From: Nemertoderma westbladi
Taxonomy: Eukaryota > Animalia > Xenacoelomorpha
Assembly: GCA_032718475.1 (NCBI GenBank)
Contig: JAUCBJ010003334.1
Location: forward strand, 1-62,439
Direction of reading: 5' to 3'
Length of the DNA stretch: 62,439 nt
The translations under genes and the position numbers were made by a program. Below are positions 1 through 62,439 of the stretch, one piece after another (within the stretch, counting starts at the first letter, position 1; each line of letters begins with the position of its first letter). The notes beneath the pieces were generated by a model. That model had not been told where the DNA came from. It ran no database searches and saw only the letters and a list, made by a program, of their open reading frames with translations.

Positions 1-114
1 ACTGTTGTTACAGTCAGACAGTGGCTGTACCCGTAGTCATGACTAATACTGGTTTTACTTACTGCTGTACTGACTCATGTAAATATTAAACGTTGAGAGA
101 CTACGCTCTCCACA
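1..114 (+). repeat. 5' LTR (3' part) of Gypsy element 1
   Basis: Ends ...GCTCTCCACA; matches 4137-4250 with 5 substitutions. Confidence 0.95.
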
Positions 115-115
115 T

Positions 116-131
116 TGGTGACCCAGACTTG
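116..131 (+). promoter_or_regulatory. Primer-binding site, tRNA-Trp-like
   Basis: TGGTGACCCAGACTTG one base after the LTR end; resembles the complement of the tRNA-Trp 3' end (TGGTGACCCCGACGTG) with mismatches. Confidence 0.7.
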
Positions 132-173
132 CGCGAACGGATTTCGCGTACAGGCGTAGCTCTGTAGCTACCG

Positions 174-863
174 ATGGCTAACGACCTCAACGCGGTCGCC
201 ATCAAACTGCCCCCGTTCTGGACGGAAAACCCATCCGTCTGGTTCGCGCAGGTGGAGGCCCAGTTCCAACTCCGGAGGATTGTCGACGACTCGACAAAGT
301 ACTATCACGTCGTCGCCTCTCTCGACCAGCCGACCGCCGCTCGCCTCCTCGACACACTCACCGCTCCGCCTACAGATGGGAAGTACGAGGGACTGAAGGC
401 GAGGCTCCTCGGGACTTTCGCCCTGAGTCGGCGGGAGCGCGCTGCGAGACTCCTCCATATGCGTGGGCTGGGCGACCGCAAGCCGTCCGAACTCATGGAC
501 GAGATGCTGGGGCTCCTCACCGGGCACACGCCGTGTTTGCTGTTCGAGCAACTCTTCCTCGAACAGCTCCCCGAGGACATTCGGCTACAAATCTCCAACG
601 ACTCTTTCGAGGACCCCCGCGCCCTGGCTGCGACCGCCGACGTTCTTTGGTTGGCCAAACGCCAGGGACAATCCCAACTGGCCGGCGTGAACAGGGGGAT
701 GACAAACTCGCGTCGCCCCAGGGACTCCTCCACAAACTCCTCCGGCACTGCTCAGCCTGACACCAAAAGCGTGTGTTACTACCACGCTCGGTTCGGTAGC
801 GCTGCCAAGCAGTGCAAGGCGCCGTGTTCCTTCCCGGGAAACGCCCCGACCAGCCGACGGTAG
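174..863 (+). CDS. gag: Gag protein
   Basis: KLPPFW...[10 protein letters not shown]-terminus, [12 protein letters not shown]-terminal [18 protein letters not shown] zinc motif typical of invertebrate Gypsy gag. Confidence 0.93.
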
Positions 864-3800
864 CCGCGGCGTCGACTGGTCGATACAAACAGCGGGATAA
901 CCTCCTCTACCTCTGGGACCGGAACTCCGGGCGCCACTTCCTCGTGGACACCGGCGCCCAGGTGAGTGTGTTCCCCGCCAGCGGATTCGACACCCGTTCC
1001 GGACGTACTGGGCCGCCGCTCCGCGCCGTCAACGGATCATCGATTCGTTCCTACGGGACGCGCTCTATCCCCCTGCGGTTCAACGACCGGCGGACCCACT
1101 GGGACTTCGTCATCGCAGACGTCCCCCAACCGTTGCTTGGGGCTGATTTCCTCTGCGACCACGCCCTGATGGTTGACGTTAAGGGGCAGCAACTCATCGA
1201 CATGGAAACTTTCCAGCCGATCCCCCTCCGTTGCTCCTCCTCCACCATCCCGGGAACCCATCCTCACCTCGCGTCGACCTCCGTGGACCGAGTTTACTCC
1301 GACCTCCTGGCGGAGTTCTCCTCCATCACGACGCCGACCTTCTCGGACTCGTCTACTCGCCACGGCGTGGAGCATTACATCCCGACCGCCGGTCGCCCCG
1401 TCCACGCCCGCGCTCGACGACTCCCGCCGGATAAACTCGAGATCGCGCGGGCGGAGTTCAGCAAGATGGAGGAGATGGGGATTATTCGCCGTTCGAATAG
1501 TCCCTGGTCGTCTCCCCTCCATATGGCGCCCAAGCCGGCCGGGGGTTGGCGCCCCTGCGGGGACTACCGTCTCCTCAACGACGCCACGACCCCCGATCGC
1601 TACCCAGTCCCGCACATCCAGGACTTCTCGGCGCGTCTCGCCGGGGCCACGATCTTCTCTAAGGTCGACCTGGTGCGGGGCTACCACCAGATCCCCGTGG
1701 CCCCCGGCGACGTTCCCAAGACCGCCGTTATCACTCCGTTCGGACTCTTCGAGTTTGTCCGGATGCCGTTCGGCCTCAAGAACGCCGCCCAGGCCTTCCA
1801 ACGCCTGATGGACTCCGTCTGCGCTGGGTTGGACTTCCTCTTCGCGTACCTGGACGACATTCTCATCGCAAGCGCGACCCCCGAGGAACACCTCGTCCAC
1901 CTCCGCCAACTCTTCCAACGACTCCAGGACAACGGCCTCGTCGTCAACCTGGCGAAGTGCGAGTTCGGGGTGGCGGAGATCCAGTTCCTCGGACACATCG
2001 TCAACGAGTCCGGAGTCCATCCGCTCCCGGACAAAGTGGAAGCCGTCCGCTCCTTCCCTCGTCCAACCACCACTAAAGGGTTGCGGGAATTTATCGGTAT
2101 GGTAACGTTTTACCACCGATTTATTCCCGCAGCTGCTGCCACCATGCAGCCCCTTTATGCCGCCGTCGCCACCAAGGTTAAGGACGTCGACTGGACTCCC
2201 GAACTCACCGCCGCTTTCGAGTCCTCCAAGCGGGCCCTCGCGGACGCCACCATGCTCGTCCACCCCCGCCACGACGCCCCAACCTCCATCACCACCGACG
2301 CCTCCGACTCCGCAGTCGGCGCGGCCCTCGAGCAGTGGTCCGATGGGAAGTGGCGGCCGCTCGCCTTCTTCAGCCGCCAACTCCGCCCTCCGGAACGGAA
2401 GTACAGCGCCTACGACCGCGAACTCCTCGGCCTGTACCTCGCGGTCCGCCACTTCCGGTATTTCCTAGAGGGCCGTCCGTTTGTGGCCTATACGGACCAC
2501 AAACCGCTGACCCACGCGTTCGCCAAGGTCACTGACCCCTGGTCTCCCCGTCAACAGCGCCACCTGGCGTACATATCTGAGTTCACCACCAATGTACGTC
2601 ATGTTGACGGGAAGGACAACCAGGTCGCGGACGCCCTCTCTCGCAGCTTCGTGGGCCATCTGTCGACCCAACTCGGGGTCGACTATAAGGCCATGTCGGC
2701 CGCCCAACGGGAGGACGACGAACTACAGGCCTTCCGGGCAAACCCTGGTAGCCTCGATCTACGTGACGTCACACTCGCGGACGATGACGTCACGCTCCTC
2801 TGTGACGTCTCTACGGGCCGACCTCGGCCGATAGTCCCCAGCACGTGGCGCCGCCACATGTTCGATGTGGTACATTCGCTGTCCCACCCATCAATCCGCT
2901 CCACTAGGAAACTCCTCTCCGAGCGTTTCGTCTGGCACGGCCTGTCCAAACAAGTGACGAGCTGGGCCAAGGCTTGCGTCGCCTGCCAGACCTCTAAGGT
3001 TCAACGCCATATAAAGGCCCCCCTCGAGACATTCTCTGTTCCTCGACGCCGGTTCGACCATGTCAACGTCGACCTGGTAGGGCCCCTCCCTCCATCCAGA
3101 GGCTCCACCTACCTGTTTACGATCGTCGACCGGACTACTCGTTGGCCCGAGGCCATCCCGCTCGCCGACTCCACAACCGAGAGCTGCGCCCGCGCTCTCG
3201 TCGCCCACTGGATCGCCCGGTTCGGCGTACCGGTCGAACTATCCTCCGACCGCGGCAGTCAGTTCACCTCGGAGTTGTGGGCCGACGTCAATAGACTCTT
3301 CGGCACCAAACTCCACCGGACGACGGCCTACCATCCGCAGGCAAACGGCCTGGTGGAACGGTTCCACCGTTCCCTCAAGGCCTCCCTTAGAGCCCGACTA
3401 ACTGGACCAAACTGGGTCGACGAACTGCCATGGGCCCTTCTGGGCTACCGGACCGCCCCCAAAGAGGACCTCCACTGCTCGTCGGCCGAGCTGGTCTACG
3501 GCGAGCCACTGACGGTGCCTGGCGACTTCGTTGCCTCGCCAACCGACCCTCCGAACTCGACAGCTTTCCTCCCGGGCCTCCGCAACCACGCACGGCAGTT
3601 CATGCCCACACCAACCTCCCGTCATGGCCAACCCAACTCGTCAGTGCCGTCACAACTAACAACCAGTGACTATGTCTTTTTACGCACTGATGCTCACCGC
3701 GCTCCCTTACAGCGGCCCTACACCGGGCCGTACAAGGTCGTACAGCGCGGCTCAAAGACGTTCGTCATCGAGGTGGGCGGGCGTCAGGAGACCGTCTCCA

Positions 3801-3997
3801 TCGACAGACTCAAACCGGCCCACCTCGCTATCGATGAACCCGTCATTGTGGCCATCCCACCGCGCCGTGGTCGACCACCTACAGTGACACCCCCGGACCT
3901 CCCTCCCCCCAGTCCCTGCAATTCACCCGAACCACCGCAAACTACCATAGCAACTCGAAGTGGGCGGGCCATCCGGCAGCCGGACTATTTTTATTAA
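812..3997 (+). CDS. pol: Pol polyprotein (protease, RT, RNase H, integrase), probably made as a Gag-Pol fusion
   Basis: LVDTGA protease, YLDD RT, TDAS...ELL...TDH RNase H, HSLSHP...CVAC, DLVGP/SDRGSQF/VERF integrase, GPY motif. Confidence 0.98.
836..882 (+). promoter_or_regulatory. Programmed -1 ribosomal frameshift signal
   Basis: Slippery G_GGA_AAC (836-842) in the gag frame, followed by a stem-loop (CGACCAG/CTGGTCG, CGACG/CGTCG); pol is in the -1 frame. Confidence 0.85.
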
Positions 3998-4018
3998 TTC
4001 AGGTTCTGGGGGGAGCCA

Positions 4019-4250
4019 TGTAGTGGCCATGTATATATATTAGGGGTCATCGAACCTGAATTGAACTAATACTGTTGTACCTTATTGCAGTATGCACCCA
4101 TGACTGTGCACGGTATCAACTTTCAGTTTCATGGAAACTATTGTTACAGTCAGACAGTGGCTGTACCCGTAGTCATGACTAATACTGATTTTACTTACTG
4201 CTGTTCCGACTCATGCAAATATTAAACGTTGAGAGACTACGCTCTCCACA
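4019..4250 (+). repeat. 3' LTR of Gypsy element 1 (232 bp, TG...CA)
   Basis: Preceded by polypurine tract GGGGGGAG; starts TGTAG, ends CCACA; contains TATATA and ATTAAA. Confidence 0.93.
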
Positions 4251-4660
4251 ACACGCTATTTTTAGGGAGAATAAATTATTTTTTTTGCGTGAAATAATTA
4301 AATTTAGGGAGAAAAAAATGTAGCCAATTTTAATACTAAATGCCATAGAAGCGGTTCATTTTTGTATCTAAGGAATGATGACGGAAAGGGACCGGTACTA
4401 ATGATCAAATTCCACAATAATAAACTAATAAATATACTTAACATTTCGACAATTTATAATGCGGGGAAGTGGAGAAAACCCCCGAATGTTGCCAGTGTAA
4501 ACTTCTCCTTCAATAAACCTAAGGCCATCGATACATGCAATTACAATATGGGTTGCAATATGAGCTTAGTTGACATAACCAACCCAATTATCTGATCAGC
4601 TGATTGCTGCCATAAATCATACAAACTCATGGTCAAAAAACTTGGACTACATTTCACGAT

Positions 4661-5880
4661 TTTAAACTCATTTTATATGCCGACGACAGTGCTCTTATTT
4701 TCTCTCATAAAGATCCTATCCATATTTCCCAAAAGTTAAGTGCAGTTCTAGAATCCTGTAATGAGTGGTTGGTTGATAATAAGCTATCCATTCACTACGG
4801 TAAAACTGAAAGTATTTTGTTTGGTTCCAAAAGAAAGTTAAAGAAGGTAACTAAGTTTGAAGTCACTAGTAATGGACATAAGATTCAAAATAAAAAGGAA
4901 GTTAAATATTTAGGCGCCACATTGGATAACTGCTTATTAGGAGAAAGTACAGTGAAAAATATTTTCTCGAAAGTTAACAGTTGGCTTAGGTTTCTATACA
5001 GAAATAAAAATAGTTTGAACACCGACTCCCGCAAGTTACTTTGCTCTTCTTTAATACAGTGTCACATGGACTATGCGTGCTCTTCTTGGTATGAAGGCTT
5101 AACCAAACAGCTTAAATGTAAATTACAAGTAGCTCAGAATAAAATAGTACGATTTATTAAAGACTACAAACCTAGGCACCACCTAACTCCAGATGACTTT
5201 TCTGAATCTGGACTACTTAACTTAGATAGTAGAGTTAAGCAGCTACGCCTTAACCATGTGCATAGAGTGTATAATGGTAAATGTCCCAATTACCTAAAAC
5301 AAAAATTCAACAGAGTACGCGATACACACTCTTACAGTACCAGAGCTAGTGCTTCAAACTTCTACCTCCCGAATTGTAAATCCTTTGAATCTGATACTTT
5401 CTTTTTTAACGGCATAAAAAATTGGAACGCTCTGCCTAATGAAATTAAAAACCTAAATAATCAACATTCTTTTAAATCTGCAGTTAAATCTCACCTCCGT
5501 GTGCAATGTAAAAATAGGTACAATAGTCCTACAGTAAGTTATTAGTTTATTAATTATTTACTATTTATACTGTAATTACGTTTTATAATAAATTGTTCTG
5601 TACATTACATCTTTATCGTTGAGTCGGGCATTGTCACGCTCTCGGTAAAGTTGTACATGTACATAGTGTAATTACGTTTTATATTGGTTTTAGGTTAGCG
5701 TAGTGTAATATTGTATTTGTAACCAAGTAACATAAAGGACCCCCTTGGAAATAAGCTGCAAAGCTTTAGGGGTAATCCTATATGTTATGTTGGACAATAC
5801 CTTTATACCGGTACATTGTTTGGTGTATTTGTTATTGTTTTTACATAATGTATAAATAAATCTATCTATCTATCTATCTA
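4661..5880 (+). mobile_element. 5'-truncated non-LTR retrotransposon (CR1/L2-group LINE) with (TATC)n tail
   Basis: LYADD at ~4673, ORF 4769-5545 with KYLG and DYAC..W motifs, 3' UTR, AATAAA then a TCTA microsatellite tail; left boundary approximate. Confidence 0.88.
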
Positions 5881-7040
5881 CACTCAATATGGTTATTGCT
5901 CAACACATATCAGATACAAAACAGAGCTGAAAACGCTGAATAGAATTGAATAGAAAACGCTGTTTAGGTTTTCCTAATTTCCTTTTTTGATGCGGATGAA
6001 TACCTGACTTTTCTTTATTATGGGTAAACTGGATAGCTACTACTGGCGCTCCGTACTTTACGATTTCAAGGAAAGCAATTATCTTCTATGCACCATTGCC
6101 ATATCCCCAGATTTTCATACTTCAATAATAAATTGGCTGTTTGAGTAAATAAATAATTTGAATATGACTTTAATAATTGAACAGAAAGTAGCGTTGATTT
6201 TCTAATAGCAGTTAGAGATGTAAAACGTTTTATGCTTTTAATTAATAAACAACAATTTAGGAAATTATCATAAAACTGAAAGAAATACCTACAGTATTAA
6301 ATACATAATCTGAAAATTTACTTCTGGAAAAATTCTAAATATTAATGTTTCAGAATAATAGCTTCTGTTACATTTATTAGGTTAATATGTTTCCACGGGG
6401 AAAAATAATACTATTTCAATAAAAAAGTTGTGATAATAAATTGTTCGATTTCGAATAAATCAATTAAAATTTGATAAATAAAATCTTTTTTTTTTGAATC
6501 TACATATGCAAAATTTAATAACAATAACCGCTATCTGGTTTGATAAGTAATTTTTAGCATTGATTCTCCCATATATTAAACATATAAATCCACTTAAATT
6601 ATCTTTAAAATAAATGTGTAAGTCATTTTTTGATAATTTTTGAAATTACATTTTTTTAATTATTTTACCATTTAAATACATAGTAAATTAACAAAACTTA
6701 ATATCCGTACAACTTAATATGTCTTCTAAGAGATGCGCTTGTTTTTAAATTTTCAGGATGCCCATTTTCTGTAAATTTTTGTCAAGAATAGTACGGCTTG
6801 TATGAATAGTTGACCCCTATGTTACATTTTGTGTCTCACTATATGTATAATTTATATATGTTTACATTACAAACCGTCACACAGTGCTCCCTTATTTTAA
6901 AATTATATTTAGCATATGGGGCTATGACGTAAGTAACTCTTCTATAACGTTTAGTAAGCTTAAAATCCTTGTGGGATGTCCGCCTATCTGTCTAATTCAA
7001 TGTTTCAACATCAATATTACAGCAATTATTTATTTTATCT

Positions 7041-7340
7041 GTGCTCATGGATGAAGAAAGATGTTCGGTAGATGACCCCCGCATCCGCAAAATGAAAGCA
7101 TCCTTAAAGCTCTTTAAATTGCAGCTTTTCCGTGCAGCTGTGGAGGAAATTACAACTAGTAATTTTGCGGTTCTATGGCAATCCTTGCTGGGCTCTCGCA
7201 GATTTACAGATGATCCTCTTAGATAGTGTAGCTGAAAACAGAACCTTGAATTGGAAAAAAAATGCAATACCAAACCAAATTCTACATCATTTTGAATATG
7301 CCAAGCAACCCGCAATAGTAAATACGATTCCATTTTCATG
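7041..7340 (+). pseudogene. Possible decayed P-element/THAP9-like transposase remnant
   Basis: SVDDPRI and LLGSRRFTDDPL resemble DDPRL and LLTxRxxQDPLE segments of P-type transposases; short and disrupted. Confidence 0.3.
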
Positions 7341-9482
7341 AGTTTTTACTCTCTCTTTATTACAAATTAATCCAAAATTAATGTAATTATTAATTAATAC
7401 TTAGATATTTTAATGAGAACTGATACTAAATGACTATTTTCATTATAACTGTATTATAAAGTAGCACTTTGCAGAGTGCTATTCCGAGTGATCCAGAGAT
7501 CGATAGTGGTAAAGTACAATTAATAGGCCTACATATAACAACTAATTAGTCAGAAACTACATGAGTTATAGTTTATAATTCTATTTTTAGCGAGGTAACC
7601 AAAACGATGGTAAAGCCATGTGAAGAAGTTTGAGGTTTAGGTTCAGTTTCATTGTAAAGCTCGCAAGCAATGCAATGTATCGTCTCTCTTGACTTTACAA
7701 ATATATTATATTAGGCCAGTAGTGCTACTCTTGTGCTACTGTACAAGTAATGCTTGCTATATAACAAAATGATTTTTTGTGTATATTTTTTAGAAGACAA
7801 AATTAAAGTATAAAAGTAATAATGACCATTGACTTCTTTATTCCAACATATGGAGCTTAGTAAAATTAATTAATTAATTAATAATAACTTTCTGTTTAAA
7901 TTTTGTATAAATTCATAAGAAATAGAGGTTGGTGTCCCCCCTATAGACTTCAATGTTTTCAACAAAATCAGCACATAACTATCACATTACCATATAACCA
8001 TAACCACAGTATTAACATACATCTTTGATGTTAGTTATTGAGTCAGGATCCTATTCTCGCAATTCGTCACTACTTGCTGACTTTTAGTTATGTAGAATAA
8101 CGTAAAAAATATTAATTTGCTTTGTTGCAGTGTGTAGGAATACCAAATTAGTGTGAAAAGCTGTTTGATACAATTTGGTTAACTTTAATGAGATTCCAGG
8201 TCTGTCGAATTACTTTTTATATCCAAGGACATATACATAGGGATCATGGATGGCACTACCACTATCAGTGTATGTTTTTATATCGAATCATTAATAAGAT
8301 ATAAAGGGATGCCTGCCGCATATGGAAATTTTCGTACATCAAAGGGACCACATATGGAAAAGTTAGTTCTCTGTTAATGATCTGCTCACCTCCTAAACAG
8401 AAAGCTAACAGAGAACATATTAACAGCGAACTAAAATAGGACAATTAATTACTCACCTAATATGCGTTCTCTGATAAAACCCTCTGTTAGTGTTCTCGTA
8501 AGTTAACAGAATACATTAACAGAGAACCAATTGCTCATTGCCCCTGGATGGACTGATACTCAAACCATATTTAATTACAAAGCAACAACATTTACCATTT
8601 TCTCTTCAGTATGGGTTACCAACAACGAGTGTCTGGAGAATACAACAAACAAGTTACTATCAGATGCCAAACTGGGTTTAATGGAAACAGAAAGGAAGTT
8701 TCGCGGGTTGTTACTTTACGAAATCCTGGGTTTGTATTGCATTTTATTTTTAATTAATCGTTTAAGATTTAAAATTGAGAGTAACATTAAATGACATACT
8801 CAACCAACATGTGTGGGTGTCAGTGTTTGATGTATATGATCAGAATATAAAATAATTTAAGTTCTAACTAACGAACTGAACGACCATTCACAATCAAATG
8901 TAGTATACACTGATCTATTTCGCACGTTGTAGGAAATGTACATTTTGTAACATTAGGTCAAACTTAGCAGGGCTCAGTCTGCATAATACCTCATAAAGCT
9001 GAAGTACCACTTTGCAGCATTGAATTACTTCACAATTCAATGTCTCTTTAGTCATTCTCGGTAGCTACTCCTGACAACTTTCACACTTTGAAACCATTTG
9101 TGTAATATCATTGGTGATGCCTTGTCAAAACACTGCAGATCGCACTTTTATTTGCTTGTGTCATACCTCTAAGGAATGCGTGCAAGCATTCTAGAACATT
9201 TCTATGCATTAGTGCTGGGATTAGTAACCGTTGTCCAAAAAATACAAGTCCATTGTCAACTGATAAGTCATTCCTCATTGACTTCATTTGTTGTACTAAA
9301 TGTATTATATTTTATTAAACCCATCATGAATTTCAGAAACTAGTTCACAATAATTGGGATTTTTGACAGCATCATCTCATATTTTCTCTATGATAGGATC
9401 GGGAATATTATTATCCACCTATCAACTTTATCACATTCCTTGACTTGTGTAGTTGTAGCTGTCAATGTCCATTTAATGTTGT

Positions 9483-9543
9483 AATCCATCTCATTGTCCT
9501 CAAATCCATCTCATTGTCCTCAAATCCATCTCATTGTCCTCAA
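9483..9543. repeat. 20-bp tandem repeat x3 (AATCCATCTCATTGTCCTCA)
   Basis: Directly visible. Confidence 0.9.
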
Positions 9544-9663
9544 AATCTGGGTCATTAACTTAATATATTTATCAGTCAGTGATTGTGTGGTCCTTGCTGG
9601 CCCCGCCACTCCAGCTGAAATTAATATTGGGATGAGATGTTCTCTTTAATATTTTGAAGTTTC

Positions 9664-10822
9664 TGTAAAAGCTTTTGCGTAATTAACCGGTTATTTTCCC
9701 TTAAAGTACTCTGTAGTTGGTTTGCCAGGCATAAAAAGGCCGTGTCCTTGCTGTACTGGTGTTTTAGAGGACATAAAAGTCATTTCTTCTGTATTTGTAC
9801 TTTAGAGGACATAATCCGCAATTTCGGGACGCAATAAGCTCGATACTCTTGAAAACAGTGTCGCTACCATGACGACGGCTAACAGCTGATATTGCCACGT
9901 CGACATTTCTTTGTTTCTTTGTTCTCTCGTTGTTCGGTTGACCAATCAGAGCGTTTTTTGTCTCTGTGTTGGAGGTGGATACAGAACTCAGTAATTCAGT
10001 GTTATGTTTTTGCCCAGAGCCTAAGAACATCGGCTTTTGGCACCTCCGTATATCAGCATTCTTTAGCTTTACATTAGTAGGCTTAATTATAGAACGTATA
10101 TCTGTTATCGAGTCATCTCAGTTAACAATCCATAACTTACTTACCATATCTTATTAATATTACTGCTTTTACTGTCGGTTATTCGTTATATTTGTTGATG
10201 AAATATTATATCGGAATACTGATCAATAATCAGACACCCCACCTTCTTGATATACTAAAGGTTAGAGAGACCGGTTACAGATAAACGATTGCGACCTATG
10301 TTAAGTGGTTTGAAGTGAATCTAATGCTATTTGATAAGCACTACATGGGTCCGTTGCTGTTCTCTTTATATATGATAAAATTTAGTGAAGGTCGGCAGAT
10401 TAGTGTGCAGTATTGTGCAGCATTGTGTATGAGTGTAACTGATAACAAAGCATCTCCTAAAGAATGCGCCATATACGTTAATCTATAGCCTTTTCGTTGT
10501 GTCTAGTTTAAGTCATAACTCTGTTTACATATTTAGAGCGCCACGTCCTAAAGGAACTGTTAATATTTCCCGAAAGTGAATAATATTTGTCAGAGATTAT
10601 ATATTACGATCAGTCGAATAATACGGTAGGCTTACACCATCAATCATTAAGCTTCCGAATTCAGTCTCCCGGGTATATCCAGCGGGTGAATGATTGCGCA
10701 TAGACTGGCTTCGGCTAATGTAGTGTGTCAAATACTCGTCATAAGCTAAAGAATATATATCATCCAAAAGACATTCTAATTTTGGCAGGTTAAACTGTCA
10801 AAGGTCTTCAAAAGCGCAAACA
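9664..10822 (+). repeat. 5' LTR of BEL/Pao element 1
   Basis: TGTAAAAG...GCGCAAACA; about 3 substitutions noticed versus 27091-28249. Confidence 0.97.
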
Positions 10823-11096
10823 ATAACAGATATTGCTTCTGGATTGCGGTGTAAGCAATCTAGTCGAAAGTACCGGTCGACCGGTAACCAGTAGGCCTGA
10901 CTGCCTGATCATCCGGACCGGTACCTACAGTAGTACAGGTACAGCAGTATTATTCGATTGTGGTATTGTATACCGGTAGGCTGTTTAAGAGATTAGGGAC
11001 TGTACACCCCTTGTTTCTTTTAGAGCTTACTTATTTCTGTCAGTTTTATTTATTTGTAGGCCAGTATTGAGCAGAAGGCGTGTAAGCCTGCTCAGA

Positions 11097-11650
11097 TTGT
11101 ACAGCTAATTTGTAGGCTTGACTGTTGGCTAACTGTTGTTAAGTCTGAACGGATTGCAGTGCATGTAGAGTGTATGTCCGATAAAGAACGGTTAGGAAGT
11201 AGGGCCAGCCATAGCTGTAAGGTAAACCCCCATCTAAAGAATAAGTCGTACTACTGGGTTAGAACGCTACTACTTAACCATTTCGGAGTCTGCATGTCCT
11301 GTAGTGTATTTGGGCTTGATAGTAGTCTGCCATCGTTTAGTCTGTATTTTGTTTGTGTAGTCTGTACGGGTAGTGTATAATTTTATTTAGATAATTTGTA
11401 GGCTGGATAGTTGTCTGGCTATTGTTGGGTTTGAGGAAATTTCGGTGTGTGTAGAGCATCTGTCCGATAAAGTGCTAAGTTAGGAAAGTAGGGGCTTCAT
11501 ATGCTGTGAGGTAAACCCCCTGTGAAAGAATAAGTCGTACTACTGGGTTAGAACGCATACTAACTAATCATTTCGGAGTCTGCATATACCGTAGTTTGTT
11601 TAGGCTTGATAGTAGTCTGTCAGTATTTGGTCTGCATTTTGTTTGAGTAG
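11097..11650 (+). ncRNA. Two tandem ~270-nt long stem-loop RNA units in the 5' leader
   Basis: Diverged direct repeats (~286-bp period); each pairs end-to-end using G-U pairs and compensatory changes. Confidence 0.65.
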
Positions 11651-12629
11651 TTTGTACGCGTAGCGTAATATTTATTATTCAGAGTTTATGCGATTATTCG
11701 CAACATTCATATCCCCAAGTTTATTCCTACAGTAATTGTGTTTGTTATACATACCGTTATAGTTAAACTAACCCCGGTACTACATCAGGGCTGCTCGGCG
11801 TAGGTAAAGACTGGAGATTTTGTGCTTTGGTCACTCCGGCAGATACCGTGGTTCTTTTAGCTGTTCAAGTATTTTTAACTACTGATTATTTGTTGTACAA
11901 GTACTTGTACCTAATTTAGGGTTTAGTGTACAGTGCTTTCCAAAAGCAATTAGTGTGTAGGCAGTATATTTGTGTTGTAAAGTGGTTAATAGGCACGTTG
12001 GTTCTGGTAGACCGCGGTAATTAATCTCTAGGTAGGAACACTCCGTGATACATAACGTAGTACCTATAGCGATACGGTTATAGGTCGTCAGGCGGTGGTA
12101 TTTTCCTATCTGGACAACGCAGTATATTTACTACTACTTATTATTTTCAAATACCGTAGTAACCTGTCCGTTGTAATAACCAGATATTCTAACCCTTTGT
12201 TAGGCTGGTTAGTAGACTTCTTGTAAAATTACCCTAAAAATTCGTATTTGTGTATTTGTAATTAAATTTTTGTGTTTATTTAGAGATTGTAATCTCAACC
12301 CGAATTGTACGTAATTTGTAGTATTAAGTAACTTAGGTAAATTAGAATTATTTGTTTTAGTGTCTAACAAGTAGCACTCCACTGAGAGCGCACAGCTTAT
12401 GTGTAGTGACTCCCCCAGAAATAATAACATTTATTTCAAACGTTGACGAAACCCATTAAACGGGTATATATATATTATAAATCAACCCAAACGATTTATA
12501 AATAGTAGGCCTGCCTTACAACAATTAGGTCTCAATATCAGTTGGAATACTGCTCAAATAACGGTAATAAAGTAAGTTAAAGTAACCAAGTAACCCTTAA
12601 AATTCAGAAATTCAATTATTCTAAAATAA

Positions 12630-12885
12630 TTGACATACCGGTATTTACAATAGGCTTATTACATTTATTTCTATAAATTTTAGGTTGAAATCATACCGGT
12701 ATTCTGTAATTAATTCTAGTTAATAATTATACTTATATATACTATAAGTGTAAACTGCATACCGGTATTCACGATAGGCCTATTATATATTTATATATAT
12801 TTGTGCTAAAATTACCTACCGGTATTCTGTGATAACCTAGTCTGTAATAAAATTTATATATACTATAAGCATACCGGTATTCTAA
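12630..12885. repeat. Degenerate ~60-bp tandem repeats centred on palindromic TACCGGTA
   Basis: TACCGGTATT at ~12637, 12694, 12761, 12817, 12872. Confidence 0.7.
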
Positions 12886-13015
12886 TATATTATATATATC
12901 ACGCTACACTGAGTAGCAGTATCGGTAATTAATTACTAGGCTAGCAGTTAATACTGAATTACTAGACTTGCTTAGACTGTAATATAGCAGTAGGTATACA
13001 ACTGTACAAACAAAC

Positions 13016-14011
13016 ATGTCTGATACTAAGCAGAACCTGTCAGACAGTTTATTAGATGTAACTATCTGCGACTCAGATAAGGGTGTAGAACCGTCTACAC
13101 CTAAATTCAGTTCACCTCCCACTGTGAGGAAGGTCATCCCTCCAGTAGTAACAACAGAACCTAGGCTGGTCCAACACCGTAGGTCTATCATAGGCACTCG
13201 AGCTCAGGTCAAGCGGGACCAAGAAGCAGCGGAACAGCAACAACCCGCGAGCCAAGAACTTATTTCTCAGCGGCCCGACAGCTCCAGTAGTGGAGATACT
13301 GTAGAGCTGACACCCGAGTGCGGAGCAAGGATGACGGATGCGGTTTATTCGGATCCCCTTCTCATCCTTCCTGCAGCCGTACTCACTAGGTTATTGATCG
13401 CGGTGGAAGAACACCAGATCGATTGGGCGAGAAGTAAGCGATCAACTAAAGATAGTTATGAGGGATACACAAGGGAAGAACTGAAGTCTATGGTCGAGTC
13501 GCAATGGAACTTCCCCGGACCCAGACTCCCGTTTGATTTATCAGAACCTGCCTGGGAAGACATACACCGGATGGGAGTAGCCAAGGAGACCACCGATCCA
13601 GCTGTGTGGAAGAGGTCCGCAGCCGGATACGCACAGGGATTCTTCAGCTCTATGGAGCGAGTAGAAAAACAACTGTTTCAACAACCCCAAGGACCTCAAG
13701 AGCAGGGACAACTGCTTTATCAAGTTAGAGAAAGAATTCTACGAATCAGGCTAATCTTATCAGCCTTTGAGGAGGCTTCTAAAAGAAGACAAGACACGTC
13801 GTTGCAAGTTGCTGTAAAGACTTGGTTTCAACGGGTGAGTCTCCAGGTTCAAGGAACGGCTCAGTGGAAAGCTCAGCTAGAGGAGCGCTCAACCCATGGA
13901 GAATCCACGGATATGCTACCTTTTCCCAAGTGGAAAGTGAAGCGACCGCAGAGAAGCCGCATAAGAGGGATGCCATTGACATTTATCTGTCAGACTATCA
14001 GCGTTTTTTAG
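13016..14011 (+). CDS. ORF1 / N-terminal Gag extension of BEL element 1 (overlaps the main ORF, which is in the -1 frame)
   Basis: 331-aa ATG-initiated ORF after the leader; the 13822 ORF opens on TTG with its first ATG ~460 bp in, suggesting the two are joined by a frameshift. Confidence 0.7.
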   Translation: MSDTKQNLSDSLLDVTICDSDKGVEPSTPKFSSPPTVRKVIPPVVTTEPRLVQHRRSIIGTRAQVKRDQEAAEQQQPASQELISQRPDSSSSGDTVELTPECGARMTDAVYSDPLLILPAAVLTRLLIAVEEHQIDWARSKRSTKDSYEGYTREELKSMVESQWNFPGPRLPFDLSEPAWEDIHRMGVAKETTDPAVWKRSAAGYAQGFFSSMERVEKQLFQQPQGPQEQGQLLYQVRERILRIRLILSAFEEASKRRQDTSLQVAVKTWFQRVSLQVQGTAQWKAQLEERSTHGESTDMLPFPKWKVKRPQRSRIRGMPLTFICQTISVF

Positions 14012-17000
14012 GAGATGAAGAGTTGAGGAGAAGGCTAGATGGACTTAGCCCTAATAGTGAAGGAGCCCAGCGTGTGTTGGACGCAATTGATGTGGATAGG
14101 TTAGCGGCGAACCAAGCTAAATTCGATGAACAACTCCGCATCGCTAGAGACCAAGAAGAAAGGGTGAAGAAAAAACGCATAGAAGACAGAAAGAAAGCAG
14201 CAGTAGCAGCTGCCGAAGCGGAAAGGAAAGCAGCCGAAGAGGAAAGTAAAGCAGCCGAAATGGAAAGAAAAGCGGCAGCGGCAGCGGCAGAGGCGGAAGC
14301 GAAAAGAAAAGCAGCCGAAATGGAAAGAAAAGCAGCAATGGCAGCGGCAGAAGCAGAACGGATAGCGGCTGAAGAGATCGCCCAATTAGAACTGGAAAAT
14401 ATTCAGGAGAATCAAGACTGCATAAATAAACAGTTAACAGCTAGTAATATGCAGATGATGAATCGATCTACTCCCAAAAGACAGGGATATACATCATCTG
14501 AGGAAGGCGATACCACCGATACTGAAGGCAAAGGAAATAGATCTCGTCTAAGCAGACGTAAAAGAACATTCCACCGTCAGAAATTGCCTGATTTGCCTCT
14601 AGCTGTTAGAAGGCAACTAAATAACACCAACTTAGGTAGTACAGAACCCACAGACCAAATAATTACAATAGAAAGACTCCCTACTATAGTAGATGAGCCT
14701 GAAATAATTAGGCCTGTTCTTGAAATCACCCCTTCGGTGATAGAGACACCTGTGCTCCCTGAACCTACCTCTAAATTCCCTCTGCACAGCACTAAGCTAC
14801 CTGTGCCCAGTAGAACAGCCCATGAGACAGTTCAGGTCCTGGACTCCGAGCGAAATATTCATGATTTGTCGCCCGTTGTCCCTCGTCCGCCCGCTACAAC
14901 GTTGGCGAATCCCGCTTCGGCGGTCGAATGGGTGGAGGAGAGACGACGGGGGATGGATCTCCTGCTCGGACAGATGCAGGAGACCGTTCAGCAATTCAAG
15001 GGCACAGTAAGGGAAAGTAGGCTAGAGTTGCAAGAAGTGCAGCAAAGTATCGCGCTAGAACGCGATAAATTAGTAAATACACAAAAGGGTATACCACCAC
15101 CCCCTGTAACAATGTGTCAACCTGTTAGGTCTGAAGTATCTCATGCGCAAGGTGTGGAGCCTACACGCATCTATACTGCTAGCGAAGTAGAAACTCCTAT
15201 AGTGAACCCTATTAAGGGTAATTATAGACCTGTTGATAATGATATTCCCTATAGACCGGATCATAATCCGAGAAATTTATATACCGATAACTCGATATTA
15301 AATAACACGATGGCCCAAGAAAGTTTTACGCGTCAAATGGCTAGAACCGAAGCCCGGCAAGCGGTAAAGGTGGGAGTGATCGTCAAGTTCAATGGAGATG
15401 AGATGAAATGGTTACCTTTTAATGAATATTACAAAGATAACATACAGTACTCTGTGCTATCTAATGGAGAGAAACTTAGATTCCTCATCGAGTGCTTGGA
15501 AGGATCTCCCAAGTTAATGGCGTTAAAGTTTATTGGACATCCAGGCGGATTAAGACAAGTTTGGGATACACTAAACATCAGGTATGGTAATAGGAATAAC
15601 ATAGCTGGGTATTTGTATGCAAAGTTGGTAGCGCCCCGAAAGTTTATTAGCAGCGGGATTATAGAGTTTTCCGATGAGATTCAGGAGATCTGCAGACAAT
15701 TAGATTGGCTAGGTAAGTCTAATGAGTATCAGAGTGCTATGGTTATTAGAGCAGTGGCTTCTACTTTACCGAAGGGTGGAGTAGGTACACGCTGGGATAA
15801 GAAAGTGTTATATATGATGGAACAACAACGACGAGACCCTACCATGGCTGATCTCATGTCATTCCTAGATGGAGAAGTGAAATTACAGCTCCTGAAACTG
15901 TCCAGAGAGAAGACACCGGAAAACAAGGTAAGTGAAAAACCCGTCTCTAGGAGAAAGGTAACACCAGTGTGTTATACAGATGACGGCGAAAGCCAGACTT
16001 CTCAAGGAGAAGATAGCGGGAAAGACGCTGACAGATCTTATTACGTAAATAAAATGCCTAAAGATCAGGTAAGTAAATTCAAGTCTCGAACCAATGACAG
16101 GAGAGAACAGGTAAGAAAAATTCCTCCTACGTCTCCCAAGAGAATTCAGGTGAGAAAGCCCGAAGAAAAAGCAAGTGTGCACAATGTTACGCAAAATAAG
16201 GTAAGTAACATCAAACCGAAATATGCGCTATGTGATGGGACCCATCGCTTGAATATGTGTGATGAATTCCTGAAGAAATCATTAGCGGAGAGACGGGAAG
16301 TCATGTGGGATAAGCGGTTGTGTTATAATTGTCTCAGACGAGGACACCAACGGCGAACCTGTTACTCCGACACAAGGTGTGCAAAGTGCGGTGCGAAACA
16401 TCATATCTTGTTGCACACTGAATTCGAGCGAAATAGTCCGAGTCAGGTAAGTGATTCCGAACTACATGTCCAATTCAGTGATGTGAACGACACTGATCAA
16501 TCTGAGATGGAAGGATTCTATACAGACGAGTTCTCCGACGAAAACGAATCCTGTTACATGATAAATACCGCAGTGTATCGAGCACTCACTTATGAAAAAG
16601 ATACAGACATTGACCTCACTCTAACTACTTCTGATCGACAACCATCTTGGAAAGCGCCAACTTCCAATGTAGGGATTAGAGAATTTCCTGTGGTACAGGT
16701 AAGGGTCCACGGACCAAAAAGGAGTTATGTAGTGAACGCCCTCCTTGACTCCGGTAGTACAGGAACATTCATCGACAAAGAGCTAGCTGAAGACATATTC
16801 GCTGGACAACCCAAATTCCGAACTAAGCTAAACATGTCAGGGATTATGCAGGTTTGGAAATCTACAGTAACAGCGGATTATTATGTAGGTGCGTTGTCCA
16901 CCCCCCAGGACGAACTAGGAGAACATAGCATAAGGTCAGTGAAAATGGTGGCTATAAAGAACTTCGCTACTACTCAAGCAGACCTTTATAATTGGGACGA

Positions 17001-20000
17001 GGATGAGAGCATCCAACATCTTAAGATACCTCGATTCCAGACTGATTATCCTGGAGTGCAAATACTCATCGGCCAAAACGCGCATGAGGCGCTCGAGACA
17101 TTGGAGAAACGGCCTGCTCAACCGCAGCCACTACAAACCTATGCGGTAAGAACTAGAGTAGGTTGGTACTTTACTGGCCCTTCCCGTAGAACTCTCATGG
17201 AAAGATTACCGAAAGATCAGGTATATCAAGTGCGAGAATGGGAAGTTGAGAACAGTGAGTTCGACGATCCAACTGAGGGAACTCCATACTCCTCAGACAA
17301 CGACGATATACATCAACTTTTCGATGAGGAGAATGCCATCGATCTCCTTAAGGAAAGCGAGACTTGGCAAAATCAAGTGAACTTATGTCAACTCCTTCTC
17401 CCATGCGAGCGAGACGACTATAACAACGAGCTTAATGACGTCATTGAACGTTATAATGCCAAGACTCGGGATGAACACGCCGTGAGATTCTTTACTCAAG
17501 AGGTCGTAGAGCCCAACTCCTACGATAAGGCCCTATCGGTGGAGGAAGAAAGAGCCAAGCAGATCCAAGCGACAACTACTCGTTTTCTTAAAGATCAAGG
17601 TAGATATGAGATCGGTCTTCCTTTCCGAAAGCGAGAACCAAAGTTCATTAACAACAGACCTTTGGCAGAGAAAAGAATTGCTCAACTACATCGACGCCTT
17701 ACGGCAAATTCTTCACCTAAAGAAATGTATCAAACGCAGTTGAAGAAGTTTATTAGCAAGGGATATGCGGAGCTAGTACCGGAAGAAACCCCTATAACTG
17801 AGAGAACGTATTACTTAACTCACCATTACATTCCCAAACCCGGTAAACCCCATGAAGTACGAGTGGTGTTTGACGGTTCTGCCCTTTATATGGGCCAATC
17901 TCTTAATTCTGAATTGTTACCCGGACCCAACTTACTCCAATCCTTGTTGGGAATACTATTAAGATTAAGACAATACTCCATTGCTTTCGCCTCAGATATA
18001 GAAGGCATGTTCTTACAAGTCAGAGCGCTGGATAGGGATCGAGATAGCCTACGATTTTTGTGGTGGCCTGAAGGAGACCTCAATAAGAAACCTGTGGAGT
18101 ACTGGATGACCATCCAAGCCTTTGGGATAATCTCGAGCCCTTCAAACGCCTGTTCCGTGGTGCGCACCACTGCGGATGACAACCGAGACGCCTTCTCTAA
18201 AGAGGTGATCGACAATATCAAACGAGACATCTACATGGACGATAATCTGAAGTCCCTTCCATCAGTAGAAGAAGCCATTGAGGTCGCTAAAGGAACGGTA
18301 GAATGCTTAAAGAAAGGAGGATTTCGATTAACTAAATTCACTAGCAACTCCCGTGAGTTTCTGGAGTCGATCCCGGTAGAAGATCGAGGAACAAAAGACC
18401 TAGATCTAATAAAGGATGATCTCCCAGAAACTAAGACCCTTGGTTTGAAATGGGACACAGAAAGAGATATCCTGTTTTTCCAATTAAAACAGCGAGATAA
18501 TCCAGTTCGGACTAAACGGATTTGTTTAAGTATCCTGAGCACTTATTTCGATCCATTGGGATTTATTAGCCCAGTTATATTGATTGCTCGGAGTTTAGTA
18601 CAACAAATGTGGCTTGAAAACCACTCATGGGACGATCCACTTAAGGGAGAATTATTAAAGAAGTGGATGAAATGGGAAGATTCTCTACCAGCCATCGAAA
18701 ACTTTATAATTTCCCGTTCATATTTTGGTCATGTTCTCCCTACGTATTCATATCAACTCCATGTGTTTGGAGACGCCAGCGATATGGGAATAGGTATAGT
18801 AGCCTACCTAAGGGTGGAAACTCCGGACGGAATTAAAGTCGCCTTGGTTACCTCTAAGGCATTGATAAACAACAAGTTGAAAGTTCCTCGAGCGGAGTTA
18901 AAAGCGGCTCTATACGCTACAGCCATCGGCCGGAATGTAACAGAACAGATAGACTATCCCCTGGAGAAAACTGTCTATTGGACCGACGCTTTACTCGTGT
19001 TGGAGTATATAACCAATGAAGTCTGTCAGTTCAGCGTCTTCGTTACCAACAGAGTAGCTATTATACCCAGTCGCACGACGATGGATCAATGGAGACATTG
19101 CCCCGGAACGATTAATCCAGTGGACATCGCTTCCAGGGGAGCAACTCCACAAGAACTGGTAGATACTCCAGACTGGTTAGGTGGACCCGACTTCCTCTAC
19201 AAAGAAGAAGAAGAATGGCCTCCTCATCTTACTACAGCAGAAATTAGACAGGCCAAGGGAGCGGAGAAAGTCAAGCCTAAAACTCAGGCGAGTAAATCGA
19301 AGTTATTCAAACCCACAGTAGATCTGTCTGTACTACATACTTCCGGAGACGACGCTTTGGATCAGAAACCCACAGCCACAAATAAACCCGTTGTGGAAAT
19401 CCGTGATAAGGATTGGAAATCTGGCATACCAGACGTCTCGCAAGGACTCTCACCTCTTCTGCAGAGAGCGATACATCACTACAGTTCCTGGAATCGGCTC
19501 TGTAAGGCCGTTACATATTTAAAGAGATGTTTTCACCATCACTACTCTGAGATGAAAGCAAAGGGTGATACCGCTCCAATCACATCAGTGCAGGTCCATG
19601 TTATTAAAGATCTTCCCCAATATAAGATACCCGACAGGTTTCTGAAGGAGAAGATCAGTTATCAGGAGCATGAAGAAACCAACAAACAGATGCTGAGACT
19701 CTTACAATGCTATGAAGATTCCGATAAGTATTTCCTGTTGTTGAGAAATCCACAGATGCGCTTAAGGGATCGTTTCTCTAGCACAATGATAGATGGGTTG
19801 ATACGTGTTGGAGGAAGGTTAACGAATGCCCCATTATCCTTTGATACTAAGTTCCCCATACTCATTAGAAATCTTGAAATACAAGTCAAGATGATTGTAG
19901 ATGTTCACAGCAAACTTTATCATGCTGGTAGAGAACGAGTTCTTAGCGAAATTCGAACTCGCTATTATTTTTATAAACCCCGTAGAGCTCTGAACCAAGT

Positions 20001-21117
20001 TCTTAGGAACTGTATACCCTGTAGGAAAGCATTCAGTAGGCCTTTGACACAGCGAGAGGCAGAATTACCTAGGGAACGAGTAAGCTTTTATGAACCACCC
20101 TTTACTAATACCGGTGTGGATTTATTTGGCCCTATTAAAGTATATCGTGCTAGGACTATAGTCAAGAGATGGTGTGTAATCTTTGTTTGTATGACTTGTA
20201 GAGCCATCCATCTCGATATGGTGAACGATTTATCTACCAACAGCTTTCTATTAAGCTTACGACGACAGATCGCTCGCTTTGGCACTAGTAACACGATGAG
20301 ATCTGATAAGGGAACAAACTTCATTGGTGCCAACAATGAAATCAAAGCTTACGTCAAAGATTGGAACCAAAGACAGGTGGACGACCAACTATGAGTAACA
20401 GCGTCTAGTTGGACCTTCAACGCCGCCGACGCCCCTTGGTGGGGAGGAAGTTGGGAGAGATTAATAAGAAGCGTGAAGACAGCATTTCATTTTATAGTGC
20501 CTTGCCGCGCTTATCTCACCGACGAACTTTTGCGGACGTTAATGGAAGAAATCGCCGCCTATCTCAACGAGAGACCGCTTATGCCAGTCTCATCGAGTCC
20601 CGATTCCCTGGAAACGCTAACACCCGCGCACTTCCTTCTGAAGAAACCTGTAGCCATGCTCCCACAATCGAAAATCACAGACGGAGACGAATACTGCCGA
20701 CAAACTTGGCAACTCATGCAGTTGTTATCCCGTCGTTTCGCTGACCATTTCGAAAAACATTATCTGCCCACGCTACAACTTCGAACTAAGTGGTTTGCGC
20801 AGCAAGAAAACGTCAGCGCTGGAGACATGGTTCTTATTGTGGATGTAGATCTTCCACGTAAGCAGTGGCAGACAGGTCGTATAATCGAGACGCACATCTC
20901 GGATGACGGTTTGGTGCGATCGGTAGAACTCGTCGTCATGCGACGTAACTTCAAGAAACCGGGAATTGTCTTCGAGACGCAGCAGCTCAATCGCCCAGTG
21001 GGACGTTTATGTTTACTGGACAGAGACAGAGAACTCTCCGGAAACTATGGGAGACAAGACACTCTTCCCACGACCACCTCCCTAATCCAACAAACATCTA
21101 GGGACTCCCCAACTTAA
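13822..21117 (+). CDS. gag-pol: BEL/Pao Gag-Pol polyprotein with one in-frame TGA (20392-20394) inside integrase
   Basis: KFNGD..W gag core, three zinc knuckles (first one C>Y), LLDSGS protease, SDIEGMF/YMDD RT, FGDAS/PRAEL/WTD RNase H, HSKLYH..CIPC, DLFGP, SDKGTNF, WWGGSWERLI integrase; 20473-21117 is in the same frame. Confidence 0.95.
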
Positions 21118-21658
21118 CAACGGCTGGAGTGGGTGTGTGACCATATTACTTTATATTTGTATTTGTTTTATTTTTATATTTATGTATGTATTATTATGTA
21201 ATTTTATTTTAATCGTTTTATTTAATTTTATTTAGTAGTATGGTATTTTAGAGATTATTTAGTAGATTAGTGCAATATATATTCGCGTTTATTATTTAAT
21301 TACGTATATTATATATTTAGTGCGACGGCGAGAAATAATTCTTTTTCTCTTTCCTTACTGCCCGTATTACATTATCAATACGTGACTACAGTAAGATGAA
21401 ATCTTCGTACTTACTAAAGTACAATAAAGCCACTACTATATTCAGTATTATTGGTAGGCAGAGTATTAGGAATGCAAAGTTCAGATCCTCGTGTCTCGGC
21501 TAAACCAAGCTCTGGGTAGACCTTGGAAACGACTTGCATCTTCAAACTGACATTGCTTCGTGCAATATTGCTCTCATACCGTATATTAAATAATACATAT
21601 AGTAGCGTGATGTCCCTTTAACAGTAGCGTATAACGCAAAATAAATCTGTTAAACCCT

Positions 21659-21930
21659 TTGACCATCTGTAATTCTAGTCGATTAAGATATCGCGGCACC
21701 CACCGATATACTTGAAAGACAAATTTCTAGAATCAATGGTTAACGTCCCCAGACAAGTTCTGGAATAAACTGGTGCCCATCCTAAATATTAATTATTAAT
21801 ATTTACAAAAATCTGTCAAATATCAGATCCTTTAAAATTCTAGTCGATTAAGATATCGTAGCACTTACCGATACTCTTAAAAGGACAAAATTCCTAGAAT
21901 CAAGGATCCCAGTCCCCAGACACGTTCTGG
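21659..21930 (+). ncRNA. Duplicated stem-loop pair between pol and the accessory ORF
   Basis: Two ~105-nt copies with ATTCTAG/CTAGAAT, TATCG/CGATA and CCAGA/TCTGG stems; different but paired basal stems. Confidence 0.6.
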
Positions 21931-22568
21931 AATAAAATTGTGTCTATTTAACATTAAATAATAAAATTTACGGGAATAAATTTAAATTCAGATATTTTAA
22001 TGAATTTAATAAATTGTCATTTTAGTCAATTTATAACATTCCCAAAATTCCATTAATTAATAGATCATGGGAGCGGAGATTCACTCTATTAAGTGTATTT
22101 GTGTACGAGAATCTCCAATGTATAGTCAATAGCCGATAAAATTCATAGAATCATGTATAAAGGGGATATTGACCATTAAAGAATTACTATTAAATAGCAT
22201 CCCAGATCTGTATGCATGAGAATTACCCTAATTCTACCGCTAGCTTTCCATAATGTCACCATGGCAACAACCACGCTAGAATTAGAAGTGAGTTAAAAGA
22301 ACAATAGAAGGCATGCCCCATTGAATAGCATAGGGAATAAATAGCGCACTGCTAGTATCCAAGGATACATAATAAATACAGTGACATTCTGGAAGGTACT
22401 GACTAATGGACAAATGGCCCGAATGTGTGCAGTTTGTTGCAGTTGTGTTGAATTTGTGCGTTTGTAGGTGAATGTTACTACTAAGGTGTGTTTACAGTAG
22501 CGAGTCGCAATTGTGAAAGTAACCTTAACTCTCCAAGAAGAACCTGCAGTACATCTAAGCCTTTGGGA

Positions 22569-22676
22569 CGGACAGTGAAGTGACTTGTGCCGGTTATCGT
22601 TGTCGTTGTGTAGCTACATCGTTGGCGAAAGCACAGCGACGACGGTACATCGGCGCTGAGGATCTTACACTGTCCG
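22569..22676 (+). ncRNA. Long G-U-rich hairpin upstream of the accessory ORF
   Basis: CGGACAGTG/CACTGTCCG, GTGCCG/CGGCGC and 16-bp TATCGTTGTCGTTGTG/CACAGCGACGACGGTA stems. Confidence 0.65.
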
Positions 22677-22758
22677 GGGGCAAAAGAGGAGTAGGCAGCG
22701 ACGCCCGCTAGCCTAATATATACAAACTCATTATAATATTGATAAACTCATAGCAGAT

Positions 22759-25700
22759 ATGACTGAGTTGATAGAAGATGATCTTGGTATCAGAGAGCGA
22801 TATACTCTACCTTTACAAGCGTTTGTCGATAGCTTGACACGCGGCGACGCTGGTCCAACTACTACGGAGGATGATGGTCGTTATATCGAACCGCCAATGT
22901 CCCCGGAGCAACTTACGCGTGAATTGGACTATAGAAAGTTCACCGCTCGCTATACGCATCGTAATGGTACGTATATGGACTTCTTAACTACCGGCCATCC
23001 TATCGATTTACACGACATGGACGATGTGGATACCGAAAGGGAAATGGTTTTATTTAAATATCATACCCAACGGAATCGGAATGATAAGCCAAGAATAGAA
23101 CACGAGAACTCTATTCGAAACAGACTTGAAAGAGAAGACGTTGAAGAGCCGGATAAACGCAACGACTTCAACGATTATCTGGAATTCTTGAGAGAAACAT
23201 ACCTCAATATTGCCAGTCAACAAAATCTCGAAACTCGATATCCTCAAGGTATACATCATGATCCTATGATAGAACTCAAACGACTCTATTTCACTATGAT
23301 GTATCTTACCGCCGATCGACCGCTACCTGTCATCCCGGATAGCTTCGAACAGATGGAGGAATATTGTAAAACTGGAGAACGATCACCCGTGTTTCCTCTG
23401 CAGGACATGCGTCTTCGGTATTACTGTGACGAATGCCCTAGACCCAATCAGCAAACGGAAAGACATAAACATCCGCGGAGATGTTGCGCTAAACACAGTT
23501 TTACACGATATACTTACGGGAGTTTCGAGCGAAACCTGTTCGACGTATCCCCTGCGGTCGCTTGACTCAAGCGATCCTTGAACAAACCGATGATCAGAGT
23601 TCCGGAATACTCGGTCAGACCTCCGCATTCCTCAGTTAGACCTCAAACTCTTGACCCTAATAGTATCACGGATCCTCCCGAACTGTACTCACTGTTCAAA
23701 GATCTAGTGTTACCCGAACAGTTGATCGGTGGCACTCCGGTAGTAGGCTCACGAGACATTCGCCAACCCTACCTAGCTGGATTGGGACGTGGACATCTAA
23801 TATCGCCGTTTAACCCATACAACCGTCCCGGCTTCACCTCTATCCAACCCGTTACGGAAGTCGAAGAGAGCGTCGTACGAAACGCATTAGACGCTATTCG
23901 GCAGAAAATCGGAAAGGGAACGTACGATTGTTTGGAGAAGCGTAAATTGCAGCAACAAGTCCAAGCGGTAAAGGAATTAGCTTTACACCAGTTCGATAGA
24001 GAAATACAAAATCTTGAGGAGGACATCGAACGTGGACGAACCTACTCTTTACAAGAGTTTCTAGATGAGCGTCTACAACAACAAGCGGAGGAGAATCAGC
24101 TCGAGGAGAGACATATAGAACTGGATGAGAGAGAAGAAGCGGCTTTAGCTCAACCCGAAGCGCAAATCCTGATGACGGATCTCTACTCTAAAACCATTCT
24201 TCATCCCTCGATGGTTCCCCATTTCGGAGACAAACTTTTTGCGACGGCACAACCCCAACCGGTTGATATCAACCTAAGATCTCGAGATCTTATCGCCGAC
24301 GCTCCTATGTTGCAGCGTCCGCCCATCGAATCCGCTCGCGTCGATGGTATACTCGTTGAACCTCCGGACAATAGAGCAGATCTTGTCCGTCGCATGGTAC
24401 ACGATGTAAACATACGCGCTAGACCTTTACCGGACTCGTTTTATGGGATCAAAGATCACCCTTATTACGTCAATCTAAAACAATATTACATGGTAAAACC
24501 GGAAGATCCTACACATAGTCTGAAGTTTCTACCGTTAATAAATCCTCTCGATCTTGTCGAACTCGAACAACTGCAGAAACATCTGGATCAGTTAGTTAAA
24601 GTAAACTCGTTTCGAAAACCATATAATGTTTCCAGAATAGAGAAAGAAACAATACCTCCGTATAATCTTGATGGATTCATCAAAACTCGTTTAGTGCACT
24701 GGAATCTTGATGTGTTATTCGAGGAAGAAAGAATACAACGATATGGAGATGTGGAAACATATACCACACAATATTTAAAGTATAAAGACCTGCCTAATGC
24801 TAGCGAATGTGCTACCTTGTGGCATCCTGTGGGAATGACACTCGAAAACGCCACTAAAGAGTGGAACGAAACTCTTAACGTTATCGAGATGTATGGAGTT
24901 GTCACTTACGATAACGAAGGTAGCGTTCCGGTTGGAGAACTTGGAACTACGCGGATGATACACATACGAGGACTCGCTGGTTCTACCCACGTATTTACTC
25001 GAGCGTGTTCCGACGTTATTGATTATTCTTTTGAAACTCTTACTGAGACACAAAAGAAACTCCGACATGGACAATTTGAGCTCGCGCAGCGTTACGTCAC
25101 CGACACCGAGCGCAAACCGGCCATGGGTATCGATGGATCGATGTTACCCCAACCCGTGCTCGAGATGTTGTTTAACGAAGGAATCCTTAAAATCGGCTCA
25201 GCTGTTTATGGAGACCTACAGAACGACTTTCGGAATATGGAGAACATTCCATACCCCTTCGTTGATACTCAGCTGATTGCTCCTTGGGCAGAAGGCCGAG
25301 GTTTCTTCCTCACTATGTACGCCAATACACCCAGCGGTATTACTAAAGTACAACGAACCTCCATCGGACATCTTGCCTTTCAAGAATACGGATGGAATTT
25401 CAAGGTTGGAAATCCTATAAATTACCAACAAGTATACGGAGATCATTATTCTCGTTTATACTTTGATGGACCGTTGACCGCACCTGGCGCCGTGTATAGC
25501 TTTATGAGTGTTCCACTTCATCCCTCCTTAGCTATATACACGATCTTTGAAAACGCAGCACTTGCCGGTTGGCTAGCCGATGTGTGCAGTCGTACCATAC
25601 GCGCCCATCCCTTAATACTTGGAACCAAACTCGCCAAGTTAGATGAACACAATAAATTCATCCGCTTTGAATGTTTCAGGCGCTTTCTGACTCCATTCCG

Positions 25701-27012
25701 TAACGTTGATAGTCAGTTCAAGGACCGCGCTCTGACCAAACTCAGCCTGAGAGACTCAGCGGCGGAGAAGCTAAACAGCGCGGGATTTGCCCTTTTTCAG
25801 GACGTTTGTATACAGAACTTGCACTCATCTGTTATACAAAGACCCCGAATACCCACGGGTTATTCTGTCGTCGAAGTTCAGACAGTGGGTCCGCTTGCGG
25901 AGACGGCCGCACCTACCTCAGCTATGCAATTGGAAGACGAACCAATATGCTTAGAAGCTGAAGCGATTCAGCCTACAGCGCCCCTGAGCAGCGATAACGA
26001 CTACGTTTTAGAGTGGTATCAAGGTCCACAATGTCTCACCGCATACGATTATCGACACGCTAACTATGTTTCTCGAAAACGTTGTCGATTATGCGCATCG
26101 AGAGACCATTTCACTCCTATGGACTCAGACGTACCCTGCTCCTATTTCCACGAACAACCAATGATGGAGATATATTGTGCGTATTGCAGACTTAATAACT
26201 CTCATATTTTTGCAGTCTGCCCCCAATTTATGACTCAATGCCACCACTGTCAACTTAAAGGACATGCCAGTTATAATTGCCCCTTTAATCACGATTTAGA
26301 GAGCGTAGATGAAATGATTACCCTGCGCTACATCCGAGCTTGGGAAGCGAACGCGGATTTACATTGTGAGTCCCGTCATCGATACTACCCTGGACGCTCT
26401 TACGAGGGAGTTTACGCGTTCCATCCTTATTTATTCGCGTCTGTGGAACAAAAAACACGTACACCGAGTTACAAACTAATGAAGCGTGTTGGTGAGTGTA
26501 TTTCCACCAAATTCGTTCGAAAATACCTTAGGAACGTCAATCCTAACGATATTACTTCATACCATTTGATCAATTATATCCGTCAAGACCCTGAGTATGG
26601 CGATTTATTTATCAACTCGCACCCGGAGTTACAGGAAGTATCTCGACAGCCCTACGAATATCGAGCCCGAGAACGCGAGCTGGAAAGAACTATTAAACCA
26701 AGGAAGTTTCTCACCACTCACGGTCCGCCTACCGCCATTGTCCAGACGACCCGTCAAGGACCCGTAGGAGCTGCTGTCCTGAGGCGCGCCCTAAAGGCTG
26801 TTAGACCTCGCTCCACGGAAGTTGATATCGATCAACCAGGTACCTCGACCGGCGGATATACCGATCGCAATCCGAAACCTTCTGATGCAATTGTATTGCA
26901 CCCTTCACCCAGGAGTTATAGCCCTCCTAGTAAAGTGGCTCGCCCCAAAGAGAAAAGGACTCTTGCTAGCCTCAAAAAACTGCGTAAACGCCGTCCGCGT
27001 AAGAAAGACTAA
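22759..27012 (+). CDS. Accessory protein: DEDD-type 3'-5' exonuclease-like domain, triple CCHC-type zinc knuckles, basic tail; split by one in-frame TGA (23563-23565)
   Basis: ORFs 22759-23565 and 23578-27012 share a frame; VVTYDNEG, LPQPVLEMLFNEGILKIGSAVYGDL, FVDTQLIA, SIGHLA motifs; CRLC..H..C, CAYC..H..C, CHHCQLKGHASYNC; KKLRKRRPRKK. Confidence 0.8.
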
Positions 27013-27090
27013 CTGTTTAGAGTATTTTTATATTTTAGAAACTGTGATTTGTTATATTTTATAGACTTAAATCCCATTTTCTGGGAGCGG

Positions 27091-28249
27091 TGTAAAAGCT
27101 TTTGCGTAATTAACCGGTTATTTTCCCTTAAAGTACTCTGTAGTTGGTTTGCCAGGCATAAAAAGGCCGTGTCCTTGCTGTACTTGTGTTTTAGAGGACA
27201 TAAAAGTCATTTCTTCTGTATTTGTACTTTAGAGGACATAATCCGCAATTTCGGGATGCAATAAGCTCGATACTCTTGAAAACAGTGTCGCTACCATGAC
27301 GACGGCTAACAGCTGATATTGCCACGTCGACATTTCTTTGTTTCTTTGTTCTCTCTTTGTTCGGTTGACCAATCAGAGCGTTTTTTGTCTCTGTGTTGGA
27401 GGTGGATACAGAACTCAGTAATTCAGTGTTATGTTTTTGCCCAGAGCCTAAGAACATCGGCTTTTGGCACCTCCGTATATCAGCATTCTTTAGCTTTACA
27501 TTAGTAGGCTTAATTATAGAACGTATATCTGTTATCGAGTCATCTCAGTTAACAATCCATAACTTACTTACCATATCTTATTAATATTACTGCTTTTACT
27601 GTCGGTTATTCGTTATATTTGTTGATGAAATATTATATCGGAATACTGATCAATAATCAGACACCCCACCTTCTTGATATACTAAAGGTTAGAGAGACCG
27701 GTTACAGATAAACGATTGCGACCTATGTTAAGTGGTTTGAAGTGAATCTAATGCTATTTGATAAGCACTACATGGGTCCGTTGCTGTTCTCTTTATATAT
27801 GATAAAATTTAGTGAAGGTCGGCAGATTAGTGTGCAGTATTGTGCAGCATTGTGTATGAGTGTAACTGATAACAAAGCATCTCCTAAAGAATGCGCCATA
27901 TACGTTAATCTATAGCCTTTTCGTTGTGTCTAGTTTAAGTCATAACTCTGTTTACATATTTAGAGCGCCACGTCCTAAAGGAACTGTTAATATTTCCCGA
28001 AAGTGAATAATATTTGTCAGAGATTATATATTACGATCAGTCGAATAATACGGTAGGCTTACACCATCAATCATTAAGCTTCCGAATTCAGTCTCCCGGG
28101 TATATCCAGCGGGTGAATGATTGCGCATAGACTGGCTTCGGCTAATGTAGTGTGTCAAATACTCGTCATAAGCTAAAGAATATATATCATCCAAAAGACA
28201 TTCTAATTTTGGCAGGTTAAACTGTCAAAGGTCTTCAAAAGCGCAAACA
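27091..28249 (+). repeat. 3' LTR of BEL/Pao element 1
   Basis: Preceded by GGGAGCGG; followed by TSD GTTTC. Confidence 0.97.
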
Positions 28250-28299
28250 GTTTCAAATTATCGATCTGATAATCTATATGATATCTATAACTTACATAG

Positions 28300-29352
28300 T
28301 TGAAATAATAGTATGCGGTTTGTTATGTACCTCTACATATTTTGCGCCTTCTTTATTTTTCATTCATTCATCCATTTATAATTTACGGGTTAATTGTATG
28401 GGGTAACGCGACCCATTCAATAATTAATCCTATCCGCACTAAAATTAATAAATTACTGCGTGCAATCACGTTTAGTGATAGATTTTCCTCCACTGTGCCT
28501 ATTTACAAATCTTTGAATATTTTACCTATCCAAGCGCTCTACAAATATCAGGTATTAATATTTATGTATAATGTTTTAAAAGGTAATTGTCCAAGCGATT
28601 TAAAAAAGGTTGTTTTCTAGAACTGACGCTGTCCATTCCCATAGAACACGGTCGGCTAGCCAAAAAATTTTCTATATTCCATCAAATTGTATTCTTGTAT
28701 CTCAAAGATTACTAAAATATCAGGGTCCTTTTTTGTGGAATTTATTGCCTACTTCAATTAAAGAATGTCAATCATTAAACATATTTTCTGCTAAACTAAA
28801 AAAATATTTAATTAATGAACTGTAACTGCGGGGTCTGGTGCTTTGGTCAGTTTTCATTGCGGTGTCGCTAACGGCTCGTATTATTAACGTTGTTGTCTAT
28901 TCCGTTATCCACTTATAATTTGGGTTTAGTTTATTTCTAACTTTGCTCCTTGTGTGTAATTTTTAATTCAAATGTCGTGCCTACGTACAGATGGATCGTC
29001 ACAATATATGTATTCATATATTTCTACGTGCTTTAATTTTAATTATATATAACGTATACGGTAGTAATTCTAATAAACACAATACGTACTGTATTAAAAT
29101 CGTCAATAATCTTCTAAACGGCGCACAGCCACGTAATAGCTTTGCTATATTGCTGTGTTGCCCTTTTCACTATTACCTAGTTAAATTTTAATTTCACATT
29201 AATTTTAAAACTTAACGCTCCGGCACTTATTTCCAGGAAATTAACTGTTTGTAATATACGTAATTTTGATTGTAATTTTTTTTTGTTATGTATATTGTAT
29301 GTACTTTATATATATATTAGTGAAATAAATAAATAAACTGAAACTGAAACTG
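28300..29352 (+). mobile_element. 3' fragment of CR1/L2-group LINE, frameshifted, (AAACTG)n tail
   Basis: LYFSFIHP..YGLIVWG and GPFLWNLLP motifs; AATAAA followed by ACTGAAACTGAAACTG. Confidence 0.85.
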
Positions 29353-30780
29353 GTATATTGAATCGGTGGACTGACCATCCATTGACTGAGGTGCTTCAAA
29401 GCGGTTTTGAACTTCTACTGTGTAAGCAACCTTTACTGCATAACAACCAACAAACCAAACGAATTGTTGTTGATTCACACCAGATATCTATTGCCCACAC
29501 CTTCCACATGCACCAATACACTGTTTCTAGAACTGCTTTCTATTGCATATTAAATACTGAATTAGCACAAAATCGAACCAGCCTAAATACAAATAGCACA
29601 GCAAGACTGACTGCTTGCTACATACTACTGCACTGCAATAACAGTATTACGCCCTACATACATTAGCTAGGGACCCCCCCCCCCCCCCCTTATTACAAGA
29701 TACTTTTAGCTTTTACTAGAGCGGCCACGCACCCATTATTATTATTATTAATTACAGAAACCTGGAAACATATTCCCTACAACCAACGTTCCATGATGCA
29801 AGGAGTTGCAAGATAACTGTTGATTCTATATACCCCAGTCAACATATGAATATTGGCGCTCGGAGGATTACATTCTATTGAACTTGGAATCGGATTCCAT
29901 TGAACTTATATTATGTATAGTATATGGCTGAACATATGGGTGTGGTAACCCAAAAAAAATTTAGAGAGTTTTATAACCAACTTTATTTTATTCAGTATTT
30001 TATTGCCTTTTTACTCCTGAATGTTGTCATTTCATAGCTCTTTGAGGAAAAGAGTTTTGGAAGAAACAAAGTTTATTAGAAACGATTACAATGTCCGTTT
30101 ATTGCTTACCTACACGACGTTCTTAGGTAATAATTTGATAATGGTTTTTGAAATATTCCATAACTATTTAGTAATTTGATATTAATTAAATACCGCATGC
30201 ACAATGCACATTCAACGTTAAGTTCAATGTCGGTTGTGGGTCGGCCACGTACATGGGTCCGTTGCTGTTCTCTTTATATATGATAAAATTTAGTGAAGGT
30301 CGGCAGATTAGTGTGCAGTATTGTGCAGCATTGTGTATGAGTGTAACTGATAACAAAGCATCTCCTAAAGAATGCGCCATATACGTTAATCTATAGCCTT
30401 TTCGTTGTGTCTAGTTTAAGTCATAACTCTGTTTACATATTTAGAGCGCCACGTCCTAAAGGAACTGTTAATATTTCCCGAAAGTGAATAATATTTGTCA
30501 GAGATTATATATTACGATCAGTCGAATAATACGGTAGGCTTACACCATCAATCATTAAGCTTCCGAATTCAGTCTCCCGGGTATATCCAGCGGGTGAATG
30601 ATTGCGCATAGACTGGCTTCGGCTAATGTTGTGTGTCAAATACTCGTCATAAGCTAAAGAATATATATCATCCAAAAGACATTCTAATTTTGGCAGGTTA
30701 AACTGTCAAAGGTCTTCAAAAGCGCAAACAGTTTCAAATTATCGATCTGATAATCTATATGATATCTATAACTTACATAG

Positions 30781-31833
30781 TTGAAATAATAGTATGCGGT
30801 TTGTTATGTACCTCTACATATTTTGCGCCTTCTTTATTTTTCATTCATTCATCCATTTATAATTTACGGGTTAATTGTATGGGGTAACGCGACCCATTCA
30901 ATAATTAATCCTATCCGCACTAAAATTAATAAATTACTGCGTGCAATCACGTTTAGTGATAGATTTTCCTCCTCTGTGCCTATTTACAAATCTTTGAATA
31001 TTTTACCTATCCAAGCGCTCTACAAATATCAGGTATTAATATTTATGTATAATGTTTTAAAAGGTAATTGTCCAAGCGATTTAAAAAAGGTTGTTTTCTA
31101 GAACTGACGCTGTCCATTCCCATAGAACACGGTCGGCTAGCCAAAAAATTTTCTATATTCCATCAAATTGTATTCTTGTATCTCAAAGATTACTAAAATA
31201 TCAGGGTCCTTTTTTGTGGAATTTATTGCCTACTTCAATTAAAGAATGTCAATCATTAAACATATTTTCTGCTAAACTAAAAAAATATTTAATTAATGAA
31301 CTGTAACTGCGGGGTCTGGTGCTTTGGTCAGTTTTCATTGCGGTGTCGCTAACGGCTCGTATTATTAACGTTGTTGTCTATTCCGTTATCCACTTATAAT
31401 TTGGGTTTAGTTTATTTCTAACTTTGCTCCTTGTGTGTAATTTTTAATTCAAATGTCGTGCCTACGTACAGATGGATCGTCACAATATATGTATTCATAT
31501 ATTTCTACGTGCTTTAATTTTAATTATATATAACGTATACGGTAGTAATTCTAATAAACACAATACGTACTGTATTAAAATCGTCAATAATCTTCTAAAC
31601 GGCGCACAGCCACGTAATAGCTTTGCTATATTGCTGTGTTGCCCTTTTCACTATTACCTAGTTAAATTTTAATTTCACATTAATTTTAAAACTTAACGCT
31701 CCGGCACTTATTTCCAGGAAATTAACTGTTTGTAATATACGTAATTTTGATTGTAATTTATTTTTGTTATGTATATTGTATGTACTTTATATATATATTA
31801 GTGAAATAAATAAATAAACTGAAACTGAAACTG
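30781..31833 (+). mobile_element. Second copy of the same LINE fragment, created by the tandem duplication
   Basis: Near-identical to 28300-29352. Confidence 0.85.
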
Positions 31834-33159
31834 GTATATTGAATCGGTGGACTGACCATCCATTGACTGAAGTGCTTCAAAGCGGTTTTGAACTTCTACT
31901 GTGTAAGCAACCTTTACTGCATTAACTGCATAACAACCAACAAACCAAACGAATTGTTGTTGATTCACACCAGATATCTATTGCCCACACCTTCCACATG
32001 CACCAATACACTGTTTCTAGAACTGCTTTCTATTGCATATTAAATACTGAATTAGCACAAAATCGAACCAGCCTAAATACAAATAGCACAGCAAGACTGA
32101 CTGCTTGCTACATACTACTGCACTGCAATAACAGTATTACGCCCTACATACATTAGCTAGGGACCCCCCCCCCCCCCCCCCCTTATTACAAGATACTTTT
32201 AGCTTTTACTAGAGCGGCCACGCACCCATTATTATTATTATTAATTACAGAAACCTGGAAACATATTCCCTACAACCAACGTTCCATGATGCAAGGAGTT
32301 GCAAGATAACTGTTGATTCTATATACCCCAGTCAACATATGAATATTGGCGCTCGGAGGATTACATTCTATTGAACTTGGAATCGGATTCCATTGAACTT
32401 ATATTATGTATAGTATATGGCCGAACATATGGGTGTGGTAACCCAAAAAAAATTTAGAGAGTTTTATAACCAACTTTATTTTATTCAGTATTTTATTGCC
32501 TTTTTACTCCTGAATGTTGTCATTTCATAGCTCTTTGAGGAAAAGAGTTTTGGAAGAAACAAAGTTTATTAGAAACGATTACAATGTCCGTTTATTGCTT
32601 ACCTACACGACGTTCTTAGGTAATAATTTGATAATGGTTTTTGAAATATTCCATAACTATTTAGTAATTTGATATTAATTAAATACCGCATGCACAATGC
32701 ACATTCAACTGACTAAACTAGAGCAATATCTAGAGAACCTATCTCTCTACTATAGTTTTGATGGTGTCTACACTAACATCATTGTGAATCAAATTCCTAT
32801 ATTGCATTGATATCCTGATCCTGAATTAATTTCAGTCAGCCTTCAAATCCTCACCAATATCTCGAGAACCAATCACTCTAGTATTGTTTTGATTATGTCT
32901 ACAGCCACTAAATAGGTTATAGTGGTTCGAATCAGTAGGAGAAAGAAATGAGTAAAGCCCCGTTGACATCCAATGGTGTGTGAGCGGTAAAGTAGTCCGG
33001 CGGTCTTGAAGCAGTAAGCTACCCGGAGCCTGTTCACACCCAACGGTAACTGATTGTCTATCTGTAGACTGTGAATTCAACAGGAAATTACATTAATTGT
33101 TTTAACATTGTTTAAATGGGCTGCGGTAAACCGCGCGGTTTAGCGCACAACTAACTGTT

Positions 33160-33267
33160 GGGTCGTTCACAGTCAGTGGTGTACCACTGGCCCTACGGTA
33201 CACTGTAGGGCCAGCATATGTGCACGTACAGTGCACATATACCGTTCCATTGGATGTGAACGAGCCT
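33160..33267. mobile_element. Small MITE-like remnant
   Basis: Inverted ends TCGTTCACA / TGTGAACGA. Confidence 0.35.
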
Positions 33268-33300
33268 TTAGATAAGTCGGTGAACACATGACTACAACAA

Positions 33301-33365
33301 TGGATTACCGTAAGAGGCAGTTCTGTATGGAGCCACCATACAGAACTGCCTCTTACGGTAATCCA
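33301..33365. repeat. Perfect 30-bp inverted repeat with 5-nt spacer
   Basis: TGGATTACCGTAAGAGGCAGTTCTGTATGG-AGCCA-CCATACAGAACTGCCTCTTACGGTAATCCA. Confidence 0.95.
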
Positions 33366-33616
33366 GTATGGAGTTCATGTGTTCATGGAGTCCAGTATGG
33401 TATTCAGTATGGAGGCCAACTGTAAAATATATGTGGCACCCATGGTCCACACTTATACTGTAATAAAGTCATTCATGGACCATGGAGGCCACCTATAAAA
33501 ATATACTTAGCTTCCACGGTTCAAATAATAAACAAGTAACATAATTATAATACTGTAGTATATTAATGTAGTATTTTAGCGCGAGCTAAATTTTGTTCTA
33601 ATACTTTCTTGTTTAT

Positions 33617-34308
33617 TGTATATAGTGTGCAATTAGTATATTCGAATGTCAAGTCGTAATTATAAATATACGCTAAAGTACAGAGATTCCAGAGAACTGG
33701 TTTATTGTGTAAGGTAACTAATTACACAATGTCACTATTATAGTATCTAATTGTTCTTGTTGATATGTTGCTAAGCAACATTCTTAGTAATTCCTTGTTC
33801 AGTTATCCTGGCTGGTTCCAGGGTTGCCACATAGCTCCCCCCAGCGAAGGGTACTGTAGCGATGATGCCTGGAACCCACAATTTGGCTGTCTCACTGTGC
33901 GGCCAAAGCGTGAGAAGTGCTCTGATGGGGTTGTTTTGCTTGTTTGAGATGGTACCAATGTGTTTGGGGTTGGTGGAGGTTGTGATGCTATCTGGGATGG
34001 AGGCTTTGGAGCTGCAGCTGTCGGTGGTACACATAGGCGACTTTGAGTCGCCTATGTTTTTTTCCGTTTATTTCTATGAGGAAATATTTGTCGCCAGCCT
34101 CTAACACTTTGAATGGTCCAGTGTAGGGTCTTTCAAGTGGTCCGCGGTGCTTGTCCACTCGGACATAAACGAACGCAGTCAAAGCTACGTTGCTTGGGAC
34201 ATGTTTGGTGTATTGTCCATGGAAGTTTACTGGTGGAGGAATTATCGATTGCATTGTTATTTGGAGGTGATTGAGAAACTCATCCATCAGAGTGGCTTTT
34301 GCTGCCAA
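33617..34308 (-). mobile_element. Decayed Gypsy 3' end: integrase C-terminus, PPT and 3' LTR
   Basis: VYVRVDKHRGPLERPYTGPFKV; GGGGGGAGCTA then TGTGGCAAC starting at 33831 on the minus strand; far LTR end approximate. Confidence 0.8.
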
Positions 34309-34999
34309 TGCTAACTGTATACAGAAATCTTATATTTTCATCGGGTTATTATTCGGTTTCAGTGCATATAATATTTGTGCTTCGTATGTATTGAATAGCA
34401 CATAAAATTGTTTATATTGTTACCTAACAACAGTTGTGGTATTACTGGACTCTCATTGGTAACTACCGAAGCCGGTATTCTTGCGTCTTATTGGCTGTTC
34501 TATTTTTACCGAACATTGTGTATCCATATATAACTGTTGTCAGCCTCGCTAGGCTTAGGCTTAACCTTGATAACATCTCAGGTAATTTACATCGATTTTA
34601 TAGCCTAAGCAAGTCACGTTAGTTACAGTGGCCTGCAATATTTTACCTAGTCACTTGTCATTTGCAACTAATCGCTTGTACTAATCATTAATCATTTGCA
34701 ACTTACAACTTATATTTGCATTTACTATTATTGCATTACTTGTTGATGAATATATTGGACCAGAGATCAAACCAATTCGATTTCCACATTGTGAGTGTAA
34801 GTGCGCCTTGTCAGTAATAAGATTCGGTTCATTTAATACGAATGTGTGAGTCCATAGTATTGTTATATTATTCCCAACTAGTAACTATTATTTACCAGCA
34901 ATGCAAGTGATTCGAGTAAATCGTGCGCTTAATGTTAAGTGTTCCTGCTATGCGGCAGGTATACCGAGGCTTTGATAACACTCATAAGATCTACATAAG

Positions 35000-36240
35000 G
35001 GCTTGCTAGGCATTTTCAGGTTAGCCTCCCATAAACGCCTCGACAGTGACATCATGAGAGCCGGGTTGAAGGATCTCACCAGGAAGGTGAAGAATGTGCC
35101 ATAGACGAGGTCAGCATGGTGGCATTCTCCAGTGGAATTGCTTCAGGCCATCGTGTAAAACGATCGATGATTGTAAAGAGGTATGTGTAGCCTTTAGATA
35201 CCGGAAGGGGACCGACGAGGTCGATGTGGATGCTGCCAAATCGACGGTCAGGTTGAGGTCGAGTGGCAAGAGGTGCGTGTACGTGGCGCTATACTTTTGA
35301 TGCTCGGCACGGGTGGCATTCTCGGCACCATTTTCGAATATCTGATTTCATCCTGTATCATATAAACTTAGATGAAATTGCGCATTGTGTTGGATGGAAA
35401 CTGGCGTGTGCCAGATTGTGTATGGCGTCAAACACTCGTTTAGTCCATGTGGCTGCCGGGACGATGGGCCGATTGTTTCCAGTGGAAACATCGCATAGGA
35501 CTGAGTAGTCGCCGAAGGATATGTCTTTGAGGCAGAGACCAGGGATTGCTGAGATTGCTGTGCGATACGAGGCGATGTCTAATACGATGCGATTGCCAGC
35601 TGGTGATAGTTTATTGTTGGTAGGTAAATTGCTGAGACCGAGGGAGCTACTGCACGTGAGAGTGCATCAGCAACAATATTGTCAGGGCCTTTGATATGGC
35701 GAATATCAGTTGTGAATTCGGCAATGTAAGATATATGTCAAGTTTGGCATGGTGAACGATCAGTAGAGGCTGAGAAAGCGAAGGTAAGTGGCCTGTTAGG
35801 GTGTATGAGGAGGGTGGCGTTTGTGAGTGCTGATTTTGCAGCTTCAAAGGCGGACTGACAGTTTGTGGTCCAGATTATCTTTACCTTTGCCCTTTGTTGC
35901 TTCGTGGAGTGCTGAAAGGGTGCTGGCAACACGCGGAATAAAGCGGTGATAATAATTTATCATTCCGAGGAAACATTGGAGTGCAAGTTTTGATTCAGGT
36001 ACTGGGTAGTCGAGGATGGCAGAAACTTTGTTTGGTAGTGGAGTAATGCCTGTGGCATTGATGTTATGACCTAGGTATGTGAGTTCTGCTGAACCGAAAA
36101 CACACATACCACATACTCCTATTTATTACCATCCCATTGTCGAAAAGGAGGCGGAAAACCTGCCTCAAGTGGTCTGCATGTTCTTCAGAGTTTGTATTAG
36201 CAACAAGGATGTCGTTTAGGTAAACAAATATGAAGGGAAT
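35000..36240 (-). pseudogene. Decayed Gypsy pol fragment (RT-RNase H-integrase)
   Basis: YLGHNI..GITPLPNKV..FLGMINYYHRF, HIDLVGP, ADLVYG remnants with frameshifts and deletions. Confidence 0.85.
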
Positions 36241-36477
36241 GCACTGTCAAATGTTATTGGCAACTGTCACTGTTAACACTGTCAAATACAAGAGTAATAC
36301 TAACTAGGGAGTTCAATATTTAACCCTTTTCATACCAACACTTAAAAAAGGAGGCACACAACTGACGTCTTTGTCATTCTACATAATTCAGGAACATGCT
36401 CATAAAGGAGGCCTTGTGCCACCTTTATAAAATTATAACTTAACCCCCAGGGCGGCAGAGTTCCGCCTTTACATACA

Positions 36478-36809
36478 TTATCCTGACCCCCCCCCCCCCC
36501 CCCCCCAGGGCGGCAGAGTGCGGTCTTTATCTATGGGGCGGAAAAATGGAGTTCGTTGTCGTGGTATTCGTGTTCGGCAGGAAAAACTGGTCTAAATAAT
36601 TTAATTTAATATTGCTTGATGGGATTCCAATTGGTTTGAGGGTACTTTAAATTACATAATTTTTTATGCAATTTAATTTCAATTTAGCCAATAATTTTGT
36701 TACAAATGATTAAGGCGGCAGTGTGCCACCCATGGCGTTCAAATGAAGGACTTAAAAATTTCGAAAATGGTTTAAAGGCGGCAGTGTGCCGCCTTTGGTG
36801 GCAGGATAA
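36478..36809. mobile_element. Putative non-autonomous DNA transposon (MITE)
   Basis: TTATCCTG/CAGGATAA ends and repeated GGCGGCAGwGT..GCC subterminal motifs. Confidence 0.45.
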
Positions 36810-36835
36810 GTAGTAATAGAGTTATCCTCTTTATA

Positions 36836-37008
36836 TATAAAATCTCTGGTACGACAAGAAAATAAACCTTGGTCCGATCAAATATATTTTTCTTGGTCCT
36901 TAGAAGTAAAAATTTATGTAACATAAAATCTCTGGTACGACAAGAAAATAAACCTTGGTCCGATCAAATATATTTTTCTTGGTCCTTAGAAGTAAAAATT
37001 TATGTAAC
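36836..37008. repeat. ~86-bp tandem repeat x2
   Basis: AAATCTCTGGTACGACAAG...TTATGTAAC repeated. Confidence 0.9.
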
Positions 37009-37443
37009 TTATCTTTGGTATGCAAAGGGTTTTAAAAATTTAGAATTCATATTTCATACTGATAATTTTGAATTCATACAAAATTTGTTACAGAGTCCAA
37101 TTAATGCATCGATTATTTTTATTCTAACATTAAGTCCATTTTTTGATCTACTGGTGTTTTTTTCCAACGTTGGATTCACTGACCACTACACAATTTTTCA
37201 GTTTTTCCAAAAATATACACATATTGTGAAATTGTTGCCCTTCGTTTAGAGATTTATATAGTATTATTATTCATACAGTCATATATACAGTATACATATT
37301 CTGATAGCTTCGAGAACATTGCAATCTGTTGTCTGATGATTGGTTTCAGAGTTTAGTATACAACCCTATGTGATTACTATACTGCAGTACTGACGTGCAT
37401 ATTATACTGACTGGAATTATTGTCCAGTCTGCATGTCTGCCTA

Positions 37444-37680
37444 TGTGGTGTAAACGCTAGTATTTTTTGCACCACACGGACTATATATTTTTGGTAGATA
37501 TCAATGTCAATCAGTCACAGGTTCTGTCAGTCGACAATTAATAGTTAGGTTGTTTGTATTACTGTTTATATTAACCTGTGCCTGTACCGTCTGATATAAT
37601 AAAGCCCAAAGGAGTTCTTGTGCGTATGAACAAAGTACTATAGTTTTCATCACCTGCATAGGTTTACCCGGACTACCACA
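37444..37680 (+). repeat. Candidate 5' LTR of BEL/Pao element 2
   Basis: TGTGGT...ACCACA inverted ends, TATATA and AATAAA inside, followed by AGTTGGCA; no second copy in the window. Confidence 0.45.
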
Positions 37681-38503
37681 AGTTGGCATACGTCAGTACG
37701 TGAATGGACGATGACACCGTGCGGTATTCACAGTGCAAAAAATAGGTAAAAGCACTAAACTGCTAAATGCAGAAATGCATTAAAGTTGAAATTCTGATAT
37801 TAGGCCAATTAGCTAGTGCAGTAGTGACACTTTACCTTTAGATGCCGGACCGGTCTGACGGTCTAAGGCCTCAGCAGCGACTGCTTGACGGTACGGTCAC
37901 TCTTGACTGCATTAGGCCTAATCACCCTAGAGCTATTCAGCTATAGGCAGATAGGCCCTATTACCTTATTACAGTATTAGGTCAGTAGGAAGGAGGGGGC
38001 CTACACCTACACCTACTGCTGTAGGCCTACCAGCCTACTGTATTGTCACTTTGTATTTGGTATTCGGCCTATGTTCAGGTAGGGCAGTCTGGCAGTAGGG
38101 GATTAGTTGAGTTGACTTTGACAGATATAAAGCTCAATTCTCTGTCAGCCTTTTCTGTCTTTAGGTAGGTACTGTCAGACGGTAAGCTACCGGTACTTGT
38201 CAGCATGTTAATCGGTGCGGTACCTACCTTTTATTGTGTGTATCTGCAAGCAAACCCTCTGTCAGTCTTTCGGTACCAGTATATATACTGATATATATAT
38301 ATATTTATATTATGGTGCTTTGTTTGTCTACTAAGGTAGGCTAGGCTAGGTTTAGGCTTGAGACTAACCAACTACTGAACTAGCCCTAAAGCTGTAAAGT
38401 ACCAGTAACAAAACCTTTTTTTCGTGTAATTTTTAATACTGTAACAAGTACTTATACCCTGATACCTGTCTGCCTGTGGGCCTGCTACTTATAGTCAATC
38501 ATA

Positions 38504-41500
38504 ATGGCTACAGGAACCGGTAGTAGTGATTTTACCAGTTCCACAAATCCTAATGAAGTAGATAAAAATAATTATGTAGCCTTTCCCTCACGGGAAGGGA
38601 ATGATTCTATAGACATAGAATCTCAAAGCCCTATTTCGCCATCCACTCCAGACAGTCCTAGTGATAGGCTCAACCTGGCTGGAGCTGGATCAATTCAGAA
38701 TGTTGAAAATCATCCGTCTGCTCCCATAAATAGTGGAGCTTTTAGGGCCACCATTGGTGGACACAGGGCTCATTTCACCCGAAATTACAACTTGTTTTGG
38801 AAGGATTTCAACGAAAGAAATGTTACATTTTCATTGATTTTAGAAAGACACAAAAAAGCAGTGGCAATAATAGAAACAATTCACAGTTTATATATTAAGG
38901 TGATAGATGAAGTTGAGAGAATGGGCGATTTTCAACAATCCGAGAAATTTAAATCGGAATTTAAAATAGTATATAGCGATTTAAAAGGAAAGTTAAACAA
39001 AATAGAAATGGCTTTAGAACAATTTAAACAGGCCAATTTAGGCTTTAATTCCGATGACCTGCCATTAAATGAAGGCAGTTCAGAAGGAAAATCCATCTCT
39101 CGTAAAGATTCCTTAACCACAACATCCAGGGAAACAATAATACCAAAAGCGCAAAAGGCTATTGCTGAAAAAAGGCGCAGAGAGTTACAATACAAGCAAC
39201 TTGAAAATATATCAGGACTTGAATTAAAACAGGCTGCCCTGGACCGTCAATTGAAGTTAGAACGGGCAAAAAACGAGGTGGAATCGGCAGATTTGGATAG
39301 TCAAATTGCAATAGAAGATGACATCTGGTTACAAGAACAGCGCGGCTCTAACAGAGGTTCAGGCAGTGAAGTAGGATCTTGGTTGCAAGGAAAAGATAAT
39401 GTATTCCTGCAACAGCAACAACACTCACACACTGACACTGCCCTTGGGCTAGGTGAATGTGATATACCTGAAGCAAGACTTGAAAGGGGTATAAATGAAA
39501 ATACTTCCACCTTTATAGATAACGTTAGGCCTGATCCATTATGGGATGTCAATGTTTGTAGGCCGAGAAATGTCAACTTTAATTTACCTATATGTACCGG
39601 TATTAGTGACATTTTTGAGGAACCTGCACCAGAGTTAGGTTTAAATACTAATGATGTGCATAGGGCAGTGGGTTAGGCAATCAAACTGCGATAGGTCTAT
39701 TTTAAGCCCTAATGCAGAAGAGTATATTCCTCATTCGCAGATACGCCATACTAATACATATACTAGTACCAGTACTTCCAATTATACTGGAGATAATAAT
39801 TACTTTCCTCATGTTCAGGTCTCTAGTGCTGTTAATTCCTTTAGACCAATACCATCAATAACTCATTCTTTATATACAAATCATTATACTGATACCAGTA
39901 GGCCTATATATTCAGATATTAATGTGAATTTGAATCATGGATCTGGATATAATGATCTACCTGTACCTAGGTCTTTATTAGATCACCTAAATGAACCATT
40001 ACGCAGCAGTATAATGAGTGTTAAATGTTCTGAGGCACCTTTATACAGTCCTAGAAACTCAAATTCAATATTTAACGCATTACACAGTACTCCTCATTCA
40101 GATATGGGAGTACTGCCAATTAAATTCAAGTAATAATTTAGAGCAGTCATTGCATCCAAATGGTGAAAGAGCTACAACATCACAATATAATGTCTATAAT
40201 CAAACCTATAATGTGGGTTATGGTTATAATACAACACAGACACAAATTAGTACTGATGCGGCTCGTCTCTGCAATAATCCTCTAGTGCAGGGTCAATATG
40301 GTATTAACAGAGGTCCTACCCATGCAGTGTCTGAAAATAATGCTGGAGGCATAGAGAGATTGCTGCAGAATAACAGTATGTACTATCATGATTTGTATAG
40401 AAACAGTTCTGTTCACAGAATGGATGGTTTAGTAAATCCGCCATTTATTCCTCAGACAGCAAGTCAAAGTGTGTCAGACGGATTTATTAATAGAACACCA
40501 AACCATTCTGGAACAGCTAGTAATCAAAATTCTGAACTTATATCAGCCTTTCAAATGTGTAATGCATTAAATATTTCTGCTATTGAGCGACTAAATACAA
40601 TGATGTCATTACCAAAAATGGAACCACAAAAGTTTAATGGGGAAACCGGTTTATATATAAATTTTGTTTCTTCATTTATATCTTATATCGAATCAAAACG
40701 GCTATCAGAAATGGAGAAAATGATGGCTTTAACAACGTATTTGGGACCCGAGCCTCTTGAATTAGTCAAATTTTTTGTGGGAATACCAGGAGGTTATGAA
40801 GCAGCATGGAATTTGCTTCATGATCGTTACGGTCATCCCAATGTGATAATCCAACAAATAATAAATGAATTAACTGAAAAGGTTGATTTGCACTCTAATA
40901 ACTACACAATTAAAAAAGAGAAACTGAGAGCATATTCTGATAAAATAACCCAAAAAGTATTAGTACTACGTTACTGCTTCAGAAATTAACTCTTCGGATA
41001 ATTTAAAGAGAATTGCAGTAAATTTTGAAGCTTGGATGTATGATAAATGGAAACGCACAGCTCGATCAATTCGTCAGAGGTTTGGTAGAGAGCCAACATT
41101 ATTCGAACTGACTGTGTTCATAAAAGAAGAGTCGGATATTATGAATGATGCTGTATTCAATGAGAGACCCGGAGGCAATCAACAACAACAGTCCTCCAGC
41201 CAACAATCCAGATCGAAATCAGGAAGTCAAACTCAACCTATATCTAAATCAGGCGAACATTCAACTAATCCAATGCATCCTCTTCGCATAACAACTATGA
41301 ATACAGCAGTTGAAGATGTGGCCCTTAATCATACTTCGAAAGTGACGCCATCTGTGATAAATATTGGTGTTCCTAATTCTACAACACATCAGAGAAATCA
41401 GCCATCTGGTGGACAAAATAAACCAAATAGCATGCAGAATGACAAGGTGAGAGACAAAGCAAATGTAACCTCTCAACCACATCCGAGCAATTCTAATATT

Positions 41501-44500
41501 ACTAGTGCTAATCGTAATAATACATGTGCTCCGGTTAGCAGTAAAACTGATTCGGGTTCAGCCAGAACAAAAACGACTAAATTCACTTGTTCTTATTGCC
41601 AAGAGGGACATACATTATATCATTGTCCTAGTTATAATACCTTGGATGTAAAAAAAACAATCAAATTGGCTATTAAATAAGAGGTTATGTCTAAATTGTA
41701 CGAGCTCAGGTCATGAGACTGATCAATGTCCAATTAAAACTTATAAGTGCAGGATAAATGGGTGTACAGAAGCACATAATAGAGTTTTACATTGGGTCAT
41801 AGACCATCTCAAGACTTCTGGTTCGATCGGTTTGCATTTCTCTTCTGTCAGTAAAAAAAACGAATATGAATCACAAACAATTAAAAGTAACAAATGTAAT
41901 TCTAATTCTACTGTCTGGCTTTCAGTCGTACCAGTTTGCATTTCTATAGATAATAAATGTGTAGAAACATATGCACTACTTGATACTGGTTCAACAACTA
42001 CGTTGATTGATAGAAGTATTATTGACCAGTTGGATATTGCTGTAAATTTAGAAGTAGATATTAAAGCAAAGGGTGTATTTTCAACTACCTTTCAGAAGGT
42101 TGGCTCTATTAATTGTATAATAACTCCGGTTTCAGATCAAAATGTTAGCGATCCTGGATTTAAAATTACTGCTAAGGATGTATTAGTTGTTAATAACTTC
42201 AAATATAAATTTGCAAATGATTTGAAGAAGGTTGATTTAAGATCAATACCTGAACTGCAACCATATGTCCCACAATTAAATAGACAACCGACTGATTACC
42301 CCTATGTATCAATGCTTATTGGACGAAATTTCCAGGAAGCTCTTTGTGAGACCCCAATTATTGTGGGAGGTCCTGAAGAACCCTCCTTGATTAGAACACC
42401 TTTTGGTCTTTGCCTAGTGGGAAAAATTACTTTAATCTCTACTTTAACTGATAACTCTGGTCTACAAACGCAAGTATCTTTACATCATATCAAACATACT
42501 TGCTTAGATTACGACACAGTATCTATGATTAAACAGTCTCTTGGTATAGAGACTGTAATAAATCCATTGGATAGTGAAGAGGTTGTTATGTCTAGAGATG
42601 ACCATGAGGCTCTAAAAATCCTCCATCAAACAACTATCTTAAAAAATGGTCGCTATTGTGTATCAAAACTATGGAAAAAGCGACCACCAACTCTTATTAA
42701 TAATTTACATTTGGCTAAAAGAAGACTCGAACAGTTGCTTAAACGTTTAAATAAGGATGAAGGTAAGTATCATATGTACCATAATCAAATAATGGAGTGG
42801 GTACAGAAAGGTTATGCGATCAAGATGGATCCAAATGCATTGACATTTACAACAGGACAAACTTATTATTTAATCCATCATTTCGTAGTAAATGAAAAAA
42901 AGCCAGGATGCATCCGCATTGTAACCGATGCCACAGCTGATTTCAAAGGCATGTCTATGAATTCGCAACTGTATGCAGGTCCTTCTCTCATTAACTTATT
43001 AACGGGTGTATTGTTCAGGTTTCGTCGTGGCAGCATTGCATTCGCATGTGACATTGAAGCAATGTTTTTGCAGATAGAAGTCACAGAAGAAGACAAGGAT
43101 AGGCTGAGACTACTATGGAAATCTCCTGAATCACCTGAATTACTTGAAGTTTATAAGATGGTCAGACACCCTTTTGGCCCTAAGGATTCTCCATGCATTG
43201 CCAACTATGTGGTTAAACAAACTGGCATAGATAACCAAGATAAATACGGTGAAGAGGTAGCAACTGTCATTGATGAATCATTTTACGTAGATGATGGATT
43301 ACGTTCAGTGAATTCAACCAGTGAAGCCATTACTGGCAGATAACTTGAAAGAAGTTTTAGCTGCAGGTGGGTTTACTCTAAAGAAGTTTATTTCTAATGA
43401 TAAAGGTTTATTGCGTCATCTTAATGAGGATGAACTGAGTCCAATTTTAAACCTAGATTTAGATGAATTACCAGTTACCAGGGCGCTTGGCGTAATCTGG
43501 GATACCAATAGAGATGTGTTTACCTATCAATATAATATCAAAGGACATTAAGGACCTTAAGTACATTCCTGCATTCTTTCATTATTACGTCAGTCACTGC
43601 AAACAATCACTCATAGCGTCATAGGCAGATAGGTAAGTGTGTTAGAGTCTGAGAGTACATGTAGAGCTACCAGCATACTGCTAATAGATAAATGTAAACT
43701 ACTAAGTTACATTGATCGCTTGTTGATTTAGTGCATTTAATACTGGCCAAGATTAGCAAGTAAATCACACAACAACCAATCAAACAGAACATCCCATAAC
43801 AACTTAAAGCATTTATAAAACAGGCAATATCATTGGATGTTCACAAAATGATCGCTTGGGTTTTTACTCTCATGTCAATGGGGGGGCTATTGCTACTGAA
43901 TCTTGTGACGACGATTACTATACATTTATGCTTGAACAATATGTTAATGACGTTAAATATGATGAATATTTACCAGTTCAACCCATTAATACATTGTGTT
44001 CTCAACTTCAAACAAGGACTAAAAGAGTGCCAATGTTTCAACGCGTTAAAGATTTGACAATCGATCAACGTTTAGATTACTTGATTGATACGGAATCCAA
44101 CCTAACTAAACTCAAGATTAAGATAGTCTGGCTCATTAGATTATCCAAGTTTGCTGTGAAAGGTACTGCTAAACCTCATATTATTATGGCAGAAGAACTA
44201 AGACATGCAGAAGTGTGTCTGGTACGATATGCACAGAGGCGGGAATTTCTTCAGGATATTGATAGAATTTCTAGTGGCAAACCAGTCACGCGTAAAAGCA
44301 AGCTTAAGAACTTAACACCTTTTCTCGATGGCGATCACATCCTTCGTGTTGGGAGTAGAATAGAACGTGCCTTGGTTCCCTATAGTACAGCATATCCAAC
44401 TATTCTCCCAGCACAGAGTTCTATAACCAGGGCAATAATCTGGCAAACTCATATAAAGTGTGGCCATATGGGATTCTCTGTAGTAGCTAGTGAGATTCGC

Positions 44501-45275
44501 AAATCCTTTTGGATTCTAACAGCTCAACGAACTATTAAGACTTTACTTACAAAGTGTTTCACTTGTAGGAAAGTGCGTGGTCGATTTCTTGAACAAATAG
44601 AAGCTCCACTACCAGTAACTCGTTTGACAGCATATCTTCCTCCATTTACATTTGTAGGTGTCGACATGTTTGGCCCAATGAATGTGAAATATGCTAGAGG
44701 TACTATTAAAATATATGGGATATTATACACTTGTCAAAATTGTCGAGCTATACACTTAGAGTTGGCTGTAAATAAATCAGCTGATGCCTTCTTAAATACA
44801 TTGCATCACTTTTGTAGCCGACGTGGCAAACCTCAACAAATAATAAGCGACAAAGGAACAAATTTTGTTGGTTCTGACTCGACAATCAAGTTGCTTGAGC
44901 AATTTGCCAAAGAGGAGAGTGTTAATGCATTTTTAAATAAAAATAGCATTGATTGGAAGTTTGTCGATACTGATTCGGATGTAGATTGGTTATTTCTCAC
45001 TCCATATGCCCCTCATACTGGAGGTTTTTATGAGCGTTTGATTCAGTCAACCAAACGTATATTACTTGCTTCGTTAGAAGATAACTTGGTTACCGAAGAT
45101 ACTTTAAACACTTACTTAGTAATAGCTGAAGGCATAATGAATAGTCGACCATTGACTGCCATTAGCAGCGACCCTACCTCGCCCAAACCACTGACTCCCC
45201 AACACTTACTACTCCAGAGGGAAGCAAGAAACATCCCTGTCGGTGAGTCTGATGATACGGATATCTATAGTTCAT
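38504..45275 (+). pseudogene. gag-pol: Decayed BEL/Pao gag-pol (element 2): multiple stops and frameshifts, RNase H missing, integrase truncated
   Basis: KFNGE gag, CSYCQEGH knuckles, LLDTGS, CDIEAMF/YVDD, HIKCGH..CFTC, DMFGP, SDKGTNF, GGFYERLI. Confidence 0.92.
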
Positions 45276-45282
45276 TGATGTT

Positions 45283-46853
45283 ATGGAGTCCTACACCGTC
45301 GCTAAGTTCATATGTAAAACTCTCGATAACCTCATTACGGCGGTTCCTTGTTCCTTTATTGACTACGAGTGGAATGAAGTTATCGGCCACGCCTTCAAAG
45401 CGGTCGAGAATATTACACCGGGAGAGACAAAAATGCTCACCGTCATCGATTCCTGGGACGAGAATGGACCGTTCGACATCCCTACGATTACCGATCTCCT
45501 CGGTGCGGAGGAACCACTCATTTCCTCAGATGGGGAAGAATTATGGCTACAGGAAGGTGTTCTACTGTCCACCCCAAAGCGACAGCTCGATCCGGAAATC
45601 GCGTACGAACTGGCTGCCAAATGGGTTGCCTCGGCCGAACCTGCGACGGAAGCAGGCGTTTCCACCCCACTTGGCTCTGGTAGCCCCGCGAGGGAGTTAG
45701 TCACTACCTTCGCGTTGAACGACTTCGGCGACATATGCCAGAGGTTATCCCCATATCCTTTCCCGGGTGGCGAAGACTGGTCTTCGGAGATTCCGAGTAC
45801 CAGCACCCAATGGACCCGCTCAGCGATACTGGTCGAAAGGGTCCCAGCGCTGCGCCGACTCCCGAAGATCTCCTCGGAATCCCTCCGTCGAAAGCCCCGG
45901 CACCTCTTCGCCGACCAGCGGTGGCAACTACCCCCTCCATTCTACAGGATCCTATGTGACTAACCCGATGGTACGCCGAGCAGACCGAATGGATCTACCG
46001 CCAGAAATGGTCGTCCGAGATGAGACCGGCAGGACATAAAGAAGGTTATCGGAACGAGAACCTACTACGCCAAAGCCCAGCCTTTCGCGGGCTACAGGCC
46101 ACAGCGAATATTCAAAAGAGCGACCGACGACTCGAGTATTATGTCGGCGTCCCAATCCCGATCTTCTTCGGTCGGGAGATGCAGTTAGAGATATGCGCAG
46201 ACTGCGGTTCGGAGCAGTGCCCACACGGTAGAAGAAATCAAGTAACCGATTTGTGCCTACAGCTCCACGGGATTCTATATTGCCCATACTGCGCGACATC
46301 GGGACATGATGTTTCAGTTTGTCCAACCCTCTATAACCTCTGCACAACTTGCGGTTTCCGTAGACATTCCGCTAGCCCCCGCTGCAATATAAAATGTCCT
46401 ACAAAGGACGTTACCGCTATGGAAAATTTGGTTATGTTCGAAACCTACGCAAATAGCCACATAAAGACCAAGGTACGGAGAAACGCTCGGAATATCACGC
46501 AGGAAATGGCGTGCGGGTATTTTGCCTTCCCGGAACGCCTCCATACGACAGCGACGTTACCATTCCATTACGTGGATCTGTTGCTAAGGGCCGGATTATT
46601 CGGCCCATTCGAGATCCTTAGACGCTTATATTCGTATAAACAAGAGTACGGTGTCGGAAAGTGGTTCCTAGAGGCGAGCAACACCGAGTTGGAAAGACGG
46701 ACCGATATGATCCCGCTGCCATCGAAAGGAAGAGCCGCCAGGAGACAAGCCGAAACGTTGCTCACGATGGATGTCGATGCTCCCCTACCAGCTCTAGCGA
46801 TCGACGAGAGTCGACGGGCGAAGAGGGGAAAGGCGTATCGGAGCAAGAAATAG
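45283..46853 (+). pseudogene. Frameshifted, 5'-truncated accessory ORF with zinc-knuckle cluster
   Basis: CADC, CPYCATSGHDVSVCPTLYNLCTTCGFRRH..C, FETYANSH..R...GYFAFP and a basic tail align by eye with the 23578 ORF C-terminus. Confidence 0.75.
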
Positions 46854-47026
46854 AGGATCGGGATATTCCAGGAACATTTATATTGAACATTTATTTTATA
46901 TATATATTAACTCTAGGCCAAATTAATCAAGACTATGCAATATTACAATTTTGGGTTTTTTATATGGGAAATGACCTACGCAAACTCGATCTACCGATAG
47001 ACCTCACGAAGGTCATTGGGGGGGAC

Positions 47027-48214
47027 TGTTCGCGGTATTTCAACTTTTCCTAACGCGAGTTGAATATTTTTTGGATTTATTTAAAATGATTATTCCGATA
47101 TCACTACTAGGTGCGGGAACATGGGTTTTGGGCACACTCAATGAACTGGGGGCGATTTATGGGCGAATATTGGGGCGACTTACGGGGTACAGGACTCATT
47201 TCATGTATATAAGGGCCAGGGGGGGAAGGAAAAGTTAAGCAGTATACAGGTTTACCTGACTACTATTAGGCCTAGCCAACTTCCTGCTGCCTGTAGAGGT
47301 GGATTTGGTAACTCGCTCGGTCTAAAGGACACGGGCTGCCCTTAGTGGTTCCTGACCAACAGCAGTTATTACGAGCCTGAAAAGGACATCGGAAAGTCTG
47401 CTGCTTGTGTCAGGGATTTGCGATGGGAAACGACGACAGACCCCTAGCCAAGCCGTACTGGTTCTCGATGATCAATCTCTTCGGGGTTCGTGAGGGGTGG
47501 TACGGACACGCGAATGGGTCGACCGACTAACAGAGGAAGAGTGCGACGACGACTGCCTTCCTGGAGTGGGTGCCACGACCAGTGTTAGTACGAGCCTGAA
47601 TAAGGACTCGGAAAACCACCAACCGTTGGGGCTCACAACGGGCTGACAGACCCCTTAGCCAAGCCGTACTGGTTCTCGATGATCAATCCCTTCGTGGTTC
47701 GGGAGGGGTGGGACGGACACGCAACGGGGTCGAAAGACAAAGGACTGGACTCTACTGGCCTACCGACTGTTCGGAGCAGTTTCTCGGCTGCCGAAGCGAC
47801 TACGAGCCTGAATAAGGACTCAGAAAGCCTAGGTGGTTGGGTCTCTGCGATGAACCGACGGACCCCTAGCCAAGCCGTACTGGTTCTCGATGATCGATCC
47901 CTTCGGGGTTCGGGAGGGGCGGGACGGACACGCGAACGGGTCCACCGACATGACAGACTCCTAGCCAAGCCGTACTGGTTCTTGATGACCGATCAATTCG
48001 GGGTTTGGGAGGGGTGGTACGGATACGCGACAGAGTCTACCGACTGGACCGACCCTTAGCCAAGCCGTACTGGTTCCTGATGACCGATCCCTTCGGGGTT
48101 CAGGAAGGGTGGTACGGACACGCAACAGGGTCGACCGACACCAACACTACGGTACCAAGACTAGGACCGAGGGAAAATCGGGGAACATTAGTTAGGCTAA
48201 AATCTGAGCGAACA
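47027..48214 (+). repeat. Putative LTR (end at 48214, or alternatively 48343)
   Basis: Follows a PPT; TGTTCGC...GCGAACA 7-bp inverted ends; TATATAA at ~47206; alternative end GTTACA at 48343. Confidence 0.6.
47350..48133 (+). ncRNA. Array of structured RNA repeats (five ~83-nt A units, three B units; order B-A-B-A-B-A-A-A)
   Basis: Nested stems with a UUCG-loop apex and compensatory changes between copies. Confidence 0.75.
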
Positions 48215-48419
48215 GTGGGTAATTAAATAATATACTGTAGGGATTTATATTGTCGTGTTATATTATTGTGAATAATTTGGTGTATATTGGTTTGGGGAAG
48301 CCCAACTTATTCTCAATCAAGGTTCAACTGTAGGGAAGTTACATTAAAGAGTATATCCAACCAATGAAGCTTTTCCTCAACCGCAATCTTGCATTTAAGA
48401 ATGTATTCCTTCTCCACAA

Positions 48420-51400
48420 TCAATATCCGGTGACTGGCCGGGATTGCGTGGTCTGAAAAGTTCCGCCTCCAGCATCGGCGTTTTCCCCCATAGTGTCGGG
48501 AATAACGGCAACAGCGATGGTGATGGAATGGAGACAGTACGCTGTCTCTCCGTCGTCTACGAGGTCGTCGGGTGTCGGCTGGTCTACGGGTGACCGGGAC
48601 AGGGAGTCGGGAATGGCGTGAGATTTACCCTTGCACCAGGAGGTAGTGAACTGGTATGGCGCCAGCTTGGATTTTAGTCGTTGTATACGGGCGTTTTCCA
48701 CTTCCAAGAACGATTTGCAGTCTAAGATGGTGACCAGCGGTTGATGGTCAGTGACCAGGGAGAAGGTGGGGAGCCCGAGGACGAAGTTGCGGTATTTTTG
48801 GATGGCCCATACTACCGCTAGAAGTTCCAACTCAATAGTGGTGTATCGAGACTCTGTGGGTGTTATAAACCGAGATCCGCATTCTATAAGGCGCCACTCT
48901 GTCCCGTGGCGCTGGAGAAGGGCGTAGCCGAGCCCATTGAGCCGAGAAGCGTCAGTTACGAGCTTAGTGTCGGCGGAGACATCGAATGGGGCCAGAACCA
49001 GGGGTGTAGTTAAGGCCGCCTTGGCGGCGTCGAATGCGCGATTGTGGTCGGTTGTCCAGATGTATGGCGATTTCACCGATAGGAGCGGGCGTAGTGGTAG
49101 GAGCATCTCGGATATCTCTGAGGAGAAAGGAGCGAGTTGTTCTACGAGCCCGATGAAACTTCGGAGATCGGTTAGAGTTTCTGGACGAGGGAAGGAGGCT
49201 ATAGCGGAGAGTTTTGCGGGGTCGGCGTGGATGCCGTCCGTTCTGACCAGGTAGCCGCCGAATTTTACCTGGGATTGGGCGAGCTGCACTTTACCGGGGT
49301 GCAGGCAAATACCTTTTTCCCTGCAGCGTTCGAGGAAACGGTGGATGGACACCAGATGTTCCTCTAGTGTGTCGTCGTAGAGTAAGACGTCGTCGACGAT
49401 CTTTATCATCCGAGGAAGTCCCTCGAGCGCCGCGTCGCCCCGTCTGTTAAACTCATCTCCGGAAGAGATAAGGCCCATCACACTCCGGGTGTGTTTATAC
49501 CGCCCCCATGGCGTGACGAACGTCGTCAGCAGCTGGGACTCAGGGTCAAGGGGGACCTGCCAGTATCCATGGGCGGCGTCGAAGACTGAAAAGTACTTTG
49601 CAGTCCGCGAGATTTCGGCGATTTTTAGACGGGGGTTTGGTGTCGGGTAGTATGGCCTCTTTACTTGGGAGTTCAGGCCGCGCAAGTCCACGCAGAGGCG
49701 CAGTTTTCCGCTTGGCTTGCGTGTTACGGTAAGCGGGTGGGCCCAGTCGGTGGGTTCTTCCACGCGCTCGATAATATCGCGGCGTTCTAGATCGTCAAGA
49801 AGAGTTTTTACTTCGTCGCGAAGTGCGATGGCGATGGGTCGAGCGCCTTTGACATGGTAAGGCGTCGCACCCTCCTTGAGTACGATATGCATCGCGGTAC
49901 CAGGGATGGTTGGTAAGGGGGTTGCTTCGTCGTCGAAAACGTCCCCGAATGAGTTGAGGAGGTCCCTGGCTGAGGGCGCGCTGTCTGCGCCTGTGGGTGT
50001 TGCCGACTTCGTCTCGCGAACCGTAGCCGAAGAAATCGGGAGAACCGCAGCGGGCTGGGGGAAACTTGACGGGAGTATCCCCAGATCCATGCAAACCGAT
50101 TTGCTAAGGATCAGTCCCTGCGTCTCCGGAGAGATAACGATTTCCGTTGTAGCGGAATTTTGGCCGGAGGAGATGACGGCGGGTAGGCGACCGCGAGTTT
50201 GTATCGGTAGTCCGTCGGCCGCGACGAGATCCATGCTGGAGGAAGGTAGTAGATCCCTCCCGACTCCCCCAAGTTGGTGGAACAAGTTCTCGTTGAGGAG
50301 TGTAGCTGCCGCGCCGCTGTCCGGAAGCGCGCGTTTTATCATGCCGAGTCGAATACCGGTAGTGGAGTTAGTGAGGGTTACAGCGAGGTAATCCAGTTTG
50401 CATACCGCCGCGCGGTATTCTAAGCGGTTGATTGAGTCGCGGTAAAGCACCGTGTTTGTAGAAGAGGGTTTCTTTGAGGATCCGCTGGATCGGCACACCT
50501 TTCGGAAGTGCCCCTTTTTGCCGCAGCCGCTGCAGTTAACTTCGCGGGCAGGGCATGCAGATTTGTCGGAGTGCTTTACTTGCCCACAGTTTCCGCAAGT
50601 GTGGGCGCGATTGTTCCCCGGCCCAGTGGAGGAGGATCTCCAGGGATGCTGGGAACCGGTCGATGGGGGCGTCGGAGCACCCTGTCGCATTGGAGAACGG
50701 CCGCCGCGCTGTTTGTATTGGGAGATTTTAGAAACCGAGCGCGAACTCCCTAGTACTTGGGTGTTTTTAGCGCTGGACTCCCAGTTCTGGCAGATAGTGC
50801 GAGTTTCTTCTAGTGAGGGTCGGGGTAGTAATTTCAGGAGTTCTTGTTGAGTCTCGGTACAGTACAGCCCAACGAGAATCTGAGTGACTATCTGGTTGTC
50901 CCGGCACTCCGCGCACAGTTCTGCGAGTTCGGCGAGGTGTTTTAATGACCGATAGAAGTCATCGAAAGTTTCGGTAGCGCCCTGGCGGCGTCTGTGGAAT
51001 TGCATGCAGTCGAGAGCGATGCTGCGTTTACCGCGGAGGTGTTGCTGCAACCCATCGAGAATCGTCGCCGCGTCCACCTCGCCATTGTCCGGATCCAGTT
51101 CCAGGGTGTAGCGGACAACGTCGTGTAGGCCTGATCCCAGGGCGGTGAGGAGTGTGTATACTTGTTCGCTGCGTGGGAATGTTTCTGCGCTCTGGCGGCG
51201 GAGATTGCTGTCCCAACTGTCCCGCCAACGGCGGAAGGCGGACAGTTCGACCGAAGTATCAATGCGGTCTAGATTTCCGATATCTATGGTGCGGCGACGC
51301 GTGGGGGCCGCCTGTGGGGGATCGGGTTGTCCTATGGGATTATCGGCGAAGTGCGGACGGCCGAGGTGGGCGAGAATGTCCGCTAAACGGCGGTTAGCAG

Positions 51401-51725
51401 CCGCTTGTTCTTCCCGATGTTCGCGTTGCTGCTCTTCCAAACGGCGGTTCGCGTTTTCCTGTTGCTGCGCCATGAGTTCCAGGAGTTGCGCCATGCTGGG
51501 TTGGCCACCGGTAGCCGCGTCGGTTTCCTCGAAGCGGGCGGGTGTATCGGCGATCCGAGCGTTGAGTTTCTTGCGAAGCGTTGCATCGGATGTTTTCGAT
51601 GTCGTTGGGATACTGGCGTCAGCGCAATACTGAATCAGTTTTGAACGATCCAACGACGCGACCTCGGCGGGTGAGAGGTCCGACCAGCAAGGTTCCTCAG
51701 CGGAAGAAGCATCGGAATCCGCCAT
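48420..51725 (-). CDS. gag-pol: Gypsy (Mag-like) single-ORF Gag-PR-RT-RNase H, truncated before integrase
   Basis: Two CCHC knuckles, LPDSGA, DAAHGYWQ, IVDD, TDAS/ELE/TDH, DSLSR; frame then runs into unrelated sequence. Confidence 0.92.
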   Translation of the reverse strand: MADSDASSAEEPCWSDLSPAEVASLDRSKLIQYCADASIPTTSKTSDATLRKKLNARIADTPARFEETDAATGGQPSMAQLLELMAQQQENANRRLEEQQREHREEQAAANRRLADILAHLGRPHFADNPIGQPDPPQAAPTRRRTIDIGNLDRIDTSVELSAFRRWRDSWDSNLRRQSAETFPRSEQVYTLLTALGSGLHDVVRYTLELDPDNGEVDAATILDGLQQHLRGKRSIALDCMQFHRRRQGATETFDDFYRSLKHLAELAELCAECRDNQIVTQILVGLYCTETQQELLKLLPRPSLEETRTICQNWESSAKNTQVLGSSRSVSKISQYKQRGGRSPMRQGAPTPPSTGSQHPWRSSSTGPGNNRAHTCGNCGQVKHSDKSACPAREVNCSGCGKKGHFRKVCRSSGSSKKPSSTNTVLYRDSINRLEYRAAVCKLDYLAVTLTNSTTGIRLGMIKRALPDSGAAATLLNENLFHQLGGVGRDLLPSSSMDLVAADGLPIQTRGRLPAVISSGQNSATTEIVISPETQGLILSKSVCMDLGILPSSFPQPAAVLPISSATVRETKSATPTGADSAPSARDLLNSFGDVFDDEATPLPTIPGTAMHIVLKEGATPYHVKGARPIAIALRDEVKTLLDDLERRDIIERVEEPTDWAHPLTVTRKPSGKLRLCVDLRGLNSQVKRPYYPTPNPRLKIAEISRTAKYFSVFDAAHGYWQVPLDPESQLLTTFVTPWGRYKHTRSVMGLISSGDEFNRRGDAALEGLPRMIKIVDDVLLYDDTLEEHLVSIHRFLERCREKGICLHPGKVQLAQSQVKFGGYLVRTDGIHADPAKLSAIASFPRPETLTDLRSFIGLVEQLAPFSSEISEMLLPLRPLLSVKSPYIWTTDHNRAFDAAKAALTTPLVLAPFDVSADTKLVTDASRLNGLGYALLQRHGTEWRLIECGSRFITPTESRYTTIELELLAVVWAIQKYRNFVLGLPTFSLVTDHQPLVTILDCKSFLEVENARIQRLKSKLAPYQFTTSWCKGKSHAIPDSLSRSPVDQPTPDDLVDDGETAYCLHSITIAVAVIPDTMGENADAGGGTFQTTQSRPVTGY

Positions 51726-51763
51726 CGTATTGGGAGCTTAGTTCTGAAGTTCAGTACTGAAGG

Positions 51764-51778
51764 CCACTCGCAGCGCCA
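51764..51778 (-). promoter_or_regulatory. Primer-binding site, tRNA-Ser-like
   Basis: TGGCGCTGCGAGTGG directly after the LTR on the minus strand. Confidence 0.65.
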
Positions 51779-52029
51779 TGTGATGTTCTTAGTTCTTGAT
51801 ATAATAAGATATAACATACAGAAACGTATAGAACAGAATAGACCGATATATAATAATATGCCTAGCGACTTCAGTACTGTGTGGTATCTTGACTGAGCAG
51901 TTGCACCTGCTTTTATATAAAAAGCCCCAACAGAATGGAACGTATATATATCTATCCAATCACCATGAACTACTGTCCAGCAGTGTATATGGGGCGAGCC
52001 ATATAATAATACGTATGTATGTCATTACA
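51779..52029 (-). repeat. 5' LTR of the minus-strand Gypsy element
   Basis: Minus strand TGTAATG...CATCACA, abuts the PBS; contains TATA-like tracts. Confidence 0.75.
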
Positions 52030-52246
52030 GTAAAGATAAAATATTTTAGAAAATTTTACATATAATAATATTTAACAAGTTAAATTGAAGTTTAAAAACG
52101 AAAAAGACTTTCATTGCATTGTGACATCCTGACACCAGTAAATAAGACAAAACATTTTAGAAAAAACTGCAAACTAAATCAATTAAGCACAAATTTTGCA
52201 AAATCAACGTTTAAGTCACAGTAGTCACCAATTTTCGCCTCCAATA

Positions 52247-52667
52247 TACCGTATATATGTATCAAGTCACCCCATTTTGAGACACACTTTCAAAAAACGG
52301 GCACTCCACCCCCAATTCATATGAAAATTTGAAAATTTTTTTAGGATCATAATATTCAAACTCATCTATTAGCATCTGTAAAAATAATTTTTGAACAACA
52401 TTAACCCAAAGTGTCAAAAATTCGACCTATATTTTGACATTGAAAAAAAGTGAATTTTTGAACAATGCATTCTTGGTTCTAGTGATCACAAATGCGAAGC
52501 AATGACAAAATTTATTTTACTATTTGATAGACAATTTATTCAGACATCTTCTAATATTTCAATTTTTATCATAACATCACCCAATCACCCACAATCCGTT
52601 AAAGAAAAAAAGTATAACTTGCTGTATCAAGTCACCTCAATGTATCAAGTCACCCCGAATTACGGTA
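52247..52667. mobile_element. Tc1/mariner/pogo-type MITE remnant
   Basis: TACCGTA...TACGGTA ends and repeated TGTATCAAGTCACC motifs. Confidence 0.45.
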
Positions 52668-53544
52668 TTTTAAAATAATTAGCCGAAAATGTAACTTTCA
52701 AATTTTGTGAAAATTGTGCACTACTCGTAATTTTGGTGCTGCAATATAACCACCCCAGTACATTTTTTCCAATTTTTTTTTTCGGTCGGATCCAGTACAA
52801 ACAAAAAATCAGACGTTTTCGTAAATATTTGTAGATTTTAGAGGGGGGGGGGGGGGGGGGGGGGGGGTCAATATGAGTTGGATCATTCTCTGACCATAGG
52901 CAAAGACATCAAATCTTTTTAAAACATCAATTTTTTTCGATCCGCTTTAACTCCGTCTAAATCGCTTTGTCCAAATTCGATGGGGTTTTTATTTTTCAAC
53001 TTAATTCGATGTCCTCTTTCAGCCTATCCATGTATCAAAACCCCAAACAGCGCCGTTCAAAAATTAATTTTATCTAGTTCTAGAATTTTACAAATTTCAA
53101 AAAAGTTGCAGTATTTTATTAACCCCTTTACGGAATTCGATAGCGTTTTCGATTTTTATATTAAACGCAATATCCTGAATCTCACTAGCCTAGTTTCGCG
53201 TCACCAATGCCAAGACTTCATACTTTTTGAGGAAAATTTTTCTAGAATAATTTTTAATTAATTACATTTATCGCTATTTCTTATTACTGGTTGCACATGA
53301 ATTGATGGAGTTTTCAATTTATTAACTAAACACGATATCACGCATCGCACCAGCATGGTTTCAAAATTCCAAAACGAGGTCTTCACTATTTGCAGGTCGA
53401 TTTTGTTCTAGAATTGAGCAACTAATAATAGATCGAATTTCTTAATAATTATTGTATGAAATATGATTGTATTTTTACATAATTATTAGTTCTATACTAA
53501 TTCTCGTTGTCTCTTTTATTTAAAATAAAAAGTCGGTTCCTTAT

Positions 53545-53567
53545 CGGGCCGCTAGGCCCGTCACTAG
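53545..53567 (+). mobile_element. Helitron-like 3' terminus
   Basis: CGGGCC-GCTA-GGCCCG hairpin followed by CTAG|T. Confidence 0.55.
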
Positions 53568-53949
53568 TAAAAGATTATCAATAATTGTAAAACTAAAAAA
53601 CTATTACTATTATTAAACTATTATATTATTGTAAACGCCAAAAGCTATCATAAGATACATTTAATTATCGCCAGCCGATCGCCTCAATGGTTGGATAGCC
53701 CACTTTGAAAAACTCCTAAATAATGACATTATATCGCCGGATAAACTCTATAGAACAGCGATATGTGGTACTGTAGGCCTAATCAGAATGGGTTCCTAAA
53801 GTGTTTGGACCATTGAGTTCATTCTGGCGCTTAGAAGGATAATTGAAAAGGTATAAAAAAAATAGAGACGGATATCTAGCTGTTATCTTCTGTAGGCCTT
53901 CGTTTCAGTCTCTCAATCACATTGTATCCCGTTGTATCTTTACCGACAA

Positions 53950-54310
53950 TCTTCTAACTATAGTAGGTGTAAAACCGCAACTACCGCCAGATCTCTGTCA
54001 CGGGTTCCTGCTGTGGGGAAATCCCGATCGAGGGTTTGACTTGGATAACTGGAATAGTTCAGGAAATAAATGTTTAAATGGTCTACGCAAGCTTGAGACT
54101 TGTACAGAGCCACCTCTACTTCGCAGGACATTACTTTCGCTATGATGACCGGCCTCTGCACAATCTTGTTTGTTCTTTGGCAGCCACATGTAGAAAATAA
54201 GCATGGTGGACAGCCCATTAATTTCTTGAGACGCATCTTAAAGGACACTGGCCTTGAAGATGCGATAATGTGGCGGCGCATTTTTATCGATAAGCCGGCA
54301 TAGCTATCTT
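53950..54310 (+). pseudogene. Decayed RTE-type LINE 3' fragment
   Basis: VLWQPH..KHGGQP..F...ILKDTGL resembles the RTE ORF C-terminus. Confidence 0.5.
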
Positions 54311-55239
54311 AATGTAAGCTACATTGCAGAATGAATTACATTGTGACTTGCATTGTGACAGCACAAATCTATCGTTAAGCCATCATATCAATCTCAATGT
54401 GCAACTGTAATACGGCAGGCCGATTATAGCAGTAATAGTAGAAATTTGATCGAAATCGTTATTGCGCTTCCTGGGATTGCTTAGCAAGAGCCACGCATCC
54501 AGCCAGTCAGACAGTCAGCGAGCAATTGTTAGAGTAAGTAAGCTTTCGGTTCTTAACTAGATCAGATACAGAAATTTAACAGAGACTGAGGAGACAGAGG
54601 AAGTACCTCATCCTCACGCGATGAGTTAACTACTTTTTTTAAATCACAGTAATTATATATAGGGGCATACTGTAGATGGTATGTATGGTAGTACTACTAC
54701 TGTAAGGTATCCGTTATAAAGCATTCTATTTTATACATACAAAAATAATTATACTACAGTATAATGGGTTTTGAAGTTCTACAGACAACATCTGCGAAAA
54801 TCAACGAAGTTAATAAATGTTATTAAAAAATTATTTAAAAATACACGCAGTGTAGTACGCCCTACGCCTACACATCATGTATTATTAAATATTTTTACAT
54901 AATTCTGCACTACTGTATTTAATGACTCATCAGTGAAAAAATTTATGCAATTCTCGTGTTATTTGGGGACAATTACTTTCGACGCGCTAGACATACCGGT
55001 ATTATTTCTGGGGTTCTATCTATGAGAAATAACTGGCCCACTAAATTTAGGGTTTTACAGCAGCTTGGCGGGTCGTAATCTATAGTAGGTCATGTTAATA
55101 TATTAAATCCGGCCCGATATCGAAAAATGATATCCGATGCCCGCCTAACAGCCCTCAGTAATCTGATTCCTCAAAAACATGGGCCTCATACCTGTCGCTC
55201 AGCAGTGTGAAGCTGGATCTTGGGCTGTTGCTATAGAGA

Positions 55240-55930
55240 GGAGCAATCATGTCTTGGCAACGTAGGTTTCTTAGTTCCGCTAGTTCAAAGACAAAATCAC
55301 AGAACACTGCGTATTCCCGGTATACTTCCTTCACAGAGAGAGGCTGTTAAGACACCAGCTGTAGAAACAGCTACTTGAGATCGTGGATCCAGACTTTCGG
55401 AAACCAATGGAGCACCTCCAATGCTACCGTATATAGTTTCTGGTTGGAGATAAGTGCGTTGTACTTGACTCAGTGAACTCAGAGTAGCATTCTTGCGTAT
55501 GTGCCATCCAGATCTCAGTAGTTAGAGCCCAGCATGGACTCTCATAAAGGAGTACTGGTTCTACTGCTGTCCTAAATAATCGAACCTTTAAGTTTCCGAC
55601 GTATTCTATGCGACTTCCAAATCCTGGACAGCCAATTCAATGCTGCCCATGCCATTCCCTTACGTATTCGATGGGTGTACAGTACATGCTGGGCTCTAAC
55701 TGTTGAGGAAATCAAATCTCTTGAAAGCACATATACAAGAACGCTACACATGTTCAGTGGTCAAGTACAATGAATACATCTCCAACCAGACATTATACAA
55801 TATTTGAGGTGTCTCGATTGCTCCCCCAAACATGACAAATGAACAGGGTCGCTCCCCCTTTGCATGACATTGCTTTTGCCCACCAACCACAACCAGGAAC
55901 AGCTTGTGCTTTGGCGCATGACATTAAATG
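55240..55930. pseudogene. Two decayed RTE-type LINE fragments in inverted (head-to-head) orientation
   Basis: CATGCTGGGCTCTAACT..GCACAT..ATCTCCAACCAGA on both strands; W.LT..LDGTY.RML-like remnants. Confidence 0.55.
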
Positions 55931-56191
55931 ACATCTACAGTTTAGGCCTATATCAATTATACTGCTTAGAAGTTTTAGTTATTTAAAACTTACCATAGAG
56001 GAAACTTAACGGTAGTAAGAAAAGTAACTTTAGAGAAATACAATTAATTACCAGATCAGAAACAAAAAATCTTTATTATAAACCAGACTTTCTGGTAGAT
56101 AAACTTCTTCACCATTTCAAATTAAAATGTCACATGAGTAGGCGTTCTCTCAAACAAACAGTATAAAGCTGCTTTATTTGGCGGGTAGGCC

Positions 56192-56239
56192 TATCTACTA
56201 CGGTACAACATAAATGTTTATGTTGTACTGTAGTAGATA
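56192..56239. repeat. 23-bp inverted repeat (1 mismatch, 2-nt spacer)
   Basis: TATCTACTACGGTACAACATAAA-TG-TTTATGTTGTACTGTAGTAGATA. Confidence 0.85.
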
Positions 56240-56559
56240 CAGTACCTGTCGGTGTCAAAATATCATTTCCAAAAAATTACAAACAATAAAATAAGGGAGA
56301 AGGAAAACAGTGAGACATCCTCGTAAACACAACCTATACTTTAGTAGGTACTTTTAGATCGTTGCAAAGAATCAACTCAATGAACTAACAACTAAAAGAA
56401 CAACTAAAATGGACCAAAATTTGCAAACAAGCGAAACAACGAAATGAGAGAAGGGTTTCATTTTCAAAGGGTTCGCCCGCTATCAGTATACTGTAGACCT
56501 GAGTACTGTAAACTGGTCAGCGTCCTTCCCATATATGCAGCCTAGCTAGTTTTTGCTAT

Positions 56560-57228
56560 TTTTTTTACTCTCGTTATTTTTACTCTCGATATTTTTACTC
56601 TTGATATTTTTATTCTCGATATTTTTACTCTCGATATTTTTACTCTCGATATTTTTACTCTCGATATTTTTACTCTCGATATTTTTACTCTCGATATTTT
56701 TACTCTCGATATTTTTACTCTCGATATTTTTACTCTCGATATTTTTACTCTCGATATTTTTACTCTCGATGTTTTTACTCTCGATATTATTACTCTTGAT
56801 ATTATTACTCTCGTTATTTTTACTCTCGATGTTTTTACTGTCAATATTTTTACTCTTGATATTTTTACTCTCGATATTTTTACTCTCGATATTTTTACTC
56901 TCGATATTTTTACACTCGATATTATTACTCTTGATATTATTACTCTCGTTATTTTTACTGTCGATATTTTTACTCTCGATATTTTTACTGTCGATATTTT
57001 TACTCTCGATATTTTTACTCTTGATATTATTACTCTCGTTATTTTTACTCTCGTTATTTTTACTCTCGATGTTTTTACTCTCGATATTATTACTCTCGAT
57101 ATTTTTACTCTCGATATTTTTACTCTCGATATTTTTACTCGCGTTATTTTTACTCGCAATATTTTTACTCGCAATATTTTTACTCGCGATATTTTCACTC
57201 TCGATATTTGTCATGTCTCGATATTTTT
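56560..57228. repeat. 15-bp minisatellite (TTTTTACTCTCGATA)n, about 44 units
   Basis: Directly visible; produces spurious ORFs in several frames. Confidence 0.97.
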
Positions 57229-57569
57229 CAAAATAACCTATACACTATCTTATATAATATATTGACGTACACCCAGGAATGGACAGGAGTAGCCAGAATG
57301 ATGGTATGATGACCTCATTCATTGATTTGAATTGGATTCAAATAGATCAGTGCTACTTTAGCAACTTGCAGGGGTGGAGTAGTCGTACTTTTGCGCTATT
57401 ATAGTGGTAGAGATACAATTGCGACGTTTATATCGTCATGTAGAGTACCGGTACCTTTTAATAATCACTTGTCATTTTTTAGTCACATGATATTAGTAGC
57501 CTATATTGTTTAAAAAATGCGCTGTGTGGTTGCAACGTTGGAGATTAATAATTCTGGATATGTACAGTA

Positions 57570-57640
57570 TTAGCCCAACCCTGGCTTTCATCCTTCAGTG
57601 GTCGATAAATAGGAACCAAAGCAACTTGGGAAACAGAGTG
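57570..57640 (+). mobile_element. SINE central-domain remnant
   Basis: GCTTTCATCCTTCAGTGGTCGATAAATAGGAACC resembles a conserved core of metazoan tRNA-derived SINEs. Confidence 0.45.
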
Positions 57641-57855
57641 GAAGGGTTTACTGTGGAAGATCACCCATGATGATGAACAGGCATTCCTTGGCTTAACGAG
57701 CCCAAAAGATTCTCCTATTCAATGTACAGTATTGCAAAATGTTCGAATGTGTTCTTTTAAATCAGTTCTCATATTCACTTCATACTTAAGAGACAAAATT
57801 ATACCATACAACATAAATAAATATTAGAAAGTTCCGTCACAAACACAAGTTAGAT

Positions 57856-58497
57856 TTAAAAAGTTATACAACATCGACCCGTATGATCAGGATTGCATCG
57901 TTTGAAACTAGCAATTACGACTTTCTCGTATACATCAACAACACCTTCACCAGTGAGAGCACTGCATTCCATGTAACTGTCAGCTCCAATCTTCTTCGCC
58001 ATTGCTTCGCCATCCTTTGTCAATACCGGGTTTCCATTGGTACGACTCAAATTTCTCAAGATTTCAGCATCTATTCGAAGATCAATCTTAGTACCCAGTA
58101 ACACAATCGGAACCCCAGGGCATCGTGTTTTTATCTCGGTAGCCCAGAAATCTTGAACTCTGTAAAAAGAAGCTGGATAAATCACTGAGAAGCAAATAAT
58201 ACATACTATCGAAGAGCACTCATCGCCGAACACATTCAGATACATATTCCTATTATATGAGCTGCAGTCGAGAAATCGTAGTAGATAAGGAAAGCCGCCA
58301 CTTACAGAAGAAAATTCTGTTGTACTCTCCGAACTATAATCTCCTTTGTAAGATGGCATCGATTCCGATGGTTTTGCACTCAGCATAGGGTTTCGTTTGT
58401 TTGGAATCACCCCATACGGACCATTTGTACTATAATTTATGAAAAAAGTCTTCCCAACGTAGGGGTCTCCAACTACAATGCATTTAATAATATACAT
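57856..58497 (-). CDS. Atypical Rho-family small GTPase-like protein, intronless CDS, CaaX terminus
   Basis: IKCIVVGDPYVGKT P-loop, ICFSV..P.SF..V...W..EI...CPGVPIVLLGTKIDLR, Rho insert, YMECSALT, CCITF end. Confidence 0.9.
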   Translation of the reverse strand: MYIIKCIVVGDPYVGKTFFINYSTNGPYGVIPNKRNPMLSAKPSESMPSYKGDYSSESTTEFSSVSGGFPYLLRFLDCSSYNRNMYLNVFGDECSSIVCIICFSVIYPASFYRVQDFWATEIKTRCPGVPIVLLGTKIDLRIDAEILRNLSRTNGNPVLTKDGEAMAKKIGADSYMECSALTGEGVVDVYEKVVIASFKRCNPDHTGRCCITF

Positions 58498-59409
58498 TTC
58501 TTTTCCTGACAGTTTTCCAGCTTATTGTACCTTCTGTTAATTTAGCTTAAAATATAAATATCGCATGGCCTAAATTATTGACTTAATTAAGAAAGCATTG
58601 TGCTATACCAATGACCATGAAGAAGGAGAGTATAGTGGAAGTGGGCAGTAGTCCTCACTAATCAAATTATGCAGTATGCTATAATTTTTTATCTTCTACT
58701 CCACTCATATATCACTGAATTCTTAGTAATCGCAGAGGTCACTAAAATGTTCATAATCGCGAATCTTATCAAACTATTTCAAATCAAACAAATTCTCACT
58801 AAAAGTCTCCCAAATACTGTCCGGTTTTGGTTCAGTGCCTTTGAGCCTTGTATTGGGAATAGGGTTGGTGCGCGAAACAATCGAATAAGGGGTAACAAGG
58901 AGCTCTGAATCGAGTGGCGGTGTTTGTTTTTTGTAAAAACACGAGGAAATGGAGGAAATGGCGGGTTTAAGTAAGCGCGGGAGGCCAATTTTGAAAATGG
59001 GTTGTGATTGGCTGCTACATATTTGACGTCATTACGCAGTGCTCTGATAATTTTTTATTTTTTTTATTTTTATTTTTTTTATGATAGAGGTTTTCGATCG
59101 ATTTAAATACATATTAAATATCAATCATTTCACACGTGGCTTATATTAATTGAAAGCAGAGAGTCTTGCGCGTCTTTTGGCACTACAATTAATGAAATTA
59201 ATGGCGATATACCCTAATGTTGTTTCCACTTTCCCTTTCCAGCAGTATTTCCAGCAGCAATACTGCATTCCAAGCTGTTTGAGTATGGTGTGACGGTAAG
59301 GCCTATACAGATTATTAGATTTAAAATAACATTAAACTTTTAATATTTATAATACCGGTATTATTATTATTATACCGGTCAGCCGCGTACAGTAATTATG
59401 GCAGTAGTG

Positions 59410-60295
59410 CGGAGCCCCTAAAGGGACATGAGAAAATTTTTTTTTTTTTTTCGCTAACTCGTGCGAACGACTTAGTATGTCGTGCGAACGACTAACTAAG
59501 TCGTGCGAGCGACTTAGTATGTCGTGCGAACGACTAACTAAGTCGTGCGAACGACTTAACTAACTCGTGCGAACGACTTACTAACTCGTGCGAACGACTT
59601 ACTAAGTCGTGCGAACGACATACTAAGTCGTGTGAACGACTTAACTAACGCGTGCGAATGAACGACTTAATAACTCGTGCTAACGACTTACTAAGTCGTG
59701 CGAACGACATAGTAAGCCGTGCGAACGACTTAACGCCTTTAACGACTGAACGCGCTCTGTTAATATCGACGTACTTTAACTTAGGCCGACAATACAACCG
59801 ACATATTGTAGCAAATTATAATATCTTTAACATATTAATTTTACTTTAACTTATTCAGTAAATAGTTGTATTATCTACGGTCAGCGCTGCTAGATAAACT
59901 GATTATAGTGTCAGGTGTTGTTGCTGTGTTGATGAACAACATTCCCATCTCACCATTGTATCAAACCATTGTTTTGGGGGGAGGTGAGATAGGTCCTACT
60001 ATTTAGAGTATTGTAGAATATTGTGACTCCGCTACAAAATTGTGACTCCACCACAATATTCGATTTAAATAAAGTACGTACCCGTATTTCACTTTCAGGC
60101 TCTCGTTTCATATTTCACTCAGTCGCTTACTCTCGTTCTTAATAAAATTAATTCGAAAAAGTAATGCGTAACATCCCTAATCAAACCAGTGGGTGCATTG
60201 ATGGATATTCCCGGAAAATGATTTGGTTGAACGTGTATAACGTAATATTAGTATGTCGTTCGCACGACTTACTAAGTCGTTCGCACGACATGTCT
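59410..60295. mobile_element. Foldback-type non-autonomous DNA element with ~20-bp subterminal repeats
   Basis: CGGAGCCCCTAAAGGGACATG left end, (CTAAGTCGTGCGAACGACTTA)n at 59455-59735, inverted copies at 60250-60295 ending CATGTC. Confidence 0.7.
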
Positions 60296-60352
60296 GAGAT
60301 ATGACATAAGAACTCTAAAGATTTCTGCTTACTTTATATTTATCGAGTAATA

Positions 60353-62130
60353 CAGTCCCTATCTCATGCTGAATATAATTTCTCAAACTGGGTATCATTT
60401 GCATTATTTCGTTATTGCATTATTAAGACCCGGCGAGGTTAAACTAACTCAAACTAAATACTGGCGCCATGGTTTGAGTGATTTTGACCTTCATTCTGTG
60501 CAACACTTAGCTTTCCTACCTGTACCTGATGGTTGGACTTTGGTTGAATGAGACACGGCATTGTCGTATTCCAAGTAAGTCTCAGTCTGCTACTGGAGCC
60601 CTTTAATTGCTGGGCTGCGTTACATACTATTACTGGCACTGTACTTTGTTTGAATATAGTTACTGTCCTATGTTAATTTTATTGGTGTGGTGCTTTACAA
60701 GACATGTCATTGTAAAATATTAATTAATAGGGTTATATTTAATTTAGGTACAGTAGTGGCTCATGGCCTTCTGCGCGTATTAGTTACTAATTTTACAAGG
60801 ACAATGGCAGCTTTTATAATGTCCATTATTTATTTATTTTCTAAGTTGTGTAGGAAGGGTAGGTGTTGAATGCACCTCATCCACACCCACACACCCCGAC
60901 CCCCTCCCCTTTTATATTTTAAAGTGTAGATAAGGCGCCACTAATTGAATGCCACCCCAAATTAGATGATTTCACAAACAAAAAAAAAATTTTAGCACCA
61001 AATATATTTTTTTGTAGTACCAATTTACATCCCCCAATTTTGAATATCTCACCAAAAACAATTATTCATCCCCAAAAAACAATAATTAATTCCCACAAAA
61101 ACAATTTTCCATCCCCCAAAAAACAATTATTTATCCCCGAAAACAATTATTCATCCCCCAAAAACAATTATTTTTCCCCGAAAAACATTTATTCTTCCCC
61201 CAAAAACAAAATATTCATATCCCAAAAACAATTATTCAATCTCCTTAAATTAATTACTTGTCAACCAAAAACAATTCTTCCAGCACCAAAAATTTTATGG
61301 AAAATGTAATTAGGGCCTAATCAAATTCATTCATTATTAAAAATTTCCATAAATCAAACAAAATGTTTAATATTATACCCCTTATACCCCTATACCCGAT
61401 CCCTCGGGTGAGTACAAAACAAAGACCCAATTATAAAGACCTGCATAATCTTGTAACATGTTAACTTTCGTTTATTGTTTTGGTTCCCGCAACACGCCTC
61501 TGTAACCTGCTCCTTTACTAACCAGCTCCTTTAAATGGCAATAGGACCTAACGCACTTTGGGACCTAACACTCTTTGGGTCCTAATGCGACTTTATCTCT
61601 TTGTTTTTTACAGAACAGAACTCAACTTTGGTCAGAACGTTTGTCAGAACGTCAGAACGTTTGTCAGAACGTCACCCGACGATCCCCGTAACAATAGTCT
61701 GCAACTAAGAGTCTGTTTATTTTGGTAGAATTTTTTATTATTTTGGGGGAATAAGCAATTGTTTTTGGTGTTGAAAAATTGTTTTTGGTGTTGAAAAATT
61801 TATTTTGGTGTTTGAATAATTGTATTTGGCGTGACTTTATTTTATTTGGTATTGAATCATTTTTTTGGGGTCACATTATTTCATTTGGTGTAAAATATTT
61901 TTTTTGTGAAATTTTCATCAATTTTGGTATGTCTTTAATTGGTAGCCTAAATAAAGTTCATAATTAAATTAATAAAATAATGTTGATATGTATGAGTCAA
62001 ACATATTTTATAAATGTAATCGAGAAGAAATACCTTCCGTTTGACCTAGTAAGAGTGAGTAAGAGTGAGTCACTAAGAGTGAGGTAAGAGAATAGTTTGA
62101 GAAACGGTATCTAGAATGAGATAGGGACTG
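60353..62130. mobile_element. Non-autonomous Tc1/mariner-type element
   Basis: 15-bp perfect TIRs CAGTCCCTATCTCAT/ATGAGATAGGGACTG flanked by TA on both sides. Confidence 0.75.
60931..61950. mobile_element. Nested decayed foldback element with ~21-bp AT-rich repeats in inverted arms
   Basis: (CCCCAAAAACAATTATTCAT)n left arm versus (TTGTTTTTGGTGTTGAAAAA)n right arm. Confidence 0.55.
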
Positions 62131-62439
62131 TAGTCCTTTGTTTCCAACATTGAACACAATTTATTTGTATTGTTATGAATACAACGACTGTATTGCGCAT
62201 ATCTTATTTGACAAGCATAATACTAATGGAGTAGAGTTCCCACTAGCAGCCACCCATTCAATTTCCTGTTATCTTGTTTAGAGCGAGTGGCTTACAACAA
62301 CATAATTGTAAATTGTAAACTTGGATTAACTTAACTTACTGTACAAAACATTTCCGATGCCGGATTATAACTAAAAAACTGTATATTGTAGGGTCTCTAA
62401 AAAAAAATAGAATTCCTCCTATCTATACCACCAAAAAGT

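Follow-up and report, generated by a model that had tools for sequence, protein, structure and literature searches.

Tandem sense-strand RNA rods in the leader of a giant BEL/Pao retrotransposon of Nemertoderma westbladi, a candidate packaging-type signal

The psi packaging signals known from retroviruses are groups of short hairpins, many of which include a palindromic dimer loop. The retroviral psi is a highly structured element of the 5' UTR, situated between the primer-binding site and gag and bound by the nucleocapsid (NC) region of a Gag that carries zinc knuckles (PMC5035971). In CaMV and RTBV, which are also reverse-transcribing elements, the leader forms a large stem-loop with a conserved sequence on top, the CaMV packaging signal is exposed atop this stem-loop, and a sorting of the RNA between translation and packaging has been proposed; the CaMV leader, with a single stem-loop and several uORFs, undergoes a shunt which requires a short uORF ending a few nucleotides before the stem base and which lands after the stem in a UA-rich, unstructured site (PMC5902531). 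The HIV-1 RRE, located in env, has a long basal stem that carries a branched head, with four to five stems surrounding a central junction (PMC5767303), the MTE of MusD resides in an LTR retrotransposon (PMC5767303, PMC5035971), and the direct repeats of RSV are a duplicated cis element that flanks src (PMC5035971). Among LTR retrotransposons with additional proteins, Cer1 of C. elegans encodes a Cys-rich protein, CERV, with H, M and G-protein-like domains, needed for export of the genomic RNA; the accessible portion of that paper contains no mention of an RRE, a stem-loop or a cis-acting element (PMC10309623).

The two rods described here lie in the 2.2-kb leader of a BEL/Pao element. Like psi, they are structured, occupy the 5' UTR between the primer-binding position and gag, and accompany a Gag with knuckles; they differ from psi in being tandem rods of ~70 pairs without a conserved palindrome. 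Like the CaMV/RTBV leader, they are large stem-loops with a conserved sequence at the head, but they come in two copies, have no take-off uORF and lie in a leader purged of AUG. They share duplication with the RSV repeats and residence in an LTR retrotransposon with the MusD MTE. Structured leader signals are already known in kind, and the rods are a new and well-bounded case. Literature on BEL/Pao elements, of which few subscription journals and repeat-database reports were covered, yielded no leader or cis-acting RNA structure.

The window, that is the whole 62,439-nucleotide stretch of contig JAUCBJ010003334.1 that was analysed, contains the element carrying the rods at 9664-28249 (18.6 kb), an LTR retrotransposon whose 5' LTR (9664..10822, + strand, 1159 bp) has 3 mismatches to the 3' LTR (27091-28249). 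Both LTRs are flanked externally by a 5-bp target-site duplication, and with so few mismatches the insertion is young. The gag-pol frame (13783..21117, + strand) encodes DUF1759, a protease, Peptidase_A17 (E 6e-36), an integrase zinc domain and DUF5641, and PF05380 is present in all of the best 120 homologues listed. These Pao-type domains, together with the paired LTRs and their target-site duplication, assign the host element on sequence grounds to BEL/Pao, in agreement with the BEL assignment of the preliminary description. In the reverse transcriptase region, the nearest database relatives are ~40-43% identical, the named ones among the matches listed being chiefly marine invertebrates; no BEL relative was found in the viral contigs searched. 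The gag-pol of the present copy is interrupted by an in-frame stop (20392-20394) in the integrase region. ORF1 (13016..14011, + strand) begins with the first AUG in strong context, with an A at -3, and gave no match in a Pfam search; the Gag sequence carries Cys/His knuckle motifs. At the 3' end of ORF1 (14004-14011), a run of six T precedes the stop, and the gag-pol frame is -1 there, which may reflect a programmed shift or a lesion. The leader is wholly covered by thousands of divergent contig pieces from four public runs, which belong to four different studies and carry two organism labels; this indicates a multi-copy family, contig depth in such runs not being equivalent to copy number. 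The sequence between the LTRs of such elements belongs to the RNA that gets reverse transcribed, which locates the rods in the genomic RNA.

The rods arise from a tandem duplicate of two units of ~290 nt each, starting 275 nt past the 5' LTR and placed between the primer-binding position and ORF1. The units align (11103-11391 with 11389-11683) with 78.7% identity over 296 nt (E 2e-60), and a MAFFT alignment gives 220 identical columns out of 288, hence an overall likeness of 76-79%. Rod 1 (11097..11360, + strand) is predicted to consist of a 5' arm (11097-11181), a branched head (11182-11282) and a 3' arm (11283-11360), and rod 2 (11383..11650, + strand) of a 5' arm (11383-11467), a branched head (11468-11572) and a 3' arm (11573-11650), with arms of ~80 nt, heads of ~105 nt and ~70 pairs per rod. 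The preliminary description, which had proposed diverged tandem repeats folding into long rods, is thus borne out on this point, and every pairing that it listed is found in the predicted folds; regarding unit bounds, rod 1 is corrected to close at ~11360, and rod 2 closes at ~11650.

Folding of the two strands separates them clearly. As RNA, unit 1 has a z-score of -4.17 on the + strand, a stability that none of 200 shuffles attained, and of -0.37 on the - strand; the corresponding values for unit 2 are -6.06 (again 0 of 200 shuffles) and +1.31. Unit 2, the only unit folded as single-stranded DNA, then gives +0.63 (+) and +0.57 (-). When the entire window was scanned for stems, both rods came out as the top-scoring ones among those found on the + strand only, the remaining strong stems scoring on both strands as DNA palindromes do. 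Both rods are still present when the complete 2.2-kb leader is folded. The leader is structured beyond the rods as well, with z-scores of -5.0 at 10784-11063 and -5.1 at 12604-12883 (12 shuffles per window), and the windows after rod 2 have z-scores of -0.6 to -0.3 in an AU-rich sequence of a type frequent by chance here. Between the LTR end and rod 1, the segment 10784-11096 is multi-hairpin (z -5.0 on +, -3.1 on -) and rich in ACCGGT and GTAC palindromes. Further downstream, at 12634-12881, the palindrome TACCGGTA occurs five times with ~60-nt spacing inside a diverged repeat which folds with z -5.1 on + and -3.2 on -, and a sixth copy is found at 10971; these palindromes could be DNA-binding sites or dimer signals.

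The composition of the paired arms points the same way. The 77 opposed rod positions comprise 46 Watson-Crick, 21 G·U, 2 A·C and 8 other combinations in unit 1, and 45, 26, 0 and 6, respectively, in unit 2, so that wobbles are strongly strand-biased (47 G·U versus 2 A·C over both units). One register is common to the arms of both units, and shifting it by 1-3 columns lowers pairing from 89.6% to 38-41%. Owing to the wobbles, the arm-to-arm duplex energies (-56 and -61 kcal/mol) are about half of those of a perfect duplex, the rod stems totalling a predicted -90 to -98 kcal/mol. Unbroken helices reach 18 and 19 pairs within the ~70-pair rods, which would suit a small-RNA precursor or a decoy for Dicer- or ADAR-type defences, as with the dsRNA decoy given by the CaMV leader (PMC5902531). 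We consider such a role very unlikely, since the Watson-Crick runs of the central stem do not exceed 4 pairs, making it a poor mimic of perfect dsRNA, and the conserved head loop described below would be left unexplained.

The two units also allowed us to examine how substitutions fall on the pairing. Across 154 rod columns, 34 substitutions separate them, and pairs are kept at 67 of 77 positions in unit 1 and at 71 of 77 in unit 2. When the same 34 substitutions are scattered, 58.1±2.3 (versus 71) and 57.9±2.3 (versus 67) pairs are retained; out of 20000 such trials, none reaches 71 and about 2 reach 67, in a test that compares two full sequences with a register derived from their own folds. 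Breakage of pairs at the random rate, which the preliminary description had named as evidence against its proposal, is not what is seen between the two units. Among 27 differing positions, 18 are paired in both units, 6 in unit 2 only, 2 in unit 1 only and 1 in neither. Two-sided changes number 4 against 1.3-1.4 expected (p about 0.03; 28 of 500 in another shuffle test). A-to-G drift of the ADAR type, considered as the sole cause, fits 10 A/G changes opposite U and fails on the C/U changes opposite G, on the two-sided changes and on the near absence of A·C.

Variation in other family copies, consisting of unlinked variants (40 of 68 rows) many of which equal the letter of the other unit, gives no significant signal either way: 15 of 24 rod variants pair with the partner in this copy versus 12.05 expected (p 0.08), 12 of the 16 common ones versus 9.3 expected (p 0.055), and, with partners from a single fold, 12 of 23 versus 9.9 expected (p 0.11). 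The arms are not poorer in variants, holding 24 of the 40 in 308 of about 572 positions. Single contigs in two public runs skip one unit or both, and they may be dead copies or result from mapping between units. The absence of a significant signal among family variants and the contigs without units would be in keeping with a neutral origin, in which a decayed inverted repeat was duplicated and has no present function. This explanation is largely refuted and hardly credible: decay of a palindrome should yield G·U and A·C equally, pairing is kept well over the null, and the rods score on the + strand alone, true DNA palindromes scoring on both. Taken together, the data support a sense-strand RNA structure maintained by selection and not a DNA palindrome, as had been proposed from the abundance of G·U pairs.

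Each head is predicted to contain the entering helix, one small variable hairpin arm and one weakly paired loop. The two units have in common their arms and the helix that leads into the head, and their head folds differ in detail. A run of 32 nt is identical in both heads (11236..11267 in head 1 and 11525..11556 in head 2, + strand; permutation p 0.006 for a 32-column identical run), and the conserved 30-mer inside it forms the weakly paired 3' loop of the branched head, a candidate protein-binding site. The sequence previously presented as a conserved apex is indeed conserved between units, but it is this 3' loop and not the geometric apex. In other family copies, the loop is polymorphic at 11249 (43% of depth, in one public run) and at 11264 (24%), and the small head hairpin of unit 1 shows 3 family variants in its 4-nt loop and none in its stem. 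Inspection of the heads revealed no palindromic 6-nt dimer loop common to both or family-wide; the sole palindromic 6-mer of head 2 depends on one base at which almost every other contig has a different letter, and the self-duplex of the conserved loop is weak (-12.2 kcal/mol). A long-range partner for this loop was also sought and rejected, the best duplex (-22.5 kcal/mol) falling within the range given by 8 shuffled loops (-22.1 to -27.3 kcal/mol). Likewise, a tRNA or Pol III gene in the leader was discarded, ARAGORN returning 0 hits and the B-box-like 9-mers picked by eye having no properly spaced A box.

Both heads keep the putative splice-donor sequence AG/GTAAAC, as AAG/GTAAAC in head 1 (11219..11227, + strand) and GAG/GTAAAC in head 2 (11508-11516, + strand). 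The rods could then control splicing by hiding acceptor-like arms and showing or hiding the head donors, thereby fixing how much genomic relative to accessory mRNA is made. Of the 4 AGGTAA sites in 9664-13100, 2 belong to the heads, and acceptor-like TTTGTAG stretches lie within the paired arms. We regard this as quite unlikely, given that the donors fit just 7 and 6 of the 9 consensus positions, that G/T-rich arms yield such motifs by chance and that no junction falls at the head donor sites among the contig joints listed, whether of DNA or presumed RNA origin.

The leader has a second conspicuous property, namely its scarcity of AUG. Over 10721..13015 (+ strand), 6 ATG are seen versus 37.2 expected. 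ATG is the most depleted of the 64 trinucleotides in 10823-13015 (6 versus 35.8 expected, P 1e-9), CAT being undepleted there (25 versus 27.4 expected), CTG and ATT being enriched in the leader zone, and the upstream flank having 82 ATG versus 86.3 expected. The depletion extends over all parts, with 0 versus 6.7 expected in 10721-11162, up to the first AUG of rod 1, 4 versus 10.0 within the rods (P 0.03, the units not being independent) and 2 versus 19.6 after them. All six leader AUGs have a pyrimidine at -3, hence a weak context, and those at 11501 and 12399 are missing in almost all of the other contigs. That AUG is purged on both sides of the rods and inside them is a sign of scanning ribosomes and argues against the rods acting as either an IRES or a CaMV-type shunt; the leader is probably scanned. 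On the simplest reading of these sequence features, ribosomes would scan through the rods themselves, the wobbles halving the duplex energy and the Watson-Crick runs being short. Stems of -90 to -98 kcal/mol are expected to hinder scanning, which makes melting of the rods by scanning ribosomes uncertain. A scanned 2.2-kb leader with two rods of ~-90 kcal/mol would in itself offer a test of what scanning ribosomes cross.

An IRES role had been among the functions suggested for the rods. Elements of that kind tolerate upstream AUGs and have the start codon close behind the structure. In this leader, the AUG-free zone opens inside the LTR, 376 nt 5' of rod 1, and runs on inside the rods, AUG being purged upstream as well as downstream, and the ORF1 start codon lies 1.35 kb past rod 2. 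For a shunt, in which ribosomes would bypass the rods, the AU-rich and weakly folding stretch after rod 2 might be a landing site, but no short uORF ends before the stem. We therefore judge recruitment or bypass of ribosomes by the rods highly improbable. An argument in favour of non-canonical entry comes from a possible start of the transcript. The primer-binding position (10823..10833, + strand) lacks a tRNA-type TGG, and its 11 nt are exactly complementary to 10098-10108 inside the LTR, which makes it a candidate for self-priming; 3 of 2182 leader 11-mers have such an LTR complement. Complementarity between LTR-adjacent and LTR sites is the self-priming arrangement of Tf1/Tj1 (PMC4600332), and a literature search on self-priming listed no BEL case. 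A transcript starting at about 10098 would carry nine AUGs ahead of the clean zone, in which case the RNA that is translated would have to arise from a second start site, lose a leader intron or be entered internally upstream of the rods. Since the depletion begins inside the LTR, such a second start, intron or entry is implied near 10720-10790, and a second start site has a precedent in Tf2 (PMC5341516).

A meltable structure in a scanned leader would become a switch once a protein clamps it. We therefore tentatively favour, as a plausible reading somewhat short of an even chance, that the twin rods are a genome-selection signal of the packaging type, bound by the zinc-knuckle proteins of the element and switching the RNA from translation to packaging. 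This reading draws on the psi-like position, the CaMV-like layout and the presence of knuckles in both Gag and the accessory protein. Ribosomes would scan the leader and melt the wobble-weakened arms until the nucleocapsid of Gag, or else the accessory protein with its knuckles, attaches to the conserved head loops, clamping the rods and halting scanning, and the clamped RNA would be diverted to particle assembly. The duplication would provide two binding platforms, and, thanks to the G·U pairs, neither the DNA nor the antisense strand would adopt the structure. The structured domain at 10784-11063, nearer the LTR, could instead be the real packaging signal. The rods are a sharply bounded, duplicated target for studying how one RNA is sorted between translation, export and packaging, and their two units already supply a pair of naturally compensated variants.

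The accessory protein is encoded by a 3' frame (22759..27012, + strand) made of a 268-aa ORF, one stop and then, in the same frame, a 1140-aa ORF (23590-27012). The latter has nucleocapsid-like CCHC knuckles, a DEDDy-exonuclease-like region and a basic C-terminal tail, its profile matching the HIV-1 NC (E 7e-5) and the Lin28 knuckles. A homologue search returned no close homologue and two remote ones, whose alignment with it spans the exonuclease-like motifs together with three CCHC knuckles; one of them has weak Pfam scores (DNA_pol_A_exo1, E 0.2; zf-CCHC, E 0.046). An Atlas lead to a DEDDy exonuclease plus CCHC scores 0.87, below the 0.9 mark, phmmer gave no match in the PDB, and a single-sequence AlphaFold model was set aside because of its pLDDT of 31; the DEDDy assignment is thus a lead only. 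The nucleocapsid-like knuckles mean that the protein could plausibly bind RNA. No ATG is present between 22473 and 22758, upstream of the frame, whose expression needs some sub-genomic RNA. The bdelloid LTR elements Juno and Vesta, of rotifer retrovirus-like lineages, likewise have an extra 3' ORF3 of the DEDDy type, and hairpin, UTR and tandem go unmentioned in the accessible part of their description (PMC5408684). For the DEDDy-type accessory proteins of retroelements, which lack an explanation, the rods are a candidate substrate.

The existence of this protein raises the possibility of nuclear export of the Rev/RRE type, in which it would bind the rods and allow unspliced genomic RNA to be exported. 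Splicing at the donor-like site of head 1 would destroy the element in the sub-genomic mRNA. The long basal stem, formed here by the unit ends, under a branched head has the gross shape of the HIV-1 RRE (PMC5767303), CERV of Cer1 provides a precedent in an LTR retrotransposon (PMC10309623), and the requirement for sub-genomic expression, the zinc knuckles with the basic tail and the donor-like motif kept in both heads are all compatible with it. However, the RRE-like label of the preliminary description holds for this gross shape and not beyond: the rods sit in a leader and not in env, their simpler heads lack the four to five stems around a central junction, and an Rfam search of 9500-13200 gave 0 matches at E up to 5. 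Furthermore, the accessory protein was not seen to resemble Rev or CERV, its closest lead being an exonuclease fold with CCHC knuckles. We consider export, the strongest competitor of the packaging reading, possible but rather unlikely.

Egalitarian offers another point of comparison, for its exonuclease-homology domain contacts double-stranded stem-loops without catalytic residues and its dimers require two stem-loops per transcript (PMC13186709). As the leader has two, the rods could be a transport zip code, read by a host adaptor of the Egalitarian/BicD or Staufen type that would carry the RNA to the germline, although they appear far longer than signals of this kind, and we find this highly unlikely. 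Localisation signals of the Egl-BicD type have a bent stem in which defined base pairs occupy two sites. By analogy, the element might encode its own reader of the twin rods, the exonuclease-fold zinc-knuckle accessory protein gripping dsRNA as Egalitarian does and needing both rods simultaneously before the genomic RNA is committed to being exported, transported or packaged. We put this forward as a doubtful, distinctly speculative proposal; if true, it would amount to a protein-RNA pair like Rev/RRE built of different parts, in a giant and possibly self-primed BEL/Pao element.

The occurrence of the rods outside the family was searched in several ways. Part of the conserved head had 0 exact matches in viral contigs and 0 in metagenome contigs. 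A set of 79 distant BEL loci, taken from the best 80 of 554 candidates, totals 596 kb and has 36-44% identity in the reverse transcriptase region. It gave no blastn match to the leader or LTR, and tblastn detected neither ORF1 nor the accessory ORFs in it; a covariance model built from the two rods had no match there, and no comparable AUG depletion was seen. Sense-only stems scoring at least 40 occur in 3 of these 79 loci, with a score of 41, versus 54 and 56 for the rods. As many of the loci are truncated, the conclusion is limited to the rods not being general.

Elsewhere in the window, a second BEL/Pao element, fragmented and with 27-42% identity to the first, occupies 38495-46853; the sequence immediately upstream of it yielded no rod-like stem. 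A tandem duplication of 2.46 kb (27769-32709, 99.3%) takes in the final 481 bp of the 3' LTR together with its flank. Strand-symmetric inverted repeats and tandem arrays with units of 21, 95 and 15 bp are found at 33281-33385, 55432-55797, 59450-59750, 47370-48140 and 56427-57265 and are unrelated to the rods. Finally, two further ORFs are likely of the Ty3/gypsy type, one with reverse transcriptase, RNase H and integrase at 800-3997 (+ strand) and the other with reverse transcriptase and RNase H at 48420-51737 (- strand).

Follow-up and report, generated by a model that had tools for sequence, protein, structure and literature searches.

A zinc-knuckle third gene with a DEDDy-like exonuclease domain in a very large BEL/Pao retrotransposon of Nemertoderma westbladi

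Organization of the element and of its third gene

The window analysed is the whole 62,439-nucleotide contig JAUCBJ010003334.1 of the Nemertoderma westbladi assembly GCA_032718475.1; elements 1 and 2, described below, lie on its forward strand. It contains a very large, multi-copy BEL/Pao LTR retrotransposon of 18.6 kb (element 1). The LTRs (9664..10822 and 27091..28249, 1159 bp each, with TG..CA ends) show 3 differences (99.7% identity) and are flanked by GTTTC at 9659..9663 and 28250..28254, in agreement with the LTRs bounded by target-site duplications that the initial annotation had described. The gag-pol region (13016..21117) is of the BEL/Pao type, encoding DUF1759, protease, reverse transcriptase (RT), Peptidase_A17, integrase and DUF5641, with the domain order protease-RT-RNase H-integrase in pol. 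DUF1759, Peptidase_A17 and DUF5641 are established BEL/Pao markers, in part by their Pfam name. The gag is split over two frames with a break near 13.8-14.0 kb, and pol has a stop at 20392-20394 that is missing from about 75-100% of the depth per sequencing run. A 1.64-kb spacer (21118..22758) separates pol from the third gene, ORF3 (22759..27012), and a purine-rich tract (27083..27090) precedes the 3' LTR; ORF3 does occupy the env position between pol and the 3' LTR. In the spacer, a branch-point-like word and an AG at 22479-22497 form a candidate splice acceptor, and the next ATG is the ORF3 start. A nested insertion of gag-pol inside an ORF3-only element was rejected, the comparison of leader with spacer giving no inner repeat pair. 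The Rfam search gave one match at chance level, and the tRNA gene search none.

ORF3 spans 1417 codons and had been taken for an open frame of about that length. In the present copy it is interrupted by an in-frame TGA at 23563-23565 (codon 269), missed in the initial annotation, which leaves 268 and 1148 codons. Other copies were sampled through four sequencing runs (X1, X3, X4 and X5) as a share of contig depth, a quantity employed neither for ranking genes nor for counting copies; that X5 is RNA is a guess and no evidence of expression. The stop is private to the present copy, as another letter is found at 23563 in 9541/9564 (X1), 16285/16323 (X3), 930/930 (X4) and 5.35/5.35 (X5) of the depth, and programmed read-through was rejected because the other copies lack the stop. 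Copies differ widely from the present one, and joints that delete the exonuclease domain (23127>25932 and 24120>26878) occur among them. Selection was measured on 38 of 79 differences, over 401 bases (23380-23780) that encode a piece of the N-terminal part and do not reach the exonuclease domain. In this stretch 30/38 listed differences are synonymous, compared to 35% expected (p 4e-8), the crude pN/pS is 0.14 rather than near 1, and no insertions or deletions are listed. This N-terminal stretch is under purifying selection, and we are confident that ORF3 has a selected function.

The N-terminal part of ORF3 (690 residues) includes a Q/E-rich, probably coiled-coil stretch (23953..24141), for which a weak NudE-like coiled-coil match (E 0.049) was the only one obtained. 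Next comes, at 24838..25599, a DEDDy-like 3'-5' exonuclease domain interrupted by two long insertions. A Pfam scan of the region after the nuclease (25624-26082, E up to 10) gave no match, and hence none to the HRDC domain that follows the nuclease in Rrp6 and RNase D proper. Three Cys/His zinc knuckles (26083..26280) have the spacings CX2CX4HX9C, CX2CX5HX4C and CX2CX4HX4C, as previously described, and are followed by a short module common to element 2 and to a homologous protein, P0001 (see below). The knuckles resemble those of retroviral nucleocapsids; likeness to Air2 (E 0.064) is weaker, and a knuckle search returned a weak match (E 0.14) to 7c45, a chain of the Trypanosoma RNase D entry series. 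The basic tail is present at 26974..27006 and, judged by its composition, is a possible nuclear localisation signal. The reported lack of a transmembrane helix agrees with a best 19-residue hydropathy mean of 1.19; ORF3 is unlike env in having no envelope-like membrane segment.

A second, distant BEL/Pao element with a related knuckle gene (element 2) lies in the same window and had escaped the initial annotation. Its decayed gag-pol (38495..45268) has matched segments 27-42% identical to element 1, and its integrase breaks off near 45268. The C-terminal part of its ORF3 (45960..46853) retains the knuckles and the downstream module and has lost the exonuclease domain; it shares 32% identity with P0001 (pairwise E 2e-11) and matches the ORF3 of element 1 with E 0.003.

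The primer-binding position of element 1 (10823..10833) adjoins the 5' LTR, has no TGG-type tRNA site and is the exact complement of a candidate self-primer inside the 5' LTR (10098..10108). Complementarity of these 11 nt was reached in 29/20000 Markov shuffles, and 10098-10108 has a pair probability of 0.6-0.99 in a transcript folded from an assumed start at 10098; transcription might instead begin at an initiator-like word at 10118, which would exclude the primer from the 5' end. In element 2 (37461..37744, putative LTR ends) the 12 nt that follow a CA, at 37733-37744, are fully complementary to 37461-37472. Both elements carry this self-priming signature, also new with respect to the initial annotation, in place of a tRNA site. 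A gypsy element in the window has an ordinary TGG site. In the available parts of PMC4600332 and PMC6317226, the screening rule for self-priming is complementarity of at least 10 nt located 0-5 nt after the LTR, and self-priming of the Tf1/sushi kind is described in Ty3/gypsy, with a prediction that it also occurs in some copia lineages of plants. Like Tf1/sushi, element 1 has a post-LTR sequence complementary to 11 nt of its LTR, within that rule; unlike the Ty3/gypsy and plant copia cases, the present candidate signature belongs to BEL/Pao.

Ancestry and active site of the exonuclease-like domain

The sole homologue found for the ORF3 domain is P0001 (E 1.1e-4), one match among 1.84 billion representatives, encoded on a 9449-base contig, and P0001 has the layout of ORF3 (an exonuclease domain, then three knuckles) at an identity of only about 30%. 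Residues 38-250 of P0001 score 0.94 in the ESM Atlas against WRN-like exonucleases, and 25/30 of its Atlas matches fall in PF01612-bearing clusters (38% of members in the row shown). The Atlas support for a DnaQ fold concerns P0001 only, the ORF3 domain being unrecognised; a lipoxygenase identity of the latter was dropped, as its Atlas score of 0.77 is at chance level. A two-sequence profile of the ORF3 domain and P0001 found matches (E<=0.05) in 44/301 bacterial genomes, all on the ExoII block, and 27/27 of those scanned are RNase D. An RNase D profile, made from bacterial genes chosen by Pfam without reference to ORF3, ranked ORF3 first (E 0.002) when run against all 279 ORFs in the six frames of the window; against the domain it scored 14.1 bits, above 2000/2000 domain shuffles. 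Profile-profile comparison gave a probability of 90.8% and E 1.2e-6 over 47 columns, the only significant ones. The sequence signal of the domain is that of RNase D, not of polymerase or WRN-like bacterial domains. Pfam, PHROG and PDB sequence searches with the ORF3 domain itself gave no match; word-based protein searches, each over a limited length range, returned nothing for the domain or the two-sequence profile and, for P0001, P0001 itself only; no related loci were found in metagenome, genome and viral contigs or plasmids.

The DEDDy-like reading put forward in the initial annotation is upheld by the RNase D profile, P0001, the profile-profile comparison and MAFFT alignment, and the middle domain of ORF3 is very probably of DEDDy ancestry. 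Judged by these comparisons, its ExoII block is homologous to RNase D. The Exo motifs quoted earlier are all in frame, with D718 at 24910, E720 at 24916, D819 at 25213, Y927 at 25537 and E931 at 25549. In unguided MAFFT alignments D718, E720 and D819 fell on the invariant ExoI and ExoII residues in 3/3 modes. The ExoII block (D819 and flanks) is the only part significant alone; the score of ExoI against P0001 was reached by 963/2000 shuffles. For ExoIII, MAFFT chose Y927/E931 in 1/3 modes and Y913/S917 in 2/3, the best fit of the P0001 ExoIII motif is at ORF3 residue 919 (score 16 vs 4 for the rival register), and a bacterial ExoIII matrix did not place the Y927/E931 register within its top four positions. 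These residue assignments are upheld, although in ORF3 the registers of ExoI and ExoIII are good, not certain, readings of the alignments. The suggested ExoIII with E for D is seen in both proteins, where Y-x3-D gives way to a retained Tyr and a Glu (Y927/E931 in ORF3, Y229/E233 in P0001). The domain appears DEDDy-derived and not a canonical DEDDy member, given its Glu as the fourth residue. We lean slightly towards a two-metal active site that would tolerate Glu at the fourth position.

A single-sequence AlphaFold prediction of the domain gave no usable fold (pLDDT 30). A homologue-guided model superposes on RNase D with Z 13.0, rmsd 3.2 and 163 aligned residues, a circular result that speaks for compatibility only: its guiding alignment was picked among several trims for ExoIII on Y927/E931, and the fold searches do not rank subfamilies. 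In this model the two long insertions have pLDDT <50.

Possible functions of ORF3

We propose that a lineage of BEL/Pao elements has conserved ORF3 as an accessory gene, which likely encodes a 3'-5' exoribonuclease, a remote relative of the RNase D-type DEDDy enzymes, joined to three zinc knuckles. Its message would be spliced via the candidate acceptor near 22497, the protein would enter the nucleus by means of its basic tail, and the knuckles would bind RNA. Acting in trans, the protein would then shorten or degrade short silencing RNAs of the host or the precursors of these, and this activity would help to blunt the host small-RNA defences; small silencing RNAs as the substrate are the weakest step. 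Action in trans is probable, and fits both the domain-deleting joints in other copies and the loss of the exonuclease in element 2. Because mature piRNAs are methylated and thereby protected at the 3' end, only precursors or unmethylated RNAs would qualify as targets. In rotifers, small RNAs cover elements of every ORF3 type with no clear link to copy number (PMC5408684). The whole mechanism, a DEDDy-derived RNA trimmer acting in trans against small-RNA silencing, is offered tentatively and falls short of an even chance.

Alternatively, a weak or dead nuclease may serve as an RNA-binding surface, similarly to Egalitarian and EXD1, making the ORF3 protein an adaptor that binds, escorts or shields element RNA. 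The Glu at the fourth position in ORF3 and P0001 and the long insertions near the core are consistent with this, and the coiled-coil stretch and basic tail would suit an adaptor. According to the available part of bioRxiv 10.1101/2025.08.03.668247, Egalitarian does not need its active site to function and EXD1 is inactive. Both share with ORF3 the fold class and the large size with a domain for RNA binding; they are, however, host genes, Egalitarian keeps D-E-D-D in that same part of the source, and neither ranks above other DEDDy structures in fold searches with the homologue-guided model. Nevertheless, ORF3 and P0001, at only about 30% identity, both retain the three acidic residues, the Tyr and an acidic residue in fourth place, a sign of selection on the metal site, and we regard the adaptor as doubtful.

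The ORF3 protein may instead process the RNA of its own element, trimming a 3' end back to a duplex, perhaps at the 11-nt self-primer or at the genomic RNA end. Elements 1 and 2 both combine such an ORF3 with the self-priming signature, the knuckles resemble nucleocapsid knuckles, and DEDDy enzymes trim the 3' ends of structured RNAs, a role proposed by Rodriguez et al. (PMC5408684). With a transcription start at the initiator-like word at 10118, however, the 5' end would lack the primer. Moreover, Tf1 self-priming, as Levin is said to have found in 1996, needs the RNase H domain of RT, and element 1 has an RNase H region. We hold self-processing to be unlikely. Its extended form, a tRNA-independent giant BEL/Pao lineage whose D-E-D-E zinc-knuckle exonuclease trims RNA to the 11-base duplex and so makes the RT primer, is improbable; if true, it would be a primer-maturation enzyme encoded by the element, none being described for retroelements in the literature searched.

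It is hardly probable that the likeness to exonucleases arose by local coincidence, or is the relic of a decayed domain, in a gene kept for another domain: significance is confined to 47 columns, the Atlas does not recognise the ORF3 domain and domain-less copies exist, but independent routes agree on DEDDy and the motif order is right in two distant proteins. Least probable is proofreading or polishing of cDNA for accurate copying of 18.6 kb, comparable to the ExoN of nidoviruses, for although fold searches with the homologue-guided model also matched the proofreading DEDDy domains of family A polymerases and the element exceeds the 15-kb bound of a BEL/Pao survey (PMC3118150), the sequence signal is of RNase D, ORF3 is separate from pol, and the wide differences between copies give no sign of high fidelity.

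Relation to known systems and significance

The bdelloid rotifer DEDDy genes cited as a precedent in the initial annotation are documented: the LTR elements Juno and Vesta have a DEDDy-exonuclease ORF3, also found on Athena/Terminon (Rodriguez, Kenefick, Arkhipova 2017, PMC5408684). Like these, the present ORF3 is a non-env third ORF downstream of pol that lacks a transmembrane segment and has a DEDDy domain akin to RNase D in which one acidic residue is altered. Unlike these, it resides in BEL/Pao, which is not among the four lineages listed in PMC5408684, and has D-E-D-E where the rotifer ORF3 pool has DEED (PMC5408684); it is set further apart by its length of 1417 codons, an N-terminal part of 690 residues, the long insertions and the three knuckles. 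Homology searches with ORF3 returned no rotifer ORF3 sequence. Rotifer elements are known to carry DEDDy third genes, and none was found for BEL/Pao in the literature searched.

Trypanosoma brucei RNase D (TbRND) has, in the available part of PMC7797062, a zinc-finger domain at its C-terminus, and guide-RNA levels fall when the enzyme is overexpressed. TbRND shares with ORF3 the succession of an RNase D-type and a zinc-finger domain, and itself acts on small RNAs; however, it is a cellular enzyme whose solved chains comprise about 300 residues, no direct sequence link was found between its nuclease domain and ORF3, and it is a functional analogue only. The Dada DNA transposons of Laccaria and Ectocarpus have a DEDDy domain inside the transposase with four canonical catalytic residues, as given in the available text of PMC3706591. 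Dada is likewise a mobile element with a DEDDy exonuclease, whereas the present case is an LTR element with a separate gene and Glu at the fourth site.

Functional tests of the rotifer DEDDy third genes since 2017 were not found in the literature searched. To our knowledge, hardly any LTR element of animals has been credited with a defined enzyme for anti-silencing or RNA processing. The present locus extends the arrangement to a second LTR superfamily, in a gene under selection with a discrete domain to assay. The layout common to two distant BEL/Pao elements and an outside protein, P0001, marks an old gene family that domain libraries have missed. At 18.6 kb, element 1 is longer than the 15-kb bound adopted in one BEL/Pao survey (PMC3118150), therefore such elements may have been overlooked. 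The candidate self-priming signature would be a second point, also open to testing, at which the element deviates from the textbook life cycle.

Structure, decay and selection of the third gene

Element 1, a BEL/Pao LTR retrotransposon of 18,586 bases (9664-28249), is bounded by LTRs of 1159 bp each that differ at 3 positions, start with TG and end with CA, and GTTTC lies on either flank, as expected from the initial annotation of LTRs enclosed by a target site duplication. An inner repeat pair was looked for within the element and none was found, hence gag-pol and the third gene, ORF3, are parts of one insertion. The copy is decayed, with gag spread over two frames and a stop in pol at 20392. 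The coordinates and length annotated for ORF3 (22759-27012, forward strand, 1417 codons) hold, but the frame is not open, since codon 269 (23563-23565) is a stop that had been overlooked. This stop is private to the window copy: every one of four sequencing runs (X1, X3, X4 and X5) has a different base at 23563 in >99% of its contig depth. The exonuclease-like motifs, the three knuckle spacings (26083-26280) and the basic tail were all found where they had been reported, and no stretch resembling a transmembrane helix was found in ORF3.

The element 1 family is large and varied. Contigs matching it at ≥85% identity number 146,506 in X1 and 39,836 in X3, and 30/30 bins of the element are covered in each of the four runs (contig depth in the runs is not equivalent to copy number). 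The window itself may derive from X1. Selection was measured in the N-terminal part of ORF3 (23380-23780), for which 40 of the 79 differences at ≥20% were listed and 38 used after exclusion of two stop-codon differences. Among those listed, 30/38 fall on third positions and 30/38 are synonymous versus 35% expected (p 4e-8; crude pN/pS 0.14), and none is an indel. The N-terminal part of ORF3 is therefore under purifying selection; the region measured lies outside the exonuclease-like domain. The same region holds a Cys/His cluster (23425-23496), possibly a further metal site, that has no Pfam match. Diverged tandem repeats of ~289 bp occur in the 2.2-kb leader (11103-11683) and of ~165 bp in the pol-ORF3 spacer (21671-21971), while a 2.46-kb tandem duplication (27766-32709, 99.3%), either real or an assembly artefact, begins within the 3' LTR and takes in flanking DNA.

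Relationship of the ORF3 domain to DEDDy exonucleases

Direct searches with the exonuclease-like domain (24838-25599) of the Pfam, PHROG and PDB sequence libraries gave no match, single-sequence structure prediction gave no usable fold and the ESM Atlas returned matches at chance level only. The link to exonucleases therefore runs via P0001, a 648-residue protein encoded on one 9449-base contig, which is the sole match among 1.84 billion representatives (E 1.1e-4) and shows the same order of nuclease-like domain, low-complexity linker and three knuckles. Residues 38-250 of P0001 scored 0.94 in the ESM Atlas, where 25 of the 30 matches belong to clusters carrying PF01612; in Pfam, PF01612 is its sole family, at an E-value (0.035) short of the cut-off. 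We infer that P0001 itself comes from a BEL/Pao element with an ORF3-type gene.

A profile built from ORF3 and P0001 found matches in 44/301 bacterial genomes (E≤0.05), every time over one block, and all 27 scanned matches were RNase D (the count takes in 27 of the 44; three fetched loci and 14 that were not fetched lie outside it). In the reverse search a Pfam-picked RNase D profile ranked ORF3 first of 279 window ORFs (E 0.002), and its 14.1 bits on the domain exceeded 2000/2000 shuffles, whereas ORF3 was not detected with a profile of bacterial genes of the WRN-like type. Profile-profile comparison reached a probability of 90.8% (E 1.2e-6) across just 47 columns.

All three MAFFT modes aligned D718, E720 and D819 with the invariant acidic residues of ExoI and ExoII, ExoI not being significant when tested alone. 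ExoIII fell into two registers, Y927/E931 in one mode and Y913/S917 in two, while that of P0001 was Y229/E233 in all three. Within ORF3, the best fit to the P0001 motif lies at residue 919 (score 16 versus 4 for the rival register), and the BLAST alignment of the two proteins takes the same register; on these grounds both are read as D-E-D-E with the Tyr retained. The Glu for Asp replacement in ExoIII proposed initially is thus preferred via P0001, although MAFFT selects it in one mode out of three. A model of the domain guided by bacterial homologues, with an alignment picked to favour the Y927/E931 register, combines a confident core, with a block-wise pLDDT of 70-92, and two insertions of low confidence. 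Its structural matches, at Z 10-13, are RNase D, polymerase I, WRN, EXD1, Rrp6, Nibbler and Egalitarian. Being circular, the model shows compatibility with a DEDDy fold and nothing more. Judged by its sequence, the domain is DEDDy-derived, as the initial annotation had it in essence, but not a canonical member.

The precedent invoked for this gene stands: according to the available text of PMC5408684, Juno, Vesta and Terminon elements of rotifers have DEDDy third genes of undemonstrated activity, restated in the accessible parts of reviews (PMC6431247, PMC5718144, PMC6338049), although their motif is DEED whereas that of ORF3 is D-E-D-E. DEDDy domains are also present in Dada DNA transposons (PMC3706591, accessible text). 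The BEL/Pao survey PMC3118150 gives an upper bound of 15 kb and lacks the word "exonuclease" in its main text, and env is the only extra gene mentioned in the accessible text of PMC554778.

Putative self-priming sites

A tRNA site of the TGG type is absent downstream of the 5' LTR of element 1. Instead, the first 11 bases past the LTR (10823-10833) are perfectly complementary to 10098-10108 inside it, a length of complementarity attained by 29/20,000 shuffled LTRs and at 3/9160 background positions. In a transcript folded from 10098 the pairing has a predicted probability of 0.6-0.99; transcription might instead start at 10118, where there is an initiator-like word. Compared with the self-priming literature (PMC4600332 and PMC6317226, accessible text), element 1 conforms to the rule published in the latter for predicted self-priming. 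In element 2, 12 bases past a CA (37733-37744), a candidate LTR end, are complementary to 37461-37472. Among CA ends in 36000-38480, this site is the one in 150 with >9 complementary bases; in the wider window, ≥11 bases occur at 7/3239, including both BEL/Pao sites. The 10-base word CCGGACCGGT occurs twice in the whole window, at 10913 and 37845 (90 and 112 bases past the two sites), which supports the placing of the element 2 site. ACCGGT is enriched in both leaders, and the two words are possibly a common packaging or regulatory motif. Full-text literature searches yielded neither a DEDDy gene nor self-priming in BEL/Pao elements; Repbase reports, subscription journals and supplements may hold one.

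Elsewhere, 12 bases past a CA at 8516-8527, with no element attached, are complementary to sequence ≤1.3 kb upstream. Ty3/gypsy-type elements lie at 1-4250 (forward, with an ordinary TGG primer site) and 48420-51737 (reverse), an intronless ORF at 57856-58521 (reverse) looks by eye like a Rho-family small GTPase, and a LINE-like RT fragment and several arrays of repeats, tandem or inverted, with units of 95/211, 15, 21 and 21 bp occupy 4616-5545, 47370-48140, 56427-57260, 59438-59760 and 61050-61850.

Possible function and distribution of the gene

A branch-like word and AG at 22479-22497, to which 22759 is the next ATG, form a candidate splice acceptor, from which a spliced message would produce ORF3. 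The protein would enter the nucleus, bind single-stranded RNA with its knuckles and trim RNA 3' ends. Small silencing RNAs or their precursors are tentatively ranked first as substrate, on analogy with Trypanosoma RNase D (TbRND), which likewise joins a nuclease to zinc fingers and in excess lowers guide RNAs (PMC7797062, accessible text), and since ORF3 behaves as a trans-acting accessory. Somewhat less probable is a role as an adaptor that binds RNA and whose nuclease site is weak or dead, on the pattern of Egalitarian or EXD1 (bioRxiv 10.1101/2025.08.03.668247, accessible text), closely followed by processing of the RNA or primer of its own element. That the exonuclease likeness is a relic or coincidence is improbable, and cDNA proofreading slightly more so.

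The initial observation is confirmed in part, given the overlooked stop, and its interpretation is partly supported: ORF3 is read as an accessory gene of BEL/Pao elements that is under selection and encodes a DEDDy-derived, non-canonical domain. Element 2 (~37.4-46.9 kb), for which no second LTR was found in 37400-46900, shares 27-42% identity with element 1 in matched pol and gag segments. Its integrase is broken off and followed by the end of an ORF3-related gene (45960-46853), the nuclease domain being gone; this end has 32% identity to the P0001 knuckle region (pairwise E 2e-11; E 0.003 versus ORF3). Other copies of element 1 in the run contigs carry joints (23127>25932 and 24120>26878) that delete the exonuclease-like domain. 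The element 2 gene and these joints show that BEL/Pao lineages far removed from each other share the ORF3-type gene and that it can be lost from individual copies.

Follow-up and report, generated by a model that had tools for sequence, protein, structure and literature searches.

In a 62,439-nucleotide stretch of Nemertoderma westbladi DNA (hereafter the window), two LTR elements from very different families encode diverged versions of one accessory protein just ahead of their 3' LTRs. The versions share a zinc module and, in the complete element, this module follows a domain that is likely a DEDDy-type 3'-5' exonuclease. The reading favored here, at a probability of roughly 0.6, is that this anatomy belongs to an RNA 3'-end nuclease accessory; judging from its sequence, the protein probably helps the elements process RNA ends or blunt small-RNA silencing by the host. 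The DNA of the window looks animal-like and is rich in repeats: two elements each of the BEL/Pao and Ty3/gypsy types were recognized along with one LINE fragment, and PHROGs and PADLOC gave no meaningful match. One of the Ty3/gypsy elements (1-4250) is short and seemingly intact, with 114-bp terminal repeats and a GC3 of 0.76. Short repeats are found at 56427-57228 (a 15-bp minisatellite), 59438-60291 (a 21-bp palindromic array with an inverted partner) and 61050-61830 (another 21-bp array, with its inverted copies at a distance of about 620 bp).

The complete element, designated element A, is an 18.6-kb BEL/Pao retrotransposon at 9664-28249 on the forward strand. It is bounded by 1159-bp LTRs (TG..CA) with 3 differences between them and by a 5-bp target duplication. 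The gag-pol gene (12983-21117, forward strand) is assigned to BEL/Pao from matches to Peptidase_A17 (E 6e-36), DUF1759, DUF5641 (E 6e-21) and an integrase zinc domain; no env family was matched in the element. The accessory gene (22717-27012, forward strand) consists of two in-frame segments, 22717-23565 and 23566-27012, with one stop between them, and its protein has at least 1148 residues. The first segment, of 282 codons, has a Cys/His cluster near its end and no Pfam match. A 2.2-kb leader with two 290-bp repeats (10823-12982) precedes gag-pol, and a 1.6-kb spacer with two 165-bp repeats (21118-22716) precedes the accessory gene. A tandem duplication of 2.46 kb (27769-30216 and 30250-32709, 99.3% identical), either real or an assembly artefact, begins within the 3' LTR.

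The second version of the gene lies ahead of the LTR of family C, the name given here to an abundant LTR family whose copy in the window has the gene in truncated form. The original prediction treated 45283-46853 as a single open reading frame; it is instead divided between two forward-strand frames, with the frame change near 45.95 kb. The first surviving frame begins at a junction at 45279 and ends at 45963 (45271-45963 as the ORF was called), while the second spans 45960-46853 and ends in a basic tail. The zinc and FETYA motifs on which the prediction was based are present where it had placed them, all within the second frame. Other parts of its description also held, as the DNA and LTRs of the two elements have nothing in common and both proteins end in basic tails (8 Lys or Arg in the last 20 residues for family C and 11 for element A) a short distance from the LTR (173 and 78 nt, respectively). 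The family C copy in the window is dead, being truncated and out of frame. One contig from public run X5 skips 45308-46467 and represents a deleted variant of the family. Of the 16 differences displayed for the gene, the 15 assigned to codon positions (5 third, 7 first and 3 second) presented no third-position excess, these differences being few and preselected. Neither longer family C copies nor related loci were found in metagenome or viral contigs, and a 20-mer from the LTR repeat had no match in viral contigs.

The zinc module is about 150 residues long and is located at 46170-46634 in family C and, 20 kb from there, at 26062-26520 in element A, both on the forward strand. It is composed of three CxxC or knuckle-like motifs (46194, 46281 and 46341 in family C) and a helical segment with the order F/W-E-x-x-A, R, G-aromatic and Y (FExxA at 46437 and G-aromatic at 46515 in family C). 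As predicted, the knuckle linker is six residues long in both proteins, and FETYA and GYFAF of family C align with WEANA and GVYAF of element A. The E, A, G and a later Y past the knuckles are invariant in all six rows of alignment A1 and are among its 16 invariant columns. A direct comparison of the family C second frame with the element A protein gave 26.6 bits, a score reached by none of 1000 full shuffles and by 32 of 1000 shuffles with Cys and His held fixed; thus, the pair alone is borderline.

The case for homology comes from database relatives. When the second frame was searched against 1.84 billion representatives, five matches were identified at E <= 0.001, of which P0001-P0004 carry the zinc module. 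The fifth, P0005, is an Ig-like repeat protein matched over only 28 residues and was discarded as a relative. A profile search added P0010 (3 matches among 2071 candidates), for five clusters in all, none of which has an informative name. The element A protein matches P0002 with an E of 9e-11 in a set of 7 proteins. A test profile was built from the relatives only, with neither window protein included, and 1388 six-frame segments of the window were searched with it. The element A copy was recovered independently at E 2.7e-9; the value for the family C copy, E 5e-19, is circular since the profile seeds were found with that copy. Just these two pass E 1e-8, and the gag knuckles come next at E 0.0075. 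With Cys and His fixed, the element A copy scored 35.3 bits against a shuffle maximum of 29.0 (0 of 1000) and, with Cys and His masked, 5.1 against a maximum of 4.3 (0 of 1000). When the family C copy was added to the masked profile, 3 of 1000 shuffles reached the score. The predicted homology is therefore weak for the pair directly and solid through the profile of the relatives, and for the zinc module we consider it very probable. A similarity limited to generic CCHC residues, which the prediction had named as the outcome that would count against it, is not what was found, as the match holds with Cys and His fixed or masked. Identity between the window copies is 22%, so that they are no closer to each other than to the database relatives (21-30%); four of the five inner branches of a domain tree were unresolved.

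The module has no family in Pfam, NCBIfam or PHROG. The Pfam zf-CCHC model reached at best E 0.49 for the family C copy and E 0.0026 among the six rows, and the central motif of the family C copy has the exact C-x2-C-x4-H-x4-C spacing. The nearest solved structures by zinc profile are knuckles of Lin28, Air2 and Gag nucleocapsid (E 0.003-0.9), with matches that cover only the first third of the module, namely its first two knuckles. The Atlas gave a score of 0.87 to DUF8363 from fungi, which is below the threshold of the tool and is taken as a lead only. Structure prediction of the six rows was uninformative (mean pLDDT = 37.1), and a word-index search with element A residues 400-1030 as a single protein found no homolog among 3406 candidates. 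No description of the module was found in the open-access literature searched. In some relatives the module occurs alone or duplicated. P0002 has two copies (44% identical) past an exonuclease-like amino terminus, in which the Glu of the first exonuclease motif is absent.

The putative exonuclease of element A is located at 24841-25620 on the forward strand. Its motifs are D-x-E at 24910, the D of GDLQ at 25210 and Y-x3-E at 25537; counted from 23566, the acids are D449-x-E451, D550 and Y658-x3-E662 in the order ExoI, ExoII and ExoIII. The motifs line up with those of E. coli RNase D and Pol I, and the last acid is Glu instead of Asp in both element A and P0004. An Atlas search with residues 420-720 gave a score of 0.92, with 25 of 30 matches in the PF01612 set (3'-5' exonuclease). 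In NCBIfam, two RNase D models only were matched, with E values of 0.02 and 0.04 that are far under the cut-off, and there was no match in Pfam. Set against RNase D and Pol I of E. coli, a thin profile gave a probability of 16.6% versus 0.3% for a reversed control. Structure prediction from the single sequence was poor (mean pLDDT = 31.8). On motif order and these matches, the domain is likely a 3'-5' exonuclease of the DEDDy type.

P0004 was found by its zinc module alone and also matches the element A exonuclease (35% identity over 74 residues). It shares the D-x-E, GD, DTQ and Y-x3-E motifs, and the distance from motif to zinc module is nearly equal in the two proteins (179 vs 178 residues). 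Since P0004 matches both domains of element A, the exonuclease-then-zinc order may be regarded as a recurring layout. The expectation of an upstream exonuclease in the relatives was borne out in part: it is clear in one of the five clusters (P0004), and three of the five called proteins have none. The amino terminus of P0002 appears exonuclease-like by eye and was not detected by a profile of element A and P0004. A word-index search with P0004 returned only itself among 4869 candidates, no match to P0004 was found in phages, and no related loci were found for P0002, P0004 or P0006.

The start of the family C gene had been described as weakly resembling the segment that follows ExoIII in element A, and the resemblance is suggestive. 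What survives of the gene starts at 45279, two codons ahead of a candidate ExoIII Glu at 45286. The 21 residues from this Glu were the best of 8008 ungapped 21-mers when compared with the ExoIII tails of element A and P0004 (a score of 42, with the next at 26, in a post hoc test); against that, the local profile score of the tail was equalled by 42 of 200 shuffles. The 21 residues at the junction are probably a remnant of ExoIII, in which case the cut at 45279 possibly falls inside the last exonuclease motif. Beyond the possible Glu, the first frame is an acidic and proline-rich linker without homologs, and a direct comparison of its middle with the element A accessory protein detected no similarity.

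The original prediction regarded the gene as an old, retained feature of a lineage of LTR elements instead of a one-off transduction. Its denial of a single transduction is upheld since the module recurs in five database clusters at 21-36% identity. The claim as a whole is half supported, and retention in one LTR lineage stays a conjecture: the family C pol lies outside the window, so retention and swapping fit equally, and lateral exchange is an equal rival because the published DEDDy ORFs, in the accessible text of their description, are common to unrelated retroelements (PMC5408684). We give only slightly less than even odds to a cassette that is swapped among unrelated mobile elements (BEL, gypsy and others), for which family C need not be BEL/Pao. 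The GC3 of family C (0.57-0.62) is nearer to that of the gypsy elements in the window (0.63 and 0.76) than to that of the BEL elements (0.27-0.43), although superfamilies are poorly told apart by GC3. The window copies show no special closeness to each other, and the module is solitary or duplicated in some relatives; both agree with exchange, as do the DEDDy ORFs that Terminons have in common with two LTR lineages of rotifers (PMC5408684) and the DEDDy exonuclease of Dada DNA transposons (PMC3706591). In contrast, the GC3 values of the element A accessory gene and gag-pol match (0.43 vs 0.42), as expected after long residence, and both copies occupy the same slot just ahead of the polypurine tract. 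Swapping concerns the history of the cassette and is compatible with the RNA 3'-end nuclease reading.

For an RNA 3'-end nuclease accessory, the following mechanism may be proposed. The zinc knuckles would bind single-stranded RNA, by their likeness to Lin28, Air2 and nucleocapsid, the DEDDy-type domain would shorten the 3' ends of RNAs that act on the element, and the basic tail could aid nuclear import or RNA binding. With RNA-binding knuckles and nuclease in one chain, the zinc module would hold the RNA ends that the nuclease trims. Among possible functions, the single best guess for the substrate, though it falls short of an even chance, is the small RNAs of host silencing or their precursors. 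The processing of primer or cDNA ends may be put somewhat lower, and all other functions together share the same standing.

With the same anatomy, the nuclease could serve replication by trimming a self-made primer, or by polishing or proofreading cDNA ends in the particle. Such a role is unlikely overall, and primer or cDNA processing gains weight from what may be a self-priming signature in element A. The primer-site position past the 5' LTR (10823-10833, forward strand) is the exact complement of LTR positions 10098-10108, and a TGG-type tRNA primer site, which is typical and not defining for BEL/Pao, was not found there. The 11-nt complementarity was attained by 3 of 2000 dinucleotide shuffles in a single post hoc test, and in a cofold the paired stretch grew to about 18 bp, wobble included, which is a hint of self-priming. 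Self-priming depends on generating a 3' end on the RNA of the element itself. Element A is long, and the processing of 3' ends on element RNA is the role proposed for the rotifer DEDDy ORFs in the available part of their description (PMC5408684). Against a replicative role, the test concerns one element, the family C 5' LTR is missing, and packaging of the accessory protein into the particle is a supposition, as its gene is separate from gag-pol. Comparable complementarity is absent past both candidate ends of the family C LTR and past the LTR of the upstream BEL element. Self-priming is known in Tf1/Sushi, Tcn1 and TAR elements, and the accessible text reports no need for an extra nuclease there (PMC6317226). 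For BEL/Pao, none of the open-access titles listed concerned self-priming. A bolder combination, in which an ancient, swappable cassette of a DEDE exonuclease and a three-knuckle RNA-binding domain resides in several animal LTR families and would mature the self-made primer in BEL/Pao, is more doubtful again. If true, a self-priming BEL/Pao element would come with an enzyme of its own for primer trimming or proofreading, and this enzyme may permit its 18.6-kb size.

The setting of the family C fragment bears on how the gene came to be cut. Immediately upstream is a decayed BEL/Pao element (37369-45278, forward strand) with a 312-bp 5' LTR (37369-37680, forward strand), gag and a partial pol that is cut in the integrase. 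This LTR has no match elsewhere in the window. The integrase homology ends at frame residue 487, four codons short of the junction, and DUF5641 is missing. At 43542-43875, 334 bp of abundant sequence are present where a run X3 contig has 825 other letters of BEL pol. The upstream pol was considered as the parent of the accessory fragment and discarded: the 5' LTR is unrelated, GC3 steps from 0.30 in the BEL element to 0.62 and 0.57 in family C, and contigs leave the window sequence at 45278. The contigs were from four public runs mapped on 36500-49500 (at most three samples, the best of which may be the source of the window itself), and two of them stop matching at 45278 and continue with about 450 and 801 letters of unlike sequence. 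In run X1, the summed contig depth, which is not a copy number, lies at 47-98 across the BEL gag-pol, leaving aside a single bin that contains an inserted repeat. It climbs to 6,000-14,800 in the accessory fragment and to 30,000-75,000 at 46916-48651, and is 100-147 beyond. The same steps were present in runs X2, X3 and X5. The roughly hundredfold step at 45278/45279 marks an abundant family. Among the 15 of 60 joints listed from the public-run contigs, the 45278/45279 joint is absent, and the junction may thus be specific to the haplotype or assembly at hand.

Family C is identified as an LTR element by its polypurine tract, a G-run at 47018-47026 directly before the LTR start, and by its TG..CA LTR, of which a single copy is visible within the window (47027-48513, forward strand) and no target duplication is seen. 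The LTR begins with TGTT and has a TATA-like box at 47206. Five 94-nt repeats with spacings of 211, 211, 95 and 95 are present at 47434-48139. The original prediction placed the LTR at 47027-48214; its start is kept and its end is doubtful, as the abundant sequence reaches about 48513. The alternative end at 48214 is a 7-bp inverted match. With AACA as the last letters up to 48513 and the stop of a gypsy contig at 48514, the LTR probably ends at 48513. The adjoining Ty3/gypsy element (48514-52029, reverse strand) is cut just past RNase H at 48514 and is the likely target of the family C insertion. The simplest history would be an insertion followed by one deletion. Family C would have inserted into the minus-strand gypsy element, leaving the clean LTR end at 48513, and a later, single deletion would have taken away the 5' part of family C along with the 3' end of each neighbor, BEL and gypsy, thereby fusing the BEL integrase to the family C accessory gene.

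An improbable alternative to this deletion takes 45279 as a true terminus, so that 45279-48513 would be an abundant 3.2-kb unit, LTR or non-autonomous, with a captured gene remnant, left between two host elements by recombination. The unit starts with TGTT and ends with AACA, the depth rises at 45279, and one run X5 contig begins at 45281, although the deletion variant at 45308 could explain that start. It does not sit well with the G-run tract and second TGTT start at 47027, the several-fold higher depth from 47027 on, the absence of a target duplication in the flanks of the unit, or a cut placed where the last motif of the exonuclease would be. Convergence of generic zinc knuckles, in keeping with the borderline direct score and the empty single-protein search with the element A region, is highly improbable given the profile tests with Cys and His fixed or masked (0 of 1000 shuffles), the helical segment conserved past the knuckles in all six rows and the link that P0004 makes between the exonuclease and zinc domains.

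The role of enzymatic extra ORFs in LTR retrotransposons is an open question and, according to the accessible text, the rotifer DEDDy ORFs have never been assayed (PMC5408684). Very diverged versions of the cassette are carried by a BEL/Pao element that inserted recently, its LTRs differing at 3 places, and by another, abundant LTR family, which argues for long selection. As a domain without a family in Pfam, NCBIfam or PHROG, the zinc module provides a handle for finding further carriers. Should the nuclease act against small-RNA silencing, it would count as a rare counter-defense enzyme of transposons; if it serves self-priming, it would represent a new replication strategy for BEL/Pao.

An exonuclease accessory in BEL/Pao may already be on record. 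Malik, Henikoff and Eickbush reportedly described, in 2000, an RNase D-like domain in the Cer7-type BEL elements of C. elegans, and the zinc module is not known to be part of that description. The exonuclease accessory of element A would then have a precedent in its own superfamily. Nothing on an exonuclease in Cer7, Belpaoviridae or semotivirus was found among the open-access papers listed. Cer7 carries env according to the accessible text (PMC554778), and element A has no env match. A survey of env-bearing elements mentions neither exonuclease nor zinc in its available part (PMC13524379).

The tandem CCHC-like knuckles find their best counterparts in Lin28, Air1/2 and Gag nucleocapsid. In nuclear RNA surveillance, the DEDDy nuclease Rrp6 works with the knuckle protein Air2, and this pairing may be used as a working analogy for the element A protein. 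Unlike Lin28, Air2 or Gag nucleocapsid, the window proteins have the helical FExxA segment, and in element A a single chain, encoded by a mobile element, holds both the knuckles and the putative nuclease. Dada transposons of Laccaria and Ectocarpus also have a DEDDy exonuclease with zinc fingers in the same protein; in contrast to element A, their nuclease is inside a DDE transposase of a DNA element with no LTR, as far as the accessible description goes (PMC3706591).

The closest known systems are the bdelloid Juno and Vesta LTR elements and the Terminons. As their description is available, they carry a DEDDy ORF3 that was acquired at least two times and whose activity is unassayed (PMC5408684), an account repeated in the accessible portions of reviews (PMC5718144, PMC6431247, PMC6338049). 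Like the accessory gene of element A, ORF3 is a separate ORF past pol in an LTR element; it encodes an RNase D-like nuclease with an altered acid set, as the element A gene likely does, and a Cys-His-Cys motif was noted in two of the bdelloid proteins (PMC5408684). Element A differs in that its carrier is BEL/Pao, the protein is at least 1148 residues long and the acids are D-E-D-E, vs the DEED reported in the accessible text for ORF3 (PMC5408684). The module of three knuckles and a helical segment, present in element A and family C, is undescribed for ORF3 in the available account, the comparison being by description only (PMC5408684). LTR elements with an accessory nuclease gene are already known; what sets the present case apart is the fusion to an unclassified three-knuckle module, its occurrence in one genome in two LTR families that have diverged widely, and the hint of self-priming.

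Follow-up and report, generated by a model that had tools for sequence, protein, structure and literature searches.

An undescribed two-module array of predicted RNA hairpins in a BEL/Pao LTR of Nemertoderma westbladi

The window analysed here, a 62,439-nt stretch of the Nemertoderma westbladi genome (contig JAUCBJ010003334.1), carries on its forward strand a degraded BEL/Pao retrotransposon whose LTR holds a series of repeated predicted RNA hairpins. The gag-pol region of this element (38495-45700, +) is broken over several frames and yields matches to DUF1759, a protease-like domain and the integrase zinc-binding and core domains. The DUF1759 domain of its gag and a pol order of BEL type place it among BEL/Pao elements, and the relatives of its integrase region are BEL/Pao polyproteins of at most 40% identity, which carry Peptidase_A17 and DUF5641. 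A domain search of the window found no DUF5641 3' of the integrase core of the array-bearing element. Near 45270 its integrase frame ceases to match BEL/Pao integrases, unlike that of a second element of BEL/Pao type found in the window, and this loss likely reflects a deletion within the element that reaches into the extra ORF which follows.

Extra ORFs are documented in LTR retrotransposons, according to passages of PMC5408684. The 3' part of the one found here (45960-46853, +) encodes a Cys/His zinc-knuckle cluster and a basic tail; the zinc-knuckle protein that an earlier, sequence-only reading of this DNA had named as a possible partner of the hairpins is thus indeed encoded by the element. 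Across nine aligned rows, among them the extra ORF from the window's other BEL/Pao element, ten Cys/His positions are invariant. Among 1.84 billion representatives, four credible relatives were retrieved (E 1.5e-8 to 1.1e-5; low-complexity match P0125 left out), all of them unnamed, and a word-based protein search with the extra ORF returned no relatives. The AlphaFold model of the ORF has a pLDDT of 36, too low to be informative.

A polypurine tract (47018-47026, +) is followed at once by the TG that opens the LTR at 47027. This LTR (47027-48214, +) lies 3' of the last ORF of the element, in 3' LTR position, and the claim that the hairpins stand inside an LTR is supported by this opening. Its 3' end is either at 48214, where a 7-bp terminal inverted match closes it, or past 48350: contigs of the same family span 48084-48251 and 48206-48345 and continue beyond 48350. 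Depth falls at 48321-48350, but contigs cross this position, and the drop was put down to an edge effect after having first been taken for the LTR boundary. No second, upstream LTR copy of the array-bearing element occurs within the 62,439-nt window. The TATATAA noticed earlier upstream of the hairpins is present at 47206-47212 (+), the sole TATA-type match on the forward strand between 47029 and 48430, and may serve as a promoter; just past the start that it would set, a long hairpin is predicted at 47247-47307 (+; -19.9 kcal/mol). If the LTR extends past 48214, an ATTAAA followed by a GT-rich tract (48222-48227, +) is a candidate poly(A) signal, and its use would place the array within an R region of about 1 kb. 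In the window's other BEL/Pao element, the LTR has no poly(A) hexamer.

The second BEL/Pao element (9664-28249) is better preserved, with 1159-bp LTRs 99.7% identical, a GTTTC target-site duplication and a 2.2-kb leader. Its extra ORF region (22717-27012) carries the same zinc-knuckle cluster and a stretch that looks like a DEDD exonuclease by eye, as does P0124, a likeness to which database searches gave no support. Two-copy repeats are found in its leader (about 290 nt; 11103-11683) and between pol and the extra ORF (165 nt; 21671-21971); on the forward strand, both the 165-nt repeat region and positions 10800-11100 are predicted to be more stably folded than their shuffles (z about -3). A tandem duplication of about 2.46 kb with 99.3% identity (27769-32709) takes in part of its 3' LTR. 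Other elements crowd the window: a Gypsy-type element with 114-bp terminal repeats of 96% identity at 1-4250 (+), and a separate truncated Gypsy-type gag-protease-RT-RNase H region at 48420-51737 (-), which ends without an integrase and adjoins the BEL/Pao LTR. An inverted repeat of 50 bp, 88% complementary with a 5-nt loop, lies at 33281-33385, and satellite arrays occur at 56562-57228 (15 nt), 59454-59734 (21 nt) and 61052-61906 (20-21 nt), the last two having inverted partners about 600 nt away and resembling foldback or DNA transposon ends.

Both a repeat finder and the sequence itself bear out the five hairpin copies reported earlier, which we call module B, at 47439-47520, 47649-47731, 47860-47943, 47955-48038 and 48050-48133 (all +). 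The repeat finder delimits 94-nt repeats starting at 47434, 47645, 47856, 47951 and 48046, hence spacings of 211, 211, 95 and 95 nt; copy 4 has no module A (described below) in front of it. Since spacings of 211 and 95 nt break the frame, the array is not a peptide repeat, a possibility that was considered and rejected. Pairwise identity between copies is 82-92%. The internal-loop word TAGCCAAG, described as invariant, is identical in 5/5 copies, and the 19-mer that runs from it through the middle stem occurs five times with 0 mismatches, against 0.01 expected. A covariance model built from the five copies retrieves only those five in the window (95-117 bits; next match E 0.086), and the second BEL/Pao element, while sharing the zinc-knuckle domain, lacks the B motif. 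Within the copies the 5' arm is invariant and the 3' arm more variable, the conservation of the 5' arm exceeding what pairing requires. As for the suggestion that the array would be near the 5' end of a transcript, it would hold for the upstream LTR copy of the element, provided that the TATA is used, but not for the 3' copy present here.

RNAalifold models B with 27 pairs arranged, from the outside in, as a 6-bp basal stem, a 2-bp helix, an 8-bp stem, a 7-bp stem and a YCGA/UCGG helix, with CAAG/AYAC, G/GGG and UGA/GGU internal loops and a variable apical loop of 5 nt. The invariant internal loops are TAGCCAAG opposite AYACGC, and UGA opposite GGU. In this model 94.1% of 135 cells are paired and the covariation score is matched by 4/500 shuffles, compared with 92.7% paired (80% at the apex) and 28/500 for the pairing drawn by the sequence-only reading; related rows, here five plus three paralogs from one decayed copy, can beat such shuffles even without structure. 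All five copies fold into a long hairpin on the forward strand, with z of -1.6, -0.4, -1.1, -2.2 and -4.3 for copies 1-5, so that copies 1-3 alone fold no better than shuffles (z -0.4 to -1.6). Each of the five folds better on this strand than on the minus strand, and the model holds 20 G-U cells on the forward strand against 2 A-C, an excess that would favour the forward-strand RNA as the functional form. The minus strand was rejected as the functional one on these two grounds.

The covariation itself is thinner than had been claimed. Three of the 27 modelled pairs do change on both sides (p 0.034 for double changes within the same copy), but most of the basal-stem variants listed earlier are the same stem quoted at different lengths. 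The terminal basal pair reads G-C, A-U and C-G in copies 3-5, by way of transversions, and the basal C-G of copy 4 becomes U-A at non-CpG sites; these are the two double-change pairs that survive the caveat of CpG decay. The third lies in the upper stem, whose quoted sequences match the DNA, though a U-U mismatch of copy 1 had been omitted. In copy 5 both halves of the double change, one on each arm, are of CpG type; its 3' letter, at 48102, is rare in family contigs, at about 1% of the depth in X1, with cross-mapping between copies possible. The middle stem has one mismatch in two copies, as noted before, namely copies 2 and 3. The proposed CCC-TTCG-GGG apex does not hold as a consensus, being exact in 2/5 copies, with cUUCGg in 3/5 and a broken stem in copy 4; a conserved C-UUCG-G capping a stem is therefore not found among the five copies. 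Sixteen of the 27 pairs never vary and one more departs only through unpaired cells, which makes all of them uninformative.

A second repeated module, A, was missed by the earlier reading. It precedes B copies 1-3 within the 211-nt unit, at 47345-47421, 47563-47636 and 47774-47849 (all +). Its core consists of an AUUA, AGUA or ACUA strand (copies 1, 2 and 3, respectively) opposite GAA, a bulged A and a GAAA or GAAUA loop; copy 1 combines a long basal stem with a bulged-A hairpin and a GAAA loop (z -4.1). We take the internal loop of A to resemble a motif of the loop-E/sarcin-ricin type. While the A2 and A3 cores are 93% identical, the basal arms are only 28-50% identical between copies. Each 3' arm nevertheless pairs best with its own 5' arm (3/3), and two of the three 5' arms prefer their own 3' arm: own partners give -25.5, -17.1 and -22.3 kcal/mol, swapped partners -10.9 to -17.5. 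Neither CpG decay nor recent duplication can produce free stems around a fixed core, and these predicted pairings between diverged arms would be the clearest indication at this locus that RNA structure is under selection. Selection on the structure of the forward-strand RNA, proposed earlier on B copies only, thus finds moderate support, most of it from A. The spacers of the array are occupied by smaller predicted hairpins.

The stretch is represented in five DNA runs from three studies, under one organism label. Contigs mapped in four runs (3280, 1231, 1974 and 61), with summed depths of up to hundreds of thousands in the three larger ones, so the family is high-copy, and this abundance would make a covariation test easy, given an assembly. 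Eleven differences between family members fall in A among the 40 listed of 163 rows: three are unpaired, and at the eight paired or mismatch positions six keep or form a pair and two break one. In B, ten differences were recorded among the same 40 of 163 rows, and the seven on paired columns all keep or form a pair (7/7; 56% expected per transition, p 0.017); this counts as soft evidence, as a contig derived from one copy can align to a different one. CpG decay is active in the copy analysed here, since 10/18 positions with T/A in it and C/G in other copies stand in CpG context (background 24%, p 0.004), and such decay is enough to account for one double change of B out of three. Rare family variants have an altered 5' arm in the middle stem of B and joints that skip 1-4 units, suggesting a variable copy number among LTRs.

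The array was also compared with known RNA classes. The Rfam scan that had been proposed as a check gave no family at gathering score for the window, with only chance matches at E 7.4 and 9.1, no match for 47760-47960, and for the array neither a family nor a ribozyme match at E up to 10. ARAGORN found 0 tRNA genes and the Rfam tRNA model no match. The core hexamer-plus of hammerheads occurs in one of the five B copies. Of four CTE loop words compared, one occurs once, in a spacer (47734), and none in the loops. Also considered and rejected were loop B of the hairpin ribozyme, whose words are absent and which has no Rfam match, and likeness to SRP, SECIS/K-turn or H/ACA RNA, again without a match in Rfam. 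Passages of PMC11620745 describe twister-sister-like (lantern) loop strands as G-C-U-C-A-A opposite G-C-(U/C/A)-A-G; the first of these, the cleavage-strand motif, is absent from both strands of 47029-48430. Pattern scans for homologues matched viral contigs 18, 2 and 0 times, metagenomes 0 and 44 times and prokaryote genomes 7 times. These loci were rejected as chance, the best of 64 reaching E 0.55 and the best of the other 7 scoring 10.9 bits where true copies score 95-117, and no homologue of the array was thus found in the viral, metagenome and prokaryote collections. As far as these collections reach, the motif is known from one family only. Searches of the open-licence literature, in its main texts, found no account of a structured RNA array in a BEL/Pao LTR.

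What lies in this LTR is a real RNA array of two modules, as yet undescribed and of a familiar functional kind. We tentatively favour, with slightly less than even confidence, the view that it would act in cis on the genomic RNA of the retrotransposon, as a multivalent set of protein-binding sites. The observed grounds are the repeats, their location in a BEL/Pao LTR, the tolerance of the stems to change and the forward-strand G-U bias. Transcription would start from the TATA and place the array in the R region or leader of the genomic RNA, where the LTR sequence is predicted to fold as a chain of independent rods, three A+B units and two further B units. The stems would serve only as a scaffold; a protein would read the invariant internal loops of B together with the loop-E-like core of A, the copy number giving avidity for nuclear export or packaging of unspliced RNA. 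The first candidate partner is the zinc-knuckle ORF of the element or its Gag, the second a host export or transport protein. The array probably grew by tandem duplication, first of the 211-nt A+B unit and then of a 95-nt B-only unit, and template jumps of the reverse transcriptase could give such duplications. Copying from arm to arm is disfavoured, since it would probably have erased the internal loops and wobbles, which are kept. Should the array bind the accessory protein of the element, a lineage of retrotransposons would join the complex retroviruses in this style of post-transcriptional control, and a function could be assigned to a zinc-knuckle family that has no name so far. A bolder version, which we regard as unlikely, would make this a Rex/RxRE-like system of BEL/Pao: the zinc-knuckle protein of the unnamed family would bind an eight-rod array in a 1-kb R region and control export or packaging, A and B being two new RNA motif classes and B possibly derived from a tRNA-like Pol III gene.

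Other explanations compete with a protein-binding array. The repeats could have expanded neutrally or under relaxed constraint, by tandem duplication of an old hairpin region in reverse transcription; the copies would still pair because they are young (82-92%) and because transitions often leave G-U pairs. This is rather improbable, for the arms of A have been rewritten to 28-50% identity and yet pair around a kept core, three different pairs occupy the terminal position of B, and the 19-mer is invariant in 5/5 copies. In a DNA-level reading, the invariant 19-mer and the A core would be transcription-factor sites of an LTR enhancer and their inverted symmetry would be secondary. The location in an LTR and a 5' arm conserved beyond the need of pairing agree with it, but the array lies downstream of the TATA, the G-U bias is on one strand and the flanking arms change on both sides, and we find such an enhancer very unlikely. 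An invariant 5' arm facing a more variable 3' arm could point to precursors of small RNAs. The B rods, each with about 35-38 stacked steps and, in 4/5 copies, CGAC after it, would then be cut by Microprocessor and Dicer to release a small-RNA family from that arm. Under the Microprocessor rules, a 4x4 loop and a 2-bp helix stand where a lower stem is expected; cutting would moreover destroy the genomic RNA, and rare family variants alter the B 5' arm. Such precursors are hardly probable here, even if LTR clusters of miRNAs are known in foamy viruses (passages of PMC3993851). Conserved loops on free stems are, finally, the usual signature of a ribozyme, and an undescribed self-cleaving one could reside in B, in A or in A docked on B; hammerheads reportedly occur in the LTRs of plant retrozymes (PMC4918200). 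It is the least probable of these readings: no Rfam ribozyme matches at E up to 10, the twister-sister-like motif is absent, the hammerhead core appears in 1/5 copies, and eight active cutters in an LTR would presumably shred the genomic RNA.

The B units might also be Pol III cassettes, that is, degenerate tRNA-like genes that would make small RNAs or recruit TFIIIC, as in Helenus and Cassandra or in foamy viruses and BLV. They do have a 7-bp acceptor-like stem, an A box at position 8 and ACC after the stem. A perfect A box (TRGYNNARNNG) is present in 5/5 copies. Its first base follows the basal arm after one nucleotide, as it does in a tRNA, the arm being 7 nt long, or 8 nt in copy 2; the B box (GWTCRANNC) is present in 3/5. 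Over both strands of the entire window, the B copies hold the only A boxes with a B box 10-100 nt after them, and in a post hoc count both boxes appear in 0.055% of shuffles of one copy. The three pairs nonetheless amount to one event duplicated, and by our estimate from counts, chance alone would yield roughly one pair of this kind in the window. Their gaps are 14, 14 and 18 nt, where passages of PMC12498455, which give the consensus of both boxes, put the typical gap at 30-60 nt; no T4 run that could terminate transcription occurs between 47130 and 48371, and neither ARAGORN nor Rfam sees a tRNA. With gaps of 14-18 nt and no T4 to follow, Pol III is kept only as a rival, and a decidedly unlikely one, to the protein-binding array.

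Several known systems offer points of comparison for a protein-binding array. The SL-C and SL-D packaging hairpins of gammaretroviruses are repeated and bound by the knuckles of nucleocapsid. Like them, the array presents repeated stem-loops downstream of a start, with flanking single-stranded GAC words and encoded zinc-knuckle proteins; unlike them, it is conserved in the internal loops of its 80-nt rods and is placed inside the LTR, not after the primer site. The extra ORF downstream of pol recalls the ORF3 types of bdelloid elements in PMC5408684, from which it differs by a CCHC-like cluster and an unnamed family, the passages of that source describing no LTR RNA array. Helenus, Ajax and Cassandra have Pol III-promoter LTRs (passages of PMC10886601), and foamy viruses and BLV carry small-RNA cassettes (passages of PMC3993851 and PMC12498455). 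The array shares with these systems, as far as those passages describe them, A-box and B-box-like words in an LTR and, with BLV, five hairpins in a row. It departs from Pol III-promoter LTRs in that its element is an autonomous-type BEL/Pao with a TATA, the box gap is short, terminators are absent and the whole is not tRNA-like.

The RxRE of HTLV-1 and the RcRE of HERV-K are RNA response and export elements of the LTR or 3' region of retroviruses. Their likeness to the array extends to the accessory ORF with a basic tail encoded by its element. The array differs from them and from the CTE in that the comparison made, with CTE loop words, showed no sequence likeness in its loops, that it has five copies of one rod type and three of another, and that its host is a BEL/Pao element. 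With all three it shares structured RNA in or near an LTR and conserved internal loops on helical rods (for the CTE, passages of PMC4338338). The CTE of MPMV, bound by NXF1, is itself a duplicated binding loop, and the same passages of PMC4338338 report that BLAST searches of Drosophila and C. elegans turned up nothing resembling a CTE. By analogy, the array would work like RxRE and RcRE or like the duplicated CTE of MPMV, as a member of neither.

Follow-up and report, generated by a model that had tools for sequence, protein, structure and literature searches.

An array of hairpins with a predicted loop E head, probably a selected RNA structure, in the likely LTR of a Bel/Pao-type retroelement

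The stretch of DNA analyzed here, 62,439 nucleotides from the xenacoelomorph Nemertoderma westbladi (contig JAUCBJ010003334.1; in the following referred to as the window), is retroelement-rich animal DNA and carries an array of two kinds of hairpins, termed B and A, in a fragment flanked by the truncated pol genes of a Bel/Pao and of a gypsy element. The B array is a real feature and probably a selected RNA structure. It is likely found in the transcribed R or U5 part of the LTR of a Bel/Pao-type element, and the chances are about even that B serves as a repeated, cis-acting and protein-binding hairpin on the leader RNA of this retrotransposon, similar to the redundant stem-loops in the R/U5 region of retroviruses. 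The combination of motifs is new to Rfam and to the literature searched: for the LTRs of retroviruses, RNA structures that act in cis have been studied extensively, whereas no structured LTR array of this kind was found for Bel/Pao elements in that literature.

An earlier, sequence-only reading of this DNA had claimed three copies of a conserved core, and this was borne out, as the 12-mer TACGAGCCTGAA matches exactly at positions 47370, 47589 and 47801 and nowhere else in the window with fewer than two mismatches. A 17-mer of the A unit has five exact matches, compared to a mean of 0.14 expected by chance at up to three mismatches. Models built from the A and B units recover just five A copies (97 to 110 bits) and three B copies (52 to 59 bits) in the window, the next-best matches of which score 12 bits. 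The units run as (B-A)x3 and end with two solitary A units, A4 and A5. The proposed alternation of B and A is therefore correct for three units, but not for A4 and A5, both of which lack a B. The starts of A1 to A3 are spaced by 211 nt, those of B1 to B3 by 219 and 212 nt, and those of A3 to A5 by 95 nt (Table 1). Identity between the units is uneven: the 27-nt B cores share 24 to 25 of 27 positions in pairwise comparisons and the A units 68 to 77 of 83, which corresponds to around 82 to 93% for core and A, whereas the arms flanking the core share 6 to 12 of 24 positions in ungapped alignments and have turned over while retaining their cognate pairing. The stems had also been described as unrelated, a description that has to be revised. 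The arms are strongly diverged paralogs, and similarity is kept in three of six arm comparisons (p = 0.006, 0.010 and 0.034) and absent from the remaining three. The linkers between 47418 and 48175 contain 20 GAC triplets in 200 nt (5.0 expected; at most 11 in 1000 shuffles), in part because the ACCGAC ends, which are found in four of the five A units, have been duplicated. GAC repeats are a binding preference of SRSF7/9G8. Furthermore, an inverted repeat of 13 nt (92%) connects 47761-47773 with 48209-48221 and would enclose B3, A3, A4 and A5.

Table 1. Features of the hairpin array and its surroundings (positions refer to the window)
Feature	Position	Strand	Remarks
Zinc-knuckle ORF piece with basic tail	45960..46853	+	homolog of the C-terminal portion of the Bel/Pao extra ORF
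Candidate polypurine tract and LTR start TGTTCGC	47018-47026, 47027	+	174 nt past the ORF stop
Candidate TATA box (47206), followed by an initiator-like site (47239)	47206..47244	+	putative promoter
B1 hairpin	47348..47417	+	core 47368-47394; predicted loop E pattern with U at the bulge, capped by GAAA; an additional A is bulged
A1 hairpin	47437..47523	+	UUCG-capped rod; k-turn or 7-bp helix register
B2 hairpin	47566..47636	+	core 47587-47613; predicted loop E pattern, bulged G, GAAUA cap; outer stem weakest
A2 hairpin	47647..47734	+	
B3 hairpin	47776..47848	+	core 47799-47825; predicted loop E pattern, bulged C, GAAUA cap
B3 outer stem	within 47776..47848	+	5 G-U pairs, second internal loop GAA/CUA
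A3 hairpin	47859..47945	+	
A4 hairpin	47954..48040	+	no preceding B
A5 hairpin	48049..48135	+	no preceding B
Candidate LTR end GCGAACA	48208-48214	+	repeats the LTR start in inverted orientation over 7 nt without a mismatch
Alternative if the LTR runs on: ATTAAA and GU-rich tract as poly(A) signal	48222, 48250-48259	+	

The core is kept in all three B copies as claimed; however, it is structured by its own pairing and is thus not a single-stranded sequence motif. CGAG pairs with CUCG, and CCU pairs with AGG around a GAAA or GAAUA cap, with one bulged A. Below this inner stem, the unpaired bases ANUA on the 5' strand and GAA on the 3' strand are conserved in all three copies, and their order is predicted to represent the pattern of the sarcin-ricin/loop E domain. 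Every copy contains all six bases of the loop E motif (A, U, A / G, A, A), and the bulged base alone varies. Likewise, the sheared A-G and U-A handle (UA / GA), as judged by sequence and by position in the predicted fold, and the A-A pair under the triplet are found in all three copies. In the predicted B head, the loop E internal loop is followed by a stem of 4 bp, one bulged A and a second stem of 3 bp, which is capped by a GNRA-like GAA(U)A. The base order is shared with loop E and sarcin-ricin motifs of 5S rRNA, the 28S sarcin-ricin loop and the central region of PSTVd; B differs from these systems in that the bulged base is not the same in all copies and in that it carries a bulged A on the 3' strand. 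A bulged U is found in one viroid variant. The extrahelical base is a G in 5S RNA and a C in PSTVd, and the loop E motif of PSTVd binds RPL5 (PMC6633198). B can be regarded as a natural experiment, in which one head is carried by three different stems and the bulge is sampled as U, G and C. We assume that the B head, with its loop E, short bulged stem and GNRA cap, resembles the arm of 5S rRNA formed by loop E, helix IV and loop D, and that the GAA(U/A)A cap resembles the GNRA-like pentaloop of boxB. Judged by Rfam, which gave no 5S match, B is not derived from 5S.

The differing flanks had been suggested to pair in each copy, and all stems named at that time are present in the predicted folds. 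In a 3x3 duplex test, the best partner of every 5' arm is the 3' arm of the same copy, with -25.8, -18.4 and -23.5 kcal/mol for the cognate arms of B1, B2 and B3, respectively, compared to -9.0 to -17.5 kcal/mol for the six non-cognate arm pairs; for B2, the margin over the B3 arm is just 0.9 kcal/mol. The 61 stem positions of B comprise 43 Watson-Crick pairs, 10 G-U pairs, two A-C mismatches and six other mismatches. The excess of G-U over A-C on the plus strand is significant (p = 0.019) for the registers of the predicted folds and on a strand that is rich in G. Compared to 200 shuffles, the plus-strand hairpins of B1, B2 and B3 reach z-scores of -4.8, -2.5 and -2.0, and 0, 3 and 5 of the 200 shuffled sequences, respectively, are as stable as the native one. 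On the minus strand, the z-scores are -4.5, -0.6 and -0.4; a preference for folding of the plus strand is found for B2 and B3. Among 95 background segments outside of the array, z-scores of -2 or below occur in seven, of -2.5 or below in one and of -4 or below in none. When the core was fixed and the arms were shuffled, sequences as stable as the native hairpin were obtained in 0 of 500 cases for B1, 31 of 500 for B2 and 17 of 500 for B3. Predicted folding beyond that of shuffled controls is thus strongly supported for B1 and modestly for B3, but it is borderline for B2 with the arms alone shuffled. The outer stem of B2 is also unstable in its sequence context, with pair probabilities of 0.72 and 0.07. 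The G-U excess and the plus-strand bias point to a structure that forms at the RNA level. The proposal that a conserved core on interchangeable helices constitutes a functional RNA module is supported by the kept core and by arms that have turned over yet pair with their cognates, and it is further backed by the G-U excess and the loop E bases.

The array begins around 500 nt past the zinc-knuckle ORF piece, which is the last ORF before it. In BLASTP, this ORF shows weak similarity to the extra ORF of a Bel/Pao element (23566-27012; E 0.009), and HMMER identified four relatives with E-values of 1.5e-8 to 1.1e-5, while a fifth match is a low-complexity repeat. An alignment of eight sequences, namely the knuckle ORF, the Bel/Pao extra ORF and six database proteins, contains 19 invariant columns. 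One relative, P0004, matches the extra ORF in two regions (E 4e-7 and 6e-5), and its N-terminal part groups at 0.95 with clusters of 3'-5' exonucleases (PF01612, Atlas). Pfam gave no domain in either extra ORF, Atlas no usable match for the knuckle domain and the PDB no match for the exonuclease region. The Bel/Pao element itself is intact (9664-28249), with LTRs of 1159 nt that are 99.7% alike and a 5-nt target-site duplication. The extra frame after its pol (22717-27012) has one internal TGA, Cys/His knuckles and a region that is likely a 3'-5' exonuclease. The stop of this ORF and the start of the LTR are 79 nt apart.

LTR landmarks include a polypurine tract followed by TGT, a TATA box and a poly(A) signal with a GU-rich tract (PMC3601003). 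A junction of at least five G with TGT occurs once on the plus strand of the window (47018-47029) and has the same form as the LTR-aligned junction at 27091 of the intact element. Between 47027 and 48480, the TATA consensus is found once, at 47206. Since the polypurine tract with TGT, the TATA box and the ATTAAA with its GU-rich tract bracket the array, the array is likely located in the R or U5 part of the LTR. Contigs of other copies run on across 48214, and the LTR would end either there or beyond 48400. The summed contig depth rises before 47027 and shows no step at this position, and neither a second LTR copy nor a target-site duplication was found for it within the window. Directly upstream of the candidate polypurine tract lies an inverted repeat of 22 nt with a 4-nt loop (46970-47017).

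Based on the observed repeat anatomy, motif pattern, multicopy family and neighboring ORF family, and on the predicted folds, we infer the LTR position, the transcription, the ligand and the function of the array as follows. Tandem duplication of a B+A unit of around 211 nt would have produced several sites in a row, and the outer stem, which would only need to pair, would have been free to turn over in sequence. Upon transcription from the 5' LTR, the array would make up the initial kilobase of genomic RNA, where it could recruit an RNA-binding protein several times over. Candidate ligands are the zinc-knuckle protein of the element with its basic tail, or a host protein that binds loop E such as RPL5. 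Once bound, this protein might help the unspliced RNA to be exported, translated or packaged, similar to what retroviral R/U5 stem-loops do. The ligand of B can be directly tested with 75-nt RNAs. The retroviral PCE forms a stem-loop in R/U5 that is redundant and that acts in cis on unspliced RNA (PMC2657110). The inferred R/U5 position and the redundancy, with three B and five A hairpins, match this element; the likeness is one of position and redundancy. The array consists of eight hairpins of two kinds over around 800 nt of an invertebrate Bel/Pao-type element and is predicted to possess loop E motifs and GNRA-like caps, while the binding of RNA helicase A and the enhancement of cap-dependent translation are features of the PCE.

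All five A hairpins have a 3-nt bulge and tandem GA, and in a standard k-turn, tandem G-A and A-G pairs follow a bulge of 3 nt (PMC8191799). Two registers fit the A units about equally well: a k-turn, in which 91.5% of cells are paired, and a helix of 7 bp next to a large bulge, in which 93.6% are paired; a switch between the registers (47467-47500 and the same place in A2 to A5) is possible. It is conceivable, yet unlikely, that B and A fold together by tertiary contacts into a compact dimerization or protective RNA domain, for which no specific protein would be needed. In such a domain, the GNRA-like cap or the loop E of B would dock into the minor groove of an A unit kinked by its k-turn. 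GNRA loops are known to dock into helices, and the bulge with tandem GA in all A units as well as the constant order, in which B precedes A by 11 to 21 nt in all three cases, would fit this idea. However, tandem duplication of one 211-nt unit suffices to explain the order, two A copies have no B, and the second register fits the A units as well as the k-turn does. Moreover, no complementary run of more than 3 nt was found between the loops of B and A in the three B+A pairs. When B and A were folded as pairs, the tested base pairs formed within B or within A, with one A2 pair and the outer stem of B2 being uncertain.

Rev/RRE, Rex/RxRE and phage N/boxB presumably present an arrangement similar to that of the knuckle ORF and the array, in which a basic protein encoded by the element acts beside repeated structured RNA sites. 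In a Bel/Pao-type circuit of this kind, the exonuclease/zinc-knuckle protein would bind the LTR array of B hairpins and k-turn A hairpins, and the copy number would tune expression; this is rather unlikely. Compared to those systems, the candidate protein is the product of a zinc-knuckle/3'-5' exonuclease ORF, and a related element has no array: the A and B models have no match in the intact Bel/Pao element despite its ORF. An intact relative with the ORF but without the array implies that the zinc-knuckle protein is not a general ligand, and it makes a conserved pairing of protein and RNA less plausible. Extra ORFs are also found in the bdelloid LTR elements Juno and Vesta, whose ORF3 after pol encodes a DEDDy exonuclease with an undemonstrated role; the available part of this source does not mention a structured LTR array (PMC5408684). 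The family described here shares with Juno and Vesta the additional ORF downstream of pol with a 3'-5' exonuclease domain, but it is of the Bel/Pao type and its exonuclease is fused to a Cys/His knuckle domain. For the extra ORFs of LTR elements that encode exonuclease/zinc-knuckle proteins, the B array is a candidate partner on the RNA side, and if the circuit existed, it would provide an RNA target for their unexplained DEDDy-type ORF3.

Another peculiarity of the A units is that all five match the A-box consensus of Pol III exactly, each time at the same position and, as in tRNAs, after a closing stem of 6 to 7 bp. The B-box consensus follows 14 nt after the A box, in register in two of five units and four bases off in one, and both boxes occur in this order in 0.03% of A3 shuffles, a result that was found post hoc. 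A tRNA-derived origin of the A units is possible. It could also be imagined that the LTR contains a Pol III cassette, in which these boxes serve as internal promoter for small decoy RNAs comprising A, B or both, with B mimicking the loop E arm of 5S rRNA, but this appears improbable: the spacing of the boxes is shorter than that of tRNA-type promoters, no run of four T is present between 47126 and 48371, ARAGORN detected no tRNA in the A units, and Rfam gave neither a 5S nor a tRNA match.

Whether the structure of B is maintained can be judged from other copies. Contigs of four DNA runs (X1 to X4, from three studies) contain 3403, 1293, 2057 and 62 matching records, respectively, most of which are 90 to 99% alike, and reveal a multicopy family within one animal species. 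A total of 17 variant sites of B was examined, drawn from 40 of the 43 variants listed plus two sites from a second table: six break a predicted pair, three restore one, one keeps one, five are unpaired and two are deletions, which remove the additional bulged A in B1 and base four of the B3 cap. At three stem positions that are mispaired in the window copy, the pairing letter accounts for 95 to 100% of the depth in X1 to X3, and a pair-breaking variant at 47583 accounts for 93 to 97%; the common letter of the other copies thus pairs at three of four near-fixed differences. No variant falls on the 18 loop E positions of B among the 40 of 43 listed, and no two-sided compensatory change is visible among the 17 sites, which come from per-site tables without linkage. 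The summed contig depth of B2 is several-fold lower than that of B1 and B3 in X1 to X3 and nil in X4; depth, however, does not equal copy number. Joints that skip one or two units were not counted, as they can be produced by paralogous contigs placed on the wrong unit. Loose contig ends of X1, X3 and X4 (47335-47860) continue from the 3' half of a B core into arms unlike the three of the window, and in one contig of X4, the end of an A unit is joined to a B1-type start via 33 other letters. The B/A family seems to comprise additional kinds of stem and other arrangements of the units.

The array could also be without function, in which case the unit would have been duplicated, conversion or template switching would have homogenized the cores and A units, and quasi-palindromes at the DNA level would account for the arms. 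The array would then be nothing but an ordinary, decayed LTR repeat. LTRs frequently carry tandem repeats (PMC3601003), the arms retain traces of common descent, several variants break pairs, and formal covariation is not significant, since 344 of 500 column shuffles of the three sequences reach the observed values. In the three paralogs, the pair next but one to the loop is C-G, U-A and U-G, and sliding the stem partners lowers pairing from 89% to between 17 and 44%. Homogenization, however, would have had to affect a patch of exactly the 27-nt structural motif, the G-U excess and the plus-strand bias point to RNA, the UUCG and GAAA caps can be read on the plus strand alone, and the common letters of other copies pair at most near-fixed differences. 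We therefore consider an array without function improbable.

A self-cleaving activity would be a further possibility. B and A alternate as two rod-shaped domains with conserved internal loops, and the hairpin ribozyme is likewise built of two helical domains with internal loops, of which loop B contains a cross-strand purine stack and an S-turn (PMC8216279). It is nonetheless very improbable that B and A constitute a two-domain ribozyme of a new class that functions like loops A and B of the hairpin ribozyme. The invariant bases of the hairpin ribozyme are A22-A23-A24-C25 and A38 in loop B as well as G8 and G+1 in loop A. C25 and A38 are invariant in 941 sequences (PMC8216279), but B lacks equivalents of both; no C follows GAAA in any of the three B copies, and a descriptor of hairpin ribozyme loop B has no match on either strand. 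The hammerhead core consists of CUGANGA and GAAA on a three-way junction; its 7-mer is found once in the array, in A5, and in none of the B units, and no Rfam ribozyme matches at E<=10. In addition, repeated cutting of the leader would be expected to destroy the LTR transcript. Least probable of all, and hardly to be expected, is a location of the array in a 3' untranslated region, where it would act like a constitutive transport element (CTE, MusD MTE), as a polypurine tract with TGT precedes the array, as does a TATA box, and the LTR of the intact relative begins so close to its ORF stop, even though an LTR retrotransposon has in the MTE a structured element for export (PMC3362945), the array follows the last ORF at a short distance and the LTR boundary is putative; an array in R would, moreover, be present at both ends, so that such a location overlaps with the R/U5 hairpin favored here.

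Known RNA classes do not account for the units. At the gathering score, Rfam 15 has no match in the whole window, including twister, twister sister, pistol, hatchet and HDV ribozymes as well as IRES, 5S, SECIS and snoRNA families. At E<=10, pieces of 1.6 kb and 190 nt gave either none or chance matches to lncRNAs and snoRNAs (E 4.9 to 9.9). Pre-miRNAs have a conserved arm and a variable loop, and B shows the reverse pattern with a conserved head and diverged arms, which led to the rejection of a pre-miRNA cluster. Based on consensus features, a SECIS element was rejected due to a helix that is too short and the lack of an apical AA, twister due to the lack of UAA in the corresponding loop, and a box C/D pairing between A and B because box C is degenerate in the A copies preceded by B. 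In a viral collection, one scan for B gave no match and another a single one with 16.8 bits, compared to the 52 to 59 bits of true copies. The single match for B in a metagenome collection lies inside a bacterial coding frame and does not have the B fold. For A, five matches were obtained in the viral collection, none of which has the A fold, and neither A nor B is found in the prokaryote genomes. The viral, metagenome and prokaryote collections hold little animal DNA, and their blanks thus do not imply confinement to a single species. A locus search with a single protein yielded no confirmed match, nor did word-index protein searches, the second of which covered proteins of 1253 to 3575 aa.

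The intact Bel/Pao element has some additional features. No TGG-type primer-binding site follows its 5' LTR (10823-10860). Two-copy tandem repeats with around 79% identity and without a match to the A and B models are located in its leader (11103-11683, units of around 290 nt) and between pol and the extra ORF (21671-21971, around 136 nt). A nearly identical tandem duplication of 2.46 kb (27769-32709), into which the 3' portion of the Bel/Pao LTR falls, represents either a recent duplication or an assembly artifact. On the minus strand, a frame encoding a Rho-like small GTPase (57856-58521; Pfam Ras) is the sole host-type gene among the frames of at least 150 aa.
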